Notes: generated from the letters alone by a model not told the origin. A stretch of 64,000 bases of DNA from Lachnospiraceae bacterium UBA3762 (GCA_002371615.1 DFGA01000033.1:14184-78183); one strand, 5' to 3'. Counted from the stretch's first letter, positions 1 through 64,000 are shown. A program made the numbers and translations.

Positions 1-479
1 CGGTTATTCCGCTTTTTAAGAAGCAGATAGCAAACGGAGGACCCGTTACCGTTACGCATCCTGACATCATCAGATATTTCATGACAATACCGGAAGCTGT
101 CAGTCTCGTGCTTCAGGCGGGTGTTTATGCTAAGGGCGGAGAGATTTTCGTTCTTGACATGGGAAGTCCTATGAAGATCGATACTTTGGCCAGAAATCTG
201 ATCAAACTGTCAGGATATAAGCCTGATGAGGATATCAAGATAGAATATACCGGACTTCGTCCCGGAGAGAAGCTGTATGAGGAAAAGCTCATGGATGAAG
301 AGGGTTTACAAAAGACCGAGAATGAACTCATCCATATCGGTAAACCGGTTGATTTTGACACCGATACATTCCTGATGAATCTGGAGAAGCTCATGGAGAT
401 GGCATACCATAATAACGAAGGTGATATCAGACAGAAGGTAGCCGAAATAGTTACAACATATAAGAATCCTGTTTTATAG
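1..479 (+). CDS. CapD/WbpM/FlaA1-type NDP-sugar 4,6-dehydratase/epimerase, C-terminal fragment (5' end lies outside the window; codon phase starts at nt 3)
   Basis: The frame is open from nt 3 (VIPLFKKQIANGGPVTVTHPDIIRYFMTIPEAVSLVLQAG...LRPGEKLYEE). This matches the conserved C-terminal half of CapD-family polysaccharide biosynthesis proteins. Confidence 0.8.
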   Translation, partial: VIPLFKKQIANGGPVTVTHPDIIRYFMTIPEAVSLVLQAGVYAKGGEIFVLDMGSPMKIDTLARNLIKLSGYKPDEDIKIEYTGLRPGEKLYEEKLMDEEGLQKTENELIHIGKPVDFDTDTFLMNLEKLMEMAYHNNEGDIRQKVAEIVTTYKNPVL

Positions 480-1520
480 ATAATCTTTCTTTTTATGTAG
501 CATGTAACGCCATATCTTCTTGACAAGAAACAGCAGACTTGGCTCACATGTCAGAAACATTTTAAGTTCTCCTTCGTGGATGATCTGCCCAGATGGCTGC
601 TTGCTTGGGTCAAATAGACCATAGTTTTGTCGGAGAAATGCTCTTTTTTCGATGATTTTTTGTATATAGGGCTTGTATAGCAAATCTATAAGCTTCCGGT
701 CGTGATGCCCCGGTCTTATGAATACGCGAATGTTTGAACTTCCATCGGCGAAGATGTCCAGTGAATGAAAGTGATAGAAGATAATGCTTCCGGACTCGCC
801 TGTACGGGTATTCTTTGCATAAACGTGGGCATCCTTTGATTCCGGTGTTTCCGAAGTCCCAACATATTCATCAACATTCCACGGGGCTATCCCCATACCG
901 AAATCTTCATAGATATATACCCCTGTAAATAATGATGTAAACATATCAAGGTATTTCTGATCTCCAAACAGTTCATCCGTAGCATTTTCGGTGCAGCATT
1001 CCAGACATTTATCTACCCACCAGTTAAGTATTTTCATACCGTTCGGAGTATTCTTGAAGGTGTTGAACTGGACACAGTACTGCCCATACATTTTGGCGTT
1101 ATACTCATTTTCGGGATGTTTACTGTATCTGTGGGAGATAATGGCCGCATCACAATCACTTACGAGAAACTTTTGCAGAGCCGGTTCCGGTGAGGCATAA
1201 AAATACAGATCCGAATCAATGTATGTAAGATCATTCAGAGCGTATTTGACCATAAGATATCTGATGCTGTATCCGCTGCATGTCCACAGGAACTCGCGTG
1301 TGCTTCGATTACTTTTTGCTTCGCGGAGTATGTCGTCTTCAAATTCATCATAAGATGTAATAACCATACCGGGAAGATTAAGTTCCGTGAGAGTGTTATA
1401 ACACTTATCGTCAAATGCTATAACATATAACGTGAAGCTGTCGCATGAACTTTTTAGCGAGTCATACATTACGAGAGCCCGATCTATGTAATTACTGTCG
1501 AAAAGCGTGCACAGATTCAT
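474..1520 (-). CDS. GT-A fold nucleotide-diphospho-sugar transferase (GT8-like)
   Basis: 348-aa ORF. N-terminus LFDSNYIDRALVMYDSL and a DxD-like IDSDLYF motif. No TM segments. It sits in the glycan locus. Confidence 0.6.
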   Translation of the reverse strand: MNLCTLFDSNYIDRALVMYDSLKSSCDSFTLYVIAFDDKCYNTLTELNLPGMVITSYDEFEDDILREAKSNRSTREFLWTCSGYSIRYLMVKYALNDLTYIDSDLYFYASPEPALQKFLVSDCDAAIISHRYSKHPENEYNAKMYGQYCVQFNTFKNTPNGMKILNWWVDKCLECCTENATDELFGDQKYLDMFTSLFTGVYIYEDFGMGIAPWNVDEYVGTSETPESKDAHVYAKNTRTGESGSIIFYHFHSLDIFADGSSNIRVFIRPGHHDRKLIDLLYKPYIQKIIEKRAFLRQNYGLFDPSKQPSGQIIHEGELKMFLTCEPSLLFLVKKIWRYMLHKKKDYL

Positions 1521-1622
1521 AATACTATAATAATATCATGTTTATTCTTTTGGCAAAACATATTTTTGTGACTTGACAGTGTTTACTGATATTGAATAGT
1601 AGGGTAAAATACGTTAATAGAA

Positions 1623-3608
1623 ATGAGAGATTATAAGTGTTTGAAGAATAAGAATATTCAGGCTTTGGCAGGTATTATTTCAATACTTGCATATATAGTT
1701 GCGTTCTTTATGGGACTGAATTCTGGTAAGGACATTATCATAAAGACACTTCTATTTGCGATTTCTGCCTTAATATATGTATTTTGTCAGCTTTCCCCAC
1801 AAAAGAGTCCCGGTCTCAAGAAACAACTTGTTGTTATCAATATGGTTGCGTTGGCAGTTCATATATTATTAGCAGCATCCGCGATCCCAACCGTTTGGTA
1901 TGCCAGGTATTATTCGGGACTTGCTCAGCTTGTGATTTGGACAGTTGCCCCGTGCTTTGTTCTTGTTTACGGATTAATACGTGACCGTAGAACTTATGAT
2001 GATTTGCTGAGTATTGTTGTCAAAAACAGACTGTTGATCATAGGGATAGTGATAATCGCATTAGTGGTCATATTTTGTTCATATGATGTCGGTGGTCCCC
2101 GTTTTGTGTGGGATTCAAATCTGGCTTATAATTTTGTAGTAAGAGATTTGAATACCCTCTCCCTTTTTAATCCTCATGACATGACTTTTGCTGATCATGT
2201 CTCTTTTTCCTATTTTATCCCTGTTTTTATATTCTCCAATATAACGAAAAGTGTTGAAATGGGATTCTTTGCATATAATGCTTTTACGATCATCATGGCA
2301 GCGTTTGGATTTGGTTTATTATTCAGGAGCATTTTTCGGAATTCGGGGGTAACTACTGTTCTGCTGGCTACATTGACCTGTATGCTTTCGCCATATATAT
2401 TTGGACTGTCAACATTGCATATGTATGATTATGCAGCTATATGCATACCCCCGGTTCTTTTATACGCGGCTTTTGATAAAAAATGGGCGCTATTTATTAT
2501 GTGTGGCTTCTATGCTGTATTTATAAAAGAGCCGGTCCTGATATTTTTTGGCGCTGTTTGTGCTGCTGTTCTCCTAAATGATCTTACCGTGCACAAGAAA
2601 ACTATTAAAGATATTATTTCTGATTACAAGTACTGGTACATGATTCTGGTGGGAGCTGTTTTTATTGTTTTATATTCTGTAGCCGGAAACTATATAAACT
2701 CGTCGCCTGACGAATCGGTAGGTATAAGTATAGGGCATATGTGGGGAATTTTAAAAGTATTCTGTATTTTGAACTATACATGGATTCTGTCTATATTGTC
2801 ACTGGTTCTGATAATTAAAGTTTTCTTCGTGGGAGATACAGAGTATGATATCAAATATGCCGTATCATTATGCTCTTTTCCGGCGATAATATTTCTTGCT
2901 TTCAATATGGTTGTTCAGTCTCATAAGAATGCACGATATATAGATTGTTTCTATTCATGTATCTTGATTATGGCTGTAATGCTTATGTTTATTATGGCTC
3001 GAAATGTTCGGATTATATATACGGGGCTTATTATATTGAGTATGGTATTTATAATTTCCGACTTCACATCAACCGATCCTTTTTCACACCTGCTTTTTAA
3101 TCGTGTAAATATAGGGTATAGGGAACTGTTTTCTACGACAGGGGATACGAACATCCGTGACAATATAGTCTATAACAGGCAGTATTATGGATTTGACGTC
3201 GTTATGGGCAAGATATACCAAAAAACTGCTCAAACAAAGCCTGATTTACTTGCAGTATCAACAGAAGGAAATGTTTCGGTATGGGATATGTCAGGAAAAT
3301 GGGACTGGGGAGCCGAAGGAGGAGAATTTGAAGAGTATTATGATACACTGACGGGCTCAAGGGCGGCATTTTATTCTTTGCCCTTAAATGCCCAGGAAGA
3401 CAGATACGTTCAGATCAAAGTAAAGTATTTGCCGCCAAACGCAGATTATTATAAAGAGTTGAAAGAAGAAGATTCGTTTATTTATGTATATATACCCTCG
3501 CGAAATGAGGGGCGGGAAAAAATGATAAGAGACTCCTATAACGTTATTGAAGAGGGAAAATATGATTTTCGTGGATGGGAGATGGCATACATACACGCTA
3601 AAAAATGA
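1623..3608 (+). CDS. Large polytopic membrane protein, family unassigned (possible polymerase/GT-C-type enzyme)
   Basis: 661-aa ORF with more than 10 hydrophobic segments and a soluble C-terminal region of about 150 aa. Function is inferred from context only. Confidence 0.5.
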   Translation: MRDYKCLKNKNIQALAGIISILAYIVAFFMGLNSGKDIIIKTLLFAISALIYVFCQLSPQKSPGLKKQLVVINMVALAVHILLAASAIPTVWYARYYSGLAQLVIWTVAPCFVLVYGLIRDRRTYDDLLSIVVKNRLLIIGIVIIALVVIFCSYDVGGPRFVWDSNLAYNFVVRDLNTLSLFNPHDMTFADHVSFSYFIPVFIFSNITKSVEMGFFAYNAFTIIMAAFGFGLLFRSIFRNSGVTTVLLATLTCMLSPYIFGLSTLHMYDYAAICIPPVLLYAAFDKKWALFIMCGFYAVFIKEPVLIFFGAVCAAVLLNDLTVHKKTIKDIISDYKYWYMILVGAVFIVLYSVAGNYINSSPDESVGISIGHMWGILKVFCILNYTWILSILSLVLIIKVFFVGDTEYDIKYAVSLCSFPAIIFLAFNMVVQSHKNARYIDCFYSCILIMAVMLMFIMARNVRIIYTGLIILSMVFIISDFTSTDPFSHLLFNRVNIGYRELFSTTGDTNIRDNIVYNRQYYGFDVVMGKIYQKTAQTKPDLLAVSTEGNVSVWDMSGKWDWGAEGGEFEEYYDTLTGSRAAFYSLPLNAQEDRYVQIKVKYLPPNADYYKELKEEDSFIYVYIPSRNEGREKMIRDSYNVIEEGKYDFRGWEMAYIHAKK

Positions 3609-3672
3609 TAATGTGGCTATATCGCGGGAGTTATGATAGAATCACCATATTGAATGAGAGGATGATATTGCA

Positions 3673-4629
3673 ATGAACAAAGAAGGAAGAACAGTTTCTA
3701 TTCTAATACCGGCTTACAATGAACAAGATTCGATTCAGGAATTGTATGAACAGGTAATAAATGGGATTAATGAGTTAAAAAAGAGAAATCAGGTTTCAGA
3801 TTATGAGATTTGGTTTATTAATGATGGGAGCACAGACAATACTGAAGCTTCTGTTATGAATGTTATAAAAAATGACGATAGAGTTCATTTAATATCATTC
3901 CGAAAGAACTTCGGGAAATCGCCGGCACTGCAGGCGGGATTCAGGCATGTAAACGGCGACTTGATTTTCACGTTGGATGCTGATTTGCAGGATGATCCGG
4001 CTGAATTTCCAAGATTCGTTGAAAAAATAGATGAGGGATTTGACATGGTTGTGGGATGGAAATTCAACCGTCTTGATCCGCTTGAAAAGAAGCTTCCTTC
4101 AAAATTGTTTAATTTCGTTACATCTGTTAATTCAGGCGTTAAGTTGCATGATTTTGACTGTGGTTTTAAGTGCTTTACAAATGAGGTGGCCAAAGCTATT
4201 GACTTATACGGCGAGCTTCATCGGTATGTTCCTGTATTGGCACATCGAAAAGGATTTAAGATTACAGAGATTACAGTTAATCACAGGAGCAGAGAACACG
4301 GGCATTCAAAATACGGTATTGAGAGATATATGCGTGGGTTGCTGGATTCTCTTACAACTACTTTTTTGTTAAAGTATTCTGACAGACCTATGTATTTCTT
4401 TGGCAGGCTGGGTCTATTTACGACCGTTTTGGGTATTATTATTTGCGCATATCTGACTGTTATATGGTTTATGGGTCAGAGCATTGGAGGAAGACCACTT
4501 TTGGTTTTGGGGGTTCTTCTTATCCTGGTAGGTATTCAGTTTATATCTACGGGATTTGTTTGTAACATTTTGGTTGATCGGAGTTTCAAAATGTCTTATG
4601 ATGAAAGCCACATTAAAAGAATTGTATAA
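3673..4629 (+). CDS. GT2 polyprenol-phosphate glycosyltransferase (GtrB/ArnC/DPM1-like)
   Basis: VSILIPAYNEQDSI, NDGSTDNT and DADLQDDP motifs, plus two C-terminal TM helices typical of GtrB/ArnC-type enzymes. Confidence 0.85.
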   Translation: MNKEGRTVSILIPAYNEQDSIQELYEQVINGINELKKRNQVSDYEIWFINDGSTDNTEASVMNVIKNDDRVHLISFRKNFGKSPALQAGFRHVNGDLIFTLDADLQDDPAEFPRFVEKIDEGFDMVVGWKFNRLDPLEKKLPSKLFNFVTSVNSGVKLHDFDCGFKCFTNEVAKAIDLYGELHRYVPVLAHRKGFKITEITVNHRSREHGHSKYGIERYMRGLLDSLTTTFLLKYSDRPMYFFGRLGLFTTVLGIIICAYLTVIWFMGQSIGGRPLLVLGVLLILVGIQFISTGFVCNILVDRSFKMSYDESHIKRIV

Positions 4630-5068
4630 TAATAATCGGGATCGTGTCAAAGAACTGGTTCGATACGGAATTGTTGGGTTATCGACAACGATTATTAACA
4701 TTGCAACATACAGGTTATTCCTGATTGGACTGGATTACAGGATCGCTAATATCATTGCTCTTATAGTTAGCAAGACTTACGGTTATCTGGCGAATAAGAA
4801 TATAGTTTTTCATAGCCGCACCGATTCATTTATAGGATTTATAGGTGAATTGATGCGTTTTATTTTTGCCAGAGGATTTACAGCACTTGTGGATTATTTT
4901 GGGTTGATAATTGCTGTTGAACTCATGGGCTTTGATAAAGTGATATCAAAGTATGTTTTGCAGGTCATAGTCATAATCCTGAATTATGTTCTGGGGAAAT
5001 TTGTTGTGTTTCGTTCTGCAAAGACGGAGGAAGAATCAGGTGAATCAGATATTAAAAAACCATTTTAA
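4598..5068 (+). CDS. GtrA-family membrane protein (lipid-linked sugar translocase-like)
   Basis: ELVRYGIVGLSTTIINIATYRLF...SKTYGYLANKNIVFHS with 4 TM segments, the typical GtrA pattern. I chose the start at the in-frame ATG-ATG at 4598/4601, because the track start at 4556 overlaps the upstream gene by 74 nt. Confidence 0.75.
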   Translation: MMKATLKELYNNNRDRVKELVRYGIVGLSTTIINIATYRLFLIGLDYRIANIIALIVSKTYGYLANKNIVFHSRTDSFIGFIGELMRFIFARGFTALVDYFGLIIAVELMGFDKVISKYVLQVIVIILNYVLGKFVVFRSAKTEEESGESDIKKPF

Positions 5069-6641
5069 GTTATTTAGTTATCTAGCTATTGGGTTGGTAC
5101 TTGCAGTATGCTTGTTGTTCTGCGTAAAAAAAAGCGGATATTATATTGATGAATACTATTTGTACACAATAGCCAACGGAACACAGCTTGGCATAGCTAT
5201 AGAGCCCGGAAGTTGGAACGATACATCCGGGTATATGGATCAGCTGGTGTCGTCCGGAAATGAGAATTTTCATTTCCATCAGGTGTATGAAAATGAGTCG
5301 AATAATGTCCATCCACCGCTCTACTATTATTTGTTGCATTTTGTTTCTTCTGTTTTTCATGATTCATTCAGCAAGTGGATAGGGTTATCAATCAACCTTA
5401 TATTACTGATTCCAATTCTTTTTCTCGTTCGGGAAATAGCATGGATTCTTTCGGGGAACAATGAAGTGATTACAATCCTTACTGTTCTTGCATATGGATT
5501 GTCTCCCGCAACAGTTTCCATGGTAGTTCTGATCCGTATGTATCTGCTTTTATCGCTTTGGACACTTTTATATGTATATATACACGTATCGGATCTAAAA
5601 CGTGACAGATTATCGACAGGACGATTTTTGCTTCCGGTTTTTGTGACGGGTTTCATGGGCTTTTTGACCCAGTACTTCTTTGTGGTAATCATGTTTTTTA
5701 TCACATTTGTTTACGGCTTTTATCTGATGTTTTTTTGCAAAAGGGTTAAAGATGCGATCATTTACGGATTAACAGCACTCATTTCACTGATCAGCACCCA
5801 TTTAGTATGGCCTTTTGCCTATTTTCACATATTTGGAGGTTACAGGGGACAGGGAGCGGTTTCACAGTTGAAGGATGTGACGCATTACTGGGACCGTATT
5901 AAAACCCAGTTCTCATATCTCAATACAATGGTATTTGGGAAGACCTTAGTCTTGTTTATTCCGATTCTGATTGTTGGAGTGTATATACTCTTCACGAGGT
6001 GTGTGCAATTAAAGAGATCGGGAGTGAACAATCCGGTTGTTGAACTATCGATACCGACAAAGGCTTTTATTATGATACTTTTGGCCGCTTTGCTTGATTA
6101 TGCAGTACTGGGACAGATATCCCTTATGGATGGCATTACCTGTTTCCGTCATATATATACAGCATATGCGCTATTTCTTATATTGCTTCCAACCGGATTA
6201 TACAGACTGGTAGTTCATTTGACTAAAGGAAAGACTAATATTGCATCGGTAGTGATTTGTATGGTAATGGGTTTGATTTGTTTTCTCGGACATTATCAAA
6301 AGAGTGTTTTGTTTTTGTACGAGGAAGAGAAGATCGCGACTGATTATGCAAAAGAACATCCTAATGCAAAGGTAGTCATGTTCCAAAATGATGATGGGAA
6401 TTATGATTCCCGTATACAAGAACTGATCCTATATCCGAGGATTTATTATGCATCAGTTAATGACCTTTCTACGGCAATAGATCCGGAAATAGCAAATGCA
6501 GATGAATTATTTGTTTATGTTTCTACTGCAGTTGATCCTCAGATATGCTTTGACAGTATATATGAGCAGAATAAAAATATAACTGAGGCAGAACATTTAT
6601 GGGATTATTATGCTTTTTTCTCTGCCTATAAACTATACTAG
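5040..6641 (+). CDS. GT-C fold glycosyltransferase (ArnT/PMT_2-like), third part of a GtrB/GtrA/GT-C module
   Basis: YYIDEYY (DE loop motif) and NVHPPLYYYLLHF, with many TM segments. A GTG at 5040 is preceded by GGAGGAAG at 5027-5034. The track's ATG at 4986 would overlap the GtrA gene by 83 nt. Confidence 0.6.
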   Translation: MNQILKNHFKLFSYLAIGLVLAVCLLFCVKKSGYYIDEYYLYTIANGTQLGIAIEPGSWNDTSGYMDQLVSSGNENFHFHQVYENESNNVHPPLYYYLLHFVSSVFHDSFSKWIGLSINLILLIPILFLVREIAWILSGNNEVITILTVLAYGLSPATVSMVVLIRMYLLLSLWTLLYVYIHVSDLKRDRLSTGRFLLPVFVTGFMGFLTQYFFVVIMFFITFVYGFYLMFFCKRVKDAIIYGLTALISLISTHLVWPFAYFHIFGGYRGQGAVSQLKDVTHYWDRIKTQFSYLNTMVFGKTLVLFIPILIVGVYILFTRCVQLKRSGVNNPVVELSIPTKAFIMILLAALLDYAVLGQISLMDGITCFRHIYTAYALFLILLPTGLYRLVVHLTKGKTNIASVVICMVMGLICFLGHYQKSVLFLYEEEKIATDYAKEHPNAKVVMFQNDDGNYDSRIQELILYPRIYYASVNDLSTAIDPEIANADELFVYVSTAVDPQICFDSIYEQNKNITEAEHLWDYYAFFSAYKLY

Positions 6642-6650
6642 GAGTAAACC

Positions 6651-7571
6651 ATGAGTTGTTGTTATTCGCCGATTGTCATATTTGCATATAACCGTGTTGA
6701 TAAGCTAAAAAAATGTTTAGATTACCTTGCAAGGTGTCCTGAAGCACCGAAAAGTGAACTGTACATATTTTGTGATGGCCCAAAGGGTGATAAAGACAGA
6801 GCGGATGTTGAAAATGTCCAGGGTTATGCATATCAATATGCTCAAGGAGATCATTTTGGGAGCGTTAATGTCACCGCACAGGAGAATAACAGAGGTCTTG
6901 CCGCTTCAATTATCTCCGGAGTGACAGAGGTTGTTAATAAACATGGCAGGGTTATAGTTGTAGAGGATGATCTTATAGTATTACCGTCGTTTCTTAAGTA
7001 TATGAACGAAGGATTGGAGTACTACGCTGATGACAAGAAGTGCGGATCTGTTTGTTCATTTTCATACCCAATGAAAGCATTGAAGAACTATGACAAGGAT
7101 GTATATTTCACACGCAAGGCTGATTGCTGGGGATGGGGAACGTGGTCTGACCGGTGGAATAATGCCATCTGGGCTGATACGGATTATACCGGGTATCTGT
7201 CGAATCCCGGCTTGAGATGGAATTTTGAAAGATTGGAAGCCGGATTGGACAGACTGATGTATTTACAATATAAGGGAAAGATAGATTCTTGGGCAGTCAG
7301 ATGGGTTTACTATTTGTTTTGTACAGGACAGTTGTCCGTATATCCAACAAGAAGCCAGACTATAAATTCCGGGTTTGACGGCAGCGGAACACATATTTCC
7401 CGTGGGTTTGGAGTGGATTTTAACAGATCATATAATGAATCAATTGATGATTTCAGATGGGAAAAGTGTGAGTTTAACAAGAAACTGGCAGATGCATGCG
7501 CTAAATATCCGAGAAGGTTTCTTCCTCTCTACATTCTTGAAACCATAAGGTTTATGCTTAAGAAAAAATAG
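6651..7571 (+). CDS. GT-A fold glycosyltransferase (GNT-I/GT2-like)
   Basis: PIVIFAYNRVDKLKKCLDYL and VVEDDLIV (DxD motif). A soluble 306-aa protein. Confidence 0.55.
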   Translation: MSCCYSPIVIFAYNRVDKLKKCLDYLARCPEAPKSELYIFCDGPKGDKDRADVENVQGYAYQYAQGDHFGSVNVTAQENNRGLAASIISGVTEVVNKHGRVIVVEDDLIVLPSFLKYMNEGLEYYADDKKCGSVCSFSYPMKALKNYDKDVYFTRKADCWGWGTWSDRWNNAIWADTDYTGYLSNPGLRWNFERLEAGLDRLMYLQYKGKIDSWAVRWVYYLFCTGQLSVYPTRSQTINSGFDGSGTHISRGFGVDFNRSYNESIDDFRWEKCEFNKKLADACAKYPRRFLPLYILETIRFMLKKK

Positions 7572-7572
7572 G

Positions 7573-8307
7573 CTATCTGAAGCATAGACGAAAGAGTTTT
7601 TTGGGCAGGATAGTTATATAATACAGAAGAGGAAAACACTCCCGGATACTGGCATCATCTTCTATTGTCATCTGAATATAATTGTCTTTGTTGGCGCTGA
7701 TCCCACCCTCGTGATCAAAGGAGCATATTATCCTGTCTATATGTTTAAATGAAAGACCGTCAGACAGAGCTCTTACTATAAAATCAAAGTCCGCGGTTAT
7801 CCTGTGATCTTCCCGGAATCCGTATTTTCGCATAATATCACTTCTGGTAAACTGGCTCTGATGGCAAAAAGCAAGTCCGCAAAGCATCATTTTCATACGT
7901 TCAAAGTGCGTTCCTTTGTAGGTCTGGACATAATTTCCCGATGAACATCTCCTATAGACATCGCCATATAAAATGTCCGGAGCAGATTCGCCAAGGTGTA
8001 ATGATATATCTGCGAGAACCTTGTCATCATAAAACATATCCCCACTGTTCATAAAGATCACATAATCCCCTGATATTCGGGAAAGAGACTTGTTCATGGC
8101 ATTATATAGACCGGAATCAGCCTCCGAATACCAGAAAAGTCTGTTATCGGAGGTATAATCACTTATTATGCCCAAGGTTCCATCTGTTGAGGCTCCATCC
8201 ATAATGATATACTCAAAATTGTTATATTGTTGTCCGAGTACAGACTCAATGGTTGCTCTTATAGTATTTTCTTCGTTGTATGATACGGTAACAACTGATA
8301 TCTTCAT
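7573..8307 (-). CDS. GT2 family glycosyltransferase (WcaE-like)
   Basis: MKISVVTVSYNEENTIRATIESVLGQQYNNFEYIIMDGASTDGT is a classic GT2 N-terminus. Confidence 0.8.
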   Translation of the reverse strand: MKISVVTVSYNEENTIRATIESVLGQQYNNFEYIIMDGASTDGTLGIISDYTSDNRLFWYSEADSGLYNAMNKSLSRISGDYVIFMNSGDMFYDDKVLADISLHLGESAPDILYGDVYRRCSSGNYVQTYKGTHFERMKMMLCGLAFCHQSQFTRSDIMRKYGFREDHRITADFDFIVRALSDGLSFKHIDRIICSFDHEGGISANKDNYIQMTIEDDASIRECFPLLYYITILPKKLFRLCFR

Positions 8308-8370
8308 GATGCTTATGATATCATGGATTCGCTTGAAGCAAAATACTTATTCTGATAGAATTATTCAGTG

Positions 8371-9402
8371 ATGAATGAGCTAAACGTAATCTACCAGTTT
8401 AATGAGAAGTATGTTCCATATGCAGGGGTGTCAATAACATCCCTGTTTATTAATAATACGGATGCGGACAATATCAATTTGTATGTCCTGGGGGATGACC
8501 TGTCGGAAGAGTCTGTTACGATGCTTCAAAGAACTGCGGATAAATACGGAAGAAACATGATCTTTCCCAAGACCCAAGAGATGCTGAATAGATTCAAAGA
8601 TCTTGGGATGATACCGTACAGGGGCACTTACTCGGTATATCTGAGGCTGTTCTTCACAAAACTTCCGGGTGTAGATCTTGCCGGAAAAAGGGCAGTATAT
8701 CTGGACGCTGATACTATTGTAGACAAGAGCCTTACTCCGCTTACGGAGCATGATCTTGGAGGAAAGAGTATCGGCATGGTGCTTGAGTCCATACGGGATG
8801 ATTATAAATTAATGATCGGAATGAGCGGGGATTCGGATTATTACAATTCCGGAGTAATACTGTTTGATGTAGACAAATGGGAGAGTAACGGATACTGTGA
8901 CAGGCTTGTGGAACATATCCGTAATGTCAGGAGCAGTTATATAGGCGACCAGGATTTTCTCAATATAGTCTGCGAAGGTGATGTATGCCGTCTGCCGCTT
9001 ACATACAATTTCCAACCGCTGCATGCCAGATATACGGCAGATGAGTATTTTGCAGCATATAAGCTTCGGGATGAATCAGAGTATTATGGTGCCGGTGAGA
9101 TAGAAAGTGCAAAGCATGATGCGGCGATACTCCATTGCTACAGGTGGCTTGGAGAATTTCCGTGGAATCTCGGAAATCTCCATCCGTTTAATGATGTATA
9201 TGACAGATATATGGCACAGTCTTTGTGGAAAGGCAGTGATAAGAAGAGGGCTGACAGTGGGATCGCGATCAGACTCGAGAAGCTTTTGTACAGGGTGCTG
9301 CCAAAGAGCATGTTTATAAGGATTTTTAAACTGGCACATAAGATGATGCTCCAAAGAGCCGAAGCTGATGCGAGGGCTCAAAAAACAAATGCCGATGCTT
9401 GA
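8371..9402 (+). CDS. GT8 family glycosyltransferase
   Basis: NVIYQFNEKYVPYAGVSITSL, YLDADTIV and YYNSGVILFD are GT8 motifs. The ATG at 8371 lies directly after the track's GTG at 8368. Confidence 0.8.
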   Translation: MNELNVIYQFNEKYVPYAGVSITSLFINNTDADNINLYVLGDDLSEESVTMLQRTADKYGRNMIFPKTQEMLNRFKDLGMIPYRGTYSVYLRLFFTKLPGVDLAGKRAVYLDADTIVDKSLTPLTEHDLGGKSIGMVLESIRDDYKLMIGMSGDSDYYNSGVILFDVDKWESNGYCDRLVEHIRNVRSSYIGDQDFLNIVCEGDVCRLPLTYNFQPLHARYTADEYFAAYKLRDESEYYGAGEIESAKHDAAILHCYRWLGEFPWNLGNLHPFNDVYDRYMAQSLWKGSDKKRADSGIAIRLEKLLYRVLPKSMFIRIFKLAHKMMLQRAEADARAQKTNADA

Positions 9403-9464
9403 CAGCAGACGTAGTAATTGATTAACTATATGTATTGAAAATGCAATGAAAAGGAGGGTGTTTT

Positions 9465-10097
9465 ATGGATTCTAAAGCTATGTTCAAATTAAGCTACGGA
9501 TTGTTCGTTCTTACGGCAAAGAGGGGTGACAAGGATAACGGATGCATTACCAATACGGCTATCCAGGTTACAAGCGAGCCGAACCGGATCGCGGTCGCGA
9601 TAAATAAGGCTAATTTCACCCATGATATGGTTATGGATACGAAGAAGTTCAATGTATCGATCTTAAGCGAGAAGGCAAGTTTTGATACGTTCAAACATTT
9701 CGGATTCCAGTCGGGTAAGGATGTGGACAAGTTTGACGGATACAGCGCATGTAAGAGAGCATCCAACGGCCTTATGTATATTACGGAAGGAACCAATGCG
9801 TACATCTCGGTTGATGTCGAACAGACTATAGATCTCGGAACACATACTCTGTTCATCGGGGCTGTGACCGATATGGAAGTTCTCGCCGATACACCTTCGG
9901 CAACATATACTTACTATCAGGAGAATATCAAACCGAAGCCGCAGGAGAAGAAGGATGATGCGAATTCGCTTCCTCCGGGAATGCATAAATGGCGCTGCAA
10001 GATATGCGGATTTGAATATATCGGTGAAACACTTCCGGATGATTATATATGTGAGATCTGTAAACATCCGGCAAGTGATTTTGAACTGGTAGAATAA
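9465..10097 (+). CDS. Flavin reductase-like domain fused to a C-terminal rubredoxin
   Basis: The N-terminus (YGLFVLTAK...NGCITNTA) is flavin-reductase-like. The C-terminus WRCKICGFEY...YICEICKHP carries two CxxC rubredoxin knuckles. Confidence 0.8.
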   Translation: MDSKAMFKLSYGLFVLTAKRGDKDNGCITNTAIQVTSEPNRIAVAINKANFTHDMVMDTKKFNVSILSEKASFDTFKHFGFQSGKDVDKFDGYSACKRASNGLMYITEGTNAYISVDVEQTIDLGTHTLFIGAVTDMEVLADTPSATYTYYQENIKPKPQEKKDDANSLPPGMHKWRCKICGFEYIGETLPDDYICEICKHPASDFELVE

Positions 10098-10120
10098 ATA
10101 AAACTATTTAAGGAGTTGTT

Positions 10121-11212
10121 ATGGCTAAGAAAGCATTGATTACCGGTGTGACCGGTCAGGACGGGTCTTATCTGGCGGAGTTCCTGCTTGATAAGGGATA
10201 TGAAGTATATGGGATGATCAGACGTTCATCGGTTGATTTTCGTGAAAGGATCGCGCATCTTGAAGGAAAGCCGCATTTCCACCTAAGGTACGGGGATCTT
10301 AGCGATTCAATGAGTATTGTTGCGGTTGTAGGATCTGTTAGGCCTGATGAGATATATAATCTTGCGGCACAGTCCCATGTGCAGGTAAGTTTCGATTCGC
10401 CGGAGTTTACGGCCGATATTGATGCAACGGGAGTGCTCCGCGTGCTGGAAGCTGTCAGGAACTGCGGTCTTGCCGATACTTGCAGGATCTATCAGGCATC
10501 TACTTCCGAATTGTACGGCAAGGTTGAAGAGGTTCCGCAAAATGAGGAGACACCTTTCCATCCGTACAGTCCGTATGCTGTTGCCAAGCAGTACGGATAC
10601 TGGATCGTAAGGGAGTACCGCGAGGCCTATAACATGTTCTGCTGCAGCGGTATACTGTTTAATCATGAATCGGAGAGGCGCGGAGAGACGTTTGTAACGC
10701 GTAAGATCACGTTGGCGGCGGCCCGTATAGCTCAGGGCAAACAGGATAAACTGTACCTCGGAAACCTGTCTTCGCTTCGTGACTGGGGATACGCCAAAGA
10801 TTATGTTGAATGTATGTGGCTGATATTGCAGCAGGACAAGCCGGAAGACTTCGTTATCGCATCGGGTGTACAGCATTCGGTTCGGGAGTTTTGTGAACTT
10901 GCATTCCGTTATGCCGGCATCGAACTTGAGTTTACCGGCGAAGGAATGGATGAAAAGGGTATTGATAAAGCTACCGGCAAGGTAGTTGTTGAAGTATCTC
11001 CTGATTTCTACAGACCGACGGATGTTGTCAATCTGTTCGGCGATCCTGCAAAGGCCAGGAAAAAGCTGGGGTGGAATCCTCAGTCCACAACATTTGAGGA
11101 ACTTGTGAAGATCATGGTAGATCACGATATGGCAAAGGTAGCAGTTGAACGTGCTGAAGAACATATAAGACTGAATCTTGAAGAATACCTGGAAAAGGGT
11201 GTGGTTAAATGA
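10121..11212 (+). CDS. gmd: GDP-mannose 4,6-dehydratase
   Basis: [19 protein letters not shown]...[13 protein letters not shown]...[10 protein letters not shown]...FNHESERRG is the Gmd signature throughout. Confidence 0.95.
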
Positions 11213-12153
11213 TGGAAAAAAATGCAAAGATATACGTTGCGGGTCACCGCGGAATGGTTGGCTCTGCGATCGTAAGAGAACTGGAAAAACAGGGATATAC
11301 CAATATTATAACAAGGACACATAAGGAACTGGATCTGTGTGACCAGAGAGCAGTTGAGAAGTTCTTTGAGGAAGAGAAGCCGGAGTATGTGTTCCTTGCC
11401 GCGGCAAAGGTAGGAGGGATCGCAGCTAACAATGAAGCTCTCGCGGATTTTATGTATGAAAACATGATCCTTGAGATGAACGTGATCCATTCTGCTTGGC
11501 AGAACGGATGCAAGAAGCTGGAATTCCTGGGAAGTTCGTGCATATATCCCCGAATGGCTCCGCAGCCGATGAAGGAGTCCTGCCTTCTTACGAGCGAGCT
11601 TGAGAAGACTAATGAGGCATATGCCCTTGCCAAGATATCGGGACTTAAATACTGTGAATTCCTAAACCGCCAGTACGGAACCGATTATATAAGTGTCATG
11701 CCCACCAATCTGTACGGACCGAATGATAATTATCACCCGAGACATTCCCATGTACTGCCTGCACTCATCAGAAGGTTCCATGAGGCCAAAGAGCAGGGGC
11801 TTTCGGAAGTTACATGCTGGGGAGACGGTTCACCGCTGCGGGAGTTCCTGTATGTTGATGATCTGGCGAATCTGTGCGTATTCCTGATGAACAATTACAG
11901 CGGCAACGAGACCGTAAACGCCGGTACAGGCAAAGAGATCACCATCAAGGCACTTACAGAACTTGTTGCCAGGGTGATTGGTTATACGGGAGAGATCAAG
12001 TGGGATACTTCGATGCCGAACGGCACACCGAGAAAGCTTCTTGATGTTTCAAAGGCGGCCTCACTTGGATGGACATACAAGACGGAGCTTGAGGACGGAA
12101 TAAGACTTAGTTACGAAGATTTCCTTAATAATCCTGTAAGGGCGGAGAGATAG
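11209..12153 (+). CDS. fcl: GDP-L-fucose synthase (GDP-4-keto-6-deoxymannose 3,5-epimerase/4-reductase)
   Basis: [14 protein letters not shown]...LAAAKVGGI...LGSSCIYP...YALAKI...[10 protein letters not shown]. Its start overlaps the gmd stop. Confidence 0.95.
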
Positions 12154-13515
12154 ATGAATATTATCCTGCTTTCAGGCGGCTCGGGAAAACGATTGTGGCC
12201 GCTATCAAACGATATCAGATCAAAACAGTTTATTAAAATATTCAGAAAAGACGACGGAACGTACGAGTCTATGGTACAGCGTATGTACCGCATGATCAGG
12301 ACGATTGATCCCGATGCGGCGGTAACTATCGCAACGAGCAAGACACAGGTGTCCGCAATCAACAACCAGCTCGGAGAGGATGTCGGGGTATCGATAGAAC
12401 CTTGCAGGAGAGATACATTTCCTGCGATAGCTTTGGCTACGGCTTATCTTGCTGATGTAATGCATGTGCCGACTGATGAGGCTGTTGTTGTCTGCCCTGT
12501 AGACCCGTATGTTGAAGAGGATTATTTTGCCGCCCTCAAAACGCTGTGCGAGCGTGCAGCATCCGGCAGCGCCAATCTTGTCCTTATGGGCATGGAACCG
12601 ACATATCCCAGCGAGAAGTATGGATATATAATGTCGGATATTTGCGAAGCAAATGTTCGACACGGCGACGCCACCGAAGGTGGTGTTGGGAACACGGCGA
12701 GTAACTTATTTGCCCCGGTGCTCAGCTTCAAAGAAAAACCCGACCTCGAAACAGCCAAATCCTACCTCGCCCAGGGAGCACTCTGGAACGGCGGTGTATT
12801 TGCATATAAACTGTCCTATGTGCTGGATAAAGCACATGAACTGATTGATTTTACGGATTACAACGATCTGTTTGCCAAATACGAGACACTGACCAGGATC
12901 TCTTTTGACTATGCGGTCGTTGAGAAGGAATCAAGTATCGAAGTTATGCGATTTTCCGGCCTGTGGAAAGATCTCGGAACGTGGAATACGCTTACCGAGG
13001 CGATGGAAGAGCCGGTTATCGGAGAGGCGGTCCTTAACGATAAATGCGAGGACGTTCATGTGATCAATGAACTTAATGTTCCGGTTCTTGCGATGGGGAT
13101 CAAAAATGCTGTTATATGTGCATCCGCACAGGGAATACTCGTATCCGACAAGGAACAGTCAAGCTATATCAAGCCTTTTGTTGATAAGATCGATGACAGG
13201 ATAATGTTCTCGGAGAAGAGCTGGGGAAGCTACCGTGTCATTGCAGTCGAAGAGGGCAGCATGACGGTTATGGTCACACTTAATCCCGGGCATGGAATGC
13301 ATTATCATTCCCATAAGTTAAGAGATGAGGTCTGGACAGTGATCTCGGGAACGGGAACAGCGCTTATTGACGATGAAACCATACCTGTCAGGCCGGGGGA
13401 TGTACTTACCATGAAAGCAGGACAAAAGCATAAGGTGGAGGCCGAAACCGAGCTTAAGATCATAGAAGTTCAGATCGGCGATGAGATAAGTGTTCAGGAT
13501 AAAGAAAAGTATTAA
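12154..13515 (+). CDS. manC: Mannose-1-phosphate guanylyltransferase with a C-terminal cupin domain
   Basis: MNIILLSGGSGKRLWPLS, plus a C-terminal cupin (HYHSHKLRDEVWTVISG). It starts immediately after the fcl stop. Confidence 0.9.
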   Translation: MNIILLSGGSGKRLWPLSNDIRSKQFIKIFRKDDGTYESMVQRMYRMIRTIDPDAAVTIATSKTQVSAINNQLGEDVGVSIEPCRRDTFPAIALATAYLADVMHVPTDEAVVVCPVDPYVEEDYFAALKTLCERAASGSANLVLMGMEPTYPSEKYGYIMSDICEANVRHGDATEGGVGNTASNLFAPVLSFKEKPDLETAKSYLAQGALWNGGVFAYKLSYVLDKAHELIDFTDYNDLFAKYETLTRISFDYAVVEKESSIEVMRFSGLWKDLGTWNTLTEAMEEPVIGEAVLNDKCEDVHVINELNVPVLAMGIKNAVICASAQGILVSDKEQSSYIKPFVDKIDDRIMFSEKSWGSYRVIAVEEGSMTVMVTLNPGHGMHYHSHKLRDEVWTVISGTGTALIDDETIPVRPGDVLTMKAGQKHKVEAETELKIIEVQIGDEISVQDKEKY

Positions 13516-15676
13516 GGAAAACTTCAGCTTTATACAACTCTTAGCAGGCTGCCTTGTTACAGCCTGCCTTATTATTGTCTCAATACATCTCATTGGGCTT
13601 GTTAAAGATGCAAGATCATATAATATTGATTTTCGGGCGATAAAGGAAGTTGTAGATGATGACGGTACCGGCCATCTGCTCCTTCGAGGCCTGTCACTTC
13701 GAAAGGGGAAGTATGAAATATCAATAGGATACGTGGCCGATTCTGATGCCACAATTGAGATATCCCTTGATAATGATACGTTTCTTACGGACAAAATGCC
13801 TGCAACATTTGATGATTCCCTTGTCCGCAATTATCCCTTTGAACTTCGGAGCGGAACAGACCGGGGAAGGATCGATTTTACTTATACGCCGGGAAGCAGG
13901 CTAAATCTCGCATTTATTACCATTAACTCGGATAAACCTATGTATGAAGACGGTTTGATATTCGGGATCTTACTTCTGATACTGATACCGGTATTCTGGC
14001 TGGGGATGTTTTTCTACAACAGGAGTACGCATAAAACCTCTCTTATAGTGGCCGTAGTTATGGTGATAATACAGATCCTTCCATTTGTATTGAAAACAGG
14101 TCTTAATCTCGGCATTGACCTTCGGGCACATATGATGAGGATAGAAGGTATCTACTATGGTCTTCTGGACGGTCAGTTTCCGGTTGTTATATATCCTGAG
14201 TGGAACAACTCATACGGTCAGATAGGCGTGCTGTATCCAAATGTTTTTTTGTATGTTCCTGCCGTATTTCGCCTTCTTGGAATGTCCCAGCTTGGAGCAT
14301 GTAAACTGTTTCTGTATATGCTTATCTGTACATCGGCTGTTATAGCTCTTGCAAGTGCGCGGACAATATTTAAAAAAGAATGGCAGATGTGTCTCGCAAT
14401 AGTGGTAATATGTCTTGATAATATGCGGCTATTTGACATGCTTGGAGATGGCCGTATAGGAGGTGCACTTCTTGCTGAATTGTTTTATCCGCTTGTCTTG
14501 GCTGGTCTGATTGAGCTGTTCTACCAAAACAGTAGAAAGTGGTATCTTCTGGCATATGGTGTTGCCGGAGCCTTCTGCAGCCATATAGTTTCCGCAACGA
14601 TAGTATGTATTGGTGTACTGATTTTTGCCTTGATTTCCATTAAACGCTTTAAAGATACTTCTATATATTCTTATATAGGAACGACGATACTGTTGTTTTT
14701 GGGGTTGACCTTCGGAACCTCAATATGCTTTATTAAATTCTATTTTTCGGACTGGGGACAGGACAAACTTCAGTGGGAGGATTTTACGGGAACCTTATGG
14801 CCGCGGGGATTGGTATATGATGATAAAAAATGGATGTTTATTCTCGCTCTTATTTTCATCTGTTTTCTATCAATGACAATTGTGATAGTACGTGGACGTT
14901 TCTCTAACATAAAGGATACTTTTGTCATTCCGGCTTTTGTGTGTGGTGTTATCCTGTTCTGGATGTCTACCAGGGCATTTCCATGGCCGATCCTGAGGAA
15001 GATCCCCGCAATCGAGTATTATACAAACATGCTTCAGGATTCGTTCAGGTTCCTGTCATTTGCAGATGTGTTTCTGATCTTTTGTGCCTGCAGACTGCTT
15101 GATGAAGTTGTGCTCTCCGTTGACAACAGGCAGTCATATAAAAGCAAGACACTTGTATCGTCTGCAATTGTTATAGTGTTTCTCTGTATGTTTAATTTCA
15201 TTCAGATTAACATGGAGTATTATAACACTAAGCAAACATTGTACTATGATTCCGTTATAGGTGAGATTGAGTATGAGATGGAAGATTATTTACCGGCGGG
15301 GACTGTTTCGCAATGGTATAAAAATGATACGGGGTATATTTCCGACGAGGAAGCGGTTTCCTCTCTTGCATATATACGTGAAGGTACTTACATTTATTAT
15401 GCTTACACAAACAGTCGCGTTGGTGCATATGTGGAGTTTCCGAAATTCTATTATGATGGATATATTGCCGAAGACGAAATGGCTGATGCTATTCCCGTGT
15501 ACAAAGGCGATCATAACCGTATCCGGGTATATTTAAAGAATACAGATACACCTTCTATCGTCAGATTGTGGTATTATGTACCTTGGTACATGACTTTTGC
15601 ATGTTCGGTCTCTTTCGGATTATGGATTGGATCGCTTTTAATTGTTGCGGTAAGAGTCTACAAAAGGATAGATTGA
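13490..15676 (+). CDS. Large polytopic membrane protein, GT-C-like; paralogue of 48096..49913
   Basis: 728 aa. GIDLRAHMMRIEGIYYGLLDGQFPVVIYPEWNNSYGQIGVLYPNVFLYVPAVF aligns by eye with the N-terminal loop of the 48096 protein. GTG start. Confidence 0.6.
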   Translation: MFRIKKSIKENFSFIQLLAGCLVTACLIIVSIHLIGLVKDARSYNIDFRAIKEVVDDDGTGHLLLRGLSLRKGKYEISIGYVADSDATIEISLDNDTFLTDKMPATFDDSLVRNYPFELRSGTDRGRIDFTYTPGSRLNLAFITINSDKPMYEDGLIFGILLLILIPVFWLGMFFYNRSTHKTSLIVAVVMVIIQILPFVLKTGLNLGIDLRAHMMRIEGIYYGLLDGQFPVVIYPEWNNSYGQIGVLYPNVFLYVPAVFRLLGMSQLGACKLFLYMLICTSAVIALASARTIFKKEWQMCLAIVVICLDNMRLFDMLGDGRIGGALLAELFYPLVLAGLIELFYQNSRKWYLLAYGVAGAFCSHIVSATIVCIGVLIFALISIKRFKDTSIYSYIGTTILLFLGLTFGTSICFIKFYFSDWGQDKLQWEDFTGTLWPRGLVYDDKKWMFILALIFICFLSMTIVIVRGRFSNIKDTFVIPAFVCGVILFWMSTRAFPWPILRKIPAIEYYTNMLQDSFRFLSFADVFLIFCACRLLDEVVLSVDNRQSYKSKTLVSSAIVIVFLCMFNFIQINMEYYNTKQTLYYDSVIGEIEYEMEDYLPAGTVSQWYKNDTGYISDEEAVSSLAYIREGTYIYYAYTNSRVGAYVEFPKFYYDGYIAEDEMADAIPVYKGDHNRIRVYLKNTDTPSIVRLWYYVPWYMTFACSVSFGLWIGSLLIVAVRVYKRID

Positions 15677-15718
15677 GAATTTTCTGTGGGTCGGATAAAT
15701 GAATCTAAGGAGAAAAGC

Positions 15719-16498
15719 ATGAAGGTAGTAATACTTGCCGGAGGATACGGCACCAGGATCAGTGAAGAAAGCCATCTTCGGCCCAAGCCGATGATCGAGA
15801 TCGGTGAAAAACCCATACTATGGCACATCATGAAGGGCTACAGTGCAAGGGGATATAATGATTTTATCATCTGCTGCGGATACAAGCAGCACATGATAAA
15901 GGAGTGGTTTGCTGATTACTATCTGTACAACAGTGACGTAACCTTTGATTTTACGAGAGAAAATCATATGACCGTCCATAACAATGAATCCGAGCCGTGG
16001 AAGGTTACGCTTGTCGATACGGGAATAGATACGATGACGGGTGGACGCATCAAGCGTGTTCAGAAATATGTCGGAGATGAGACTTTCATGATGACATACG
16101 GTGATGCGGTTTCCGATGTTGATCCCAATGAGGTTCTTGCATATCACAGGAAACACGGGAAGCTGGCAACAGTAACAGCGATCGCGGTTGACCAGAGATT
16201 CGGCGTTCTTGATATGGATGAGGATGATCATATCACTTCCTTCCGCGAGAAGGACAAATCCGACAATGCACGGGTCAGCGGAGGCTTTATGGTGCTTGAG
16301 CCTCAGGTGTTCGATTATATCGAAGGAGATAAGACAGTATTCGAAAAAGGCCCGATGATGCAGCTTGCCAGTGAGGGAAACCTTATGGGGTTCTGCTATG
16401 ACGGTTTCTGGCAGTGCATGGACACCAAACGGGAACACGACATGCTTGAAGAAATGTGGGATTCAGGCAGGGCATTATGGAAAACGTGGGAAGGATAA
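15719..16498 (+). CDS. rfbF: Glucose-1-phosphate cytidylyltransferase
   Basis: MKVVILAGGYGTRISEESHLRPKPMIEIGEKPILWHIM...GGRIKR. The ATG at 15719 follows AAGGAG. Confidence 0.9.
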   Translation: MKVVILAGGYGTRISEESHLRPKPMIEIGEKPILWHIMKGYSARGYNDFIICCGYKQHMIKEWFADYYLYNSDVTFDFTRENHMTVHNNESEPWKVTLVDTGIDTMTGGRIKRVQKYVGDETFMMTYGDAVSDVDPNEVLAYHRKHGKLATVTAIAVDQRFGVLDMDEDDHITSFREKDKSDNARVSGGFMVLEPQVFDYIEGDKTVFEKGPMMQLASEGNLMGFCYDGFWQCMDTKREHDMLEEMWDSGRALWKTWEG

Positions 16499-17427
16499 TA
16501 ATCACAGGAGCCACCGGAACCATCGGAATGGCTCTCATTAATAAATGTACAGAGTCGAAGATTGAAGCCATAGCGCTTGTTAATCCTGAAAGTAACCGCT
16601 TAGATCACATTCCGAAAGATCCGCTTGTTAAGGTTGTTAAATGCGGTCTTGCAGATCTGTCCATGGCAACTGCAGGCAGCCTCGGAATCGGTGAGACAGA
16701 GTCCGGAATCGGGATATATGCTGATGCTCTTATACATCTTGCATGGGGCGGAACATTCGGGGATTCGCGCAACAACAGGGAATTACAGGATAAGAATGCT
16801 TCATATGCACTTGATGCGGTGCGCCTGGCAAAGCGTCTTGGCTGCCCGGTATTTGTCGGAGCCGGCTCGCAGGCTGAATACGGAAGGGTATCGGGAGTAC
16901 TTACACCGGATACACCGTGTAATCCTGAAAACGAGTACGGAAAGGCAAAGCTTCGAGCATCGGAAGAAACCCGCAAGTTGTGCGGTGAACTTGGCATAAG
17001 GCATATCTGGACACGGATCCTCAGCATATACGGTCCCTATGATGGTGAGAAGACAATGGTTATGTCCGTGATAAGAAAGCTTCTGGCCGGCGAAAAACCC
17101 GCACTTACTGCCGGAGAGCAGATGTGGGATTACCTGTATTCGGACGATGCGGCTGATGCGCTTCTGTTACTGGCAAAACAGGGCAGAGACGGGCACATTT
17201 ATCCGATAGGATCCGGAATTGCCAGGCCGCTACGGGAATATATAGAGATAATTAGGGACGAGATAGACCCTGCATTGCCTCTGGGCTTTGGAGAAGTTCC
17301 GTATTCCGATAAACAGGTCATGCACTTGTGCGCGGATATTTCGGCACTTCGTGCGGATACCGGATTTGAGCCTGAAGTTGACTTCCGGGAAGGCATACGT
17401 CGTACGATTGAGTACTGTCGTACCTGA
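16477..17427 (+). CDS. NAD(P)-dependent SDR epimerase/reductase (CDP-paratose/abequose synthase-like)
   Basis: IIITGATGTIGMAL (Rossmann fold) and YGKAKL (YxxxK). It lies between rfbF and rfbH. The exact activity cannot be determined from sequence. Confidence 0.65.
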   Translation: MENVGRIIITGATGTIGMALINKCTESKIEAIALVNPESNRLDHIPKDPLVKVVKCGLADLSMATAGSLGIGETESGIGIYADALIHLAWGGTFGDSRNNRELQDKNASYALDAVRLAKRLGCPVFVGAGSQAEYGRVSGVLTPDTPCNPENEYGKAKLRASEETRKLCGELGIRHIWTRILSIYGPYDGEKTMVMSVIRKLLAGEKPALTAGEQMWDYLYSDDAADALLLLAKQGRDGHIYPIGSGIARPLREYIEIIRDEIDPALPLGFGEVPYSDKQVMHLCADISALRADTGFEPEVDFREGIRRTIEYCRT

Positions 17428-17514
17428 TTTTTGTATGCAATTTGTTTGTAAAATGATCAAATGAGTACAAAATAGTTGTAAAAGTGTGCGGAAAAAGAGG
17501 GAAAGAGACAATAA

Positions 17515-18897
17515 ATGTACGAAAACATGAATGAGGAAGAAGCAAGACGGCAGATACTTGATGCCGTCGGCGAATATTGCGACAGATTCCATAATGCGAA
17601 CAAGGAGTTTGAGCCGGGAGACAGGATAACGTATGCGTCGCGTGTATATGACAGAGAAGAGATGACTAATCTTGTGGATTCGGCGCTTGAGTTCTGGCTG
17701 ACAGCTGGTCGTTATACCGAACAGTTCGAACGATCATTTGCCGCCTATCTTGGCGTAAGATTTTGTTCTCTTGTGAATTCGGGATCCAGTGCCAATCTTC
17801 TTGCTTTTATGACGCTTACATCGCCGCTGCTAGATGAGAAGACGAAAAATGACGGTAAGAAGCGTGTTCTCCCCGGTGACGAGATCATAACTGTTGCAGC
17901 GGGCTTTCCCACAACGGTTGCGCCGATCATTCAGTATGGGGCTGTGCCGATATTTGTTGATGTAACGATCCCTGAATACAACATAGATGTAACTAAACTT
18001 GAAGATGCCCTCTCTGACAGGACAAGAGCTGTAATGGTAGCCCATACACTGGGGAATCCCTTTGACCTGAGGGCGGTAAAGGAGTTCTGCAACAGGCACG
18101 GCCTGTGGCTTATAGAAGATAACTGCGATGCCCTCGGAAGCCGTTATGAAATGGATGACGGATGGCATTTTACCGGCACTGTGGGTGATATAGGAACTTC
18201 AAGCTTCTATCCTCCGCACCATATGACGATGGGCGAAGGCGGCGCGGTATATACCGACGATCCGCTTCTTAACAAGATATGCCGGAGTCTTCGCGACTGG
18301 GGAAGGGACTGTGTATGCCCTTCGGGAAGGGATAACCTGTGCGGACATCGTTTTGACGGACAGTACGGCGAACTGCCCTTCGGATATGATCACAAGTATG
18401 TGTACTCACATTTCGGATATAATCTTAAGGCAACCGATATGCAGGCAGCTGTTGGTTGCGCACAGCTCGGGAAGTTCCCGGGCTTTGTAGAGAAGAGAAA
18501 GAAGAACTTTAAGCATCTGTATACCGGATTGAAGGAAAAAGCAGCGGCAAAAGGATTTGATATCGAGGATAAGCTTATACTCCCGAAGGCAAGTGAACAC
18601 TCTGATCCGAGCTGGTTCGGATTTATGATGACATGCCGGGAAGGGGTCGACAGAAAAGCGGTAGTTGAGAAGATCGAGAAGGCAGGAATACAGACAAGGG
18701 CTCTGTTTGCCGGAAATCTTACAAAGCATCCGTGTTTTGACGAGATGAGAAGGACCGGTAAGGGATTCAGGATCGTCGGAGATCTTCATAACACCGACAG
18801 GATAATGGAACGTTCATTCTGGATAGGCGTTTATCCGGGAATGACAGAGAAAATGCTTGATTATATGTGCGAGATTATCGTAGGGATTTTTGCTTAG
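17515..18897 (+). CDS. rfbH: CDP-6-deoxy-D-xylo-4-hexulose 3-dehydrase (E1; DegT/DnrJ/EryC1 family)
   Basis: ITYASRVYDREEMTNLVDSALEFWLTAGRY...NSGSSANL...FYPPHHMTMGEGG...DWGRDC is RfbH/DdhC-like along its length. Confidence 0.85.
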   Translation: MYENMNEEEARRQILDAVGEYCDRFHNANKEFEPGDRITYASRVYDREEMTNLVDSALEFWLTAGRYTEQFERSFAAYLGVRFCSLVNSGSSANLLAFMTLTSPLLDEKTKNDGKKRVLPGDEIITVAAGFPTTVAPIIQYGAVPIFVDVTIPEYNIDVTKLEDALSDRTRAVMVAHTLGNPFDLRAVKEFCNRHGLWLIEDNCDALGSRYEMDDGWHFTGTVGDIGTSSFYPPHHMTMGEGGAVYTDDPLLNKICRSLRDWGRDCVCPSGRDNLCGHRFDGQYGELPFGYDHKYVYSHFGYNLKATDMQAAVGCAQLGKFPGFVEKRKKNFKHLYTGLKEKAAAKGFDIEDKLILPKASEHSDPSWFGFMMTCREGVDRKAVVEKIEKAGIQTRALFAGNLTKHPCFDEMRRTGKGFRIVGDLHNTDRIMERSFWIGVYPGMTEKMLDYMCEIIVGIFA

Positions 18898-18900
18898 ACT

Positions 18901-19716
18901 ATGAAAATAGAATTGAAAGACAACAATAACTTAGAGGGTAGTGAGCTCCGTAATACTTCGGCAACAGATGATCTGGCAGATCTGATCAAGGATCAATCCC
19001 AAAATCAGGATACGAAGTTTTCCGAACTGCCTGCCAGGAAGAAGGCTGCGTATATATGGGATTACTATAAATGGTGGATACTGGGCGCTATAGCAGCGAT
19101 CATCGCCATAACAGTATTTATAAGGGATTACCGCGAGAATTCCAAGCCGACGTATCTGTATGCCGAAATGCTCAATACCTATTTCGGGTACGACAAGTCC
19201 AATACGCTTTACAATGATTTCGTTGCGGCTGAAGGTATCGATCTTACGAAAGAGCACCTTACGATCGGTATGGATACATCCCTTTCGACTGAGAATTATG
19301 ATACGACGATGCTGGCGTACCAGCAGAGGCTTGTGGCCAATTACACGGCCGGTGAACTTGATGTTGTCATCGGACCGAAAGGCATTATGGAAGGTCCGGC
19401 CAATTGTGATGACTATGCCGATTTTAATGCAATTATACCTGCGGATCTGAAAGAAGAACTGGAGGACCGCGGATACGAATTCTATTATTTTGATCCCGCA
19501 AAGGATGAGATAGAAGATTATGAGGGCGAGGATCTGACCCCTTACTGGGCGGGCATTTATCTTGATAACTGTCCGTATCTTAACAACATGGGAGAAGCCG
19601 GCGCATACCCGGAGCCGGAAACGGAAGATGACCGTGTGATTTTTACTATTGCAGCCAATTCAAAGAGAGTAGAAAATGCTATAGAGTTTTTGCGTTTTAT
19701 TACGTGTAACAGATGA
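18901..19716 (+). CDS. Hypothetical membrane-anchored protein (single TM, acidic extracytoplasmic domain)
   Basis: 271-aa ORF with one TM (WWILGAIAAIIAITVFI). No recognisable family. Confidence 0.45.
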   Translation: MKIELKDNNNLEGSELRNTSATDDLADLIKDQSQNQDTKFSELPARKKAAYIWDYYKWWILGAIAAIIAITVFIRDYRENSKPTYLYAEMLNTYFGYDKSNTLYNDFVAAEGIDLTKEHLTIGMDTSLSTENYDTTMLAYQQRLVANYTAGELDVVIGPKGIMEGPANCDDYADFNAIIPADLKEELEDRGYEFYYFDPAKDEIEDYEGEDLTPYWAGIYLDNCPYLNNMGEAGAYPEPETEDDRVIFTIAANSKRVENAIEFLRFITCNR

Positions 19717-19723
19717 GGAAAAT

Positions 19724-21388
19724 ATGCAGACATTCAGAACATTTGCTTTAACAGGTATGATCCTGACAATAGTTTTTGCCATCATAGCCGCAATAAGAAT
19801 ATACAGGTTAAAAAGGAGTATTCAACTACACGGATGTGTCAGTTTTGTGAGAAACCATTATCGTATGTTTCTTGTTCTATTGTTTATGGCTTTTCTAGCC
19901 ACTCGTCTGTTTAGGATAGATCAGATCCCTGCCGGGATACATATTGATGAGCTGTCATCCGTAGTTGATGCAAAGAGTATTATGGATCATGGTTCCGACA
20001 GGTTTGGCGTGAGATATCCTGTTTACCTTCAGAATTTCGGGGGAGGACAGAATGTCCTGTTTTGCTATGTACAAGTATTGCTGTTCCATTTTTTGCCTTT
20101 CACGATAAAGGCTTTCAGAATTCAGGCGGTCCTTTGGGGTGCACTGTGCTTTTTGGCAACATTCGGAATATGTTATGAACTGACAGAGGATAAGGCGTGG
20201 GCATTGGCCGGACCGTTCCTTGTCACAACGCTCCCGGTTTATATTATGTCAGAAAGATGGGGACTTGAATCATATCTGCTTCTCCCGTTTTGCACTTTTA
20301 CAATGTATTATGTAATACGGGCAGTTAAATACGGTAAGATGCGAGACTGGTTTTTAGCGGGATTAATAATGGGGGTATCGTTGTATACATATGCTATATC
20401 TTATATAGTATGGCCGATTTTTTTGATTTTAGCCGGAGCATATTTGTTATATATCAAAAGAATTAACATCAAACAGATTATAATTGCAGTGGTTCCGCTT
20501 ATAATATTAGCCACTCCACTTATATTGTTTCAGCTTGTCAATCTCGGATTAATTCCGGAATTTTCGACTGCGATTTCAGACTATAGGAGATTGCCGGAAA
20601 GGCGTGAGACTGAAATAGGGGTTTCGAATATATTGTGGAATCTGGTACATTACTATCCCAAAATGTTTTTTGAACAGGACTCCATGGCTTACAATTCATT
20701 CCGGGAGTTCGGACCGATCTACTGGTTCCTTGTTCCATTTATAGCAGTTGGACTTGTTGTATGCATCATAGATTTAATCGTGTCCTTACGAAAAAAAGAG
20801 TTTTTGACTTCGGCACCTGTTGTTTTTTTCTGGCTTTCAGCAACGATCTGTATGCTTGTTATCAAAGCTCCGAACATTAATAAAGTTAATGAACTGTTTT
20901 TGCCCTTTGTGGTTTTTATCGTGATAGCGACATTTCGGCTGTTTAATAAGGACATGCTGTTCGAAGGATGGCTGGTTCTGTTTAACTGTATATCATTTGT
21001 CGTATTTATATATTTCTACTTTTTTATACAGTCTACTGATTACGGCCCTAATGAACTATTTACCAGTTCGTCCCCTGCCCGGGCTATTCGTATATGTAGT
21101 CAGAACTATCTGAAAGATGATGATACGCACATCTATGCACTTTTAGAGGATGAAACCATCGAACCGTATATGCAGGTGTATTTTTTCGCGGGAGAAGCCG
21201 GGGAGGTTTACAGTGATGATGTGCCAACATACGGAAGAGTATCGGCTTATTTTCCTGAGGAATTTGATATTAACGAAAATGCAATTTATATAATCGGTGA
21301 TAACTGGCCTCATATCACATCATATCTTGTATCTGTCGGATTCAGTCAGGATCAGTCATTGCCGGGATATTCAATCCTTTACCGGTAA
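19724..21388 (+). CDS. GT-C fold glycosyltransferase (ArnT/PMT_2-like); paralogue of 46491..48080
   Basis: Shares HIDEL, YPVY, GGGQN, MSERWGLESYLL and LYTYAISYIVWPIFL with the 46491 protein, and ends in a similar HITSYLVS... C-terminus. Confidence 0.65.
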   Translation: MQTFRTFALTGMILTIVFAIIAAIRIYRLKRSIQLHGCVSFVRNHYRMFLVLLFMAFLATRLFRIDQIPAGIHIDELSSVVDAKSIMDHGSDRFGVRYPVYLQNFGGGQNVLFCYVQVLLFHFLPFTIKAFRIQAVLWGALCFLATFGICYELTEDKAWALAGPFLVTTLPVYIMSERWGLESYLLLPFCTFTMYYVIRAVKYGKMRDWFLAGLIMGVSLYTYAISYIVWPIFLILAGAYLLYIKRINIKQIIIAVVPLIILATPLILFQLVNLGLIPEFSTAISDYRRLPERRETEIGVSNILWNLVHYYPKMFFEQDSMAYNSFREFGPIYWFLVPFIAVGLVVCIIDLIVSLRKKEFLTSAPVVFFWLSATICMLVIKAPNINKVNELFLPFVVFIVIATFRLFNKDMLFEGWLVLFNCISFVVFIYFYFFIQSTDYGPNELFTSSSPARAIRICSQNYLKDDDTHIYALLEDETIEPYMQVYFFAGEAGEVYSDDVPTYGRVSAYFPEEFDINENAIYIIGDNWPHITSYLVSVGFSQDQSLPGYSILYR

Positions 21389-21394
21389 AAAATC

Positions 21395-22318
21395 CTAAAC
21401 TGACTGGCTTTGCTTTGCGGTCCGGGCTCCGTTTTTTTCTATATCTCGGTTGCTGCTCATGTAAAATGATTGGGCCGATGATATCGGTATTTCATCGCAC
21501 AATTCGTCTTCCAGCATCCGCCCCGGGTGAAAGAGTATTTCAAGCTTGCGGTTATCTTTTGCAGCTTTACTTGTGAGAGGTGAATATAATTGCTCCACTC
21601 TGTATGGATCCATCTTTCCGCTCATTATAAGTCCCCATAAATACATAGGTTCGTGATTTTCACTTTCATCATAGTTATCAATTTTTATTGAATAAAAATT
21701 CAATATAAGGTTCTTTATAATATTGACCGGAGAGTAGCTTTTCCAAAGAGATGTTGCCGAGATAAAGGGTACAAGTGGTTCCCTGGAGTTTCTGATGTAT
21801 TCGCAATTAAGATTATTAGATGCGAGACATTCAAACAGAGCCTTTCTGACAATTGGAATCATATGTGTGTGCTGGTGGCTGTCTATTCGGATATGTTGCT
21901 GGCTGCAAGGTATACTGTTTGAACTGGCAATATCTATGCATTCCGCTATTTGAGACTGAACGCGTTCAATCTGTTCTGATATCTCATGCTTCAATAATTG
22001 TTTATATTTATTAAACCGAAACGGATTGTAAGATGCCAAAAACAGACTTTTCCATGTGGATGCATGCTTTCCCTCCACCAGATTTAAGTGAACTGACATT
22101 TTCGGGAGAAATGGAAGAGATGGAATCTCACGCTTTAACATATCCATACAAGACTCAAAGCACTTCATATTCGGAATGATACTTATACTGTCAAGTACGC
22201 CTTCACGCATTAGTTCCAGCATTTCTTTGGACGTATTGATGCTTAGTGCATAATCATCAGCATGTATATCAATCGAAAATACGGAACCATCCGTAGTGTT
22301 CATTTTATCTCCTTCCAT
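21395..22318 (-). CDS. YdjC/ChbG/HpnK-family carbohydrate deacetylase
   Basis: IHADDYALS near the N-terminus and IDSHQHTHMIP are the YdjC metal-binding motifs. An alternative ATG lies at 22303. Confidence 0.75.
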   Translation of the reverse strand: MEGDKMNTTDGSVFSIDIHADDYALSINTSKEMLELMREGVLDSISIIPNMKCFESCMDMLKREIPSLPFLPKMSVHLNLVEGKHASTWKSLFLASYNPFRFNKYKQLLKHEISEQIERVQSQIAECIDIASSNSIPCSQQHIRIDSHQHTHMIPIVRKALFECLASNNLNCEYIRNSREPLVPFISATSLWKSYSPVNIIKNLILNFYSIKIDNYDESENHEPMYLWGLIMSGKMDPYRVEQLYSPLTSKAAKDNRKLEILFHPGRMLEDELCDEIPISSAQSFYMSSNRDIEKNGARTAKQSQSV

Positions 22319-23274
22319 ATTAGCGAATCAATGATATAGTGAGGTCTTCGCTTGGTTTCCATATATATTTTGGCAATGTACTCACCGATAACGCCGAGTG
22401 ACAGAAGTATAGTACCTGTTGATACAAGCATGATCACTAGCAGGGTTGTGTATCCGGGAACATTTTTACCGTTTATCCAGTCCACTAGACCAATGATACA
22501 CATGATTACTCCGAGGACAACCACGATAAATCCAGCAACGCTTATCAGGTGAAGTGGTCTTGTTGAGAATGATGTGATGCCATCCATTGCAAGGGTCAGC
22601 ATCTTTTTTATCGTATATTTTGATTTTCCGGCTTCACGTTCTTTGACATCAAAGTATACTATGTCCGACGCAAAGCCCATTGTGGGAATCAAGCCTCGAA
22701 GAAACAAATTAACTTCCGAATATTGAGCAAGGGCCTCAAGCGCTTTTGCGGAGATCAGCCGGTAATCAGCGTGGTTGGGAATTACTTTGCTGCCGAGGGC
22801 GTGCATCAGTTTGTAATACAAGGTAGCTGATGTTCGCTTTCCCCAGCCGTCCGTTTTTCTGTCGTTTCTGACTCCGTAAACTATCTCGTAGCCTTCGTTG
22901 TATTTTTCGATGAATTTATCGAGCGCTTCTATATCCTGCTGAAGATCCGCATCAATAGTAACAACGATATCTGCTGAATCTTTCGCTGTCATCATTCCTG
23001 CCAGTATTGCATTCTGATGTCCACTGTTACCGGCAAGTCTTAAGACAGAAAAGATTGAGTCCATGTCAGAAAGCTTGTAAAGAATATTGAATGTTTCATC
23101 ACAACTTCCATCATCGACAAAAAGAATACGGCTTTTTTCCGATATTATATCGGAACATTCTAGTCTATGGAGTTTGTCCGAGAGAACTCCTGCAGTTTTT
23201 TCGATTATTTCCTCTTCGTTATAGCATGGGACAACAAGAACCAATGTGGGAGAGGAGTTTCTTACGTTTTTCAT
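22300..23274 (-). CDS. GT2 polyprenol-phosphate glycosyltransferase (ArnC/GtrB-like)
   Basis: LVLVVPCYNEEEII, VDDGSCDET and IDADLQQD, plus two C-terminal TM helices. Confidence 0.85.
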   Translation of the reverse strand: MKNVRNSSPTLVLVVPCYNEEEIIEKTAGVLSDKLHRLECSDIISEKSRILFVDDGSCDETFNILYKLSDMDSIFSVLRLAGNSGHQNAILAGMMTAKDSADIVVTIDADLQQDIEALDKFIEKYNEGYEIVYGVRNDRKTDGWGKRTSATLYYKLMHALGSKVIPNHADYRLISAKALEALAQYSEVNLFLRGLIPTMGFASDIVYFDVKEREAGKSKYTIKKMLTLAMDGITSFSTRPLHLISVAGFIVVVLGVIMCIIGLVDWINGKNVPGYTTLLVIMLVSTGTILLSLGVIGEYIAKIYMETKRRPHYIIDSLIWKEIK

Positions 23275-23277
23275 TCG

Positions 23278-24372
23278 CTATTCCTCATTTTTCGTAGATT
23301 CTTTGAAGATGAATCTGTTTTGCAGTCTGTAACTTATAATGAATAACAGAGTATCGACAATGATTTTTGCCAGCTGAACAGGGAACGCGGACAATCCGAT
23401 AAGTGAGACAAGCCCGGCAGATGCACCCATCTGTATCACGCAAAGAGCATAGTACTGAAACAGCGTTACCGGCCCGCGTCTGCTTTTAAAGACCAGTTTT
23501 TTGTTTACAGTATAGTTGAAAAGGGACGAAATAATCCTGGCAACGACCGTTGAGATCCAGACGGATCGTGTCTGTGTCATTTCTGTTCTTCCAAGCGCAG
23601 CGATCAGCCCGCAGAATATCCCGTAGTCCACCAGAAAAGACGACAGTGAGGAAAGGATGTACTTGAAGAACGTTCCAAGTATTACTCTGTAGATTTTGAA
23701 TGAATCCTTTATCGGATGAAAGTGCGTCTCACTGTTCTCGTTGATATACACCGTACGGATCGGAACTTCGATAATAGATGCTCCTGTTCGTATTGCATCG
23801 ATCAGCATGACCGTTTCGTATTCAAATCTGTCGCCCGAAAGCGTGCTAAAACGTTCAATCAGCTTATCGGGTATTCCGCGAAGTCCTGTTTGTGTATCGC
23901 TTATATTACCGCCAATAAACAGTTTCAGCGCAACAACAGTGCATTTATTACCGAAGCTGCTTTTCCAGGGAACTGTTTCAAGGTCAAAATCCCTTGCTCC
24001 CAGTATCAGTGAATCCGGATTCTGCGACATGGCAGCTGCTACTTTGTTTACATCTTCAACAATGTGCTGCCCGTCGGAATCTACAGTGATGATTCCGTAT
24101 GGACGATCCATCTGATGATTATGTGCCGGATACTCGTCAAGAAAGTAGGACATGGCATCTTTTAAGGCCTTGCCTTTTCCGAGATTAACAGGATGACGTA
24201 TGACTTTGCATCCGCTCTTTTCTGAGATTTCATCAAAAATATACCGGCAGTCATCGCGACTTCCGTCGTCAACCACCAGTATTCTCGGATATCCGTGTTC
24301 AAGCAGGGTATCCACATATTTTATAAGGTCGCTCTTGGGATTCAGAGCGGGAATAACTATAAGATAATTCAT
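23278..24372 (-). CDS. GT2 glycosyltransferase fused to a C-terminal GtrA-like membrane domain
   Basis: MNYLIVIPALNP...VDDGSRDD...TVDSDGQH forms the GT2 part. It is followed by a 4-TM region with NYTVNKKLVFKS, which is GtrA-like. The alternative GTG start at 24411 is given in the track. Confidence 0.7.
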   Translation of the reverse strand: MNYLIVIPALNPKSDLIKYVDTLLEHGYPRILVVDDGSRDDCRYIFDEISEKSGCKVIRHPVNLGKGKALKDAMSYFLDEYPAHNHQMDRPYGIITVDSDGQHIVEDVNKVAAAMSQNPDSLILGARDFDLETVPWKSSFGNKCTVVALKLFIGGNISDTQTGLRGIPDKLIERFSTLSGDRFEYETVMLIDAIRTGASIIEVPIRTVYINENSETHFHPIKDSFKIYRVILGTFFKYILSSLSSFLVDYGIFCGLIAALGRTEMTQTRSVWISTVVARIISSLFNYTVNKKLVFKSRRGPVTLFQYYALCVIQMGASAGLVSLIGLSAFPVQLAKIIVDTLLFIISYRLQNRFIFKESTKNEE

Positions 24373-24411
24373 AATAAGATTTATAAACCAAATTTGTGAT
24401 ATAATCAACAC

Positions 24412-26403
24412 ATGATTGCTATTTTGATGATATTTGCGGCATCTGTTGCCCTATGCATGATATTCGGAAAAAAACTGTATGAAACCCTTCCGCCGTCAGT
24501 CTTTAGCGTAACACTCGGAGTGTATCTGGTCGCGCTGATCTTACCGCTTAGGACTGCGGTGTATATGTGTATGGGCGCCATTGCCTTGTTACTGGTGATT
24601 GCTGTGTTATACAGGCGCAAGGCCGGTCAGAACAGCCCTATCCCCGTTGATATTGACAGATCTTCGACTGAACCGCTGTGTATACTTGCAGTTGTATCTA
24701 TTGTGTTTTGTGCGCTTTTTTGCAACAGACGGGTATTCTTCTATGATGATCTGAGTTACTGGGCTCTGTACACGAAAAACATCTTCAATATCGGAAAACT
24801 TCCTCACCTGTTTGAAAACTGCTCGGTCGATTACAAGGATTACACTCCGGTGATACAGATATTGCAGTATCTGGCTATGTTTGGAAGAAAGACTTTTTCG
24901 GAGCCGTCATTGTTCAGGACAAATATTTGCTTCATATACATAATGCTCCTGCCGGTTCTTGATCCTCTTGGCAGCCAAGATTCGAAAAAGGGTACAAAGA
25001 TCGCGGCAGCCCTGCTCTATATTATTTTTCCACACATACTTACGTCACAGTTTTACTACAGACTGGGAGTTGACCTCTTTCTGGCACTGACTTTCGGATA
25101 CGTTCTGTATCTCATATTCTTGTTCGACGCTTCGGGAATTGGTTCTGCCGGTCAACAATCTACGGATAACAGCAAAAGTGAGAGACTGAACAGGGATGAG
25201 ATATTTCGCCTCGGGTGTATAACTGTGAATCTTGCCTTTCTGGCTCTTATCAAGTCGAGCGGCATAGTGCTCAGCCTTCTTGCGATTATAATGTTCATCA
25301 TATGGGAGATTTTAAAAAGAAGGTATTCCGGAGTTGCGTATGGAAAGAAAGGATTAATCCCGGTACTTCTTAAAACCGCGGTTATATTATTATTCACACT
25401 TGGATTCTACTTTTCGTGGCAGTTGTTTCTTCGCTATTCGTGGAATAACGGATATCTGTCAAACCGTGTAAAAGACGGGATCAAAGGAGGCGGATTCTCC
25501 CTCCCGCCTTATACGGGAGAAGTTATCCTAAATTATGTCAACCACTTTTTTACATATCCTCTGACACGAAACCGGTTTGGAGTAACGGCTTTTCTGCTTG
25601 TGATCTTTATTGTTGCCGTGTATACGGTAAATATAGTTAACAGCAGAAGATCCGGCGAAAAAACAGGCATGCATACTGCGATGCTTGTAATGTCAATGTC
25701 AGGTCTTGTGATTTTCTGCGTAGCTCATATAAGTATGTATCTGTTTGTCTTTGACGAATGGGAAGCACATGGCCTCATGGAGTATGACAGATACATTACC
25801 CAGTACCTTGGCGGAGTGTTCTACGTGTATGTCTGCATGCTCCTCAGGGTATTTGCCTGTTCCGGCGGGAAGCTTAAGAACATGTCGGGAGTTGTGACGG
25901 CCGCTTCGCTGTTGATTTTTATAGCGCTGCTTCCGTATGCCGATATTAAGGAGTATCTTGTGCCGGCAAATTACAAAGCAATGTTTGAAAAAGAGTATGC
26001 GCAAATGGCGCAGGCGGCAGCGGATGAGTGGAGATCATCCGGGATAAGAGAGATGAACCTTGCGCATGACGGTACACAGCGTCTGACTGTAATTGCCAAC
26101 GCGTGGGATGAGACTACCCAGTTTATTGAATACGAGGCGGTTCCGCAGCCGATAGACAGGATATTGAACGTCCCGGCCGTCGAAGAAGGGAAACTTGCCG
26201 ATACGATAGATGATTATCTTGAAAGCTACCTGTATGTGGCCCGGGGAGCCAAGGCCTCATATGTGGGCAATTGGCAGGAAACCGCAGAGTTTACTGAGGA
26301 CAACACGCCGCTTTTGGAAGGGACACTTTACCGAGTTAACAGACTAAATGATGTCAAAACTCTTACGCCCGTTCATCGGAATATAGGTGATTTTTCCTAT
26401 TGA
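24412..26403 (+). CDS. Large polytopic membrane protein (candidate GT-C transferase), divergent from the GT2/YdjC operon
   Basis: 663 aa with many TM segments, FFYDDLSYWALY in the first loop, and a soluble C-terminal domain. Family unassigned. Confidence 0.5.
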   Translation: MIAILMIFAASVALCMIFGKKLYETLPPSVFSVTLGVYLVALILPLRTAVYMCMGAIALLLVIAVLYRRKAGQNSPIPVDIDRSSTEPLCILAVVSIVFCALFCNRRVFFYDDLSYWALYTKNIFNIGKLPHLFENCSVDYKDYTPVIQILQYLAMFGRKTFSEPSLFRTNICFIYIMLLPVLDPLGSQDSKKGTKIAAALLYIIFPHILTSQFYYRLGVDLFLALTFGYVLYLIFLFDASGIGSAGQQSTDNSKSERLNRDEIFRLGCITVNLAFLALIKSSGIVLSLLAIIMFIIWEILKRRYSGVAYGKKGLIPVLLKTAVILLFTLGFYFSWQLFLRYSWNNGYLSNRVKDGIKGGGFSLPPYTGEVILNYVNHFFTYPLTRNRFGVTAFLLVIFIVAVYTVNIVNSRRSGEKTGMHTAMLVMSMSGLVIFCVAHISMYLFVFDEWEAHGLMEYDRYITQYLGGVFYVYVCMLLRVFACSGGKLKNMSGVVTAASLLIFIALLPYADIKEYLVPANYKAMFEKEYAQMAQAAADEWRSSGIREMNLAHDGTQRLTVIANAWDETTQFIEYEAVPQPIDRILNVPAVEEGKLADTIDDYLESYLYVARGAKASYVGNWQETAEFTEDNTPLLEGTLYRVNRLNDVKTLTPVHRNIGDFSY

Positions 26404-26468
26404 TAAACGGACGGTTCAACGTTAATATAATTTGAAAAGGATTAAAGGGTAATACCCGGAGGATGGAT

Positions 26469-26972
26469 ATGAACGATACTTATGTTGAGGTTATGGTAGC
26501 GAGGAAGAAAAATCCCCTTGTCGGGATTGGGAGAAGTGCCTGCTATGTGCTTTCGGTTATATTCTTTCTGCTCGGAATTGTAAGTAGCGGTTTTCTTGTA
26601 TTAATAGCCGCAGCGCTCGCCGCTGTGGCATATTTTGTATTTCCGAGGCTTGATATTGAATACGAGTATCTCTACATTGACCGTGAGATCTCCATAGACA
26701 AGATCATGTCCAAGGAGAAGCGCAAGAACGTATATACGGTTGATCTTAACAAAATGGAATGTATTGCACCGGTTAATTCCCATGAGCTTGATTCATACAA
26801 GGCAAGGAATCTTAAAGTATATGATTTTACTTCCCTTGAGGAGGATGCAAAAGTATACTCCATAGTCTACGAAACAGGCAGGGAAGGTACGGTGCTTGTT
26901 AATTTCGAGCCGAATGAGGAAATGCTCCGCGCGATCAAAAATGTATTTCCGCGCAAGGTTTTAGATATTTAA
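26469..26972 (+). CDS. Hypothetical small membrane protein
   Basis: About 167 aa with one or two TM segments. GGAGG at 26458-26462 favours the ATG at 26469 over the one at 26463. Confidence 0.45.
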   Translation: MNDTYVEVMVARKKNPLVGIGRSACYVLSVIFFLLGIVSSGFLVLIAAALAAVAYFVFPRLDIEYEYLYIDREISIDKIMSKEKRKNVYTVDLNKMECIAPVNSHELDSYKARNLKVYDFTSLEEDAKVYSIVYETGREGTVLVNFEPNEEMLRAIKNVFPRKVLDI

Positions 26973-26986
26973 ATATACAGAGATAA

Positions 26987-29228
<2,242 letters not shown>

Positions 29229-29232
<4 letters not shown>

Positions 29233-30773
29233 TCCAGAAGATAAAAAATGACGGGCGGTTTGTCCTTATCTTTATAAGCAGCTTTGTATGGGGATTGCTT
29301 GCCCATGGCATGGCAATGTTCAACAAGTATTCATATCATGATGACGTTCCGCATTATAACGGGGTTGGAGTAACATATGAACTGGGAAGGTGGTTTCTGG
29401 CGATAAGCGGGAAGTTTGCTTCCTTTTTCTTTGGTAGTAAAAACTACAGTTTGCCGGCATTTGAGGGTGTAATTACTATTGCCGCGATTGCTGCCATGAC
29501 GTATATTATCTGCCTTAAACTTAGAATTGAGAATAAGGTTCTGATCGTAGCCCTGACCTCGGCTCTTGTGTGCTTTCCGGCAGTCACCAATATATTCGGC
29601 TATGTTTATACCGCACCGTATTATTACATCGGGGCATTAGCCGGAGTAGCCGGTGCATATATTTTCTACAAAAAGAAGTCTTTGCCCGCAGGGGCGGTGT
29701 GCGCAACTCTGATGGCTCTTTCTGTTGGCATATATCAGTCAAACATTCCGATCAACCTTATGGTCCTGCTGTTGTTTATGCTTGATGAAGTCTATTGCTC
29801 CGATATGGACCTGAAGGAGTTTATTACTCTGGCATTTAAGAATATCCTGATCTGTGTGATTTTTATGGCTGAGTACTTTGCTGCTAATGCACTTGCCCTT
29901 AGAATAACCGGGTTGCAGTTGTATGATTATAAGGCTGTCAGCAGTTTTGGACTCACGAATCCGGTCGAGTATCTGGTCAGGATAATTACAGCATACAAAA
30001 GATTCGTCAAGCCGGCAGACTTTATTAATTACAATAATGTATCAGCAAACATGTTTCCGTGGAATACCAAATATGTTCATATGCTGCTTGTGCTGGTCAT
30101 TGCAGTTCTTCTTGTACTGTTGTTAAGATCGGTACATGATGTTAAAAAAATTATCCAGATATGTATAATAACGGTATTAAGCCCGCTCTTTGCTTATTTT
30201 ATCTATGTGATGGTATCGGAAGAGGATGCTCACGGTGGAATGACTTTCGGTGAGTCTTTTATGTTCTTTTTTGCTGCTTATGTTATTGAACGGGCAGGGC
30301 AGAATGACAGGATCAAAAGATTTCTGTCAAAGGCGGCGGTTGCGCTTATGCTTGTTATCGGGGTAATGTTTGCCAGATATGCAAATGTCTGCTATTTAAA
30401 AGCTGATCTGATGCAGACTGAAGCGATCAATTATTATAACAGGCTGATTGCGCAGATACAGTCTGTCGAGGGGTACACAACCGAAACACCGGTTTTGTAT
30501 ATAGGGGGCAGAAACAAGAATGATGACGGCTTTTCGGGGGATTCCAGGTTTGATCCAATCTATCTTCCGCCTTATCAGAATAATTCGATAATTAACGATT
30601 TTTCATGGGAAGAAACTATGGAATTGTGGTGTTCCTTTGCACCACAAATGGCTGAACCGGACGCTATCGAATCATGGGATGTTATTGACGGGATGCCCAA
30701 TTATCCGGACGCTGGGTCTGTCAGGATGGTTGACGGAACAATAGTTGTAAAGTTTGCGGATTCTTCCGATTGA
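29229..30773 (+). CDS. Polytopic membrane protein, GtrII-type glucosyltransferase-like
   Basis: 514 aa. The N-terminus FVLIFISSFVWGLLAHGMAMFNKYSYHDDV resembles the GtrII glucosyltransferase family. Many TM segments. Its start overlaps the upstream stop. Confidence 0.45.
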
Positions 30774-30818
30774 AAACTCTTATTGAAAATAGCGATTTTA
30801 TAAGGTATGATTTAGTGT

Positions 30819-33473
30819 ATGAGTTTTGATGATAATACTAGGGAAAGTAACCTTTCCGGTAAGTTTATGATAGATATTGCACGGCTTCAGGAGCTACAGG
30901 ACGTTTATGCGCAGGTTGCGAACCTGTTTATTTTTTGTGTTGATGAAACAGGTAAGCGTGTTACGGAAATGTCCGGTAACCCCGAAGAGATAGCAAGGGT
31001 CGTAAAGCTCCTTGACGAGATGCAGATAAGGGCGGCAATCAACCGTGTGTTGTTCAATACCGTGGAAGAGCAGGTCATTGAGAACACCGAATACCGCAAC
31101 ATGAAGATCGCTACTGTCGGTGTCAGGATCGGCGGAACCCCCGCATTTGCATGGTTTATATGCGGAATAGGGCCTGATGAAGGCAATGAGAACGACATTA
31201 ACAATTTCGAAAGCACAATCCCACTATACAAATTTAATGCAGCAGTAGATCTGATACGTGAAGTCTCAAACCGTGTATACGGAGAGACGTATACCGCTGC
31301 GAATGCCGTCGCGGATGCGAAGCGTGCACTTTCCACAACCGAGGAAATGCAGAATGCGCTTAAGAGATCCGAGGCAATGACCGGGGTCGTATCACAGCTC
31401 GGATCGGATGACTCGTTTGAAGTAATAGCCAACAGGGTACTCGATTATACGGGCAGCTATGCGGATATTTCGCATGCATATGTCCTTCGCCCGAACAGGG
31501 ACGGGAACGGTATTGATGTGATCGGAAGTTACGTGGCGAGCGGTGAATCGCCTCTTGATCCTGTTATAGATATAATGTCACAATCCTTCCTGGCCCAGAT
31601 CGGGGACCAGACCAGGATCATTTCATACAGAACGAGAATAGATGAGAAAAACCGTGACTGGCTTGATTCCATCGGAGTATCGGCGGCCGTTGCGATACCT
31701 ATCGCGATAAACGGCAAGACAGCTATGTATGCTTTCTATGTTGATAACAAGATTAACCGCGAATGGGGAATTGATGAGGTCAAGTTTTTCGGGGATGCTA
31801 CGAAAGTCATACAGTCGAGTGCCACTAACCGTATCCAGCGTAATTCCATCACAAGTTCATACAAGTCCCTTGAGACGATACTGGATAATGTCGGATCAGC
31901 TATATATGTTCGTGATGTTAACAGCTCAAATATTGTATACGTTAACAGAATGTGCAAGAACACGTTCGAGAATGAGATCAAAAGCGGTGCGATAGTAGGA
32001 CTGTTTGAAGAGTCGAGCAGATACAACACGGCATCCAGCTATCGCGAGGTCAATTACAAAGAGCGTAACCGCTGGTACGATGTTACATCGACAAACATGA
32101 CATGGGTTGACGGCCGAAGGGTCATTCTCTATGCGATAATAGATGTTACCGAGAAGAAACAGTACCAGAAGAAAATAGAGCAGCAGGCAAACAATGATTT
32201 CCTGACAGGGTTATACAACAGAATGTGCTGTGAAAGAGATCTGCTGCGTATCATTGATGAGGCTAAAGAGTGCGGCGGTAAGGGCGCAGTCATTTACCTT
32301 GATCTGGATGATTTTAAACATATTAATGACGGTTTGGGCCACCAGTACGGCGATGTTCTGTTAAAGGCCATATCAAGCAGTCTTACAAGGATAAACGGTG
32401 TAGAGAATACATGCTACCGTATGGGAGGTGACGAGTTCGTCATTCTTGTTCCGCATACGAGTTATGACAGATTCGAACAGATAATAGAGAGCATCAGGGT
32501 AGTATTCAACAAGCCATGGTTCCTTAAAGGTGCCGATTATTACTGTACATCGAGTATCGGTGTTGTTACATTCCCCGATGAGGGTGAGACCGTGCAGGAT
32601 CTTATCCGTAAGGCGGATATTGCGATGTATACCGCCAAAAAGTCCGGCAAGAACAAACTAGCTCACTATACCGACTCTTCCGATGCAGAGGCTTACAAGC
32701 GCCTTGACATGGAAAAGAGTATGAGGGCGGCAACCGCAACGGACTACGACCAGTTCGAGGTATATTACCAGCCCATCGTGGATATAACAAAACCCGGGAA
32801 TCCCTGTACAGGCGCCGAAGCGCTCATCAGATGGAATTCTACGGAGCTCGGGTTTATCTCGCCTGCGGACTTCATCCCGCTTGCCGAGTATCTGGGGCTT
32901 ATCAATCCGATCGGTCATCACGTACTCCGGAAAGCTTGTGAAGCGGTTAAGTACTGGAATGAGAACGGTCATCCTTACTACAAGGTTAATGTAAACCTTT
33001 CCGTTGTACAGCTTATGCAGAATGATATAGTTGAAACGATAGCTAAGACAATAGAGGAGGTCGGAGTCAATCCGAGAAATCTGACACTTGAAGTTACGGA
33101 ATCGCTTGCGATCAACGATATGGAACGTATGAAGAAGATCCTCGGAAATATCAAGAAATTGGGGATACGTATAGCACTTGATGATTTCGGAACAGGCTAC
33201 TCGTCGCTCAACCATATCCGTGAGATTCCGCTTGATGTTATCAAGGTCGATCAGTCATTTGTCAAGGATCTTGCCACAGATCAGTATGCCCAGTCGTTTG
33301 TCAAGATGATAGGCGAGCTTGCGGAGGCTCTCGGTGTACGTGTTTGTGTTGAGGGAATAGAGACAATTGAGCAGTTCAAGGCGCTTGAGAACATGAATGT
33401 CAGGATGGTTCAGGGATTCTACTTTGACAAGCCGATGCCAAGAGATGCGTTTGAAGCTAAGTATTTAATGTAG
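30819..33473 (+). CDS. Multidomain c-di-GMP signalling protein (N-terminal sensor regions, GGDEF, EAL)
   Basis: DFLTGLYNR...YRMGGDEFVIL marks the GGDEF domain. EALIRW...LEVTES...DDFGTGYSS...KVD...QGFYF marks the EAL domain. About 450 aa of sensor domains lie upstream. Confidence 0.9.
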   Translation: MSFDDNTRESNLSGKFMIDIARLQELQDVYAQVANLFIFCVDETGKRVTEMSGNPEEIARVVKLLDEMQIRAAINRVLFNTVEEQVIENTEYRNMKIATVGVRIGGTPAFAWFICGIGPDEGNENDINNFESTIPLYKFNAAVDLIREVSNRVYGETYTAANAVADAKRALSTTEEMQNALKRSEAMTGVVSQLGSDDSFEVIANRVLDYTGSYADISHAYVLRPNRDGNGIDVIGSYVASGESPLDPVIDIMSQSFLAQIGDQTRIISYRTRIDEKNRDWLDSIGVSAAVAIPIAINGKTAMYAFYVDNKINREWGIDEVKFFGDATKVIQSSATNRIQRNSITSSYKSLETILDNVGSAIYVRDVNSSNIVYVNRMCKNTFENEIKSGAIVGLFEESSRYNTASSYREVNYKERNRWYDVTSTNMTWVDGRRVILYAIIDVTEKKQYQKKIEQQANNDFLTGLYNRMCCERDLLRIIDEAKECGGKGAVIYLDLDDFKHINDGLGHQYGDVLLKAISSSLTRINGVENTCYRMGGDEFVILVPHTSYDRFEQIIESIRVVFNKPWFLKGADYYCTSSIGVVTFPDEGETVQDLIRKADIAMYTAKKSGKNKLAHYTDSSDAEAYKRLDMEKSMRAATATDYDQFEVYYQPIVDITKPGNPCTGAEALIRWNSTELGFISPADFIPLAEYLGLINPIGHHVLRKACEAVKYWNENGHPYYKVNVNLSVVQLMQNDIVETIAKTIEEVGVNPRNLTLEVTESLAINDMERMKKILGNIKKLGIRIALDDFGTGYSSLNHIREIPLDVIKVDQSFVKDLATDQYAQSFVKMIGELAEALGVRVCVEGIETIEQFKALENMNVRMVQGFYFDKPMPRDAFEAKYLM

Positions 33474-33502
33474 TGGCTTTCAATAATAGAAGGGAGCATA
33501 TT

Positions 33503-34216
33503 ATGCAAAAGATCAACTTGTACAGGGAACTTGATGCAAATTCATATCCCGGAAGGGGTATTGTGATAGGCCGTTCTGCTGACGGTAAGTACGCAGTAAC
33601 GGCGTATTTTATTATGGGAAGAAGCACAAACTCGAGAAACAGGGTGTTCGTTGAGGATGGAGACGGTATCAGGACAAAAGCCTTCGATGAGAGCAAGCTT
33701 GAGGATCCTTCGCTGATCATATACGCTCCCGTAAGAGTACTGAACAATACTACGATCGTGACAAACGGTGACCAGACAGATACGATCTATGACGGATTAA
33801 ATGAGGGAAAATCATTCGAGGAGTCTTTACGGAGCCGGGAATTTGAGCCGGATGCTCCCAACTATACACCTCGCATTTCCGGCATCATGGAGATCGAGAA
33901 AGGTAAGTATACATATGCTCTTTCAATCTTAAAGAGTGATAACGGAAACCCCGAACAATGCCTGAGATACACATATTCATATGATAATCCGCTTGCCGGA
34001 GAAGGGCATTTCATTCATACATACATGAAGGACGGCAATCCGCTTCCGTCATTTGAGGGAGAGCCCAAATTCGTTGCTATGGAAGGCGATATAGATACCT
34101 TTACAAAGAAGGTTTGGGAGAGTCTCAATCTTGACAACAAGGTGTCACTATTTGTCAGATATATTGACATTGCGACGGGAGAGGTCAAGACAAGGATTTG
34201 CAATAAGTATTCATAA
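33503..34216 (+). CDS. IMP cyclohydrolase, PurO-like (stand-alone)
   Basis: YPGRGIVIGRSADGKYAVTAYFIMGRSTNSRNRVF resembles archaeal-type PurO. It sits directly upstream of an AICARFT-only PurH. The ATG at 33503 follows AGGGAG. Confidence 0.7.
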   Translation: MQKINLYRELDANSYPGRGIVIGRSADGKYAVTAYFIMGRSTNSRNRVFVEDGDGIRTKAFDESKLEDPSLIIYAPVRVLNNTTIVTNGDQTDTIYDGLNEGKSFEESLRSREFEPDAPNYTPRISGIMEIEKGKYTYALSILKSDNGNPEQCLRYTYSYDNPLAGEGHFIHTYMKDGNPLPSFEGEPKFVAMEGDIDTFTKKVWESLNLDNKVSLFVRYIDIATGEVKTRICNKYS

Positions 34217-34280
34217 GGATACTGGGTCAAAAATGTGTCAAAAAGAACCGTCCCTTTTGACAAGAAAAAAGGAGATTATT

Positions 34281-35459
34281 ATGAAAGAACTGGAGCTCAA
34301 ATACGGCTGTAATCCCAATCAGAAGCCATCAAAAATATACAGAGCCGACGGTGGAGAACTTCCGATAACCGTGCTGAACGGCCGTCCCGGATATATCAAT
34401 CTTCTGGATGCTTTTAACGGCTGGCAGCTTGTGAGGGAGCTTAAGGCTGCAACGGGATATCCTGCCGCAACTTCATTTAAGCATGTAAGCCCTGCGGGAG
34501 CGGCAATCGGTAAGCCTCTTTCGGACACGTTGAAGAAGATATACTTTGTTGATGATCTCGGTGAACTCTCGCCGCTTGCATGCGCATATGCAAGAGCAAG
34601 GGGTGCTGACAGAATGTCTTCATTCGGCGATTTTGTGGCATTATCCGATGTATGCGATGTGCCTACTGCCCGGATACTGAAAAGGGAAGTATCCGACGGT
34701 ATAATAGCTCCGGGATACGAGCCGGAGGCACTTGAAATACTCTCCGCCAAGAAGAAAGGGAACTATGCCGTAATACAGATAGATCCCGAATACAGACCTG
34801 CACCCATCGAGCACAAAGAGGTGTTTGGTATAACTTTCGAGCAGGGAAGGAACGAGATCGAAATAAACGAATCACTGCTTGAAAACATCGTTACCAGGAA
34901 CAGGAACCTGCCGGATGAGGCCAAACATGATCTTCTGATATCGCTTATTACGCTTAAGTATACACAGTCCAATTCGGTCTGCTATGTCAAGGACGGTCAG
35001 GCAATAGGCATTGGCGCGGGACAGCAGTCAAGAGTTCACTGCACACGTCTTGCCGGACAAAAGGCTGACAATTGGCTTCTGCGCCAGAGCCCGAAGGTTA
35101 TGGATCTTCAGTTCGCCGAAGGTATTGGTCGTGCGGATCGTGATAATGCGATAGACAATTATATAGGCGATACATATATGGATGTTATCGGGGATAATGT
35201 ATGGCAGAAGTATTTTGCGGTACGGCCGGAAAGTTATACAGCTGAAGAGAAGAGAAAATGGCTGGATCAGATGAGCGGAGTGTCTCTTGGGTCCGATGCA
35301 TTCTTCCCGTTCCGTGACAACATAGACAGGGGTGCGAAGAGCGGGGTGTCATATATCGTGCAGCCGGGGGGATCGGTCAGAGATGATCTTGTTATTGAGG
35401 CCTGCGATGAGTATGGTATTGTAATGGTTTGTAACGGAGTAAGGCTGTTCCACCACTAA
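34281..35459 (+). CDS. purH: AICAR formyltransferase (PurH C-terminal domain only)
   Basis: LKYGCNPNQ...FKHVSPAGAA...GAGQQSRVHC...SDAFFPFRD...QPGGS. The ATG at 34281 follows AAGGAG. Confidence 0.85.
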   Translation: MKELELKYGCNPNQKPSKIYRADGGELPITVLNGRPGYINLLDAFNGWQLVRELKAATGYPAATSFKHVSPAGAAIGKPLSDTLKKIYFVDDLGELSPLACAYARARGADRMSSFGDFVALSDVCDVPTARILKREVSDGIIAPGYEPEALEILSAKKKGNYAVIQIDPEYRPAPIEHKEVFGITFEQGRNEIEINESLLENIVTRNRNLPDEAKHDLLISLITLKYTQSNSVCYVKDGQAIGIGAGQQSRVHCTRLAGQKADNWLLRQSPKVMDLQFAEGIGRADRDNAIDNYIGDTYMDVIGDNVWQKYFAVRPESYTAEEKRKWLDQMSGVSLGSDAFFPFRDNIDRGAKSGVSYIVQPGGSVRDDLVIEACDEYGIVMVCNGVRLFHH

Positions 35460-35489
35460 GGCGAGACTTTTGGAAACAGGGATAGTCGG

Positions 35490-37298
35490 ATGCGTAAACA
35501 GATTAAGATTCTTTTGATAGTTTTGAACATTATTTTCATATCTATGATCGGATTAATCAGAACCGCTGACAAGTCGGATTCTGTTGTATTCTCTATGGTC
35601 CCGGCATTGATCTGCGTTATTGTTCTTTTGTTCGGAAAATACAAGCTGTTTGAGGACAGGAGTAATATAAAATGGGACATCCTGCTTACCGTGATGTTTA
35701 TACTGATGCTTTCGCTTGAAGATGTATTGAAGACTATGCGTTCCATGGGCGCGGAACCATTCAATACGGTTTTTAAAATAGTGTACTTTCCGGTGTTGAT
35801 AATCGCATTGATCATTGATACAGATTACGCATTATTGGCAGCTGCCCATGCAGGAGCCTTGAGTCAGACCGTGAAGGATAAAACGGATGGAAGGGATTAT
35901 TTGGGGGACAAAAAGTTTCTGGGGATTTACTATCCTGTATGGTTATATATAGGTCTGACTTTTGTGTTTGTAATAGCATATTTTCCGGGACTTATGAACA
36001 GTGATTTTGAGAAACAGTGGATATGGGGTGAGGGACCGACTGTATGGAGTGATTGGCACACGGTAGGTTTTTTGATGTTTGTAAAACTGTGTACAGCGGT
36101 CATACATAAACCGTTTATGATCACAATTGTTCAGGTTTTGATGTATTATCTGACAGCAAATTATGCCGTTAGCGTATTGAACAGGAATTTTCCGGAGCGG
36201 CGCAGGGTCGGATGGATATTCATATGTGTGTATATGTTGTTTGGAATATACAGTTGTATGTATATGTCGGAGGTAAGAAAAGATAACTGCAGCACCCCGA
36301 TGATGCTTGCGTTTGCCGTAGCCCTGCTCGATCACTCCATGAGAAGCGAACACACAAAAAAGGAATATATTAATTTGGGCGTGTTTGCGTTTCTTGCATC
36401 ATTGTTCAGACATTCACTTTGGGAAATAGTATTGATAACACTGATGCTTACCATTGTCTGCGAAGCACTGGATCGCAGTACTGATAAAGATACAAAAAAG
36501 AAGACTGTTAGAAATCTGTGCGTAGTAGTGGCTACAACGATTGGAGCTTTTTTGATAGTGACGGAAGGGATCGGATTTGGGATTCTGAAAGCAGAGAGAA
36601 ATCCGGCCTATGTAAAATACACGATTCCGATGAATCTTGCAGCCTCTCTGGCCTATAGGAGCCGGGAAACCGGTCTGTATATAGAAGACGATATTGTGAA
36701 TAAAATGGAACAGATTATCCCGATGGAAAAATGGGCAGAGTATTATTGCCCGTACGATGCCGACACAACCGACAGGCCATGGCACGAGATCGGAGATAAT
36801 GTATATAAGCTTAATGATCCGCAAGTTGCCCGTGACATTATTGATGTAGATATGTATTATTTAACACACTATCCCAAGCAGTTTGTTCTTTCTTTTTTTG
36901 ATGTTAATTCCATAGTCTGGGAAATGGCTGTTGCATCGGATCTTGTCATGTATAGTCCCGGTCTTGCGACCGAACATTATGAGATTCACCATATGAGAAA
37001 AGGAGAGTTTTTCTATTTTGCCGAGAGTTGCAAGAAATTTATGTCATCGTTTGCTGTAGCAAGAGCTGTTGTATACAGGGGTGGGATCTATCTGTTTTTA
37101 CTGGCAATGATTACAGTCATATTGATAAAAAAGCAAAGGTTCAAAGTGCTTGCCTCAATGATGCCTATATTGCTATACGCCCTTGCACTTATGATTTCAA
37201 TTCCTCAGGAAGGGTCGCATTATATTATGGCGTTCCCTTTGTTTGCTGCATTATTTGGTGTTACATCATTTATGGTAGCGAGTAGGGAATCTCTCTGA
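35490..37298 (+). CDS. Large polytopic membrane protein, first gene of the CotH/VTC/DUF4956 operon
   Basis: 602 aa with many TM segments. Family unassigned. Only 11 nt separate it from the first CotH gene. Confidence 0.5.
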   Translation: MRKQIKILLIVLNIIFISMIGLIRTADKSDSVVFSMVPALICVIVLLFGKYKLFEDRSNIKWDILLTVMFILMLSLEDVLKTMRSMGAEPFNTVFKIVYFPVLIIALIIDTDYALLAAAHAGALSQTVKDKTDGRDYLGDKKFLGIYYPVWLYIGLTFVFVIAYFPGLMNSDFEKQWIWGEGPTVWSDWHTVGFLMFVKLCTAVIHKPFMITIVQVLMYYLTANYAVSVLNRNFPERRRVGWIFICVYMLFGIYSCMYMSEVRKDNCSTPMMLAFAVALLDHSMRSEHTKKEYINLGVFAFLASLFRHSLWEIVLITLMLTIVCEALDRSTDKDTKKKTVRNLCVVVATTIGAFLIVTEGIGFGILKAERNPAYVKYTIPMNLAASLAYRSRETGLYIEDDIVNKMEQIIPMEKWAEYYCPYDADTTDRPWHEIGDNVYKLNDPQVARDIIDVDMYYLTHYPKQFVLSFFDVNSIVWEMAVASDLVMYSPGLATEHYEIHHMRKGEFFYFAESCKKFMSSFAVARAVVYRGGIYLFLLAMITVILIKKQRFKVLASMMPILLYALALMISIPQEGSHYIMAFPLFAALFGVTSFMVASRESL

Positions 37299-37309
37299 GA
37301 ATAATACCA

Positions 37310-39310
37310 ATGAAAGCGCCAACTATAGTCAGAAAATACTTTCACATCATTTATGGTCTGCTCTTTGCCATTATTGTCGGGTTAAGCGGACTGGCAATTG
37401 TCCGGCAACAAAGGTCATCTGTTTTGATCAATGAAGTGTGTACGTCCAACGTTTCATGTTGCGAGGATGCAGACGGCAAATATCCTGATTGGATTGAATT
37501 GTTTAATCCTACAGACGAAACAGTTGACCTGTCGGGATATGTAATCAACAAATCCGCAGATTTACAAAAAGATAAGTTTGTGATTCCGGATGGAACAGTG
37601 ATCGCACCGGGGGCTTTTTATCTCTTCAATCCGGGATTTGTCCTGTCCTCCGAAGGATGCGTGTTGAATTTGGTCGATAAGAGAGGACAGTATAAGGATC
37701 ATGTCAGTGTTCCGGCATTGAAACATGATACAACCTACTCAAGATTCGACGATGGGTCATATGTGTGGGAGGTAAAGGTTCCGACTCCCGGATATGAGAA
37801 TTCTGAAGGAGATACGTTAGGCCGGCTTATTGAAGGGGAGGTATTGGCTTCTGCTCAACCCGGCTTTTATGACAACGGTTTTGATCTGACGCTGAAACCA
37901 TCAAATTGGGGGAGACGGGTGTATTATACTGTAGACGGAAGTGATCCGGTTAAATATGGACTGCTGTACGATAAGCCTGTTCATATATATGACCGGTCTT
38001 CCGAGAAAAACGTATACTCAGTCATACCTGATGTTTCTCTTGATTATATCGAGGGAAATGCTACACCACCGCAGTATACACTTGACAAGTGTATGGTGGT
38101 AAGGGCGGTTTCGAAGGATCTTCTCGGAAGATATACGGATATTAATACATTCACGTATTTTATAGGTTTCGACCAAAAAACTGCGTATGATGATATCAAT
38201 GTTGTGTCAATATCTGCAGATCCTGATGACCTGTTTTCTTATGAGAACGGGATAATGGTATTGGGAAAGAATTATGATGAATATGACAAAGCAGGACAAC
38301 CGGAGGATTATGAAGGAGACAATTCCAATTTTACAGTGCGGGGGAGACGATCGGAAAGAGATATATGCCTGGAGATATATGATAGTGATCGTAACAGGGT
38401 CCTCTCGGGAAATGCCGGGATGAGGATCAAAGGATTGTCATCAAGGTGGGATGTTCAAAAGAGTTTTTCGGTGTTTTTCAGAAAGGCATATGGAAGTAAC
38501 TATAAAGAGAAATTCAGTTTAGATGGCATTGATTTTGACCTGCATTCATTTGCCCTGGACAAGTGCGGACAGGATACTTCGACTAAAATGGTTGATACGA
38601 TCATGTCGGATTGTATGAGCAAAACCGGATGTGCAACTGCAAAACGTGTGCCGTGCTGCCTGTTTTTGAACGGGGAGTATTGGGGCTTTTATTGGATATC
38701 GGAACGTTTTGATGCGTCATTTCTTGCTGACCGGTATGGTGTAAATGCTGATTGTGTTGAGTATATGGATTGGGATGATATAGATAATTGGGATCCGGAG
38801 TTCTTTGACAGGGACTCACTTATAGACTATTATGCATCGAATATTATAGTTGCCCACAGAGGCGACTGGCCACCATTTAATTTCCGGTTCTGGAGAACAG
38901 TAACCGAAGACGAAACGGAATTTGGTGATGGTAAATACAGACCGGTGATTTTTGACATGAATTCAAGTTCAATGATGACCCCGGATTATAATTCTTTTGA
39001 GGTACTTATGAGTGTTTATCCATTCCAAAACGTAGTAGAGGAAGATGAGCGGTTTGCGGCAGATCTTGTCTCAAGAATTGACTCAATGAGTAAGAACGAG
39101 TTTTCTCCGGATAAGGTGTTGCCCATGATCAATTTATTATATGACCGCATGAAAGAACAGATGATCCTCGACAGAATGAGGTATTCAAACTGCAGTTCAA
39201 AAGAAGCGGAAGAATCGTTTGAAGAGAGTGTTGAGATTATCAGGAATTTCTACAGATTCAGGGGAGATTATCTTGAAAAATACAAGGACAGTTTTCTGAA
39301 TGAACAGTAG
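37310..39310 (+). CDS. Membrane-anchored lamin-tail-domain (LTD) + CotH kinase-family protein (paralogue 1)
   Basis: N-terminal basic stretch plus a TM segment. LTD motif LINEVCTSN...YPDWIELFNPTDETVDLSGY. Long CotH-like region (YYTVDGSDP...FLNGEYWGFYW...). Confidence 0.8.
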   Translation: MKAPTIVRKYFHIIYGLLFAIIVGLSGLAIVRQQRSSVLINEVCTSNVSCCEDADGKYPDWIELFNPTDETVDLSGYVINKSADLQKDKFVIPDGTVIAPGAFYLFNPGFVLSSEGCVLNLVDKRGQYKDHVSVPALKHDTTYSRFDDGSYVWEVKVPTPGYENSEGDTLGRLIEGEVLASAQPGFYDNGFDLTLKPSNWGRRVYYTVDGSDPVKYGLLYDKPVHIYDRSSEKNVYSVIPDVSLDYIEGNATPPQYTLDKCMVVRAVSKDLLGRYTDINTFTYFIGFDQKTAYDDINVVSISADPDDLFSYENGIMVLGKNYDEYDKAGQPEDYEGDNSNFTVRGRRSERDICLEIYDSDRNRVLSGNAGMRIKGLSSRWDVQKSFSVFFRKAYGSNYKEKFSLDGIDFDLHSFALDKCGQDTSTKMVDTIMSDCMSKTGCATAKRVPCCLFLNGEYWGFYWISERFDASFLADRYGVNADCVEYMDWDDIDNWDPEFFDRDSLIDYYASNIIVAHRGDWPPFNFRFWRTVTEDETEFGDGKYRPVIFDMNSSSMMTPDYNSFEVLMSVYPFQNVVEEDERFAADLVSRIDSMSKNEFSPDKVLPMINLLYDRMKEQMILDRMRYSNCSSKEAEESFEESVEIIRNFYRFRGDYLEKYKDSFLNEQ

Positions 39311-41330
39311 GATGAGAAGGATTACACTATTTTTCAGAATACATGCATATACTGCTATGATCCTGATCTTTGTCGTAATTACGATAGGGGTGGGTATAGT
39401 TACAGTCAGAAATTCACAGGACAACGTTGTTATAAACGAGGTTTGTACTTCTAATGTCAGATGCTGTGAGGATGAAAACGGAAAATATCCGGACTGGATA
39501 GAAATATATAACCCGACATCACGGGATATTGACCTGTCCGGCTATATTATTAATGATTCGGCTGATTTGAAAAAGGAAAAATACATAGTGCCCCAGGGTA
39601 CAGTTCTGGCTGCGGGGTCATACTATTTGTTTGACCCTCTGTTTTCTTTATCATCTGAAGGGTGTACTGTTAATATACTTGATGACAGGGAACGTTATGT
39701 AGACAGGGTGAAAATACCGAGACTGAAGTACGATACAACATATGGAAGGCTGAAGGATGGTTCGGGTGAATGGGGAGTCAAAATGCCGACTCCCGGTTAT
39801 TCCAACACTGACGGAGAGGATATTATTCCGACTATAAGCGGTAGTGTGAATGCCTCTTACGACTCAGGATTCTACTCCGATGAAATCGAGTTGGCTTTGT
39901 ATTCTTCTGATTACGGAAGGGATATTTATTATACAACTGACGGAAGTGATCCTGTGCATAACGGTACTCTTTACGAAGACCCCATCCGCATATATGATCG
40001 TTCGGAGGAGAAAAATGTCTATTCCGCAATTCCGGAGGTGTCCCTCGATTATATTGAGAATAATGATCCGCTTCCTTCATTTCCGGTTGATAAGTGTACT
40101 GTTGTCAGGGCTGTTGCAAAGGATCACCTGGGAAGGTATACGGATGTTAGTACGCATACATATTTCATAGGTTTCGACGAAAAGAAAGCATATGATAATA
40201 TGGCAGTAGTATCTGTTGCTTCCGACCCGGAAGATCTGTTCTCGGATGGAAACGGAATAATGGTACTCGGGGACAAGTATGCCCGGTATATTGAGGAAGG
40301 GAAGCCAGAGGAGTATGAGGCTGCAAAGGCTAATTTCGCATCAAAAGGGCGGCAGTCTGAAAGAGAGACTTATGTCCAAATATTTGATGAAAAGCATGTC
40401 CCCGTTCTCGCTTCTTCTGCCGGGATAAGAATAAAAGGCAAAACTTCAAGGTGGGACGTTCAAAAGAGTTTTAGCGTTATTTTTAGAAGAGCCTACAGCG
40501 GTTATTCAAAGAATCATTTTACGCTGGACGGATTGGATTTTGATATTCATTCATTTAATTTGGAAAAATGTGGGCAGGACGCAAAAACCAAGATGAAGGA
40601 TGCGATCATGGAAACCTGTATGCGAGATACGGAATGCGTTACCATGAAGATGGTACCATGTTGTATTTTTTTAGACGGAGAATACTTTGGGTTTTACTGG
40701 TTAACAGAACGGTTGGATAACAGTTTTATAGCTTCGGAATACGGAGTTGGTAAGGATAATGTTATAATTACAAGCGTATTTGATATCGAGAATGGCGTTG
40801 AATGGTGGAGTGACAAACTGGCGGACAGAAAGAGCATGATAGATTATTATGCGGGGAATATAATTGTATCGCATGAAAATGACTGGCCCGGAGCAAATTA
40901 CAAGGTATGGCGCACAATAGAGGATGATGGAACAAAATATGGTAATGCAAAATGGCGACCTATGATTTTTGATATGAATTCATCGTCGCTGAAGACTCCT
41001 GACTTTGATTCGTTTGAATATCTTATGGGATTCTATCCGTTTATGGATATGTCCTTGAGTGAAGATAATATGTTCAAAGAAGAACTTGTTGAGCGGATAG
41101 ATGAGATGGTTCAAAATGAATTTTCTCAGGACAGGGTTTTATCGCTTACAGACCAGTTTCACGACCGGATAAAAGATCAGATGATCCTTGACAGGATGAG
41201 GTATTCGGACTGTAGTGCGGAGGAAGCAGAGGAATACTTTGAAGAAGGGGTATCCTCTATAAGAAAGTTTTTCCGGGACAGGTACGACTATTTGAAGATA
41301 TATGAGGGTAAGTATTTAGATGGAAAATGA
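39300..41330 (+). CDS. Membrane-anchored LTD + CotH kinase-family protein (paralogue 2)
   Basis: Collinear with 37310..39310 (VINEVCTSNVRCCEDENGKYPDWIEIYNPTSRDIDLSGY...FLDGEYFGFYW). Overlaps the upstream gene by 11 nt. Confidence 0.8.
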   Translation: MNSRMRRITLFFRIHAYTAMILIFVVITIGVGIVTVRNSQDNVVINEVCTSNVRCCEDENGKYPDWIEIYNPTSRDIDLSGYIINDSADLKKEKYIVPQGTVLAAGSYYLFDPLFSLSSEGCTVNILDDRERYVDRVKIPRLKYDTTYGRLKDGSGEWGVKMPTPGYSNTDGEDIIPTISGSVNASYDSGFYSDEIELALYSSDYGRDIYYTTDGSDPVHNGTLYEDPIRIYDRSEEKNVYSAIPEVSLDYIENNDPLPSFPVDKCTVVRAVAKDHLGRYTDVSTHTYFIGFDEKKAYDNMAVVSVASDPEDLFSDGNGIMVLGDKYARYIEEGKPEEYEAAKANFASKGRQSERETYVQIFDEKHVPVLASSAGIRIKGKTSRWDVQKSFSVIFRRAYSGYSKNHFTLDGLDFDIHSFNLEKCGQDAKTKMKDAIMETCMRDTECVTMKMVPCCIFLDGEYFGFYWLTERLDNSFIASEYGVGKDNVIITSVFDIENGVEWWSDKLADRKSMIDYYAGNIIVSHENDWPGANYKVWRTIEDDGTKYGNAKWRPMIFDMNSSSLKTPDFDSFEYLMGFYPFMDMSLSEDNMFKEELVERIDEMVQNEFSQDRVLSLTDQFHDRIKDQMILDRMRYSDCSAEEAEEYFEEGVSSIRKFFRDRYDYLKIYEGKYLDGK

Positions 41331-42024
41331 CAACGTTTTTCGACATGAATTAAAATACCTTATCAACAGGCGTGAGATGGATTGCTGCCTGAGCAGATTG
41401 TCTGAGTTCGCCGAAGCGGATATTCATGCTAAAAATGGCACTTATGCTGTTAGAAGCCTGTATTTTGATGATCAGTACAGATCCGCATATAATGATAAGG
41501 AAAGTGGAGTAAGATCGAGGGCTAAGTACCGGATTAGGGTATATGACCTGGATCAGGGATATATAACACTTGAAAAAAAGATAAAAGAAGGGATGTACGT
41601 CAGGAAAGAATCAGCTTATTTATCAAAGAGTGAGTATGATATGATTATGTCGGATAATACGGATTTCCTTCTTGCAAGAAGCGAACGGGTGGCAAATGAT
41701 TTTGCAATAGAATGCAGGGTTAATGGGTTACATCCTGAGGTGATAGTAGATTACGACAGAATACCGTTTGTTTATGCCTACGGAAATGTACGTATTACAT
41801 TTGACATGAATATCAGGTCTTCATTTGATAAACTTGATGTGTTTGCGGTAAGTACTCCTGCTTACAACGTTCTTGGGGAGGATGAACTTGTGATGGAGGT
41901 CAAATACACGGAGTATCTGCCGGATATTATCAGAGTTGTGTTGCCCGATTCCGGTTGCAGGATGGCAGTGTCAAAATACGTTTTATGCGATGATGTAAAA
42001 CTTTTATTTAGGGAGGATATGTAA
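41320..42024 (+). CDS. VTC-domain protein (triphosphate-tunnel / polyphosphate-polymerase-like catalytic domain), copy 1
   Basis: 234 aa with no TM segment. FRHELKYLI at the N-terminus, then VRSLYFDD...AKYRIRVY...LEKKIK...MEVKY. This basic/acidic beta-strand pattern is typical of bacterial VTC-domain proteins. Confidence 0.75.
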   Translation: MENDNVFRHELKYLINRREMDCCLSRLSEFAEADIHAKNGTYAVRSLYFDDQYRSAYNDKESGVRSRAKYRIRVYDLDQGYITLEKKIKEGMYVRKESAYLSKSEYDMIMSDNTDFLLARSERVANDFAIECRVNGLHPEVIVDYDRIPFVYAYGNVRITFDMNIRSSFDKLDVFAVSTPAYNVLGEDELVMEVKYTEYLPDIIRVVLPDSGCRMAVSKYVLCDDVKLLFREDM

Positions 42025-42025
42025 A

Positions 42026-42706
42026 ATGAGTGTAAAGGATATGATCAAAAAATCGGTCTTGGAGTCAGCGGTTTACAACCAGTCAATGGCATCCGGAACG
42101 TATGTCACTATAGTAGTTGATATGATTGTTGCACTTATTATAGGGTATATAATTTACAAAATATACAAAAGGTTTTTTGCCGGGGTAGTGTATAGCAGAT
42201 TTTTTGCGGTAACACTTATTGGAATGACTGTACTCACATGTATGGTAACCCTTGCGATTTCCACTAATATCGTTATTTCACTGGGTATGGTCGGTGCACT
42301 TTCTATCGTAAGATATCGAACTGCAATAAAGGAGCCGCTTGATATTATGTATCTATTTTGGGCAATAACCGAGGGAATAACTATAGGCGCCAGTATGTAC
42401 ATCCTTGCTTCTATAGGAATGCTCGTAATGCTTATTGTAGTAATCGGGATGAGTAAGATGAAAGAGAACAGAGGAACATTTGTTATGATTGTGCATCTGA
42501 ATGATGATGCCGCCAAAGAAAAAATCCTTGATGTATTAAAATCATATGTATACTCCGTGAAGAACAGCATTCTGCGTGAAGATACAACTGAGCTGACCAT
42601 TCAGATTGATATGAATAAAGATGACGGTATAGCCGAAAAGGTTCGTGCTATATCAGGTGTTAATGATGTAGCGCTGATCCAATATAACGGGGAATACCAT
42701 GGCTAG
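42026..42706 (+). CDS. DUF4956-family membrane protein, copy 1
   Basis: About 4 TM segments, the hallmark SLGMVGALSIVRYRTAIKEPLD, and a soluble C-terminal domain of about 85 aa. Confidence 0.75.
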   Translation: MSVKDMIKKSVLESAVYNQSMASGTYVTIVVDMIVALIIGYIIYKIYKRFFAGVVYSRFFAVTLIGMTVLTCMVTLAISTNIVISLGMVGALSIVRYRTAIKEPLDIMYLFWAITEGITIGASMYILASIGMLVMLIVVIGMSKMKENRGTFVMIVHLNDDAAKEKILDVLKSYVYSVKNSILREDTTELTIQIDMNKDDGIAEKVRAISGVNDVALIQYNGEYHG

Positions 42707-44828
42707 ATCTGCTGATACAAGACGTACGGCATTAATCGCTTTTTTATTTTTGCTCTTGGCAGTAACGTTTTCGGGAACTATTCTAAGTAACAAAAATGGG
42801 AATGATCTCTATATTTCTGAGGTTTGCCCGCATAATGAAAATGTGATCCACGATTCGGTAGGATTTTACCAGGATTATATAGTTTTGACCAACCCGTCCG
42901 ATCATATGATAGATCTTGAAGGATACGGTTTGTCGGATAAAAGGTCGGAATTAAGGGAGTTTGTATTTTCTGGTTCGGTAATACAACCGCTGGGGACTCT
43001 TGTTGTATGGACAGACTATCCTTCGCAGTTTGGCGACGGCTATTATGATGAAGACGCAATTTACACGGATTTTAAAATAAGTGATCATGAGTACCTGTAT
43101 TTGACAGATCCTTACGGAAGAGTTATTGATTCCCTGCGAATCCCCAATATGTCATCAAATGAAGTGTTGCTAAGAGACAAGCCCAATGCCAGAGGATCTG
43201 TCGGAACGTCAGGCTTTATCAAAAAGTCCACACCGGTTGTTTCAAAGGATATTGAACCACCGAGGATGTCGGCAGACTCGGGTTTTTATGAACATCCGTT
43301 TGAATTATCAATGTCAGGAAAGTATGATGTTTATTATACTGACGATGGAAGCAATCCTTATTTGTATGGGAAACCTTATGAGGGACAGATACAGATAATC
43401 GATAGAAGTAACCTGCCTGATATATACAGTGTTTTAGGTCCTGTATCGGCAGCATACGAACAATTTTATCCTGATAAGCCTGTTGCAAAATCAACGATCA
43501 TTCGTGCTGTCTCCCAAAGAGATGATGGAACATTTTCCGAGGAGTCGGTTGCAACTTTTTTCGTGGGTAAGGAAGTAAGAGACATTTGTTCGGACAGCTA
43601 TATCGTATCAATGGTTTCCGACCCGGATGGTTTGTTTTCTGATTATGATGGGATATACATGAGTGGGATCACCTGGGAGCTAAACTCCGAAAAGGTTGCA
43701 TCTATGGGTGCTGATCCTGTATACGCTCCCGCCAATTACAATATGCGGGGTAAAGGATGGAGAAGGGGAGCAAAGCTTATGCTTTTTGACCCGGACGGAA
43801 ATTGTCTGTATGATGAAGATGATATAGTAAGTATACGCGGTAAATCCTCCCGCGCGGTTGTACAGAAGGGGTTTAACATAAGGCCCCAAACGGATGATGG
43901 AACGGTGTTTAACGGGTTAATAGACGGTGCCGGTGATATATTAATGTTGCGCACGGGAAGTGCAGAAGATGTTTTTTTGACGAATTTCAGGGATGCGTTG
44001 AATGCAAGAATAGCGGATAACCTTAAGGTCGGTGCGCAAAGGTCGCTATGCTGCCAGATGTTTTTGAATGGGGAATACTGGGGATGTTACAGCCTTCAGG
44101 AACATCTGGATACAAGCTTTATCGAAGCAAGATATAATGTTTCTGCCGAAAATGTGAATCTCATCAAGATTGATGGCGAACCGGAGGTTCTTTCCGAACT
44201 GACAAGTGATCTGAATATGTATCAGGATGTGGAAAGATTTCTGGCAGAACATGATCTTTCGGTCGATGCCGATTACAAACAGTTTTGTGATATGGTGGAT
44301 ATAGACAGTGCTATTGATTATTACTGCGCCGAGATCTTTTTCGCAAATGATGACGCGTATCTGGGGAATAAGGCTCTTTGGAGAGCCCGGAATGTTGGAC
44401 CGAATCCCTATGAGGATGGTAAATGGAGGTTTCTTTTGTTTGACCTGGATAATACGGACGGATATGCTCCTAATGCCGGTGCAGATATAGATTCGTTCAT
44501 AGACGGAAGTTATGCGGGATATAATGCAACAGATGATTTGTTTTTTTCCGGTTTGATAAAAAACTCTGATTTCAGACAACGGTTCAGGGAGCGATTTGAA
44601 GAACTATTGGCAAATGATTTTTCCTATGAAACCATAGAAAAGATTATAGATGAGTTTGAAAACAGGTATGAAGAGCCGATGGTATCATCTGTCAGACGAT
44701 TTCATGATGCTGAGTTTACAGAAAAGCAGTATCACGAAAATGTCCGGGTTGTCAGGGAATTCTTCAGGGAAAGAGGCAGATATATAGGCGGGTATCTTGA
44801 GCTGCATATGGGAGAGTCAGGAAGATGA
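42699..44828 (+). CDS. Membrane-anchored LTD + CotH kinase-family protein (paralogue 3, divergent)
   Basis: N-terminal TM segment, LYISEVCPHN...YIVLTNPSDHMIDLEGY (LTD), YYTDDGSNP, FLNGEYWGCY. Overlaps the upstream gene by 8 nt. Confidence 0.75.
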   Translation: MARSADTRRTALIAFLFLLLAVTFSGTILSNKNGNDLYISEVCPHNENVIHDSVGFYQDYIVLTNPSDHMIDLEGYGLSDKRSELREFVFSGSVIQPLGTLVVWTDYPSQFGDGYYDEDAIYTDFKISDHEYLYLTDPYGRVIDSLRIPNMSSNEVLLRDKPNARGSVGTSGFIKKSTPVVSKDIEPPRMSADSGFYEHPFELSMSGKYDVYYTDDGSNPYLYGKPYEGQIQIIDRSNLPDIYSVLGPVSAAYEQFYPDKPVAKSTIIRAVSQRDDGTFSEESVATFFVGKEVRDICSDSYIVSMVSDPDGLFSDYDGIYMSGITWELNSEKVASMGADPVYAPANYNMRGKGWRRGAKLMLFDPDGNCLYDEDDIVSIRGKSSRAVVQKGFNIRPQTDDGTVFNGLIDGAGDILMLRTGSAEDVFLTNFRDALNARIADNLKVGAQRSLCCQMFLNGEYWGCYSLQEHLDTSFIEARYNVSAENVNLIKIDGEPEVLSELTSDLNMYQDVERFLAEHDLSVDADYKQFCDMVDIDSAIDYYCAEIFFANDDAYLGNKALWRARNVGPNPYEDGKWRFLLFDLDNTDGYAPNAGADIDSFIDGSYAGYNATDDLFFSGLIKNSDFRQRFRERFEELLANDFSYETIEKIIDEFENRYEEPMVSSVRRFHDAEFTEKQYHENVRVVREFFRERGRYIGGYLELHMGESGR

Positions 44829-45523
44829 GGCATGAAGAAAAGTATATCTGCTCGGAGAGACAGTTGGAAATCATAGAACACCGCCTTAAAACGATTCTGC
44901 CATTTGATGCAAATCAGGAAGGCAGCGACTACGGGATACGCAGTTTGTATTTCGATACGGTGGATGACAGGATGTACCATGAGAGCCTGTATGGGGTTGA
45001 CAGACGCAGTAAGTATCGTATACGCTTTTACAATATGTCGGAAGAATTATTCAGAATGGAGCGAAAAGATGCTGTAGGAAGGATGAAGCAAAAGCATTCG
45101 TCGGTTATTGATAAGAATACGGTCCACTCCCTGGTTGAAGGAAGGCCGATTCATGACAGTGAGGATGAAGTTGTTCATGAGGTCCATCTCCTGCAGAAGA
45201 CGGAAGGGCTTCATCCTGTAGTTATAGTTGATTACAGAAGATGCGCATTTACCTGTCCTACAGGTAATGTGAGAATAACGATAGATCGTGATATTTCATG
45301 TACCCATTGTGTATATGATTTTATGGAAGACCATCCGATACTGTTTCCAGTCATGCCATACAGAAAACATATTCTTGAGGTTAAGTATGACGGAATATTG
45401 CCGGGATATATAGTGTCAGCTGTCGATGTAGGGAATTTGGAGCAGGTTTCGGTGTCAAAATATGTTTTTTCAAGAAATGTGATTGAAGGAAACGGAAGAA
45501 GGGAATACGGATATGAGTTTTAA
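44825..45523 (+). CDS. VTC-domain protein, copy 2
   Basis: MRHEEKYIC...IRSLYFDT...SKYRIRFY...LEVKY is collinear with 41320..42024. Confidence 0.75.
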   Translation: MRHEEKYICSERQLEIIEHRLKTILPFDANQEGSDYGIRSLYFDTVDDRMYHESLYGVDRRSKYRIRFYNMSEELFRMERKDAVGRMKQKHSSVIDKNTVHSLVEGRPIHDSEDEVVHEVHLLQKTEGLHPVVIVDYRRCAFTCPTGNVRITIDRDISCTHCVYDFMEDHPILFPVMPYRKHILEVKYDGILPGYIVSAVDVGNLEQVSVSKYVFSRNVIEGNGRREYGYEF

Positions 45524-46184
45524 AGATATGATCAGAAATTCGGTATTGAGTAACTTCAGTAGCGACATTACACTACAGAGGATAGCAATTGTTCTGCTTT
45601 TGTCACTTGTTCTGGGGATATATGTGTTTATAGTTTACAGGATGACTGTCAATAATGAGTTTTATTCAAAAGATTATAACAGAACCCTTGTATTGATGGC
45701 GGTTGTGACGGCAGGAATCGTACTGGCGGTACAATCCAATCTGGTAATTTCTCTCGGTATGGTCGGAGCACTTTCAATCGTAAGATTCCGAACGGCGATA
45801 AAGAGTTCGATAGATCTTTTCTTCCTGTTTTGGGCTATCAGCATAGGAATTATATGCGGAGCAGGATTATACTTTCTTGCAGCTGTATTATGCGTTGTTG
45901 TAACGGCCGGATTGTATATAACGGGTCGGATGGCCAGTCCGGTGTCACTTGGCCTGCTGATTGTTAATTGCAGTACATCCGAAACAGCAGACAGAGTAAT
46001 AGAGAGGGTAAAACCCGTTACAAGATTTCTCAGAATGAAGAATAAGACTGTATCCAAAGATAATGTGGAACTTATCCTTGAGTACAAAGCGAATGATGAA
46101 AAGGCTCTGGAAAGTGTTCTTAAAGAGATTGACGATGTTACCAGATATGCTTTTATGAATTATGATAGGGAGACAAGAATCTAG
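45513..46184 (+). CDS. DUF4956-family membrane protein, copy 2
   Basis: SLGMVGALSIVRFRTAIKSSID is collinear with 42026..42706. The ATG at 45513 overlaps the VTC stop. Confidence 0.75.
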   Translation: MSFKDMIRNSVLSNFSSDITLQRIAIVLLLSLVLGIYVFIVYRMTVNNEFYSKDYNRTLVLMAVVTAGIVLAVQSNLVISLGMVGALSIVRFRTAIKSSIDLFFLFWAISIGIICGAGLYFLAAVLCVVVTAGLYITGRMASPVSLGLLIVNCSTSETADRVIERVKPVTRFLRMKNKTVSKDNVELILEYKANDEKALESVLKEIDDVTRYAFMNYDRETRI

Positions 46185-46194
46185 GCTTTTGTTC

Positions 46195-46223
46195 TTGACA
46201 AGAATTGGCGTATCTTATATAAT
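46195..46223 (+). promoter_or_regulatory. Consensus sigma-A promoter for the tRNA-Val/tRNA-Met pair
   Basis: TTGACA (46195-46200), exact 17-nt spacer, TATAAT (46218-46223). It lies about 25 nt upstream of the tRNA 5' end. Confidence 0.65.
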
Positions 46224-46247
46224 TTCAAATGTTCTGCAAAGGACGAA

Positions 46248-46320
46248 GGGATCTTAGCTCAGCTGGGAGAGCATCTGCCTTACAAGCAGAGGGTCATAGG
46301 TTCGAGCCCTATAGGTCCCA
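46248..46320 (+). tRNA. tRNA-Val (anticodon TAC)
   Basis: I folded the cloverleaf by hand. Acceptor GGGATCT/AGGTCCC, anticodon loop CTTACAA, T-arm ATAGGTTCGAGCCCTAT. CCA is not encoded. Confidence 0.9.
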
Positions 46321-46349
46321 TATTGTCACGATCGAAGATCGCGACCTTT

Positions 46350-46423
46350 GGCGAGGTGGCTCAACTGGCTAGAGCGTCCGGTTCATACCCGGGAGGTTAA
46401 GAGTTCAAGTCTCTTCCTCGCTA
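46350..46423 (+). tRNA. tRNA-Met (anticodon CAT), elongator-like
   Basis: GGCGAGGTGGCTCAACTGGCTAGAGCGTCCGGTTCATACCCGGGAGGTTAAGAGTTCAAGTCTCTTCCTCGCTA. It lacks the initiator 1:72 mismatch. I cannot exclude the lysidine-type Ile2 identity. Confidence 0.8.
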
Positions 46424-46444
46424 TTAAAAAGGAAATATGTAAAT

Positions 46445-46472
46445 ACCGCAAACAGTGAGTTTGCGGTATTTT
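46445..46472 (+). terminator. Rho-independent terminator after the tRNA pair
   Basis: ACCGCAAAC-AGTGA-GTTTGCGGT followed by ATTTT. Confidence 0.7.
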
Positions 46473-46490
46473 GGTATGGGAGCGGGTGAG

Positions 46491-48080
46491 ATGGAAGATA
46501 AAAAATATAAAAATCTTATCTTTGCAGGGTTGATGGCTGCTGTTGCAGCACTGTTTGCGGTCACGCGATTATACAGGCTGGATATTGTTCCTTTCGGTCC
46601 TTACAGGATGCACATTGATGAATTAGGTGCGGCTTATGATGCATTTTGCATTTCGGATTACGGAGTAGACCAGTTCCTATACCGTATGCCGGTATATTTT
46701 AAGTGTTTCGGTGAAGGGCAGAATGCTCTTTATACATATCTGGCTGTTATTGCTTTCAGATTAGGCGGTATTTCCATATTCAGTTTCAGGCTTCCTGCCG
46801 TTATATGTGCAGCGGGAGCTTTTGCTGCACTGTTTTTTATGGTCAGGGATCTTCTGGATCGTTGGTATGCCATCGTTGCCCTTATTCTGATGACGGTAAT
46901 GCCTGTATTTATGATGAGTGAACACTGGGGCCTGGAAGCTTATCTGATGATGAGTTTTGTTATTATATCCATGGCGTTCCAGATACGTGCCGTCATTACG
47001 AACAGACCGGTTTATTATGCTCTGGCGGGTACGTTCTGGGGTCTGACACTATACACATATGCGATGTCATATATTATTGTGCCGCTGTTTCTTCTGGCTT
47101 CATTTATCATTCTGCTCATATACAAAAAACTCAGTTTAAAAAACATACTGATGGTCGGAATACCTCTTATTATTCTCGGATTTCCCCTGCTTTTGCAACA
47201 GTTTGTTATGATGGGCGTTCTGAAGCCCTTTTCGCTTTTCGGGGTGATTGATTTCTGGAATACTTCTCATTACAGGGCAGATGAAATATCTCCTGCCTTT
47301 GTACCCGAAAACCTGATTATGTCGTTTAAGTACACATATGTTGCCGACCGGTCCGCCTATGACGCTAATGCGACATACGGAACCATGTATTATATCTCGA
47401 TCCCGTTTATTCTTACCGGAATGATAGCCTCCGCATATGCGGTAATTAAGGACGTAAGAGCCGGAGTACTTAACCTGTGGTTGTTTAACTGGATGTTTTT
47501 CCTTGTGGCAAGGGTATTTCTACTGTTTGTGAAGTATCCGAATATAAACCGTATCAACGGTATCTTCCCGGCATATCTTTTATTTGCCGTATATGGCATT
47601 ATGACCGTGGCAGGCAAAATAAGAAAGAAAGCAGTATTTTTTGCAGTATTGTGTCTTGCCTATATGATATGCTTTCTGTCTTTTTCCAAGTATTTCTATT
47701 CCCATGACGGCCTGCAAAATGATGCCTATGATATAGGAGACAGTCTCGGGTGTGATCTGGAGGCGGGAGCGGCCGCACAACTTGCCAAAAAGATAGCAAT
47801 GGGGAAACCGGTTTGTGCCATGTTAAATGATGGCTGGCGCAGAGATCTTTCTATTGCCTTATATACAGAAACTTCACCTTATGATTTTAACAGAGACCAT
47901 GAACCGCATGACACTGTTTATAACGGGTTGGTTTGGGAAATGCCGGAGGAACTTGATCTGACGGGTGGTACGGTTTACCTTATCGATAATGAACTTAGTC
48001 ATATTACATCTTACCTGGTTACTGATGAAGGGTTTTCGGTGGATATCACGTATCCGGATTTTACAGTGGTTTACAAATAG
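46491..48080 (+). CDS. GT-C fold glycosyltransferase (ArnT/PMT_2-like); paralogue of 19724..21388
   Basis: HIDELGAAYD, MPVYF, GEGQN, MSEHWGLEAYLM, LYTYAMSYIIVPLFL. The track's GTG at 46455 lies inside the terminator hairpin, so the ATG at 46476 or 46491 is more plausible. Confidence 0.65.
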   Translation: MEDKKYKNLIFAGLMAAVAALFAVTRLYRLDIVPFGPYRMHIDELGAAYDAFCISDYGVDQFLYRMPVYFKCFGEGQNALYTYLAVIAFRLGGISIFSFRLPAVICAAGAFAALFFMVRDLLDRWYAIVALILMTVMPVFMMSEHWGLEAYLMMSFVIISMAFQIRAVITNRPVYYALAGTFWGLTLYTYAMSYIIVPLFLLASFIILLIYKKLSLKNILMVGIPLIILGFPLLLQQFVMMGVLKPFSLFGVIDFWNTSHYRADEISPAFVPENLIMSFKYTYVADRSAYDANATYGTMYYISIPFILTGMIASAYAVIKDVRAGVLNLWLFNWMFFLVARVFLLFVKYPNINRINGIFPAYLLFAVYGIMTVAGKIRKKAVFFAVLCLAYMICFLSFSKYFYSHDGLQNDAYDIGDSLGCDLEAGAAAQLAKKIAMGKPVCAMLNDGWRRDLSIALYTETSPYDFNRDHEPHDTVYNGLVWEMPEELDLTGGTVYLIDNELSHITSYLVTDEGFSVDITYPDFTVVYK

Positions 48081-48095
48081 GATAATATATTTGAT

Positions 48096-49913
48096 ATGAG
48101 CAGATTGAATTTAACAGATGAGAACATCAATAAAAAACTTCGTATAGCAGCTCTTGTATTGATCATTATTCTGATTTCGTGGCCGTTTTTGTTTATGGAC
48201 CTTGCCAAGGGACACGATATGCTGTTCCACCTTCAGCGTATCGAGGGAATACGTCAGGATGTGTCATTGAGACATTTTCCTGTCCGGATGCAATCGGGAT
48301 GGATGAGAGGATACGGATACCCCGTTTCAATACTGTACGGAGATGTATTTTTGTATATCGGGGCTGTGTTCAGAAAACTCGGTTTTCCTGTTATGGTTTC
48401 ATTCAGACTGTTTATGGTATGTGTGAATACTGCGGCTGTTCTCATATCTTATTTTTCGTTTAAAGTGTTTAATAAAGGCTGGGCACCCGTAATAGCTACA
48501 GCAGCATATACTACATCCTCATATCGCCTTGTTGACGAGTATGTACGGTCGGCGATAGGCGAAACCCTTGCTATAGTATTCTTTCCGGCGGTTGCCGCAT
48601 GTATATACCTTATCCTTACAACTAAAGACTATCACAGAAGGCGTAAATATACAGTGGTGCTTTCACTCTCATTCCTGGCCGTTATCTGCTCTCACACATT
48701 AACGACAAGTATGATGCTTGTTGTATTGGTTCTGTTCGGACCCGTTAGTCTTGTGCTGTTCGGAATTAAAGGAGAACGTATCAGACAGATGGGAAATGTT
48801 GTAATGGCCGGAATACTCACGATCCTTATGTCGGCTTTTTTTGTCATTCCTTTTCTGGATACATACCTTAATGCGGGGATAGCATTTGCTCTTAAGCGAA
48901 AAAACAGTATTCAGGGCGAAGGGCCTGGAATTACCGATCTGTTTGAGTTTGTATGCAATCCGTTCGGGGGAACGAATGGCGGCTCAATTCAACAGACTCC
49001 GGGGCCTGTGCTTATATGCTTTCTTATTATTGCGATAGTTGCATGTATAGTTTCCGTAATAAGAAAGACCGATTTTCCTAACAGGAACCGTATTGTATTT
49101 GAGACGGTAGCGAGCCTGATACTGCTGCTTATGTCTTCCGCTTATTTTCCGTGGAATTTTATAGAAGATAATGTCCCTGTACTTGGCGGAATTCTTACGG
49201 CAATAGAATTTCCCATGCGTTACCTTGCGTTTGCCATAGTATTTATGGCATTGCTTACGGGTGATATGATCAGGCTGATAGGTGACAGGCTTGGTTCGGG
49301 CAGTTCCGGGATAACTTCAGGATGTGCGGTTAAGGCAGTATGCATCGTGATAATGTGCGCCCTGTTTATATTTAATGTTGCCCAGATATGCTTCCACAGC
49401 CGTACTTACGAAAAAAGAGCCGATTATAAAAACGTCGAAGACCTTGGTGAGTGGAGATATTATGCGATGGACTTCCGGCTCGAGAACACGACGGTTGATG
49501 ATCTGCCGACCGGCCTTGTTCATGAGGGTATGCTCAGCATGGAGGTGCTCTCAAGGGACAGCAATGAGTTCCTGATCGCGTGTGTTACAGGACCTGACTA
49601 TGGTTGGATACAGCTTCCGGTGTTTAATTACCCGTATTATCATGCGGCGGATCTTGAAAACCCCAAAATGGAATTTGAGATACATGATGGTGGAAACAGA
49701 ACTGTCGGTGTATTACTTCCTGCAAATTATGAAGGGATACTCCATGTGTACTGGCAGGAGCCGGTATTCTGGAGAGTTTCCGAGGTGGTATCATATATAA
49801 CATTTGCACTGTGCATTCTGTATCTGTTAGCCATATCCGATAAAGATAATGGCATTAAAAGGATTTATAACAGGTTAAGTAAAAATGGGACTGATAAAGA
49901 GTATCAAAAATGA
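48096..49913 (+). CDS. Large polytopic membrane protein, GT-C-like; paralogue of 13490..15676
   Basis: GHDMLFHLQRIEGIRQDVSLRHFPVRMQSGWMRGYGYPVSILYGDVFLYIGAVF aligns by eye with the 13490 protein. Confidence 0.6.
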   Translation: MSRLNLTDENINKKLRIAALVLIIILISWPFLFMDLAKGHDMLFHLQRIEGIRQDVSLRHFPVRMQSGWMRGYGYPVSILYGDVFLYIGAVFRKLGFPVMVSFRLFMVCVNTAAVLISYFSFKVFNKGWAPVIATAAYTTSSYRLVDEYVRSAIGETLAIVFFPAVAACIYLILTTKDYHRRRKYTVVLSLSFLAVICSHTLTTSMMLVVLVLFGPVSLVLFGIKGERIRQMGNVVMAGILTILMSAFFVIPFLDTYLNAGIAFALKRKNSIQGEGPGITDLFEFVCNPFGGTNGGSIQQTPGPVLICFLIIAIVACIVSVIRKTDFPNRNRIVFETVASLILLLMSSAYFPWNFIEDNVPVLGGILTAIEFPMRYLAFAIVFMALLTGDMIRLIGDRLGSGSSGITSGCAVKAVCIVIMCALFIFNVAQICFHSRTYEKRADYKNVEDLGEWRYYAMDFRLENTTVDDLPTGLVHEGMLSMEVLSRDSNEFLIACVTGPDYGWIQLPVFNYPYYHAADLENPKMEFEIHDGGNRTVGVLLPANYEGILHVYWQEPVFWRVSEVVSYITFALCILYLLAISDKDNGIKRIYNRLSKNGTDKEYQK

Positions 49914-50568
49914 AATAGCGGTCGTTAAAGAGCGGGATCCGGCGATTCATTCATCGATGGAGGTATTTCTGTATCCGTCGTTTCGCGTAATGATTAGTTA
50001 CAGGATCGCTCATAAACTGTATATGAAGAAGCATTATTTCCTTGCAAGGTGGATCTCACAGCGGGCAGTGCGTAAGACGGGAATCGAGATACATCCCGGT
50101 GCGGTGATAGGCGAAGGATTCTTTATTGATCACGGAAACGGAGTAGTCATCGGCGAGACAGCGGAAATAGGGAACAACGTTACTCTCTATCAGGGAGTGA
50201 CTCTAGGCGGTACGGGCAAGGAGTCCGGAAAGAGACATCCGACCGTGTGCGATAACGTTATGATATCTGCCGGTGCCAAGGTGCTTGGCTCATTTACCAT
50301 AGGAGAGGGTTCCAAGATAGGAGCGGGTTCTGTGGTGCTTGAAGCGGTTCCGCCGCATTCAACGGTCGTTGGTGTGCCCGGGCATGTAGTAAACCGGAAG
50401 AATTCGGTTATGCCGCGGGAGACGCTTGATCAGACCGATCTTCCGGATCCGGTACAGGAAGATATAATGACACTCAAGAAGGAGAACTCCGAACTTACTA
50501 CGAGGCTGCTTAATCTTGAGGATGAGATGAGATCCCTGAAGAGATCCGTGGATGCCGGGCAGAAATAA
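49885..50568 (+). CDS. cysE: Serine O-acetyltransferase
   Basis: ERDPAIHS...FLARWISQ..RKTGIEIHPGAVIG.GFFIDHG.GVVIGETAEIG..V.LYQGVTLGG. It overlaps the upstream membrane-protein gene by 29 nt. Confidence 0.9.
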   Translation: MGLIKSIKNEIAVVKERDPAIHSSMEVFLYPSFRVMISYRIAHKLYMKKHYFLARWISQRAVRKTGIEIHPGAVIGEGFFIDHGNGVVIGETAEIGNNVTLYQGVTLGGTGKESGKRHPTVCDNVMISAGAKVLGSFTIGEGSKIGAGSVVLEAVPPHSTVVGVPGHVVNRKNSVMPRETLDQTDLPDPVQEDIMTLKKENSELTTRLLNLEDEMRSLKRSVDAGQK

Positions 50569-50619
50569 GATTATGGGATGAGGCAGATATTTGCCAACAA
50601 CAGGAAAGAGGATTTGATC

Positions 50620-51363
50620 ATGTTTGACGCACATAAAACAACAGAAGAATGTGTTAAGTGGATACGTGATTTTTTTGAAGAAAACGGGAAAGGGTGTAAT
50701 GCCGTGCTCGGGATTTCCGGAGGAAAGGACTCATCGGTTACTGCAGCTCTATGTGTAGAAGCACTCGGAAAAGACAGAGTCGTTGGTGTTCTCATGCCAA
50801 ACGGAGAGCAGTCCGATATTGATATGGCACATCTCCTGTGTGAGCATCTCGGAATCAAAAATTATACCGTCAATATCAAAGATGCTGTGGATGGTGTTAA
50901 AAATGCCGTACCGTTTGAACTGTCGGAACAAAGTACTACCAATCTTCCGCCAAGGATCAGAATGGCTACGGTTTATGCTGTATCGCAAAGCTGTAACGGA
51001 AGAGTTGTCAACACATGCAATCTTTCTGAGGACTGGGTAGGATATTCGACCAGGTACGGAGATGCGGCAGGTGATTTTAGCCCGCTGGCGCAGTTGACAG
51101 TGCAGGAAGTTAAGGCTGTCGGAAGATATCTTGGATTGCCGGAGGTTCTGATCGAGAAAGTGCCGGCTGACGGGCTGTGCGGTAAGACAGACGAAGATAA
51201 TCTCGGATTCACATATGCCGTATTGGATAGATATATTCGTACAGGGGAGATTGATGATCCCGAAACAAAGGAACTGATCGACAGGAAACATCGAGCCAAC
51301 ACATTTAAGCTTAAGCCGATGCCGCATTTTGATTCCGGAATCGAGATTAAAGCAGATAACTGA
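50620..51363 (+). CDS. nadE: NH3-dependent NAD+ synthetase
   Basis: VLGISGGKDSSV (PP-loop), and the size and layout of NadE. The ATG at 50620 follows AGGAAAGAGG. Confidence 0.9.
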   Translation: MFDAHKTTEECVKWIRDFFEENGKGCNAVLGISGGKDSSVTAALCVEALGKDRVVGVLMPNGEQSDIDMAHLLCEHLGIKNYTVNIKDAVDGVKNAVPFELSEQSTTNLPPRIRMATVYAVSQSCNGRVVNTCNLSEDWVGYSTRYGDAAGDFSPLAQLTVQEVKAVGRYLGLPEVLIEKVPADGLCGKTDEDNLGFTYAVLDRYIRTGEIDDPETKELIDRKHRANTFKLKPMPHFDSGIEIKADN

Positions 51364-51380
51364 GTATTTGAGGTAAACAT

Positions 51381-52040
51381 ATGCGTATAGGAATGGGTTA
51401 TGACGTGCACCGGCTCGGACCGGACCGGAAGATGATAATAGGCGGAGTTGAGATTCCGTATGAATTGGGTCTTATCGGACATTCGGATGCCGATGTGCTT
51501 CTTCACGCGATAATGGATGCGCTCCTCGGAGCGGCAGCTCTCGGGGATATAGGAAAACATTTTCCGGATACGGACGAGCGGTATAAAGATATTTCATCCC
51601 TTAAGTTACTGGGGATCGTTGCTGATCTTATAGCAGATAACGGATTTATCATCGAGAACATTGATGCGACTATAATAGCACAGAAGCCCAAGATGAGGCC
51701 CTACATCGATGAGATGAGGTTTCGTATTTCCGAGACACTCGGAATAGAAGTTACCCAGGTAAACGTCAAGGCAACTACAGAAGAGGGACTCGGATTTACC
51801 GGAAACGGTGAAGGAATAAGCTCCCAGGCAGTCTGTATGTTGTCTGCTGCGGCGGACCTTCGTGATGAAAGCATTGCTGTTGCCACTGACGCTGATGGTG
51901 AGTTTGTACGTCCATGCGGAGCGTGTGGCGGCTGTATCGCAGCAGACCAGGCAGATACAGGTATATACGACAGAAAGAAAACAGACAGGAAAGATAAGAA
52001 AAATAAAAAAGACAAGAAAACCAAGAAAAAGAAGAAATAA
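51381..52040 (+). CDS. ispF: 2-C-methyl-D-erythritol 2,4-cyclodiphosphate synthase with an unusual ~60-aa C-terminal extension
   Basis: [12 protein letters not shown]...[18 protein letters not shown]...GDIG.HFPD...IIAQ.PKM covers about 157 aa of IspF. An extension with a CGACGGC motif and a poly-Lys tail follows. Confidence 0.85.
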
Positions 52041-52057
52041 AACAGGAGAGTATTCCG

Positions 52058-53515
52058 ATGAAAATATACAATTCACTTACAAAAAAAGTTGAGGAGTTTG
52101 TACCGAATGTACCCGGAAAGGTCAATATGTACACATGCGGACCTACGGTTTACCATTTTGCCCATATCGGGAACCTTAGAAGCTACCTTATGGAAGATGT
52201 GCTTGAAAAACTGCTGAGATTCAGCGGTTATGATGTAAAGCGTGTCATGAACATAACCGATGTAGGCCACCTGTCATCCGATGCCGATACCGGTGAGGAC
52301 AAGATGCTAAAGGGCGCAAAACGTGAGCACAAGACAGTTATGGAGATAGCAAAGTTCTATACGGACGCTTTCTTTGCCGATTGCGCAAAGCTTAATATCA
52401 AGACTCCTGATGTTGTGGAGCCGGCTACAAACTGCATCCCCGAATTCATCCACATGATCGAGGTTCTCCTTGAGAAGGGCTATGCGTACAAAGCAGGCGA
52501 GAACGTATACTTTGACACATCAAAACTTGACAATTACTATGTGTTCGGCAATCAGAACGAAGAAGAACTTATGGTTGGTGTAAGGGACGATGTTACCGAA
52601 GATGAGAACAAACGTAACAAAAATGATTTTGTCCTCTGGTTTACCAAGTCGAAGTTCGAAGACCAGGCGCTTAAATGGGACAGTCCCTGGGGTGTAGGCT
52701 ATCCGGGATGGCATATTGAGTGCTCATGCATCAGCATGAAGCATCTGGGCGAATATATGGATATCCACTGCGGAGGTGTTGATAACATGTTCCCGCATCA
52801 CACGAACGAAATAGCCCAGTCGGAGGCTTTTGCCGGTCATAAATGGTGCAATTACTGGTTCCATGTGCATCATCTTAACGACGAGACCGGTAAGATGAGC
52901 AAATCAAAGGGTGAATTCCTGACTGTGTCATTGCTTGAAGAAAAGGGTTATGATCCGCTTGTATACCGTCTGTTTACGCTTCAGAGCCATTACCGCAAGC
53001 CTCTTGTGTTTACTTATGATGCGCTTGATCAGGCAGCCAAGACGTATAAAAAACTTAAGAATAAGATAGCATCACTTGACTGTGCCGGTGATGTTGATGA
53101 GGCAGCCGGGAAGGAGTGGCATGACAAGTTTGCCGAGGTTGTCGGAAACGATGTGAATACGGCGATGGGGCTTACGCTCGTATACGATGTGTTAAAGAGT
53201 GATCTGAACGGGGCGACCAAGAGAGCCGTGATTGATGATTTTGACTATGTTCTGGGACTGAAACTGACTGAAGCAGCCGATGGCAAGGCAGGTGGAGGTC
53301 TTGGAGCCGGTGCGGATTCGGGAACATTTAACGGTAACGTTGACGGAATAGACGATCCGGATCTTGTGGCTCACATAGAAGAAAAAATAGCGGAGCGAGC
53401 TGCTGCCAAGAAAGAGAAGAACTTTGCCCTTGCGGATGAGATAAGAGCGCAGCTTCTTGCAGAGGGAATCGTACTGGAGGATACACGCGAAGGTGTTAAA
53501 TACCATAAAGGATGA
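52058..53515 (+). CDS. cysS: Cysteine--tRNA ligase
   Basis: MYTCGPTVYHFAHIGNLR (HIGH), KMSKS and WHIECS. Confidence 0.97.
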   Translation: MKIYNSLTKKVEEFVPNVPGKVNMYTCGPTVYHFAHIGNLRSYLMEDVLEKLLRFSGYDVKRVMNITDVGHLSSDADTGEDKMLKGAKREHKTVMEIAKFYTDAFFADCAKLNIKTPDVVEPATNCIPEFIHMIEVLLEKGYAYKAGENVYFDTSKLDNYYVFGNQNEEELMVGVRDDVTEDENKRNKNDFVLWFTKSKFEDQALKWDSPWGVGYPGWHIECSCISMKHLGEYMDIHCGGVDNMFPHHTNEIAQSEAFAGHKWCNYWFHVHHLNDETGKMSKSKGEFLTVSLLEEKGYDPLVYRLFTLQSHYRKPLVFTYDALDQAAKTYKKLKNKIASLDCAGDVDEAAGKEWHDKFAEVVGNDVNTAMGLTLVYDVLKSDLNGATKRAVIDDFDYVLGLKLTEAADGKAGGGLGAGADSGTFNGNVDGIDDPDLVAHIEEKIAERAAAKKEKNFALADEIRAQLLAEGIVLEDTREGVKYHKG

Positions 53516-53915
53516 TTTTGGGCTTACCGGGTCTGATCCGGGACAGTATTCGCCGCTTTCACTTGCATTTATCGGAGACAGTATATACGGAGCCATAGCC
53601 AAAAGCGTTGTGGTACTACGGGGAAACTGCCCCGCAAATGCGCTTGATCATAAGGCAGTCAAATATATCAAGGCGGTAAGTCAGGCTAAAGTTGCGGATC
53701 AACTGGTAGATAAAGGGCTTCTGACTGATGAGGAGACGGCTGTATATAAGCGTGGGCGAAACGCAAAATCACCTACCACAGCGAAAAATGCTCCGGTCGG
53801 GGATTACAGGAAGGCTACGGGGCTTGAGGCACTTGTAGGATACCTGTATTTAAAAGGCGATATGGACCGTGTACTGGAGATTATGAAGATAGCGGTTGAA
53901 TTTCTTGATTCGTAA
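53493..53915 (+). CDS. mrnC: Mini-ribonuclease 3
   Basis: LSLAFIGDSIYG...YKRGRN...YRKATGLEALVGYLYL is the Mini-III signature. A GTG at 53493 lies downstream of GGAGG (53476-53480). The start is uncertain; the track uses the TTG at 53457. Confidence 0.8.
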   Translation: MLNTIKDDFGLTGSDPGQYSPLSLAFIGDSIYGAIAKSVVVLRGNCPANALDHKAVKYIKAVSQAKVADQLVDKGLLTDEETAVYKRGRNAKSPTTAKNAPVGDYRKATGLEALVGYLYLKGDMDRVLEIMKIAVEFLDS

Positions 53916-53956
53916 AGATTGGGTTTAATACCTGTTTGGGGAAGAATTACCGGGAT

Positions 53957-54730
53957 ATGGGATACGAAGAATTCACAATAGAAGGACGCAACGCTGTCAT
54001 AGAGGCGCTTCGCGCAGGTAAGACTATCGACAGGCTGTTTGTTCTCGACGGCTGTAGCGACGGGCCTGTTTCTACGATAAAACGCGAAGCTAAGAAGAGA
54101 GATGTGCAGATCAAGTTTGTTGATAAGGACAGGCTTGACAGCATGAGCACTACAGGCCATCATCAGGGCGTTATCGCAAAGTGTGCCGCATATGAATATG
54201 CGGAGGTTTCCGATATCCTGAAGAAGGCTGAAGATGCAGGGGAAGATCCTTTTATAATACTGCTTGATAACATAGAGGACCCGCATAATCTCGGAGCGAT
54301 TATAAGGTCAGCCAATCTTGCCGGAGCACATGGAGTTATCATTCCGAAAAATCGTGCCGTTGGTCTTACCGCAACGGTTGCAAGAACGAGTGCGGGAGCA
54401 CTTAACTATACACCTGTTGCAAAGGTTACGAATCTCGCAAGGACTATAGATGACCTGAAGAAGAGCGGGATATGGATAGCCTGTGCCGATATGGACGGGC
54501 AGTTGATGTATGATCAGAACCTTACCGGACCGATCGGACTGGTGATAGGGAACGAAGGAGACGGTGTAAGCAGACTTGTCAAAGAAAAGTGCGACTACGT
54601 ATGCTCGATTCCTATGAAAGGTGATATTGATTCCCTTAATGCATCGGTTGCGGCAGGTGTGCTGATGTATGAAGTGGTTAGACAAAGGCAGATGGGAGGG
54701 ACCCACGAGTTATCTTGCACGAAGTGCTAG
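53957..54730 (+). CDS. rlmB: 23S rRNA (guanosine-2'-O-)-methyltransferase, SpoU/TrmH family
   Basis: IEGRNAVIEAL...LDNIEDPHNLGAIIRSA...GNEGDGVS...IPM.G.IDSLNASVAAGVL. It occupies the conserved position after mrnC. Confidence 0.85.
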   Translation: MGYEEFTIEGRNAVIEALRAGKTIDRLFVLDGCSDGPVSTIKREAKKRDVQIKFVDKDRLDSMSTTGHHQGVIAKCAAYEYAEVSDILKKAEDAGEDPFIILLDNIEDPHNLGAIIRSANLAGAHGVIIPKNRAVGLTATVARTSAGALNYTPVAKVTNLARTIDDLKKSGIWIACADMDGQLMYDQNLTGPIGLVIGNEGDGVSRLVKEKCDYVCSIPMKGDIDSLNASVAAGVLMYEVVRQRQMGGTHELSCTKC

Positions 54731-54739
54731 ATGCCACCC

Positions 54740-54825
54740 GGCGAGGGTGGGAGGTCCGCGTCTGCACCGCGAGCCCCTGTCGACGAAGTCGACTTAATTG
54801 GCGAGCGACCTTAGAAAAGGCAGAT
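54740..54825. repeat. GC-rich hairpin-rich intergenic element, copy B (related to 56598..56675)
   Basis: The core 54780-54813 (TCGACGAAGTCGACTTAATTGGCGAGCGACCTTA) aligns by eye with 56627-56661 (TCGACGAAGTTGAACCAAATGTCCGAGCGTCCTTA). The flanks GGCGAGGG...GAGCCCC versus GACGAGAGG...GAGCCTC are also similar. Confidence 0.4.
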
Positions 54826-54840
54826 GGGAGTTGATAAACC

Positions 54841-55446
54841 GTGAAATCCGACCTGGAACTTATCCTTGCTCTTCGCGACGGCGACGGCAAAGCCATTGAC
54901 CAGATAATAGACAGATATAAGGACCTGGTTCGTAAAAAAGCCGGAAGCATGTTCATACTCGGTGCAGATAAAGAGGATCTGATCCAGGAAGGTATGATCG
55001 GACTCTTTAAAGCGGTTCGTGATTATGATCCGGGAAGGGACGCAAGCTTTCATACTTTTGCGGATCTGTGTGTATCACGTCAGATGTATAAGGCTGTGGA
55101 AGCCGGAAACCGCAAGAAACATGCGCCGCTGAATTCATATATATCAATTTATGAGGACGAATCAGACAGCACAAATAGCGAAGACGGGGCAGGCATTCCG
55201 GAAATGCTTCTCGCGCAGGCGGGTAAGAGCCCGGAGGATATGCTTATAGACAGGGAGACCGCTGAAAGTCTTGAACAGGAAATATATGAGGGTTTGAGTG
55301 ATTTTGAACAAAAAGTTCTGAACCTGAAACTTACGGGATTATCATATTCGGACATTGCCAAGATCCTCGGACGTGATGAAAAATCAACAGATAATGCCCT
55401 TTCCAGAATAAAGGTCAAAGTCAGGAAGATACTTGATAGAAAATGA
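54841..55446 (+). CDS. sigH: RNA polymerase sigma factor SigH (sigma-30)
   Basis: LIQEGMIGLFKAVRDYDP...SFHTFADLCVSRQ...KHAPLNSY, with a region 4 HTH at the C-terminus. It occupies the conserved position after rlmB. GTG start follows GGGAG. Confidence 0.85.
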   Translation: MKSDLELILALRDGDGKAIDQIIDRYKDLVRKKAGSMFILGADKEDLIQEGMIGLFKAVRDYDPGRDASFHTFADLCVSRQMYKAVEAGNRKKHAPLNSYISIYEDESDSTNSEDGAGIPEMLLAQAGKSPEDMLIDRETAESLEQEIYEGLSDFEQKVLNLKLTGLSYSDIAKILGRDEKSTDNALSRIKVKVRKILDRK

Positions 55447-56414
55447 AGCAGATAAAGATAGCATTTACGGATTTCTGGGATGTCTTTGATCCTGCAGATA
55501 ATTTCATAACAGAGGCGCTTAGGAAAAACTTCGAGGTCAGCATATGTGATGATCCCGATTTTGTTTTTTGCTCCATATTCGGGCGCAAGCATTTGAAATA
55601 CGATTGTGCCAAGGTGTTCTATACGGGTGAGAACATTGAACCGGACTTTAATCTTGTTGACTATGCATTGGGATTTCCCGAGATGGATTATTATGACAGG
55701 TATTTACGCCTCCCGCATTATGTTTTGTACCCTCGCGCCTGTGAACTTGCCGTAAAAAAGCCTTTAATGACGGATGAGGAATTACTGTCGAGGGATTTTT
55801 GCAGTTATGTCATAAGTAATGCGGTATCGGCGACAGAGCGCGGGATAATGCTTGATAAACTTGGCAGATACAAGGCTCTTGCATCCGGCGGAAGATATCA
55901 TAATAACGTGGGTGGGCCTGTAGCCGATAAGATAAACTTTTCGAAGGGTTATAAATTCTCAATCGCATTTGAGAACAGCTCATCCCGGGGCTATACTACC
56001 GAAAAGATAATGGAAAGCTTCGCTGCAGATACTGTTCCGATATACTGGGGGAATCCTGATATCGCAAGGGAGTTTAATCCTGACAGTTTCGTCAACTGCC
56101 ATGATTTTGACCGTTTTGAGGATGTGATCGAATATGTCAGGAAGATCGACAACGATGACGGGTTGTATCTCAAGATGGTAAGATCCCCGATAGTGCGCGA
56201 GGATTCGCTTGCGGCAAAGTGCCTGGACAAGAACTATCTTGCTGATTATCTGTACAGGATATGTTCGCAGGACCCTAAGGAAGCCATAAGGCGGAACCGG
56301 ATATATCAGGGCAAATACTATGAGGATGAAGCAAGAGCACACGAGAAGATGGATGCAGTCCTGAGACTTCCGAGGAGGTTTGTCAGGGGAATGAAAAATA
56401 TAATGAAAAAATAA
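55443..56414 (+). CDS. GT10-family alpha-1,3/4-fucosyltransferase-like glycosyltransferase
   Basis: FCSYVISNA...KYKFSIAFENSSSRGYTTEKIMESF...TVPIYWGNP resembles the FutA-type GT10 motifs. Its start overlaps the sigH stop (ATGA). Confidence 0.75.
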   Translation: MKQIKIAFTDFWDVFDPADNFITEALRKNFEVSICDDPDFVFCSIFGRKHLKYDCAKVFYTGENIEPDFNLVDYALGFPEMDYYDRYLRLPHYVLYPRACELAVKKPLMTDEELLSRDFCSYVISNAVSATERGIMLDKLGRYKALASGGRYHNNVGGPVADKINFSKGYKFSIAFENSSSRGYTTEKIMESFAADTVPIYWGNPDIAREFNPDSFVNCHDFDRFEDVIEYVRKIDNDDGLYLKMVRSPIVREDSLAAKCLDKNYLADYLYRICSQDPKEAIRRNRIYQGKYYEDEARAHEKMDAVLRLPRRFVRGMKNIMKK

Positions 56415-56425
56415 GATTGCTGTAT

Positions 56426-56455
56426 TTGACTTTTATATAGTCACTATGATAGAAT
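56426..56455 (+). promoter_or_regulatory. Candidate sigma-A promoter for tRNA-Thr
   Basis: TTGACT (56426-56431), 18-nt spacer, TGaTAGAAT extended -10 (56447-56455). It lies about 12 nt upstream of the tRNA. Confidence 0.5.
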
Positions 56456-56467
56456 CTTCTAGGTTTA

Positions 56468-56540
56468 GCTGACGTGGCACAGTAGGTAGCGCACCGCATT
56501 GGTAGTGCGGAGGTCTCGGGTCCGATTCCCGACGTCAGCA
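56468..56540 (+). tRNA. tRNA-Thr (anticodon GGT) with an atypical T-loop
   Basis: Acceptor GCTGACG/CGTCAGC, anticodon arm CCGCA-TTGGTAG-TGCGG, T-arm TCGGG-TCCGATT-CCCGA. This places C where the near-universal U55 is expected. Confidence 0.8.
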
Positions 56541-56597
56541 TATGTCACGATTGCTTAGCAATCGTGACGCGGCGACATCGCGAAGCGATGTTGGTTC

Positions 56598-56675
56598 TTG
56601 ACGAGAGGACGAGTCCTGTGAGCCTCTCGACGAAGTTGAACCAAATGTCCGAGCGTCCTTATTAGGCGACATCTG
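56598..56675. repeat. GC-rich hairpin-rich intergenic element, copy A (related to 54740..54825)
   Basis: See copy B. The core is 56627-56661. Confidence 0.4.
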
Positions 56676-56697
56676 CATCGCAGATGTTGTTTTTTTA
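56667..56697 (+). terminator. Rho-independent terminator immediately upstream of the MATE gene
   Basis: CGACATCTGC-ATC-GCAGATGTTG (10 bp including one G-U pair) followed by 8 T residues. Confidence 0.7.
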
Positions 56698-56715
56698 TCT
56701 TGAGAATAGTTGATC

Positions 56716-58095
56716 ATGCGTAAATTTATCGGAACAAAACAATTCTATAAGAACGTATTTGCCATAGCCCTTCCGATCATGGCCCAAAACGGTATATCCA
56801 ATATTGTCAACATGCTTGATAATCTTATGGTTGGCCGTATAGGAACAGAGCAGTTGTCGGGCGTCTCTATAGTAAATGACCTGATGTTTGTATACCAGTT
56901 GTGCCTGTTCGGAGCTATAAGCGGTGCGGGAATATTTACTGCGCAATATTTCGGTCAGGGGAATGAAAACGGTGTAAGGGACACATTCAGGATTAAACTT
57001 GTAATCTGCGGATTTATTATGCTGCTTGGATTTGCAGTATTCGGGTTTGGCGACAGAACACTGATATCCTTCTATCTTCATGAAGGTTCACAATCGGGAG
57101 ATCTGGCGGCTACACTGCAATACGGGCATGTATATATGATGTTTATGCTTGCGGGACTCCTGCCGCAGGCTGCTGAATTTGTATACTCATCAACCCTGCG
57201 TGAGACCGGGGAGACCGTGGTTCCCATGCGTGCAAGCTTTGCTGCCGTACTTATCAATCTGGTTCTTAACTATATTCTTATATACGGTAAATTCGGATTT
57301 CCGGTACTCGGAGTTGCGGGTGCTGCAATAGCTACGGCAATATCCAGAATAATACAGGCGCTGATCGTAATACTGTGGACACACAGACATAACGATATCA
57401 AGCCGTATATTAACGGTGTCTATTCGTCGTTTAAGGTGGCGGGATCTCTTGTTAAGAAAGTATGCGTTACAGGACTGCCGCTTGTGATTAATGAGAGCCT
57501 GTGGTCGATAGGAATAGTTCTGCAAAAACAGAGTTACTCAACCCGTGGTCTTGCGGTCGTTGCCGGACTTAATATCAATTCCACGTTCTTTAATGTATTT
57601 TCCATATGTTTCGTTGCCTTCGGGGATGCGGTTGCCATCATTGTAGGTCAGCTTCTTGGAGCAGGAAAGATGGATGAAGCAAAGGATACCGGGCTTAAGA
57701 TCAATGTTTTCGTTACCGCATCCTGTATAGTGATGGGGTTGGTTGTATTAGCCGCAGCCCCATATCTTCCGGAGTTTTACAATACCACACCGGAGGTAAA
57801 ATCACTGGCAAGTGATTTTCTCCGTGTGACAGGGTTAATGATGCCGCTGTTCGGACTGTGCCACAGCCTGTACTTTACAATACGTGCGGGCGGCAAGACA
57901 TTCATCACGTTCCTGTTTGACAGTGCATTTTTGATGGTTGTCGGTGTGCCGCTGGCGTTTGTGCTGACAAGATACACGGGCCTTGATATAGTGAGCATTT
58001 ATGCAATCTGCGAAGGAACAGCGCTTATCAAGGTGATCATCGGATTTGCGATATCGACAAGCGGAGTCTGGATGCAGAATATCGTTAGTGAGTGA
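56716..58095 (+). CDS. MATE-family efflux transporter
   Basis: FAIALPIMAQNGISNIVNMLDNLMVGRIG with 12 predicted TM segments, and the size and layout of a MATE transporter. Confidence 0.9.
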   Translation: MRKFIGTKQFYKNVFAIALPIMAQNGISNIVNMLDNLMVGRIGTEQLSGVSIVNDLMFVYQLCLFGAISGAGIFTAQYFGQGNENGVRDTFRIKLVICGFIMLLGFAVFGFGDRTLISFYLHEGSQSGDLAATLQYGHVYMMFMLAGLLPQAAEFVYSSTLRETGETVVPMRASFAAVLINLVLNYILIYGKFGFPVLGVAGAAIATAISRIIQALIVILWTHRHNDIKPYINGVYSSFKVAGSLVKKVCVTGLPLVINESLWSIGIVLQKQSYSTRGLAVVAGLNINSTFFNVFSICFVAFGDAVAIIVGQLLGAGKMDEAKDTGLKINVFVTASCIVMGLVVLAAAPYLPEFYNTTPEVKSLASDFLRVTGLMMPLFGLCHSLYFTIRAGGKTFITFLFDSAFLMVVGVPLAFVLTRYTGLDIVSIYAICEGTALIKVIIGFAISTSGVWMQNIVSE

Positions 58096-58133
58096 ATTAC
58101 AGGAAAATCTCTGCGCTTATGTCCGTTTAGCCA

Positions 58134-58162
58134 TTGAGAAACGCGACGTGATGTGCTAATAT
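58134..58162 (+). promoter_or_regulatory. Candidate sigma-A promoter of the B12-regulated operon
   Basis: TTGAGA (58134-58139), 17-nt spacer, TGcTAATAT extended -10 (58154-58162). Confidence 0.55.
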
Positions 58163-58183
58163 TTGTTATAATTGAATACCAAA

Positions 58184-58360
58184 GACAGATGGTCTGTGCT
58201 TTTTGCATGGTTAAAAGAGAAGTCAGGTGCAAAGCCTGCGCGAACTCGTCACTGTAAGTATGGAGTATGCTTTTGTAGTATGTCACTGGGACAGATGGTT
58301 CCCGGGAAGGCGAAGGGCATGTGTTGATATACGAGCCAGGAGAACTGCCATCTGCCTGTA
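58184..58360 (+). promoter_or_regulatory. Cobalamin (B12) riboswitch aptamer
   Basis: GGTTAAAAGAGAAGTCAGGTGCAAAGCCTGCGCG...TCGTCACTGTAAG...GAGCCAGGAGAACTGCC (B12 box). P1 candidates are CAGATGG (58186-58192) and CCATCTG (58348-58354). The downstream genes are corrinoid-transport genes. Confidence 0.8.
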
Positions 58361-58555
58361 CAGAAACAGGGGATATTCCCCGGGTTTAAGGTCACGAGTA
58401 ATTGATCTGGTACAACATGCAGGTATAGGGTCCCTGTCTGTTATCCCGAATGTAGTTCGGGATGCCACGGCGAGCTTTTTTTGTGTACGCTTCAATACTC
58501 ATTCCGAATTGCCGGAGTGAGTTTTTTTATATTTAAGTGACAGGAGGAATGTATT

Positions 58556-60202
58556 ATGAAGAAAAAAACCATTGTTATGCTGCTTGGCGTGGCTGCAGCG
58601 GTAATGTTTGCGGGATGTGCAAACGTGGATGTTAATGTGACTCCGAAGGCTGATGAGGCAGAAGAATCACAGCAGGAGGCGCAAGAATCAGAAGAGGCGG
58701 CAGATGCGGAAAATGCAGCATCGGATCAGGAAAAGGCTGACGAGGTAGCTGCCCTTATCGATGCGATCTACGTTCAGGAGCGAAACGATGAGACAGATGC
58801 GCAGTGTGAACTTGCAAAACAGCAATGGGATGCACTGACAGATGCCCAGAAAGAGCTTGTAGAGGGTGAAAATGCGGACCCCGACTACTTCGGAAGAGAT
58901 ACGGGAGACGCTTCAAAGGATGATCCGAAAAACGGCGATGATATTGGGGATAACGAGATACTGGTCGTATCATTCGGCACATCTTTCAACGATTCAAGAG
59001 CTGAGGATATAAAGGGAGTAGAGGATGCAATCGCTGCTGCCTATCCGGACTGGGCTGTAAGAAGAGCGTTTACGGCGCAGACGATCATTAATCACATACA
59101 GGCGCGTGACGGAGAAAAGATCGACAACATGGATCAGGCTCTTGATCGCGCGGTAGCAAACGGGGTTAAGAATCTTGTAATCCAGCCTACTCACCTGATG
59201 CACGGTGCAGAGTATGACGAGCTTACGGCATCACTTGACAAATATGCAGATAAGTTTGAGAGTGTTGCGGTTGCTGAGCCACTCCTCGGAGAAGTAGGAG
59301 AGGACGCAAAGGTCATAAACGATGACAAGAAGGCAGTAGCAGAAGCTGTTGTAGCAGAAGCAGTTGCCGATGCAGGCTATGAAAGCCTCGATGATGCTGA
59401 TAAGGACGGTGCGGCATTTGTATTTATGGGACACGGAACAGCTCATACCGCAAAGGTCAGCTATAGCCAGATGGCAACACAGATGGACAACCTCGGGTAC
59501 AAGAATGTGTTTATCGGTACGGTCGAAGGCGAACCCGAAGAGACAGCATGCGAAAACGTAATGGAATCTGTCAAGGCAGCAGGCTATAATAAGGTTATCC
59601 TCCGCCCGCTCATGGTTGTTGCCGGTGATCATGCAAATAATGATATGGCCGGTGATGATGATGACAGCTGGAAGAGCATATTTACGGCTGATGGGGCATT
59701 TGAGAAAGTGGATTGCCAGATAGCCGGACTCGGAAGGATCAAAGAGGTTCAGGATCTGTATGTTGCCCATACCAAGGATGCTATTGACAGTCTTGAAACT
59801 GTTACGGCCTCTTCAAAAGAAGGCGGTGAATCATCAACAGAACTTGCGGACGGAACATATTCTGCAGAGTTTATAACAGACAGCAGTATGTTCAAGGTAA
59901 ACGACGAACTTGACGGAAAGTGCACTCTTACGGTCAAGGACGGTAAGATGACGGCCCATATCACACTTGTGTCCGCTAGTATATTGAATCTTTATCCCGG
60001 AACGGCAGAAGATGCACAAAAGGAAGGCGCTGCACTTCTGGAGCCCACAAAAGATACTGTAAAGTACAGTGACGGTACAGAAGAAGAGGTAAACGGTTTT
60101 GATGTACCGGTGCCTTATCTTGACAAAGATTTCGATCTTGCGCTGATCGGAAAAAAGGGAAAATGGTATGATCACAAAGTTTCGGTCACAAATCCACAGT
60201 AA
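58556..60202 (+). CDS. Exported lipoprotein with a CbiK-type (anaerobic cobaltochelatase fold) domain plus a ~120-aa C-terminal domain of unknown function
   Basis: Lipobox MFAGC and an acidic linker. ILVVSFGTSFNDS...IQPTHLMHGAEYDEL...FMGHGTAH...PLMVVAGDHANNDMAG is collinear with CbiK. The C-terminal domain spans 59840-60199. Confidence 0.8.
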   Translation: MKKKTIVMLLGVAAAVMFAGCANVDVNVTPKADEAEESQQEAQESEEAADAENAASDQEKADEVAALIDAIYVQERNDETDAQCELAKQQWDALTDAQKELVEGENADPDYFGRDTGDASKDDPKNGDDIGDNEILVVSFGTSFNDSRAEDIKGVEDAIAAAYPDWAVRRAFTAQTIINHIQARDGEKIDNMDQALDRAVANGVKNLVIQPTHLMHGAEYDELTASLDKYADKFESVAVAEPLLGEVGEDAKVINDDKKAVAEAVVAEAVADAGYESLDDADKDGAAFVFMGHGTAHTAKVSYSQMATQMDNLGYKNVFIGTVEGEPEETACENVMESVKAAGYNKVILRPLMVVAGDHANNDMAGDDDDSWKSIFTADGAFEKVDCQIAGLGRIKEVQDLYVAHTKDAIDSLETVTASSKEGGESSTELADGTYSAEFITDSSMFKVNDELDGKCTLTVKDGKMTAHITLVSASILNLYPGTAEDAQKEGAALLEPTKDTVKYSDGTEEEVNGFDVPVPYLDKDFDLALIGKKGKWYDHKVSVTNPQ

Positions 60203-61739
60203 GTTTACGGTAAGAGCAGTTGCGGCTCTGCTGCCGTTAATAATTGCTTTGTTTGTAACCTCCTGCGCGTCGCAGGGGGTTACAGTGCATTATGTAGCCA
60301 TAACTATGGAGGGCGGCTCCGGAAAGGCTTATGTCAAGTCACCTGTAGAGATATCCGAAAGAGACGGTGTTACATATGCAAAGCTTATCTGGAACAGCAA
60401 AAACTACGACTATGTCATTGTAGATGGCGAAAAGTACTTAAATGAGAATCCCGGCGGACAGTCAACATTTACCGTCCCGGTAAAATCATTTGATGAGCCG
60501 TTTGACTTTACAGGGGACACTGTGGCAATGAGTAAGCCTCATGAGATAGAGTACACGATCACATGGGGTGAGATGTGCGAGAGCCTGTCAGCAGAATCCG
60601 GCAGTATATCATCGCCTGACAATGGGGGCAGTTTAAAGGATACCGAATTCGGCCGGCGACCGGCAGCTCCCGTTGAATTTCTTGTGGACGGACAGCAGTC
60701 TTCGGGAGTGATATCGCTTTCATATGCCGAGGGCTTTGATATAATTAAATACGGTGATTACAGACTTATAAGGATATACGGGGCGGATGATTTTCTCCTT
60801 GTGCCTAAGGGTGAGCCTATACCGGAAGTAACGGAGGAAAAAACCGGAGAGAAGGTTGACATAACTATGCTTCAACAGCCAATTGACAGGACATATCTTG
60901 TGTCATCATCGGTCATGGACCTGATCAGGCAGATAGGGGCACTTGAATATATAAGGCTTTCCGGGACAAAAGCGGAGGACTGGTCGGTTAAAGAGGCAGC
61001 AGACCTTATGAATGAGGGAAGTATAGTGTATGCGGGCAAATACAGGACTCCGGATTACGAACTGATCCTTTCGGAAGGGTGTGATCTTGCCGTTGAAAAC
61101 ACAATGATATACCATGATCCCGAGGTCAAGGAAAAACTTGAGGAGCTCTCGATCCCTGTAATGGTTGAGACGTCAAGCTATGAGAAAGATCCGAGAGGAA
61201 GGCTTGAGTGGATCAAACTATATGGAGCTCTCTACGGGAAAGAGACGGAAGCTGACGATTATTTCGAAAAGTGTGAGAAAGAAATAACATCTGTCATAGA
61301 AATGGATAAAACCGGCAAAGAGGTTGCGTTTTTCTCTGTAACTGCTTCGGGTTCGATAAATGTCAGAAAACCGGATGATTACATAGCCGGTCTGATTGAA
61401 CTTGCCGGGGGGAAATATGTTCCCGCTGCATCCGGTACGGCAGAAGCAGGCGGATCCGGTACAATGAACATGCAAATGGAGGATTTCTACGCCGGAACGT
61501 ATGATGCGGATATACTTATATACAACAGTACTATAAGAGGAGAACTGGAGTCTGTCGCGGATCTTGCAGGTAAAAATCCGCTTTTTTCCGATTATAAAGC
61601 GGTTAAAGAGCAAAACGTATACTGCATGACGGGCGATTTTTTCCAGCATCCGACGGACACAGCCAAGTTCCTGTCGGAACTTAGAAACCTGATAGAAGGA
61701 AAAGACGGTAATTACACATATTTTGAGAAGCTGAAATGA
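60168..61739 (+). CDS. Lipoprotein: ~100-aa N-terminal domain of unknown function plus a BtuF/FecB-type periplasmic binding protein
   Basis: Lipobox FVTSC. The C-terminal two thirds resemble class III (BtuF-like) substrate-binding proteins. It is followed by FecCD permease and ATPase genes. Confidence 0.75.
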   Translation: MITKFRSQIHSKFTVRAVAALLPLIIALFVTSCASQGVTVHYVAITMEGGSGKAYVKSPVEISERDGVTYAKLIWNSKNYDYVIVDGEKYLNENPGGQSTFTVPVKSFDEPFDFTGDTVAMSKPHEIEYTITWGEMCESLSAESGSISSPDNGGSLKDTEFGRRPAAPVEFLVDGQQSSGVISLSYAEGFDIIKYGDYRLIRIYGADDFLLVPKGEPIPEVTEEKTGEKVDITMLQQPIDRTYLVSSSVMDLIRQIGALEYIRLSGTKAEDWSVKEAADLMNEGSIVYAGKYRTPDYELILSEGCDLAVENTMIYHDPEVKEKLEELSIPVMVETSSYEKDPRGRLEWIKLYGALYGKETEADDYFEKCEKEITSVIEMDKTGKEVAFFSVTASGSINVRKPDDYIAGLIELAGGKYVPAASGTAEAGGSGTMNMQMEDFYAGTYDADILIYNSTIRGELESVADLAGKNPLFSDYKAVKEQNVYCMTGDFFQHPTDTAKFLSELRNLIEGKDGNYTYFEKLK

Positions 61740-62743
61740 GAAAAAGGTGCACAGTCGCGTTTACAGCAGTCATTCTACTGCTCATAATAAGCGTGTATAC
61801 AAACTTAATTACAGGAACAGTTGTTATTTATCCTGCTGATATTTTATCCGCGATCATTGGCAAAACAGCGGGCACCATGGAAGCCGGTGTTATAATGAAT
61901 ATAAGGATTCCAAGAATAATTGCAGCTGTTATTTTGGGTGGTGCATTAGCACTTTCCGGATATATGTTACAGACGTTTTTTAATAATCCTATTGTAGGCC
62001 CGTTTGTTCTCGGAATTTCGTCGGGGGCAAAGTTTACGGTTGCGCTCACTCTTATTTTTTCTTTATCCGGAGGGCGAAAGCCCGGGGCGGTTTCACTTGT
62101 TATGGCTGCATTTGCCGGAGCTTTGGCTTCAATGATGTTTGTCCTTGCAATCTCTGTCAGGGTCAGGAGTATGGGAATTCTTGTTGTGTGTGGAATAATG
62201 GTGGGCTACATATGCTCCGCAATAACCGATCTTATCGTGACTTTTGCCGATGATTCCAATATAGTGAACCTTCATAACTGGTCACTCGGAAGCTTTTCGG
62301 GTATCAATATGTCGGATGTCGCTGTTATGACGGTCATAATTGCTGTATGTCTCATTATTTCGGTCATGATAATCAAGCCTATGGGTGCATACAGGCTCGG
62401 AGAAAATCTGGCAAGATCGGAAGGGGTTAACATAACATTATTCCGGATCCTTCTGATCATTATATCCAGCCTGCTTGCCGCAACGGTTACGGCATTTGCG
62501 GGACCGATCTCGTTTGTCGGGATCGCAACGCCCCACCTATGGAAGGCAATGACAAAAACAAGCTCGCCTGCCGTTATGATCCCGGGCTGTTTTCTGCTTG
62601 GGGGCGTGATCACTCTTATATGTGACGGAATAGCAAGGGGACTATTTGCTCCGACCGAAGTTTCTGTAAGCTCTGTGACTGCGGTTTTGCTTGTCCCTGT
62701 TGTTATTATAGTCATGATCAGAAGAAAGAGGGAAAATGACTGA
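61736..62743 (+). CDS. FecCD-family ABC permease (BtuC-like)
   Basis: [19 protein letters not shown]...[13 protein letters not shown] is typical of FecCD/BtuC. Confidence 0.9.
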
Positions 62744-63608
62744 TCGTATAACAAATGAAAAAAACGGCGAAGGCCTTCATACTTCCAATCTTAACGTCGG
62801 CTATGAGAGTGATGTCGTAAAGGATATATCACTTGCGGTATCTCCGGGAAAGATCGTAACGCTTATCGGGCCGAATGGGAGCGGGAAATCAACGATCCTT
62901 AAAACTGTAGCCGGACTTTTGGAGCCGCGAGGCGGAGTGATCATGCTTGACGGACTCAGCAAGGCTGATATTGGTTCTAAGGAGGCTTCCAAGATACTTG
63001 CCGCAGTGATGACGGGACGCATTAATCCCGAGCTTATGACATGTAAAGACGTTATAGAGAGCGGAAGGTATCCTTACACGGGGTTATTCGGAAAACTGTC
63101 GGAAGAGGATGTAAGAAAAGTTGATGAGGCTATGGCTGCAACCGATACCGCGGATATTGCTGACAAGGACTTTCGTAATATCAGTGACGGACAGCGCCAA
63201 AGGGTATTGCTTGCAAGGGCGATCGCCCAGGATCCGGGAGTGCTGATCCTTGACGAGCCGACGTCATTTCTTGATATACGTTACAAGATCGATATACTGA
63301 CTAGGATCCGGAAGCTTGCATCCGAGAAGAATATAGCGGTTCTAATGTCGCTCCATGAACCGGAGATCGCGATGAAACTGTCCGATACAGTTGTAGCGGT
63401 AGGGGACGGAAAAGTACTGCGTATGGGGACAGTGGACGAAGTATTTACCGAGAAATTTATCCGTGAACTGTTCAAACTCGGGGATATGGATGTGAGGCTG
63501 CTGGGGAGATTATGGTATACGGATGGGGAGCGCCTATCGCCGTTAGGCGATTCTAATGCGCGACACACCTATTGTTCTGCTGATAGGGGGAGCCGATCGA
63601 GACATATT
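62736..63608 (+). CDS. ABC transporter ATP-binding domain (BtuD/FepC-like). No stop codon follows: the frame continues into cobQ. This ORF is absent from the supplied track.
   Basis: I translated it by hand from the ATG at 62736. Motifs: GPNGSGKST (Walker A), ISDGQRQR (signature), VLILDEPT (Walker B), SLHE (H-loop). The start overlaps the permease stop by 8 nt. Confidence 0.85.
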
Positions 63609-64000
63609 ATGGTTATGGGCACGATGTCAAACGTGGGTAAAAGTGTCGTAGTTGCAGCACTGTGCAGGATATTTGCCCGGGACGGGTACAAAGTGGCACC
63701 CTTCAAGTCGCAGAATATGGCAAACAACTCATTCGTTACCGCTGACGGGCTTGAGATGGGAAGAGCACAGGTAATGCAGGCTGTCTGTGCCGGAGCAGAA
63801 CCGGATGTACGCATGAATCCCATACTTCTAAAGCCAACGGATGAGTGCGGCTCACAGGTGGTGGTTATGGGTAAACCTGTCGCAAATATGCGTGCCGCCG
63901 AGTATTTTGAATACAAAAAATCACTCGTTCCCACTATTAAGGCTGCATATGAGAGCCTTTCCTCCGAATATGATATCATCGTTATCGAGGGCGCAGGCTC
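63609..64000 (+). CDS. cobQ: Cobyric acid synthase, N-terminal part (3' end outside the window), in frame with the upstream ATPase
   Basis: [42 protein letters not shown]...GRAQVMQA...NPILLKP...IIVIEGAG is a CobQ N-terminal signature. The first in-frame ATG of this part is at 63609. Confidence 0.85.

Follow-up and report, generated by a model that had tools for sequence, protein, structure and literature searches.

Two copies of a three-part gene module lie side by side between positions 35490 and 46184 of the window, the whole stretch of 64,000 nucleotides that was analysed, and the triad of CotH, VTC and DUF4956 proteins that makes up each copy is a genuine and widespread unit. We tentatively favour the explanation that these are two paralogous copies of a self-contained envelope module, in which a polyphosphate synthase-translocase would feed a phosphotransferase outside the cell. 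The block contains three LTD-CotH, two VTC and two DUF4956 proteins together with one orphan polytopic protein, arranged as follows.

35490..37298, + strand: MP602, orphan polytopic membrane protein of about 12 helices, in no Pfam family
37310..39310, + strand: CotH1, with LTD, CHB_HEX_C/Fn3_assoc and CotH domains (Pfam) and an N-terminal anchor
39300..41330, + strand: CotH2, built like its paralog CotH1 (Pfam)
41320..42024, + strand: VTC1, soluble Vtc4-type triphosphate-tunnel domain protein (PF09359), module 1
42026..42706, + strand: DUF4956-1, small membrane protein with an ACT-like C-terminal domain (PF16316), partner of VTC1
42699..44828, + strand: CotH3, extracytoplasmic LTD-CotH with a full-length CotH domain (Pfam), module 2
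44825..45523, + strand: VTC2, Vtc4-type triphosphate-tunnel domain protein (PF09359), module 2
45513..46184, + strand: DUF4956-2, membrane partner of VTC2 (PF16316)
46195..46223, + strand: consensus sigma-70 promoter (12/12 match), boundary marker outside the system

An ORF check against these coordinates confirmed eight intact, co-directional and tightly packed genes, as the preliminary description had reported. From 5' to 3' the junctions are a gap of 11 nt, two overlaps of 11 nt each, a gap of 1 nt (DUF4956-1 begins 1 nt past the VTC1 stop codon), and overlaps of 8, 4 and 11 nt, the last between VTC2 and DUF4956-2. The start of DUF4956-2 was placed at ATG 45513, although the reading frame also extends to a TTG at 45483. 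The block does end just before a consensus tRNA promoter, in which TTGACA and TATAAT are separated by a 17 nt spacer, directly 5' of tRNA-Val (46248) and tRNA-Met (46349), a pair spanning 46248-46424 according to ARAGORN and Rfam. Nearly every gene of the window lies on the + strand, so that a shared direction says little by itself. As the genes upstream are also separated by short gaps only, position 35490 is not established as the 5' edge of a transcription unit. The host genome is that of a gut/rumen Lachnospiraceae. PADLOC models of anti-phage defence systems gave 0 matches to the eight proteins. Profile HMM searches upheld each of the earlier family assignments (CotH, LTD, VTC and DUF4956), with all seven module genes scoring above the Pfam cut-offs, and the ORF and Pfam calls bear out a triad that is present twice with an extra CotH.

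MP602, the polytopic protein encoded first in the block, is a lineage-specific companion outside the conserved core. Pfam and NCBIfam gave no match to it, its family is very small and lineage-restricted, with only 17 clusters among 5.8 billion proteins, and a homolog is present in 1/80 VTC loci; homologs are also located near LTD-CotH genes in two relatives (L085 and L086). The AF2 model of MP602 (pLDDT 75.6, pTM 0.81) gave no significant Foldseek match (best E 0.16), and its high-probability matches were all GT-C proteins, namely Pmt4, Pmt1/2, ArnT, AftA and DPY19. The superposition on Pmt4 had prob 1.00 and rmsd 6.3 A over 281 columns, with GT-C TM-scores of about 0.2-0.3; MP602 is possibly GT-C-like.

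In a sample of 80 related VTC loci, VTC is found next to DUF4956 in 79, and all 81 VTC-DUF4956 pairs are adjacent and co-directional, the median distance being 15 nt. Of the 80 loci, 66 contain CotH, likewise co-directional, at a median gap of 13 nt. The ratio of VTC to DUF4956 is always 1:1 and CotH varies from 0 to 3 copies per locus; its kinase domain is absent from three loci having the full 10-kb flanks on both sides, L033, L046 and L014 (the latter with an LTD ORF only). Contiguous triads were likewise seen in Planococcus, Pseudobutyrivibrio and the actinomycete Nonomuraea, and the triad occurs in Trichococcus, Bulleidia and Bacteroidota bins. Co-occurrence of the three families is thus beyond chance, and such near-obligate synteny across many lineages strongly backs the earlier suggestion that they form one machine. 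The window was confirmed to be a cell-surface glycan region, and across genomes the glycan link of the neighbourhoods is a tendency and no rule: GT2 is the commonest nearest neighbour (16/121), and the 121 neighbours are heterogeneous, falling into 134 Pfam families. Purple-acid-phosphatase-like esterases of lipoprotein type recur near the module, and a GGDEF/EAL protein lies within the conserved neighbourhood.

The two copies are clearly diverged, as had been noted from the peptide strings FRHELKYLI...VRSLYFDD and MRHEEKYIC...IRSLYFDT, both of which are present in the sequence. VTC1 and VTC2 share 32% identity and so do DUF4956-1 and DUF4956-2. In the relative L001, the VTC1 ortholog is located at 15683-16378 on the - strand and the DUF4956-1 ortholog at 14962-15642, CotH3 is 52% identical to the protein encoded at 7859-9994, and the position of CotH2 is occupied by a single gene. 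Because identity between the VTC-DUF4956 pairs is only about 32% and L001 holds a separate ortholog of each, the two triads are ancient paralogous modules residing side by side, and a recent or local tandem duplication of the triad is ruled out. CotH1 and CotH2 are 57% identical, CotH3 being 27-29% identical to either, and the CotH1/CotH2 pair is the sole younger duplication here. Of the earlier conclusion that an old duplication had been kept and was no artefact, the age, intactness and conservation hold; the local tandem origin does not. To a chance arrangement, an assembly artefact or a decaying duplicate we give virtually no credence and found no support for it: the gene order is the same in four independent assemblies, L001 holds orthologs of both modules, synteny is kept over the 80 loci, and all ORFs are intact with invariant catalytic residues.

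VTC1 and VTC2 are candidate polyphosphate polymerases, judging from their sequences. They are 232-234 aa in length, have no TM segment and no second Pfam domain, and match PF09359 at 1.6e-32 (113.4 bits) and 6.3e-37 (127.8 bits), respectively, against a cut-off of 23 bits. A single-sequence search with VTC2 reached Vtc4 in the PDB (3g3q) at 3e-5, the A1 profile reached it at 2e-10, and the PDB sequence matches of the VTC proteins are Vtc4 and Vtc2 only. In Vtc4, triphosphate is coordinated by K200, R264, R266, K281, R361, K458, S457 and Y359 and Mn2+ is bound by E426, with K458 separating active Vtc4 from inactive Vtc2/Vtc3 (10.1101/2023.01.27.525886). A residue-by-residue count in the alignment to 3g3q located equivalents of every one of these residues, K458 included, in 84/84 bacterial VTC proteins, both window copies among them; in VTC2 the catalytic equivalents are R2, K6, R65, R67, K81, Y137, R139, E185, S211 and K212, each found in 84/84. 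This complete retention in both VTC proteins is a new observation.

Bacterial VTCs carry an invariant Glu (E4) where Vtc4 has Thr, which is nearer to the ExExK motif of CYTH triphosphatases, and their chemistry could therefore differ from that of Vtc4. The TTM/CYTH superfamily includes triphosphatases and cyclases. It is conceivable, albeit rather unlikely, that bacterial VTC is another kind of triphosphate-tunnel enzyme, for instance one that works as a triphosphatase or nucleotide cyclase or makes a nucleoside polyphosphate, and that its small product or signal crosses by way of DUF4956 or is sensed by it and controls or feeds CotH; E4 occupying the ExExK glutamate position that Vtc4 has lost and a kinase fold built for nucleotide binding would fit such a role. 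However, the match is specific to the VTC family (1e-32 to 1e-37), all residues needed for polyP synthesis by Vtc4 are retained, and the restriction of the PDB matches to Vtc4 and Vtc2 also speaks against it.

DUF4956-1 and DUF4956-2 match PF16316 at 2.3e-10 (40.9 bits) and 2.8e-10 (40.6 bits; cut-off 30.6). The core of the family, GMVGALSIVRFRTAIK, which in DUF4956-2 corresponds to S80-x-GMVGALSIVRFRTAIK97, is invariant, and R91, R93 and K97 are present in 100% of the 80 sequences. The resulting invariant basic motif, R-x-R-x-x-x-K, is described here for the first time. The AF2 model of DUF4956-2, of moderate confidence (pLDDT 72.4, pTM 0.51), consists of five helices followed by a C-terminal beta-alpha-beta-beta-alpha-beta domain. 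Given this five-helix model and an assumed MgtC-like cytoplasmic C-terminus, the motif would face the cytoplasm; it is reminiscent of the rings of basic residues in the polyP channel of yeast. No likeness of DUF4956 to the yeast VTC channel was seen in sequence or fold.

DUF4956-1 has a weak NCBIfam match to MgtC/SapB (6.9e-5) and DUF4956-2 matches MgtC PF02308 below the cut-off (E 0.035). The MgtC/SapB scores are all under the curated cut-offs (PF02308, 11-14.9 bits against 31.4; NF007431, 22.6 bits against 214), and the fold match concerns only the C-terminal domain of MgtC (2lqj, E = 1.1e-2). In some sources, some DUF4956 members are named YhiD. These similarities, together with the YhiD naming, favour a reading to which we assign a modest chance, that of a cytoplasmic phosphate-homeostasis or regulatory module. 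VTC would then make or hydrolyse intracellular tri- or polyphosphate, DUF4956 would be an MgtC-like membrane regulator with a ligand-binding ACT-like domain and no conduit, and CotH would work independently outside the cell, as a protein kinase or a binding protein. The genes would be co-regulated because each of them affects how a surface polymer is produced. The few loci without CotH, the GGDEF/EAL protein in the conserved neighbourhood and the phosphate-metabolism role suggested for the Streptococcus intermedius homologs (PMC12345266) fit this reading. However, it leaves unexplained the translational coupling, seen in more than 80% of loci, between a cytoplasmic enzyme and a kinase-fold protein that is secreted, gives CotH no phosphoryl donor outside the cell, does not account for the invariant basic motif, and relies on MgtC matches that stay under the curated cut-offs.

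The three CotH proteins match PF08757 with 87.8, 88.7 and 148.6 bits (cut-off 23.8) and Pfam E-values from 1e-24 to 4e-43. Domain searches returned LTD (1e-11) and CotH (1.3e-24) in CotH1, LTD (5e-13), Fn3_assoc (6e-12) and CotH (6.8e-25) in CotH2, and CotH (4e-43, over profile positions 1-322) and LTD (2e-12) in CotH3; CHB_HEX_C_1 and Fn3_assoc are above cut-off in both CotH1 and CotH2. Each protein has one N-terminal hydrophobic anchor helix with basic residues richer on its N-terminal flank, and all three are predicted to be membrane-anchored with the catalytic domain outside the membrane, accompanied by extracellular-type domains. The CotH profile A2 matched Bacillus cereus CotH (5jd9) at E = 1e-36. 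In Bacillus subtilis CotH, the catalytic D228 and the metal-binding D251 are dead-mutant positions (PMC7821199), and their equivalents are retained in all three window proteins. The motifs are HRGDW..N and FDMN in CotH1, HENDW..N and FDMN in CotH2, and NDDA..N and FDLD in CotH3, with D582 of CotH3, the DFG-like Asp, invariant in A2; the loop Asp of CotH1 and CotH2 was assigned by motif and not by strict column, since MAFFT places it one or two columns off. The outside anchoring of the CotH proteins and their retained catalytic Asp residues are likewise new observations.

CotH was first defined in spore coats and many Lachnospiraceae form spores, so that a role in the spore coat or in sporulation may be imagined, as Bacillus CotH phosphorylates coat proteins. 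This seems very improbable. Organisms that do not form spores have the triad too (streptococci and bifidobacteria according to the literature; Trichococcus, Bulleidia, Bacteroidota bins and Nonomuraea in this analysis), the window proteins are anchored and carry extracellular-type domains in contrast to the domain-only coat kinase, and their neighbours are vegetative surface-glycan genes.

Under the explanation we favour, that of a polyphosphate synthase-translocase feeding an outside phosphotransferase, VTC would act in the cytoplasm as a soluble triphosphate-tunnel enzyme of the Vtc4 type, building a phosphate polymer from ATP. DUF4956, pairing 1:1 with VTC, would serve as its membrane anchor and as the passage of the polyanion to the outer face, and its ACT-like domain may regulate VTC; the pair would then do in bacteria what the VTC synthase-translocase does in yeast, with an unrelated membrane part. 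The outward-facing LTD-CotH would use the exported phosphate polymer on a cell-surface polymer, in a compartment without an ATP pool, either taking it as phosphoryl donor or attaching it, and a glycan of the wall or of an exopolysaccharide would be the most likely acceptor. CotH would be the variable part that gives specificity, which would explain why two modules and three CotHs, one copy carrying the extra CotH behind a lineage-specific polytopic membrane protein, are kept in a genome rich in surface-glycan genes. The conserved Vtc4 catalytic residues, the outside location predicted for the CotH domains and the CotH catalytic Asp are consistent with polyphosphate synthesis and envelope phosphorylation. 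We know of no kinase-fold enzyme with polyphosphate as donor, and this counts against the model, as do the lack of VTC-DUF4956 or VTC-CotH fusions among the best 150 representatives, E4 in VTC, the heterogeneous neighbours and the three CotH-less loci. Against DUF4956 as a conduit stands the lack of likeness to the yeast channel, its one weak relative, MgtC, being a regulator and not a transporter.

The yeast VTC complex (Vtc4/Vtc3 or Vtc2/Vtc1; PDB 3g3q, 8i6v, 7ytj) has a catalytic triphosphate-tunnel domain of the same Pfam family, tied in both systems to a membrane component. However, the window VTCs contain neither an SPX domain nor a C-terminal three-helix VTC1-type TM domain and are not members of a yeast-type complex. 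Their catalytic domain is a separate soluble protein, their membrane partner is DUF4956 (PF16316), unrelated to the three-helix VTC1-type channel domain, and the outside kinase-fold partner has no yeast counterpart. A polyP channel and product of the window system are putative. With the Bacillus CotH spore-coat Ser/Thr kinase (PDB 5jd9/5jda) the window proteins share the kinase-fold domain, the catalytic Asp/Asn loop and the metal-binding Asp; they differ in being about 670-710 aa in length, anchored and equipped with LTD and glycan-associated domains, whereas the coat kinase is domain-only with about 360 aa, and in a context that is not sporal. MgtC/SapB/YhiD proteins resemble DUF4956 in being small and polytopic and in ending with a ferredoxin-like/ACT-like domain, and the sequence and fold matches are weak; the GMVGALSIVRFRTAIK core and the obligate VTC pairing are, to our knowledge, not MgtC features.

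No experimentally defined function had been thought known for this combination. We found no published biochemistry on bacterial VTC, DUF4956 or secreted CotH, but the combination itself is already in the literature, in Pel loci and in NELoc-2, with partial genetics in S. intermedius. NELoc-2 of Clostridium perfringens (CP4_0460-0468) is a surface-protein locus with a doubled pair of VTC and a 222-226-aa membrane protein beside CotH (PMC2879425). It differs in having one CotH, a resolvase between the pairs, and a chitin-synthase-like GT and a HEAT-repeat protein as context. Its membrane proteins are annotated 'tubulin/FtsZ', and their DUF4956 identity is suggested by size and by a Planococcus plasmid annotated with the same layout, VTC-DUF4956-CotH-hypothetical-HEAT-glycosyltransferase.

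In Pel loci of Gram-positive bacteria, cotH and the genes for a poly-phosphate polymerase and DUF4956 have been described as accessory genes (Whitfield et al. 2020, 10.1101/768473 = PMC7112168). In S. intermedius (SIR_1594/1593/1592), whose CotH homolog is predicted to be secreted, deletion of the CotH and DUF4956 homologs lowers Pel levels and impairs Pel-dependent aggregation, and the authors propose a role of these genes in phosphate metabolism (PMC12345266). The same three families are contiguous in the window, twice, and the predicted topology is alike: CotH is secreted, the polymerase-domain protein is soluble, and the membrane protein combines an MgtC-like TM part with an ACT-like C-terminus. 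Neither pel genes (pelDEA(DA)FG) nor DUF4832 were found among the scanned proteins of the 64-kb window. The window differs further in the CotH accessory domains (N-terminal LTD and CHB_HEX_C/Fn3_assoc, against C-terminal FN3) and in its two ancient paralogous modules with an extra CotH and the orphan polytopic protein in front. In this sample PelG is the nearest neighbour in only 2/121 cases and most loci have no Pel link, a further new observation. The module is therefore much more widely distributed than the S. intermedius study indicated, which reported its synteny as restricted to Pel.

All eight open reading frames of the preliminary description are present at their positions on the forward strand, and its family calls (CotH, LTD, VTC and DUF4956) were upheld throughout by a Pfam search of the eight proteins. 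The first gene is followed by module 1 (CotH1, CotH2, VTC1 and DUF4956-1) and module 2 (CotH3, VTC2 and DUF4956-2). Features of the block and of the region beyond it are as follows:

35490-46184 (+), the block: MP602, CotH1, CotH2, VTC1, DUF4956-1, CotH3, VTC2, DUF4956-2
35490-37298 (+), MP602, 602 aa, about 12 hydrophobic helices, matching no Pfam family
within the block (+), CotH1, CotH2 and CotH3, each with LTD and CotH; in CotH1 and CotH2, CHB_HEX_C_1 and Fn3_assoc are also above the Pfam cut-offs
within the block (+), VTC1 and VTC2, 234 and 232 aa, VTC domain alone (1.6e-32 and 6.3e-37 in Pfam)
within the block (+), DUF4956-1 and DUF4956-2, 226 and 223 aa, assigned by the Pfam search, the latter being the final gene with its start at ATG 45513
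46195-46223 (+), consensus tRNA promoter, 12/12 for sigma-70 (TTGACA-17-TATAAT)
46195-46424 (+), this promoter with the tRNA-Val(tac)/tRNA-Met(cat) pair that follows it
56468-56540, tRNA-Thr(ggt)

Along the block the junctions are a gap of 11 nt, two overlaps of 11 nt, a gap of 1 nt and overlaps of 8, 4 and 11 nt. Four independent assemblies, among them a contig of 346,879 nt, share this gene order, which rules out an assembly artefact, as had been argued earlier; we regard the probability of such an artefact as negligible. The nearest named relatives are Lachnospiraceae MAGs. Since nearly every gene of the window lies on the + strand, co-directionality alone is weak evidence, and as the genes upstream of the block also follow each other at short gaps, the 5' end of its transcription unit may lie upstream of 35490, as far as the GtrII and GGDEF/EAL genes. 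The tRNA promoter, noted beyond the block in the preliminary description, is the sole site standing out in the promoter and terminator scan. Inside the block, 55 promoter-like sites (41 expected from shuffles) and 10 terminator-like sites (9.2 expected) were not distinguishable from chance, and the sequence therefore cannot decide operon structure. No regulatory RNA was detected near the block by Rfam, and a defence-system reading was ruled out by PADLOC (0 matches). The tRNA-Val/tRNA-Met pair sits between two blocks of surface-glycan genes. We describe the block as operon-like, with two ancient paralogous modules and three CotHs.

The age of the modules was addressed with distance trees of the homologs from the best 80 of at least 598 related loci. 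VTC1 and VTC2 are 32% identical, as are DUF4956-1 and DUF4956-2. Each window VTC and each window DUF4956 pairs one to one with a separate gene of L001, a buffalo-rumen Lachnospiraceae locus, and the common ancestor of the two window copies spans 43 of the 84 VTC leaves and all 80 DUF4956 leaves. In these trees the window copies of both families are as distant from each other as copies from different bacterial families. The old duplication proposed earlier thus stands as far as ancient paralogs are concerned, but not as a local tandem duplication, and the trees rule out a recent tandem event. By sequence, the block holds two ancient paralogous modules side by side. Both are present in L001 in a convergent layout and one lies at a different site of the same neighbourhood in L085, a further related locus, which indicates that rearrangement has occurred. 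CotH1 and CotH2 share 57% identity, while CotH3 is 27-29% identical to either. As judged from their sequences, the only younger, lineage-specific duplication is that of CotH1 and CotH2, because L001 has a single gene there.

A VTC alignment scan with one genome per species gave at least 598 confirmed loci, the same number being matches to one short motif pattern. The best 80 of these at least 598 loci, a sample biased toward relatives of VTC2, were analysed with HMMs built from the window proteins. Among these best 80, DUF4956 adjoins VTC in 79, the sole exception being a contig end; the pairs are co-directional in 81/81 cases with a median gap of 15 nt, and the ratio of VTC to DUF4956 is always 1:1. 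A CotH kinase domain is found in 66 of the same best 80 (co-directional in 66/67 cases, median gap 13 nt). The 14 best-80 loci devoid of CotH are mostly truncated at contig ends; full flanks and no CotH kinase domain are seen only in L033, L046 and L014, the last with an LTD-only ORF. Copies of CotH range from 0 to 3 per locus in this sample, with two or more in nine loci, and only 2 of the best 80 contain two full modules. The co-occurrence of the three families anticipated earlier is therefore observed in other genomes, and the proposal that they form one machine is strongly backed by this synteny among the best 80 loci.

These best 80 of at least 598 loci come from Lachnospiraceae, Oscillospiraceae, Christensenellales, Paenibacillus, Trichococcus, Bulleidia and two Bacteroidota bins. 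Contiguous triads of CotH, VTC and DUF4956 were also seen in annotated records of Pseudobutyrivibrio xylanivorans pNP95, at FXF36_RS15445-15455, and of a Planococcus plasmid. With the window-built HMMs, a contiguous VTC-DUF4956-CotH order was found in the actinomycete Nonomuraea gerenzanensis (NZ_LT559118.1, L090 7665-11030); the PLSDB gene table, itself incomplete, lists no annotation for this stretch. At 50% identity, the VTC family comprises 13,047 representatives, of which 1,336 reach E <= 1e-30, and the top matches are nearly all stand-alone proteins of about 230 aa. Natural VTC-DUF4956 or VTC-CotH fusions were sought among the top 150 VTC representatives, and the four double-length candidates carry N-terminal extensions with no second domain, so there is no Rosetta-stone evidence. 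The VTC homologs P0357, P0401, P0387 and P0388 have Arg/Lys/Pro-rich, apparently disordered N-terminal extensions of 140-270 aa with no Pfam domain; for a putative polyphosphate enzyme, such a polybasic tail is an oddity.

In the cryo-EM study of the yeast complex, triphosphate is held by K200, R264, R266, K281, R361, K458, S457 and Y359 of the polyphosphate polymerase subunit Vtc4 and Mn by E426, and K458 separates active Vtc4 from inactive Vtc2 and Vtc3 (10.1101/2023.01.27.525886). Counted through a profile alignment to Vtc4 (PDB 3g3q), equivalents of all nine residues, and of R196, K294, R373 and K428, are conserved in 84/84 bacterial VTCs including both window copies. Unlike Vtc4, which has Thr at this position, the bacterial VTCs carry an invariant Glu (E4), and in contrast to yeast VTC, the window proteins contain neither a TM segment nor an SPX domain. 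Given this conserved residue set, non-polymerase TTM chemistry appears improbable.

A profile of 20 CotH proteins matches the B. cereus CotH structure 5jd9 at 1e-36; a search of the PDB with the single CotH3 sequence gave only spurious levansucrase matches (E ~2e-3), the profile being needed to reach 5jd9. Mutation of D228 or D251 abolishes the activity of B. subtilis CotH (PMC7821199), and the equivalents of both residues are retained in CotH1, CotH2 and CotH3. Each of the three has one N-terminal hydrophobic helix with an excess of basic residues on its N-terminal flank, and all carry domain types typical of extracellular proteins; on these grounds, the catalytic domain is predicted to be extracytoplasmic. 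A role of the module in spores, the setting suggested by these structural relatives, seems very improbable.

The DUF4956 core S-x-GMVGALSIVRFRTAIK does not vary; in 80 sequences, R91, R93 and K97 each reach 100%. The AF2 model of DUF4956-2 (pLDDT 72.4, pTM 0.51) contains five helices and a C-terminal beta-alpha-beta-beta-alpha-beta domain. Its fold search returned nothing at E <= 1e-3 and no solved counterpart for the membrane part; the structural neighbours, all weak, concern only the C-terminal domain and are ACT domains and the C-terminal domain of MgtC (generic ferredoxin-like). Sequence matches to MgtC remained under the cut-offs. A cytoplasmic C-terminus, as in MgtC, would place the basic motif on the cytoplasmic side. 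MgtC-like regulation with no export of any polymer, the reading closest to these neighbours, is in our view unlikely.

With VTC in the cytoplasm and CotH outside, coupling is possible only through the membrane protein encoded between them. To our knowledge, there is no ATP pool outside the bacterial cell. On the most economical reading, VTC would make polyphosphate from ATP at the membrane, and DUF4956 would serve both as its anchor and as an outward conduit for the polymer, the invariant basic motif being a possible counterpart of the basic rings of the yeast channel and the ACT-like domain a candidate regulatory module. The exported polymer would then serve CotH, as a donor or as the group itself transferred, in modifying a surface acceptor; the variable copy number and accessory domains of CotH fit a role in specificity. 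We infer every chemical step of this sequence of synthesis, export and use, and favour it tentatively. The biochemical interpretation, drawn from protein sequences, is plausible. More doubtful is the wider proposal that VTC and DUF4956 constitute a third bacterial polyphosphate route, independent of PPK1 and PPK2 and convergent with eukaryotic VTC, in which synthesis is coupled to export across the cytoplasmic membrane and the polymer is the energy and phosphate source for extracytoplasmic (poly)phosphorylation of wall glycans or exopolysaccharides by the CotH family. If true, this would be the first solution known for the problem of running a bacterial kinase-fold enzyme in an ATP-free extracellular setting.

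As a surface-glycan region, the window encodes GT2, GT8 and GT10 glycosyltransferases, GT2-GtrA, GtrII and PMT_2 proteins, a GDP-mannose/fucose pathway, a DegT aminotransferase and several large polytopic proteins with no Pfam match. The following stretches of the window were noted:

10121-13515 and 55443-56414 (+), GDP-fucose route (mannose-1-P guanylyltransferase, GDP-mannose 4,6-dehydratase, epimerase/reductase) and GT10 alpha-1,3-fucosyltransferase with FucT_N
29229-35459 (+), upstream of MP602: GtrII, GGDEF/EAL (30819-33473), PurO-type IMP cyclohydrolase, AICARFT-only PurH
1623-3608, 4986-6641, 13490-15676, 24412-26403 and 48096-49913 (+), five large proteins of 551-728 aa, no Pfam family
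58173-58366 (+), cobalamin riboswitch (Rfam RF00174, 111.5 bits, full length)
58556-60202, CbiK-type cobalt chelatase gene directly downstream of the riboswitch

Together, the GDP-fucose genes and the GT10 suggest a fucosylated surface glycan. The five large proteins are set among PMT_2, GtrII and GT2-GtrA genes, and may represent undescribed GT-C-type glycosyltransferase families using polyprenyl-phosphate sugars; that at 48096-49913 has a faint YfhO match (E = 1.6). MP602 belongs to an orphan family of just 17 clusters. It is missing from 79 of the best 80 of at least 598 VTC loci and gave no significant match in the fold search; its modelled resemblance to GT-C enzymes is a hint at best. 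Homologs lie near LTD-CotH genes in two relatives. In one of them (L086, 10001-16800), two Acyl_transf_3 genes and an LTD-CotH gene come after the MP602 homolog, and neither VTC nor DUF4956 is nearby, so the partner of MP602 may be LTD-CotH and not the polymerase pair.

The run from GtrII to MP602 is conserved in L085 (233-9984), where the triad directly follows GGDEF/EAL. This hints at a c-di-GMP link, as noted for bifidobacterial Pel loci. GGDEF/EAL association as a general feature was rejected, since it occurs in few of the best 80 of at least 598 loci (L032, L043, L046). Glycan context counted by the six largest sequence clusters was found in 23 of the best 80 of at least 598 loci, a measure which undercounts diverse glycosyltransferases and was replaced by a Pfam scan of 121 nearest-neighbour proteins. 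These are heterogeneous (134 Pfam families); GT2 is the commonest (16/121), followed by metallophosphoesterases of the purple-acid-phosphatase-like type (5/121), and PelG occurs in 2/121 only. Clusters recurring within +/-10 kb include Wzt ABC ATPase, Bac_transf priming transferase and LCP ligase, and the window contains no pel genes. Given the heterogeneous neighbours and rare PelG, the module is a free-standing unit, tending towards glycopolymer loci of several biosynthetic kinds, and is not an accessory specific to Pel. Near the triad, purple-acid-phosphatase-like metallophosphoesterases that carry a lipoprotein-type signal are found in 8 of the best 80 of at least 598 loci (e.g. L010, 6787-8139, -), and the P. 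xylanivorans pNP95 locus includes a 'phosphodiester glycosidase'. Both are consistent with phosphate-ester chemistry outside the cell.

Should the model of synthesis, export and surface use hold, bacteria would have a new polyphosphate synthase, DUF4956 would have a function, the energy source of secreted CotH kinases would be explained and a new phosphate modification of the Gram-positive surface would come into view, with bearing on how cells aggregate, form biofilms and interact with the host. Widespread (at least 598 loci in species representatives), the module is common in gut and rumen Clostridia and also present in pathogen-associated loci (C. perfringens NELoc-2, streptococcal Pel). 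Relatives occur in the culturable Pseudobutyrivibrio xylanivorans MA3014 and S. intermedius. The window offers a clean natural experiment, in that its operon-like block combines three CotHs with two ancient paralogous modules. This locus is a single example among hundreds, and the co-occurrence as such has been published before.

The combination, earlier described as uncharacterised, had already been reported (10.1101/768473, PMC12345266, PMC2879425). According to Whitfield et al., streptococci and clostridia have a conserved accessory set of cotH, a poly-phosphate polymerase gene, DUF4956 and DUF4832 beside pelDEA(DA)FG, and in bifidobacteria DUF4832 is replaced by a GGDEF/EAL gene (10.1101/768473). 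The S. intermedius set consists of SIR_1594, a secreted CotH-FN3 protein, SIR_1593, a polyphosphate polymerase-domain protein, and SIR_1592, which combines an MgtC-like TM part with an ACT domain; deletion of SIR_1592 or SIR_1594 results in less Pel and less aggregation, and the authors did not find the synteny beyond the Pel locus (PMC12345266). In C. perfringens NELoc-2 the order is VTC, a 226-aa membrane protein, a resolvase, VTC, a 222-aa membrane protein and CotH (PMC2879425). Our literature search found no biochemistry of a bacterial VTC protein, DUF4956 or secreted CotH. The locus belongs to a module already noted in the literature and its double-module layout is unusual; unlike the published Pel-locus accessory set, the double module of the window is not Pel-linked.

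Follow-up and report, generated by a model that had tools for sequence, protein, structure and literature searches.

The closest described relatives of the genes analyzed here are the accessory genes of Gram-positive Pel loci, which comprise cotH, a gene for a polyphosphate-polymerase domain, and a DUF4956 gene (Whitfield et al. 2020, bioRxiv 10.1101/768473). In S. intermedius this trio is SIR_1594/1593/1592; deletion of the DUF4956 or CotH gene lowers aggregation, whereas deletion of the VTC gene has no reported effect (mBio 2025, PMC12345266). CotH-like proteins have also been reported from cellulosomes, with a role that is described as unclear (review PMC12484212). In the yeast VTC complex (Vtc4/Vtc3 or Vtc2/Vtc1; PDB codes 3G3Q, 7YTJ, and 8I6V), a polyphosphate polymerase is coupled to membrane translocation; the critical residues of Vtc4 are K200, R264, R266, K281, Y359, R361, E426, S457, and K458, of which K458 distinguishes active Vtc4 from inactive Vtc2/Vtc3 (bioRxiv 10.1101/2023.01.27.525886). 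For the CotH of B. subtilis, the published inactivating positions are the catalytic Asp (D228) and a metal-binding Asp (D251). Bacillus CotH, a spore-coat Ser/Thr kinase, is made without a signal sequence and works in the mother-cell cytoplasm, which is rich in ATP.

We analyzed a stretch of 64,000 nucleotides (the window) from a gut or rumen Lachnospiraceae bacterium (UBA3762), in which these families form two tandem modules, CotH1-CotH2-VTCa-DUF4956a and then CotH3-VTCb-DUF4956b. The features of this region (TM, transmembrane; LTD, lamin-tail domain) are as follows.

35490-37298, + strand: membrane protein, 602 aa, about 12 TM segments (ORF and hydropathy); opens the tightly packed run
37310-39310, + strand: CotH1, 666 aa (ORF and Pfam); TM about 13-31 (nt 37346-37402), LTD 34-133, CHB_HEX_C/Fn3_assoc 184-267, CotH domain from 372; catalytic residues K384, E456, D519-x4-N524, D549
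39300-41330, + strand: CotH2, 676 aa (ORF and Pfam); TM 18-36 (nt 39351-39407), LTD 39-138, CHB_HEX_C/Fn3_assoc 188-288, CotH domain from 376; catalytic residues K389, E461, D528-x4-N533, D558
41320-42024, + strand: VTCa, 234 aa (Pfam VTC, PF09359, E = 1.6e-32)
42026-42706, + strand: DUF4956a, 226 aa (Pfam DUF4956, PF16316)
42699-44828, + strand: CotH3, 709 aa (ORF, Pfam, and AF2/Foldseek); TM 11-29 (nt 42729-42785), LTD 32-147, Ig-like module about 194-233, full-length CotH domain 377-696; catalytic residues K390, E459, D552-x4-N557, D582
44825-45523, + strand: VTCb, 232 aa (Pfam VTC, E = 6.3e-37)
45513-46184, + strand: DUF4956b, 223 aa from the ATG at 45513 (longest ORF from the TTG at 45483)
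46195-46424, + strand: operon end, with a perfect sigma-70 consensus promoter (46195-46223) and then two tRNAs
46248-46320, + strand: tRNA-Val(UAC)
46349-46424, + strand: tRNA-Met(CAU)
46455-48080, + strand: PMT_2-family (GT-C type) membrane glycosyltransferase (Pfam)
48096-49913, + strand: multi-TM protein, 605 aa, no family match

The genes of the modules are translationally coupled, with overlaps of 4 to 11 nt, and Pfam places a VTC/DUF4956 pair next to the CotH genes, as a preliminary description of this DNA had stated. The resemblance to the Pel accessory cassette lies in the presence of the same three families side by side in one operon, a CotH predicted to be secreted, a four-TM DUF4956 with an ACT-like tail, and a surface polysaccharide context. 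However, the UBA3762 trio is not contiguous with pelDEADAFG: no pel family was found among the window ORFs scanned with Pfam (nearly all ORFs of at least 100 aa), and PelG was not found in this 99.9%-complete genome. The CotH proteins differ as well, those of UBA3762 having an N-terminal anchor, an LTD, and CHB_HEX_C, whereas the Pel-locus CotH has a C-terminal FN3. The locus is a new, Pel-independent member of an already published gene trio, and its lack of pel genes contradicts the published remark that the trio does not occur outside Pel loci.

The build described earlier for the CotH proteins, i.e., a short basic N terminus, one hydrophobic helix, an LTD, and the CotH domain, was recovered in all three ORFs by Kyte-Doolittle and Pfam analysis, and their N termini (MKAPTIVRKYFH..., MNSRMRRITLFFRIH..., and MARSADTRRT...) match those quoted there. 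All three additionally contain an Ig-like CHB_HEX_C/Fn3_assoc module between the LTD and the CotH domain, which passes the Pfam cut-off (as CHB_HEX_C_1/Fn3_assoc) in CotH1 and CotH2 but not in CotH3. The LTD scores 45.6, 49.7, and 47.8 bits in CotH1, CotH2, and CotH3, respectively (cut-off, 34.3), and the CotH domain (PF08757) scores 87.8, 88.7, and 148.6 bits (curated cut-off, 23.8). In CotH1 and CotH2 the latter is a two-piece match that misses model positions ~111 to 161, about 50 residues of the domain. CotH1 and CotH2 are close to each other (56% identity) and CotH3 is divergent (28% identity to CotH1), as had been noted. A different substrate for CotH3 is plausible, since it belongs to a separate module lineage and CotH1 and CotH2 are ~50 residues short in the CotH domain.

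The preliminary description further proposed that the CotH domains face outward, and this view is supported from several directions. Each protein contains exactly one hydrophobic segment, at the N terminus, in a Kyte-Doolittle scan. By charge count, CotH2 and CotH3 are enriched in K/R N-terminal of the helix and in D/E after it; the bias is weaker in CotH1, where R32 and R35 directly follow the helix. A strong N-terminal hydrophobic segment is present in 94 of 120 CotH homologues, with mean flanking charges of 2.9 K/R and 0.6 D/E before the segment and 1.2 K/R and 1.9 D/E after it. Some homologues with the architecture of CotH1 to CotH3 also feature a dockerin domain (PF00404) or a sorting tail for the T9SS (PF18962). 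The dockerin-bearing cellulosomal CotH proteins of Ruminococcus, Clostridia, and anaerobic fungi are likewise extracellular, and the bacterial ones have an LTD-CHB_HEX_C-CotH build; in contrast to the UBA3762 proteins, they are held by the dockerin and not by a TM anchor, and their sampled loci lack an adjacent VTC/DUF4956 pair. We predict that each CotH crosses the membrane once, with the N terminus inside and the LTD, Ig-like module, and kinase domain outside; the helix would either persist as a stable signal anchor or be removed as a signal peptide, and in both cases the kinase domain would lie outside. The opposite reading, with a misread topology, cytoplasmic kinase domains, ordinary ATP as the donor, and hence no donor problem, draws on the simplicity of hydropathy and charge counting and on the two Arg residues that weaken the bias in CotH1. 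Against it stand the consistent bias over the 94 homologues, the dockerin or T9SS tails, the extracellular type of the lamin-tail and CHB_HEX_C modules, and the predicted secretion of the S. intermedius homologue, and we regard it as barely credible.

The kinase fold itself was compared on CotH3 only, whose AF2 model (pLDDT 91.5) has as its top PDB matches in Foldseek the B. cereus CotH structures 5JDA and 5JD9 (E = 2e-16; TM score, 0.76 to 0.79). A 41-sequence profile matched 5JD9 with an E value of 1.5e-9, and the alignment, at a sequence identity of only ~16% to Bacillus CotH, pairs three elements: the catalytic Lys, the D-x4-N loop, and the metal-binding Asp that corresponds to B. subtilis D251. 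All three paralogues retain these elements, the stretch of the Pfam model missing from CotH1 and CotH2 being a further difference from the Bacillus enzyme. In 41 diverse homologues, K390, E459, N557, and D582 of CotH3 are invariant and the catalytic Asp is retained. As the catalytic residues of Bacillus CotH are kept in all three paralogues, the alternative raised in the preliminary description, that these proteins are glycan binders and not kinases, is disfavored. In the same vein, the CotH domains could have lost catalysis and serve only for binding, as adhesins or glycan binders, a role proposed for the fungal CotH invasins, with an incidental link to VTC/DUF4956. The lamin-tail and Ig-like modules are suited to binding, and the cellulosomal homologues, with their unclear role, would fit; nevertheless, the preserved catalytic set and the strongly nonrandom VTC/DUF4956 linkage (see below) make this highly improbable.

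VTCa and VTCb cover nearly the full Pfam model (113.4 and 127.8 bits; cut-off, 23), with no CYTH match among those listed at E values up to 0.01, and are soluble proteins without TM segments and with a Vtc4-like triphosphate tunnel fold. In the alignment to yeast Vtc4 (3G3Q; E = 6e-8), the equivalents of K200, R264, R266, K281, Y359, and R361 (K6, R65, R67, K81, Y137, and R139 in VTCb) align directly and are invariant in the four VTC paralogues of the genome; those of E426 and S457/K458 (E185, S211, and K212 in VTCb) are placed by the LEVK and SKY motifs only, since the C-terminal part lies outside the PDB alignment. The pairs share with the yeast VTC complex the catalytic tunnel domain and, as far as directly aligned, its critical basic residues, the cytoplasmic location, and the obligate pairing with a membrane protein. 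Unlike in yeast, catalysis and membrane insertion fall to two different proteins (no VTC-DUF4956 fusion among 142 VTC matches, with open frames of 63 to 347 aa), and VTCa and VTCb lack a fused SPX domain and a DUF202-type TM channel; the membrane partner is DUF4956, which is MgtC/SapB-like and ACT-like and unrelated to the DUF202 helices. Both DUF4956 proteins have four TM helices and an ACT-like tail. In DUF4956a this tail is a C-terminal beta-alpha-beta-beta-alpha-beta domain, and the protein contains the invariant motif SLGMVGALSIVR(F/Y)RTAIKxPxD. Its AF2 model is of low confidence (pLDDT 62), with a C-terminal domain similar to ACT domains (TM score, 0.63 to 0.69). Matches to MgtC/SapB are weak and below curated cut-offs (NCBIfam, 22.6 versus 214 bits over residues 78 to 216; Pfam MgtC, 21.3 versus 31.4 bits), and DUF4956 appears to be at most a distant relative of that family, in which we know of no channel. 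Because PPK1 is encoded in the same genome, four membrane-linked VTC copies would be superfluous for ordinary cytoplasmic polyphosphate.

Across 61 related genomes with 102 VTC matches, the association proved nonrandom. DUF4956 lies within 1 kb of 90 of the 102 matches, directly downstream in 89 of these 90, and CotH lies within 10 kb of 64. CotH is missing at the other 38 matches, and in 23 of these DUF4956 is followed immediately by a Cthe_2159 beta-helix gene; the third partner of VTC/DUF4956 is CotH or, alternatively, a Cthe_2159 protein. The UBA3762 genome has a third module elsewhere and a fourth in which Cthe_2159, here a very acidic protein with an N-terminal TM anchor, replaces CotH. 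The VTC tree follows the type of partner (8 changes versus 37.6 in shuffles), and the four VTCs of UBA3762 fall in four separate supported clades; every member of the VTCa clade (SH-aLRT 98) has a CotH1/2-type gene upstream, and the VTCb clade (SH-aLRT 100) has a CotH3-type gene upstream. The two modules in the window are old and separately inherited. CotH and VTC also co-occur at the genome level (Fisher P = 4e-5), which is weak evidence because VTC is also frequent among genomes of these clades that lack CotH (9 of 21). No VTC/DUF4956 was found near 22 of 47 LTD-CotH loci with full flanks; where an LTD-CotH gene is unlinked to VTC, the genome carries VTC elsewhere in 20 of 22 cases and lacks it altogether in 2. 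In B. subtilis, one of the control genomes, CotH was found and VTC and DUF4956 were not.

Our leading hypothesis, held tentatively as possible if somewhat unlikely, is that VTC/DUF4956 exports polyphosphate that feeds CotH; the preliminary description had already suggested that the pair might deliver a phosphodonor. VTC would convert cytoplasmic ATP into a polyphosphate chain at the membrane, and a DUF4956 oligomer would pass the chain outward, comparable to the yeast VTC complex across the vacuolar membrane. Outside, the membrane-anchored partner would take over the chain, and CotH would use it as the phosphoryl donor, or attach it, to yield a modified envelope glycopolymer or surface protein made by the neighboring GT-C type enzymes. 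Because every outward partner is matched by a VTC/DUF4956 lineage of its own, the chain would probably be handed over locally, inside a membrane complex, and not via a free extracellular pool. Polyphosphate export is favored by the topology and the extracellular-type domains, the CotH fold with its catalytic residues and the Vtc4 residues of VTC, the three-gene linkage, the partner-tracking VTC tree, the redundancy with PPK1, the genome-level co-occurrence, and the cytoplasmic B. subtilis CotH without VTC/DUF4956. It is weakened by the S. intermedius VTC deletion without a reported phenotype (PMC12345266), by DUF4956 being unrelated to the DUF202 channel and having a low-confidence model, and by the many LTD-CotH loci without a nearby pair. 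Moreover, we know of no polyphosphate-using kinase with a protein-kinase or CotH fold. The full proposal, that bacteria possess a minimal, PPK-independent counterpart of VTC in which a Vtc4-like polymerase sits on a DUF4956 oligomer and the polyphosphate threaded out replaces ATP for CotH, is very unlikely in our estimation. If the proposal holds, CotH would be without precedent among protein-kinase-fold enzymes in being driven by polyphosphate, phosphorylation outside the cytoplasm would have a general answer as to how it is powered, and the Cthe_2159 proteins would constitute a second receiver class. The trio may reveal how bacteria power extracellular phosphate chemistry.

Outward CotH kinases might instead use a donor available outside, either ATP that cells release in a crowded gut community or a pyrophosphate linked to a lipid, for example undecaprenyl pyrophosphate, which E. 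coli LpxT uses for the periplasmic phosphorylation of lipid A. VTC/DUF4956 would then be a non-exporting control or energizing module that switches its partner across the membrane, the tunnel enzyme and the ACT-domain membrane protein sensing a metabolite or hydrolyzing a triphosphate, as FtsEX acts on hydrolases. This would account for an ACT-like tail typical of small-molecule sensing, for MgtC/SapB-like helices with no known pore, for an external partner that may be a non-kinase (Cthe_2159), and for the S. intermedius phenotype on loss of DUF4956 or CotH, with none reported for loss of VTC; a separate VTC/DUF4956 lineage per partner fits protein-protein coupling, and many exported LTD-CotH genes are far from any VTC. 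Yet the VTC match is specific to the polymerase family (E ~1e-37), with no CYTH among the matches listed at E ≤0.01, and retains the Lys equivalent to Vtc4 K458 (placed by the SKY motif). We know of no precedent for a mechanical motor built on a triphosphate-tunnel enzyme, and free extracellular ATP is low and beyond the cell's control. We consider this reading unlikely.

Alternatively, the exported polyphosphate could be the surface product itself, with CotH or the acidic Cthe_2159 protein binding, anchoring, trimming, or capping the chain on the wall and the CotH active site working on the chain. The interchange of CotH and Cthe_2159 at the same operon position would be explained, as would the location of the locus among surface-polymer genes, and the Cthe_2159 family has been described as a binder of the polyanion polygalacturonate. 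A PPK-independent extracellular polyphosphate whose chain ends are blocked, and for which no synthase is known, has been reported from the B. cereus group, an organism in which the authors found no Vtc4 homologue (2026 preprint, PMC13484657). The export steps would be the same as in the leading hypothesis; the fully conserved kinase catalytic set suggests phosphoryl transfer over binding, and a very acidic Cthe_2159 would be an odd binder of a polyanion unless metal ions form a bridge. We consider polyphosphate as a surface product decidedly doubtful.

The locus context consists of cell-surface glycan and surface-polymer genes. The gene for the 602-aa membrane protein ends 11 nt upstream of CotH1; the protein matched no family in Pfam, NCBIfam, or PADLOC and has a homologue in none of 80 related loci. 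On the other flank, one related genome has the PMT_2 gene and the gene for the 605-aa multi-TM protein directly 3' of its CotH1/2-VTCa-DUF4956a module.

The three CotH paralogues (CotH1 to CotH3) lie within a run of eight densely packed genes on the forward strand (35490-46184), the features of which are listed here in window coordinates.

35490-37298, +, membrane protein of 602 aa, ~12 TM segments, not assigned to any family, first gene of the packed run
37310-39310, +, CotH1
39300-41330, +, CotH2
41320-42024, +, VTCa, of the polyphosphate-polymerase-like (Vtc4-type) VTC family
42026-42706, +, DUF4956a, a small membrane protein
42699-44828, +, CotH3
44825-45523, +, VTCb
45513-46184, +, DUF4956b
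46195-46424, a perfect TTGACA-17-TATAAT sigma-70 promoter followed by tRNA-Val(UAC) and tRNA-Met(CAU), at the end of the operon and before a PMT_2 gene

The CotH, VTC, and DUF4956 genes form two modules, CotH1-CotH2-VTCa-DUF4956a (module A) and CotH3-VTCb-DUF4956b, each containing the trio of CotH, VTC, and DUF4956. Because the intergenic gaps from CotH1 to DUF4956b are just -11, -11, +1, -8, -4, and -11 nt, the genes from CotH1 on are likely to be translationally coupled.

All three CotH proteins had been predicted in the preliminary description to face outward, and the N termini quoted there proved correct when checked against the ORFs. Hydropathy analysis revealed a single, N-terminal hydrophobic segment per protein, flanked by basic residues before and acidic residues after it; this bias is clear in CotH2 and CotH3 and weaker in CotH1, where R32 and R35 lie directly past the helix. 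A strong N-terminal hydrophobic segment is also found in 94 of 120 CotH3 homologs, with flanking means among these homologs of 2.9 K/R and 0.6 D/E before the segment and 1.2 K/R and 1.9 D/E after it; the other 26 mostly have a weaker, signal-peptide-like segment or appear truncated. Some homologs combining a lamin-tail domain (LTD), CHB_HEX_C, and CotH additionally bear a dockerin or T9SS tail, and CotH-like proteins have been reported in cellulosomes (PMC12484212). On the basis of the charge bias, the dockerin- and T9SS-tailed homologs, and the cellulosomal proteins, the predicted outward orientation of the CotH domains is well supported. LTD and CotH score above the Pfam cutoff in all three paralogues and CHB_HEX_C/Fn3_assoc only in CotH1 and CotH2. 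The proposed closeness of CotH1 and CotH2 and divergence of CotH3 are borne out by identities of 56% (CotH1-CotH2) and 28% (CotH3-CotH1).

Searches of the PDB seeded with CotH3 alone returned only levansucrase noise, and a three-sequence CotH profile recovered nothing relevant; a 41-sequence profile reached the Bacillus cereus CotH structure (PDB code 5JD9; E = 1.5e-9). In the resulting alignment, the lysine of a VQK motif, a D-x4-N catalytic loop, and the first Asp of FD(L/M)(D/N) correspond to the Bacillus CotH residues, and the 23 residues separating the catalytic and metal-binding aspartates in the 5JD9 alignment equal the D228-D251 spacing of B. subtilis CotH, which is inactivated by D228Q and D251A (bioRxiv 10.1101/469122). 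The equivalent positions are as follows.

CotH1: Lys K384, Glu E456, loop D519-x4-N524, metal-binding Asp D549
CotH2: Lys K389, Glu E461, loop D528-x4-N533, metal-binding Asp D558
CotH3: Lys K390, Glu E459, loop D552-x4-N557, metal-binding Asp D582

Comparison with Bacillus CotH thus finds the catalytic residues kept in all three paralogues, and none of the 41 sequences varies at the Lys, Glu, Asn, or metal-binding Asp. One MAFFT column seemed to show G or N in place of the catalytic Asp in CotH1 and CotH2, which was rejected as a one-column gap artifact, D-x4-N being present in all three proteins when ungapped. The AlphaFold2 (AF2) model of CotH3 (pLDDT 91.5) has its best PDB matches in 5JDA and 5JD9 (TM 0.76-0.79). 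The earlier alternative that these proteins are not kinases and instead bind glycans is therefore disfavored by the invariant catalytic residues and the confidently modeled CotH3 fold. One difference between the paralogues is real: ~50 residues of CotH3 are missing from CotH1 and CotH2 (CotH1 ~483-500 and CotH2 ~488-509 versus CotH3 490-533). In the CotH3 model they make up two helices (Pfam CotH positions ~111-161), and the gap falls after the N-lobe strands and before the helix preceding the catalytic loop; CotH1/CotH2 might therefore differ from CotH3 in substrate or in regulation.

Both VTCa and VTCb (232-234 aa) are soluble, match the full length of the VTC family as well as yeast Vtc4, and share only 31% identity. 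Critical residues of Vtc4 are reported to be K200, R264, R266, K281, Y359, R361, E426, S457, and K458, the last of which sets it apart from the inactive Vtc2 and Vtc3 (bioRxiv 10.1101/2023.01.27.525886). The first six align to residues invariant in the four VTC paralogues of this genome; the C-terminal half of VTC had no match in the PDB, and equivalents of E426, S457, and K458 are therefore assigned solely by the LEVK and SKY motifs, invariant in the same four proteins. DUF4956 has four hydrophobic helices (three in DUF4956b by a simple scan) with weak similarity to MgtC/SapB, an invariant motif, SLGMVGALSIVR(F/Y)RTAIK, and a C-terminal beta-alpha-beta-beta-alpha-beta domain that is ACT-like, a makeup that agrees with the published description of Streptococcus intermedius SIR_1592. 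Its sequence found no match in the PDB, and its AF2 model scores poorly (pLDDT 62), with usable fold matches from the ACT-like tail only. No natural VTC-DUF4956 fusion occurs among 142 VTC matches examined. The genome encodes PPK1, and no PPK2 was found in it above the cutoff. NCBIfam and PADLOC scans gave almost no matches and none to a defense system, and a defense-system reading was accordingly rejected.

The genome contains four VTC/DUF4956 pairs, two of them outside the window.

Contig C47, L008:9157-13446, -, GT2-VTC-DUF4956-CotH module, its CotH (633 aa) with LTD, CHB_HEX_C, and CotH domains
Contig C30, L007:6314-9409, -, VTC-DUF4956-Cthe_2159 (PF14262) operon lacking a nearby CotH

The Cthe_2159 protein of contig C30 (554 aa, beta-helix family) has a basic start and one N-terminal TM helix, followed by very acidic Gly/Asp-rich and PEDMQM repeats. 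After the C47 CotH, the fourth of the genome, come a Flg_new-repeat protein and sugar epimerases, a further surface-glycan context. Across 61 related genomes, DUF4956 lies within 1 kb of 90 of 102 VTC matches, directly downstream in 89 of these 90, and CotH lies within 10 kb of 64 of the 102. Where no CotH is nearby, Cthe_2159 directly follows DUF4956 in 23 of 38 cases; about half of the other 15 loci are at or near contig ends. In a tree inferred by maximum likelihood from 78 VTC proteins, sequences group by partner type (8 changes versus 37.6 in shuffles), and the four VTCs of this genome are spread over four separate, well-supported clades that each have a different type of partner. The tree shows the VTC modules as old paralogous units and not recent duplicates; the clustering by partner is partly inherited synteny within one genus.

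The link is looser from the CotH side than from the VTC side. Of 47 LTD-CotH loci in named genomes, each flanked by at least 8 kb on both sides, 25 have VTC and DUF4956 no more than 3.5 kb away and 22 lack both, so a strict local need of exported CotH for an adjacent VTC is rejected. These 22 loci come mainly from Ruminococcus/Oscillospiraceae, Butyrivibrio, Balneolales, Verrucomicrobiota, and Anaerolineae. A VTC is encoded elsewhere in 20 of the 22 genomes; VTC is common in these clades regardless, being carried by 9 of 21 CotH-free relatives. Among 14 control genomes, CotH is found in B. subtilis, Bacteroides thetaiotaomicron, Corynebacterium glutamicum, and Methanosarcina acetivorans, all of which except B. 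subtilis also have VTC and DUF4956.

By the source names of its close homologs, the organism belongs to Lachnospiraceae. A related locus from the Lachnospiraceae metagenome-assembled genome RGIG8400 (L011:9263-20420) contains both modules in rearranged form, with CotH3-VTCb-DUF4956b on one strand and, on the other, a single CotH1/2-type gene, VTCa, DUF4956a, a 605-aa protein, and PMT_2. By this arrangement, CotH1 and CotH2 of the window arose through an old tandem duplication, and the 605-aa and PMT_2 membrane proteins are linked to module A.

The trio has been described as accessory genes beside Gram-positive pelDEADAFG loci (bioRxiv 10.1101/768473) and is also contained in NELoc-2 of Clostridium perfringens (PMC2879425). 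In S. intermedius, deletion of DUF4956 or CotH lowers aggregation by >50% in artificial sputum medium and changes Pel levels, no change is reported upon deletion of the VTC gene, and the authors state that they found no instance of the trio outside Pel loci (PMC12345266). We found no pel genes in the window and no PelG in the 99.9%-complete genome; Pel linkage of this trio is thus rejected, and its restriction to Pel loci is not general. The locus is a new, Pel-independent member of a trio already in print. What is new here is the mapping of the catalytic residues in all three CotH paralogues, the trio in a genome without a Pel system, the exchange of CotH for Cthe_2159 as partner, and the correspondence of VTC lineage with type of partner. 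Our literature searches found no paper proposing polyphosphate as the donor for exported CotH.

The anatomy of the system can be regarded as secure and comprises a Vtc4-like enzyme in the cytoplasm, a small protein in the membrane, and an anchored, outward-facing enzyme whose kinase catalytic residues are intact, all coinherited as units. That VTC/DUF4956 form a near-obligate pair, that the external partner is either CotH or Cthe_2159, and that the VTC tree follows the partner together narrow the models toward a membrane complex and away from a diffusible donor. The most economical reading, which we advance only tentatively, is that VTC/DUF4956 links ATP in the cytoplasm to chemistry beyond the membrane: the pair would make polyphosphate from ATP and pass it outward across the membrane, where the partner would receive it locally. 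The main rival, itself rather unlikely in our judgment, has CotH using another donor (released ATP or a lipid pyrophosphate such as undecaprenyl pyrophosphate), with VTC/DUF4956 acting as a sensing or energizing module. The lack of a reported phenotype of the S. intermedius VTC deletion, the ACT-like tail and MgtC-like helices of DUF4956, and the existence of a nonkinase partner in Cthe_2159 fit this rival at least as well as they fit polyphosphate export.

It is distinctly improbable that export takes place with polyphosphate as the product, its chain being handled by the CotH or Cthe_2159 partners. Given the retained catalytic residues, we consider it very improbable that the CotH proteins are dead binding modules, and an error in their topology would be more surprising still. 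The original observation is confirmed, and its interpretation is partly supported.

Exported CotH kinases are widespread, occurring in gut and rumen Firmicutes, cellulosomes, Bacteroidota, Actinomycetota, and archaea. The locus offers a clean natural test case, with three outward paralogues, catalytically intact as judged by their residues, in two modules, and with a third CotH module, a CotH-free module, and no confounding Pel genes in the same genome. Should polyphosphate export be demonstrated, it would become a candidate pathway for the extracellular polyphosphate that is being reported in Gram-positive bacteria; should it be refuted, the trio would remain a very common envelope module in need of an explanation.

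The first 58 kb of the window are devoted mostly to cell-surface glycan functions, including several GT2 and a GT8 glycosyltransferase, GtrA/GtrII-type proteins, a GDP-mannose dehydratase, epimerases, a DegT aminotransferase, and a GT10 fucosyltransferase. Downstream of the tRNAs are a PMT_2-family membrane glycosyltransferase, one of two PMT_2 proteins here, and a large membrane protein without a family match. Scattered among the glycan genes are those for a GGDEF-EAL protein and purine enzymes. The former (884 aa; 30819-33473), ~2 kb upstream of the operon, has homologs in only 4 of 80 related loci; a DGC/PDE gene has been reported beside the same trio in bifidobacterial Pel loci. The latter (26999-28453 and 33473-35459) encode IMP dehydrogenase, an IMP cyclohydrolase-like protein, and AICARFT as a separate ORF, and lead directly into the CotH operon across a 30-nt gap. 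Six large ORFs of 551-728 aa (1623-3608, 4986-6641, 13490-15676, 24412-26403, 35490-37298, and 48096-49913) have no Pfam match, and four of them had none in an NCBIfam scan. By hydropathy, those at 35490-37298 and 48096-49913 have 11-12 TM segments each, and the six are probably undescribed GT-C-like glycosyltransferases or polymerases.

Follow-up and report, generated by a model that had tools for sequence, protein, structure and literature searches.

A bacterial operon pairing Vtc4-like proteins with DUF4956 membrane proteins and CotH kinases: a possible polyphosphate module of the cell envelope

Introduction

Does a bacterial operon that pairs a soluble VTC-domain protein with a DUF4956 membrane protein encode a split analogue of the eukaryotic VTC polyphosphate polymerase and channel? 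In yeast, the Vtc4 tunnel domain makes polyphosphate from ATP and feeds it through a channel of small transmembrane (TM) subunits. Each pore of this channel is formed by five three-helix (DUF202) subunits of the Vtc1 type, and basic residues are arranged in rings around its cytoplasmic vestibule; the yeast complex is regulated through its SPX domain by inositol pyrophosphates. A first-pass annotation of a 64-kb stretch of Lachnospiraceae DNA (the window, meaning the whole stretch that was analyzed) had proposed such an analogue for two VTC/DUF4956 gene pairs. The trio of cotH, polyphosphate polymerase, and DUF4956 genes has already been described next to the pel operons of Gram-positive bacteria (Whitfield 2020; mBio 2025). 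In the literature searched, we found neither a biochemical study of this trio nor a published assay of ATP-dependent polyphosphate synthesis by any bacterial VTC-domain protein.

Results

The VTC/DUF4956 pairs are part of a seven-gene operon

Inspection of the window revealed a seven-gene operon composed of three CotH kinase genes and two VTC/DUF4956 pairs, with a pair of tRNA genes as its downstream limit:

37310..39310, + strand: CotH kinase 1, 666 aa (Pfam CotH E=1.3e-24, LTD E=1e-11)
39300..41330, + strand: CotH kinase 2, 676 aa (Pfam CotH E=6.8e-25, LTD E=5e-13)
41320..42024, + strand: VTC1, 234 aa, soluble (Pfam VTC PF09359 E=1.6e-32)
42026..42706, + strand: DUF4956-1, 226 aa (Pfam PF16316, E about 2-4e-10)
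42699..44828, + strand: CotH kinase 3, 709 aa (Pfam CotH E=4e-43, profile positions 1-322/322)
44825..45523, + strand: VTC2, 232 aa (Pfam VTC E=6.3e-37)
45513..46184, + strand: DUF4956-2, 223 aa from ATG 45513 (Pfam DUF4956 E=3.5e-10)
46248..46424, + strand: tRNA-Val and tRNA-Met (Rfam, ARAGORN)

As the first-pass annotation had noted, each VTC ORF is followed at once by a DUF4956 ORF, with a 1-nt gap between the VTC1 stop codon and the DUF4956-1 start and an 11-nt overlap in the second pair. The latter figure applies to a DUF4956-2 start at ATG 45513; the mechanical ORF begins at TTG 45483, and we re-set the start because the aligned homologues begin MS[VF]KDMI. The remaining junctions are overlaps of 11 nt (CotH1/CotH2 and CotH2/VTC1), 8 nt (DUF4956-1/CotH kinase 3), and 4 nt (CotH kinase 3/VTC2). 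The paralogues share 32% (VTC1/VTC2), 33% (DUF4956-1/DUF4956-2), and 57% (CotH1/CotH2) identity. None of the operon's ORFs gave an SPX hit in a Pfam domain search. The surrounding genes encode a GT2 protein with a GtrA domain, GtrII, and PMT_2 (GT-C) proteins, i.e. surface glycosylation of the undecaprenyl-phosphate type.

The VTC proteins retain the catalytic residues of Vtc4

The assignment of the VTC ORFs held up well. Both score far above the Pfam PF09359 cut-off of 23 bits (113 bits for VTC1 and 128 bits for VTC2), neither has a TM segment (top 19-residue Kyte-Doolittle means of 0.81 and 0.86, respectively, for a cut-off of 1.6), and the reported first-strand motif is found as RHELKY at VTC1 residues 8-13 and RHEEKY at VTC2 residues 2-7, along with the basic strands KYRIRVY, LEKKIK, and MEVKY. 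The AF2 model of VTC1 (pLDDT 93.4) has eight long strands, which supports the proposed triphosphate tunnel metalloenzyme (TTM) fold. When this model was searched against the PDB with Foldseek, ranks 1-13 were all tunnel domains of yeast Vtc4, Vtc3, and Vtc2 (E 5e-13 to 2e-10, TMq 0.64-0.74); other TTMs ranked lower, and the next-best fold matches after the VTC polymerases were the hydrolases ygiF, CYTH, and ThTPase. The bacterial family profile also matched Vtc4 (3g3q) with E=1.8e-6. The modeling supports a TTM fold with a presumably closed tunnel, nearest to the yeast polyphosphate polymerase.

Polyphosphate synthesis by Vtc4 requires K200, R264, R266, K281, Y359, R361, E426, S457, and K458, the last of which is present in active Vtc4 and missing from the inactive Vtc2 and Vtc3. 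A check of tunnel-residue conservation found the full Vtc4 catalytic set invariant in 45 bacterial sequences and kept in both VTC1 (R8, K12, R71, R73, K87, K96, Y145, R147, R158, E193, K195, S218, and K219, every one invariant in the alignment) and VTC2 (by hmmalign, R2, K6, R65, R67, K81, K90, Y137, R139, R150, E185, K187, S211, and K212). In the profile alignment, Vtc4 K200, R264, R266, K281, Y359, and R361 correspond to VTC1 K12, R71, R73, K87, Y145, and R147, while the Mn2+-binding E426 and the S457-K458 pair correspond to E193, S218, and K219; the equivalence of E193, K195, S218, and K219 relies on a colinear but weak profile alignment (2.1 bits) together with motif identity (LEVK, SK[YF]) and the fold match. 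At the SK pair, bacterial VTC resembles active Vtc4 (PKFSKF); Vtc2 and Vtc3 read PKFSIF and PKFSLY. Strand 1 of bacterial VTC reads RxExK, with an invariant Glu10 at the position of Vtc4 Thr198 and with the first glutamate of ExExK replaced by Arg, as it is in Vtc4.

VTC and DUF4956 are adjacent at all evaluable loci

In 76/76 genome loci open to evaluation, the gene next downstream of VTC is DUF4956; conversely, among metagenome loci seeded with DUF4956, VTC is found immediately upstream in 71/71 that could be evaluated. The order and the strand are always the same, and the sample consists mostly of gut Firmicutes and Collinsella. Natural fusions occur as well. Three sequence variants of a DUF4956-VTC fusion were found on three contigs (P0255, P0256, and P0258), retaining all catalytic motifs and adjoining an LTD-CotH gene, and a fusion of the opposite order, VTC-DUF4956, was found in C. 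botulinum (P0242). The two families number >5,000 and >7,900 homologues, and the sequence features described here are not due to chance. Given the constant adjacency and the natural fusions, the two proteins are likely to be physical partners.

DUF4956 is a divergent relative of MgtC

The DUF4956 proteins had been described as having about four TM helices, a strictly conserved amphipathic segment, and a soluble tail. The tail is present (~80 aa), as is a hydrophobic region spanning approximately residues 23-147, for which hydropathy and the poor DUF4956 monomer model (pLDDT 65, pTM 0.37) allow either four or five helices; the natural VTC/DUF4956 fusions argue for an even number. The segment, SLGMVGALSIVR[YF]RTAIK at residues 85-102 of DUF4956-1 and 80-97 of DUF4956-2, is indeed conserved: an alignment of 38 sequences shows no variation at most of its positions, and it forms the conservation peak of 28 dereplicated sequences. 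In DUF4956-1, the invariant stretch at residues 85-102 reads SLGMVGALSIVRYRTAIK. The segment is hardly amphipathic, being instead a membrane helix rich in small residues with a basic cluster (R96, R98, and K102) at its end. This cluster is invariant and sits just after the helix, and the hydrophobic segments themselves contain no basic residues. Residues 59-125, the membrane core, hardly vary, and at 75/75 loci the conservation of DUF4956 exceeds that of VTC; both observations suit a membrane-internal function better than a passive anchor.

The tail of DUF4956-1 (residues 150-220) has an ACT-like beta-alpha-beta-beta-alpha-beta arrangement and, in a low-confidence model, matches both ACT domains and the C-terminal domain of M. 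tuberculosis MgtC (2lqj). Domains of the ACT type usually bind small molecules and serve in regulation. DUF4956 also matches MgtC/SapB PRK09977 (E=6.9e-5, at 22.6 bits versus a curated cut-off of 214), as do 35/38 members of its family; PF02308 gave a best E of 7e-4, with the first member at 11 bits versus a cut-off of 31.4, and hhalign aligned DUF4956 78-216 with E. coli YhiD 69-213 over 132 colinear columns (E=1.6e-4, probability 51%). By sequence, DUF4956 is a divergent, distant MgtC/SapB/YhiD relative with an ACT-like tail, the similarity being at the superfamily level only. This agrees with the published description of DUF4956 as a four-TM, MgtC-like protein with an ACT domain. The conserved helix is largely an inheritance from the MgtC superfamily, rather than a polyphosphate-specific invention. 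A search of the PDB with the DUF4956 profile gave no match to a VTC chain at E<=10, and we rejected DUF4956 as a Vtc1-type three-helix channel subunit, since it has no detectable sequence similarity to one and is MgtC-like instead. Consequently, "analogue" is the sole relation to the VTC channel that DUF4956 can have. The proposed split VTC analogue is partly borne out, in its Vtc4-like enzyme and its tight DUF4956 linkage, while the DUF4956 half is unlike the VTC channel subunits in sequence.

A CotH kinase is the third member of the module

The first-pass annotation overlooked a third partner, a CotH kinase that appears to be extracytoplasmic and retains its catalytic aspartates, which adjoins VTC-DUF4956 in 76/80 related loci and is present in three copies in the window. 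CotH1 consists of an N-terminal membrane anchor, an LTD (lamin-tail domain), CHB_HEX_C/Fn3_assoc, and the CotH domain, and CotH2 is built alike. With a single N-terminal hydrophobic segment (residues 10-33), CotH1 is predicted to lie outside the cytoplasm, and its D-x4-N and metal-binding Asp motifs have counterparts at the aligned positions of B. cereus CotH (5jd9). CotH kinase 3 likewise has an N-terminal anchor, an LTD, and a full-length CotH domain. Its catalytic Asp pair, D552/D582, is invariant in 12 CotH partners and aligns with D224/D247 of B. cereus, equivalent to D228/D251 of B. subtilis. The CotH partners match 5jd9 at E=6.7e-27 with both catalytic aspartates kept, and they are lipoproteins or N-terminally anchored. 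The module is found in neighborhoods of exopolysaccharide (pel) or surface-glycosylation genes, with pel genes present at 65/80 related genome loci. Genes for c-di-GMP enzymes also recur beside it. The CotH adjacency (76/80), the anchored or lipoprotein nature of CotH, its invariant Asp pair, and the pel or glycosylation neighbors together form an argument for a surface destination.

Discussion

Judged from these sequences, the leading reading, quite possible although by no means assured, is that VTC synthesizes polyphosphate at the membrane, that DUF4956 takes the polymer over or lets it pass, and that it is delivered to the surface near CotH. Cytoplasmic, Vtc4-like VTC would take the gamma-phosphate of ATP to build a phosphate chain, while DUF4956 would bind VTC at the inner membrane face, where its ACT-like cytoplasmic domain may regulate the enzyme. 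The polyphosphate would then be handed to or through a DUF4956 oligomer with the R96/R98/K102 cluster at its cytoplasmic mouth, and would reach the cell surface, the site of the CotH proteins and surface glycopolymers; CotH would be the outer, surface-anchored kinase part of a three-part, membrane-spanning module. We infer the polyphosphate product, the VTC:DUF4956 complex, and the crossing of the membrane by the product, and a role for DUF4956 as a channel or exporter is plausible. Against it count the lack of basic residues within the hydrophobic segments of DUF4956, its poor monomer model, and its hallmark helix, which it has in common with MgtC/YhiD; against the polymerase half counts the glutamate kept in strand 1 (RxExK), with which a hydrolytic TTM activity would be compatible.

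The genetics of S. intermedius, from the single genetic study of the module, bear upon this reading. Deletion of the DUF4956 or CotH gene altered aggregation in this species, deletion of the VTC gene did not, and the DUF4956 mutant had increased Pel (mBio 2025). Such differing phenotypes indicate that VTC, DUF4956, and CotH are not phenotypically equivalent, and a strict polymerase/channel pair does not predict them. They are also the sole support for regarding VTC and DUF4956 as uncoupled neighbors that are simply carried together in accessory loci, which we find barely credible, as it is opposed by the adjacency in 76/76 and 71/71 loci with fixed order and strand, by gene junctions that overlap or are 1 nt apart, by two divergent pairs (32-33% identity) that both stayed paired in one operon, and by independent fusions in both orders.

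The increased Pel of the DUF4956 mutant looks regulatory, and it is possible, if somewhat doubtful, that VTC is a cytoplasmic polyphosphate synthase and that DUF4956 conducts nothing, serving as an MgtC-like tether or sensor whose ACT-like domain binds a metabolite in the role of SPX; the link to CotH and exopolysaccharide would then be regulatory as well, reflecting for example phosphate or energy status. The kinship of DUF4956 with MgtC/SapB/YhiD and its ACT-like tail would suit such a role, as would TM segments devoid of basic residues and the recurrence of c-di-GMP enzymes beside the module, and Salmonella MgtC is reported to exert its effect as a binding partner of other membrane proteins (F1Fo ATPase and PhoR) rather than as a transporter. 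However, a tether or sensor leaves the near-constant extracytoplasmic kinase partner (76/80 loci) unexplained, and near-invariance of the membrane core, to a degree beyond that of the enzyme, would be surprising in a mere anchor or sensor. Bacterial cytoplasmic polyphosphate normally comes from PPK1 and PPK2, beside which a second system at surface-polymer loci would be odd. The product itself is questioned if VTC is a tripolyphosphatase or NTPase, or if it passes phosphate or pyrophosphate on to an acceptor that is linked to a lipid or glycan and displayed by DUF4956 and, with CotH, phosphorylates or otherwise modifies a surface glycopolymer. We consider this unlikely, since the closest fold and sequence matches are VTC polymerases rather than hydrolases, the equivalent of the Vtc4-specific Lys458, whose loss marks inactive paralogues, is invariant, and Arg stands in for the first ExExK glutamate, as it does in Vtc4, even though TTM hydrolases, whose tunnel is the same and whose basic residues are similar, come next in the fold ranking (ygiF, CYTH, and ThTPase), RxExK with Glu10 is closer to the hydrolytic ExExK than is Vtc4 Thr198, and the neighbors in the window belong to undecaprenyl-phosphate-type glycosylation (GT2/GtrA, GtrII, and PMT_2).

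Synthesis by VTC and passage by way of DUF4956 could be extended, rather speculatively and with a low probability, to a trans-envelope phosphoryl supply line in which polyphosphate from VTC passes through a DUF4956 oligomer to catalytically intact CotH at the surface. There the polymer would serve as phosphoryl donor, or be attached or organized by CotH, for the phosphorylation of surface proteins or glycopolymers. If true, this would explain kinase activity outside the bacterial cell, where ATP is absent, and would constitute a third bacterial polyphosphate route beside PPK1 and PPK2; in the pel-linked versions, the exported polyanion could cross-link cationic Pel.

Comparison with known systems

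One of the closest described counterparts is the accessory set of Gram-positive pel loci, cotH/polyP-polymerase/DUF4956(/DUF4832), as in S. intermedius SIR_1594-1591 (mBio 2025), which has the same three families in the same tight arrangement as the window operon. However, tblastn with PelD/E-A/F/G from locus L072 found no pel genes in the 64-kb window, and the DUF4832 hydrolase is also absent from it. The pel-type CotH is a lipoprotein of ~590 aa encoded upstream of the pair, whereas the CotH of the window contains an LTD, is N-terminally anchored, and lies downstream (VTC-DUF4956-CotH, as at loci L001, L009, and L014), and the window module is doubled with three CotH genes, unlike the pel accessory module. 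The trio was not found outside of Pel loci in the earlier study (mBio 2025); we found it outside of them in the window and at loci L005, L014, and L081, while at L002 and L003, also outside of pel loci, the VTC-DUF4956 pair stands by itself, its flanks lacking CotH.

With the MgtC/SapB/YhiD family (PF02308; PRK09977), DUF4956 has a weak colinear similarity that covers the C-terminal domain and the final membrane helices, including an aligned G-x-G-(F/M)-(I/V)-G-A motif followed by a G-rich helix, whereas the basic cluster (R98, K102), the N-terminal helix, and the YNGEYHG tail are peculiar to DUF4956. The literature cited describes no proven transport activity for the MgtC/YhiD family, nor does it report for characterized MgtC proteins the constant VTC pairing that is a feature of DUF4956. 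The Bacillus CotH spore-coat kinase (PDB 5jd9/5jda) has its catalytic aspartates in common with the window CotH, but it operates in the ATP-containing mother-cell cytoplasm, whereas the module CotH appears to face outward, is anchored or a lipoprotein, carries LTD/CHB_HEX_C, and is tied to VTC-DUF4956.

With yeast VTC (S. cerevisiae Vtc4/Vtc3/Vtc1; PDB 3g3q, 7ytj, and 8i6v), the bacterial module has in common a triphosphate tunnel of eight strands and the set of catalytic residues, the K458 equivalent among them. The bacterial VTC is a free-standing protein of 232-234 aa without SPX and without the C-terminal three-helix TM domain of yeast VTC, its strand 1 reads RxExK versus RxTxK in Vtc4, its membrane partner is DUF4956 of the MgtC superfamily, which has no detectable similarity to yeast Vtc1, and it is accompanied by an extracytoplasmic CotH kinase that has no counterpart in yeast VTC. 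Nevertheless, the enzyme is likewise tied to a membrane protein, here genetically to DUF4956, and each system has a separate regulatory domain, SPX in yeast VTC and, putatively, the ACT-like domain in the bacterial module.

Organization of the VTC-DUF4956 operon

Seven + strand ORFs span 37310-46184 of the window, with every junction being either an overlap or a 1-nt gap and a purine-rich Shine-Dalgarno-like stretch located 5' of each start. The first-pass annotation had described two VTC ORFs, each closely followed by a DUF4956 ORF, and Pfam identifies the corresponding domains at both pairs (VTC E-values of 1.6e-32 and 6.3e-37 for the two copies; DUF4956 about 2-4e-10). All of the sequence motifs that it quoted were found where it had placed them, and the VTC ORFs are indeed devoid of TM segments, as their top 19-residue Kyte-Doolittle means are only 0.81 and 0.86.

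Features of the operon (window positions)
37310-39310, +, CotH1, Pfam CotH plus lamin-tail domain
39300-41330, +, CotH2, Pfam CotH plus lamin-tail domain
41320-42024, +, VTC1, Pfam VTC
42026-42706, +, DUF4956-1, Pfam DUF4956
42699-44828, +, CotH3, Pfam CotH plus lamin-tail domain
44825-45523, +, VTC2, Pfam VTC
45513-46184 (from its ATG), +, DUF4956-2, Pfam DUF4956
46248-46424, tRNA-Val and tRNA-Met (tRNA/Rfam scans), downstream of the operon

In an Rfam scan, the operon gave no match to a riboswitch or to any other regulatory RNA. VTC1 and VTC2 are only 32% identical and DUF4956-1 and DUF4956-2 only 33%; the two pairs are old paralogues rather than the products of a recent duplication.

The VTC proteins resemble the yeast Vtc4 catalytic domain

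The VTC family has more than 5,288 homologues, mostly from Lachnospiraceae, which are named "polyphosphate polymerase domain-containing protein" by NCBI. A single-sequence phmmer search of the PDB with VTC1 returned marginal matches only and a family profile was needed to reach Vtc4: a profile of 45 sequences matched the yeast Vtc4 catalytic domain (3g3q) with E=1.8e-6. The proposal that VTC is a triphosphate tunnel enzyme was borne out by a confident AF2 model with eight long strands (pLDDT 93.4, pTM 0.89), for which the tunnel domains of yeast Vtc4, Vtc3, and Vtc2 occupy ranks 1-13 of a Foldseek search of the PDB (E 5e-13 to 2e-10, TMq 0.64-0.74), followed by other triphosphate tunnel enzymes (ygiF, CYTH, and thiamine triphosphatase).

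According to the yeast VTC cryo-EM study, polyP synthesis requires K200, R264, R266, K281, Y359, R361, S457, and K458 together with the Mn2+ ligand E426, and K458 is the sole one of these residues to be changed in the inactive paralogues (Vtc2 I522; Vtc3 L527). In the 45-sequence alignment, the invariant positions include R8, E10, K12, R71, R73, E85, K87, K96, Y145, R147, R158, T160, D162, E193, K195, S218, and K219 (VTC1 numbering), among which are the tunnel residues whose conservation had been in question, the last four of the equivalences below coming from a weak alignment.

Residues of Vtc4 and their equivalents in the window VTC proteins (Vtc4, VTC1, VTC2, source)
R196, R8, R2, hmmalign
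K200, K12, K6, hmmalign
R264, R71, R65, hmmalign
R266, R73, R67, hmmalign
K281, K87, K81, hmmalign
K294, K96, K90, hmmalign
Y359, Y145, Y137, hmmalign
R361, R147, R139, hmmalign
R373, R158, R150, hmmalign
E426, E193, E185, weak colinear alignment
K428, K195, K187, weak colinear alignment
S457, S218, S211, weak colinear alignment
K458, K219, K212, weak colinear alignment

When the PDB was searched with a profile restricted to the C-terminal third of VTC, Vtc4 was not among the matches. The C-terminal sequences of Vtc4, Vtc2, and Vtc3 were taken from PDB alignments with a Vtc2-derived query and then aligned locally, yielding a profile alignment that is colinear but scores weakly (2.1 bits) and from which the E426, K428, S457, and K458 equivalences derive. 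The Vtc4 sequence reads ...AVLEVKLQ...PKFSKFIHG in this part, while Vtc2 has PKFSIF and Vtc3 has PKFSLY. By these alignments, the complete Vtc4 residue set is present in the bacterial VTC proteins, including the lysine of the active subunit. In strand 1, they have the motif R-x-E-x-K, whose invariant glutamate takes the position of Vtc4 Thr198, and this places them one step nearer than Vtc4 to the hydrolytic ExExK motif.

DUF4956 is a distant MgtC relative

The DUF4956 family (more than 7,916 homologues; "YhiD" in some sources) exceeds the partner VTC in conservation at 75/75 loci, with a peak at residues 59-125 (TLIGMTVLT.MVTLAISTNIVISLGMVGALSIVR.RTA.K.P.DI.YLFWAIT.GIT.GA). It bears no detectable sequence similarity to the VTC membrane subunits, as the family profile matched no VTC chain in the PDB even at E<=10. 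The protein is a distant relative of MgtC/SapB/YhiD: all 38 of the DUF4956 members examined match PF02308 weakly (best E=7e-4), 35 of the 38 match NCBIfam PRK09977 (best E=7e-8), and hhalign places residues 78-216 on residues 69-213 of E. coli YhiD (E=1.6e-4, probability 51%), with the conserved DUF4956 helix aligned to the MgtC G-x-G-F-I-G-A-G motif. The arginine-rich segment that had been suggested as an anion path is therefore partly a hallmark of the MgtC superfamily, and only R98 and K102 of DUF4956-1 look specific to DUF4956. An AF2 model built from the 38-sequence alignment was poor (pLDDT 65, pTM 0.37), and its meaningful fold matches are limited to the C-terminal beta-alpha-beta-beta-alpha-beta domain, which resembles ACT domains and the C-terminal domain of M. 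tuberculosis MgtC. This is in line with what has been published on the S. intermedius orthologue, an MgtC-like protein with four TM helices and an ACT domain. Most DUF4956 proteins from the clade of DUF4956-1 also carry a YNGEYHG C-terminal tail (residues 220-226; window 42686-42703), which is missing from DUF4956-2 and is replaced by a linker in DUF4956-VTC fusions.

VTC and DUF4956 are genetically coupled and occasionally fused

In 80 VTC-seeded loci from GTDB species representatives, VTC is immediately followed by a DUF4956 ORF in 76, while the other four end at a contig edge. Conversely, of 80 DUF4956-seeded metagenome loci, 71 extend 400 nt or more upstream of DUF4956, and all 71 have VTC directly upstream. 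By the genomic evidence, VTC and DUF4956 are coupled. The divergence of VTC correlates with that of DUF4956 (r=0.70), which is expected from shared ancestry and was not counted as evidence of interaction.

Two-domain proteins were sought with a concatenated VTC+DUF4956 query. A clean DUF4956-then-VTC fusion occurs as three variants on three contigs (database proteins P0255, P0256, and P0258; 458-462 aa), which keeps all of the catalytic motifs and has an LTD-LTD-CotH gene just upstream. We accepted this clade as genuine and, with more caution, the VTC-then-DUF4956 fusion P0242 of C. botulinum, which is located within a PelG-CotH-fusion-DUF4832 locus. Because these fusions place both ends of DUF4956 in the compartment of the ATP-using enzyme, they favour an even count of TM helices and a cytoplasmic location of the ACT-like domain. 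The remaining candidates were rejected, either as truncated chimeras or frameshift read-throughs (P0241, P0243-45, P0247, P0254, and P0261) or because the C-terminal SK helix is missing (P0248, P0252, P0257, and P0260). In such spurious joins, a truncated VTC runs at varying junctions into DUF4956, either at its start or in its middle, and one of them includes a stretch read out of frame. They have the look of collapsed assemblies, deletions, or frameshifts and could distort counts of domain architectures. It should be noted that a separate protein, P0283 (477 aa, 44 contigs, Eisenbergiella), has DUF4956 joined to the C-terminus of PelG, a polytopic Pel export/biosynthesis protein, which would physically tie DUF4956 to an exopolysaccharide membrane machine.

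A CotH kinase is the usual third partner

By Pfam scans and multi-seed phmmer, a CotH gene adjoins the VTC-DUF4956 pair in 76/80 genome loci; the 3/80 obtained with an HMM from the three window proteins was an artefact of sensitivity. A profile of 12 CotH partners matches B. cereus CotH (5jd9) with E=6.7e-27, and it replaced the spurious levansucrase PDB matches of CotH3 found by phmmer. The catalytic aspartates (B. subtilis D228/D251, B. cereus D224/D247, window CotH3 D552/D582) are invariant in 12/12 partners. The CotH proteins of the related loci are lipoproteins with visible lipobox sequences, while those of the window each have a single N-terminal anchor with more positive charge on its N-terminal side. 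In both forms, the kinase domain is predicted to face outward.

The module occurs within and outside pel loci

Most of the related loci (65/80) are Gram-positive pel operons containing pelD-E-A-F-G, CotH, VTC, DUF4956, and DUF4832, an arrangement that was described by Whitfield et al. 2020 and has been investigated in S. intermedius (SIR_1594-1591; mBio 2025). In contrast, no pel genes were found in the 64-kb window, where the module is duplicated (three CotH genes and two VTC-DUF4956 pairs) and the CotH is of the LTD type and located after the pair, as in related loci L001, L009, and L014. The three-gene arrangement was reportedly not found outside Pel loci (mBio 2025), whereas we find non-pel trios in the window and in loci L005, L014, and L081. 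Also outside pel loci, L002 and L003 have the VTC-DUF4956 pair with no CotH gene.

Other features of the window
12154-18897, sugar-nucleotide enzymes
46455-48080, 19724-21388, 29229-30773, and 22300-24411, extracytoplasmic glycosylation genes: two PMT_2 (GT-C), GtrII, and two GT2 (one with a GtrA domain)
30819-33473, GGDEF-EAL protein
35490-37298 and 48096-49913, two large membrane proteins on either side of the operon, of 602 and 605 aa, both polytopic with 10 or more hydrophobic segments
58173-58366, cobalamin riboswitch (Rfam RF00174, 111.5 bits), upstream of ORFs 58556-62743

The glycosylation cluster looks like a region for surface-glycopolymer decoration. The first polytopic ORF stops 12 nt before CotH1, and neither of the two polytopic proteins has a Pfam or NCBIfam match or a homologue in 82 related loci. 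The long ORFs 13490-15676 (728 aa) and 24412-26403 (663 aa) likewise have no Pfam match. Proteins of c-di-GMP turnover (GGDEF-EAL, PAS-GGDEF-EAL, and HD-GYP) are repeatedly encoded a few kb or less from VTC-DUF4956 modules, as in the window (30819-33473), L011 (11346-13439), L052, L017, L026, and L002 (HD-GYP; 8756-9826), which hints at c-di-GMP control.

Discussion

We propose that VTC, in a complex with DUF4956 on the inner side of the membrane, would use ATP to build polyP and that the product would then serve the cell surface. The model draws upon a Vtc4-like tunnel enzyme with a complete catalytic set, an obligately linked and sometimes fused MgtC-type protein whose membrane core is nearly invariant, an extracytoplasmic CotH that is almost always present and has an intact catalytic site, and the surface-polymer neighbourhoods. 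Delivery is assigned to DUF4956 because an ATP-dependent enzyme in the cytoplasm needs a membrane protein in order to serve a partner outside the cell. We hold this full scheme of synthesis plus delivery tentatively, at somewhat short of an even chance.

The genetics of S. intermedius, in which deletion of VTC is silent while deletion of DUF4956 or CotH is not (mBio 2025), counts against a simple polymerase/channel pair, even if a mislocalised product in the channel mutant could account for the asymmetry. In the main rival, polyP is still synthesised but DUF4956 acts as a regulator or anchor, for which the known biology of MgtC, the ACT-like domain of DUF4956, and the raised Pel level of the S. 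intermedius DUF4956 deletion mutant all speak; on balance, we rate it as rather unlikely. That the VTC tunnel performs some other triphosphate chemistry seems improbable. It is similarly doubtful that the extracellular CotH kinases use exported polyP as their phosphoryl donor or substrate.

The gene trio has already been described in the literature, and existing annotation gives the enzyme a polyP polymerase domain. Our literature search found no bacterial VTC-domain enzyme characterised biochemically or structurally. Bacterial polyP is credited to PPK1 and PPK2, and VTC-type polymerases are regarded as eukaryotic. VTC homologues number in the thousands among gut and oral Firmicutes and Actinobacteria (Collinsella, Faecalibacterium, Streptococcus, Clostridium, and Lachnospiraceae), and such a widespread enzyme with a complete catalytic set would alter the PPK1/PPK2 picture, possibly as a third bacterial polyP route. 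An enzyme whose gene is linked to those of a membrane protein and of a surface kinase also provides a concrete hypothesis for the origin of extracellular or cell-surface polyP, suggests a possible source of phosphoryl donor for extracytoplasmic CotH kinases, and, as a defined enzymatic partner of DUF4956, could help to work out the molecular role of MgtC-type membrane domains. Since the window carries the module outside Pel loci, its role is likely broader than Pel biology.

The first-pass annotation regarded the pair as a split analogue of the eukaryotic VTC polymerase/channel. Unlike the yeast complex, the bacterial system has neither Vtc1-type channel subunits nor SPX regulation. Calling it a VTC complex is not correct and that it works like VTC is a hypothesis, whereas by both sequence and structure the bacterial enzyme falls within the VTC catalytic-domain family.
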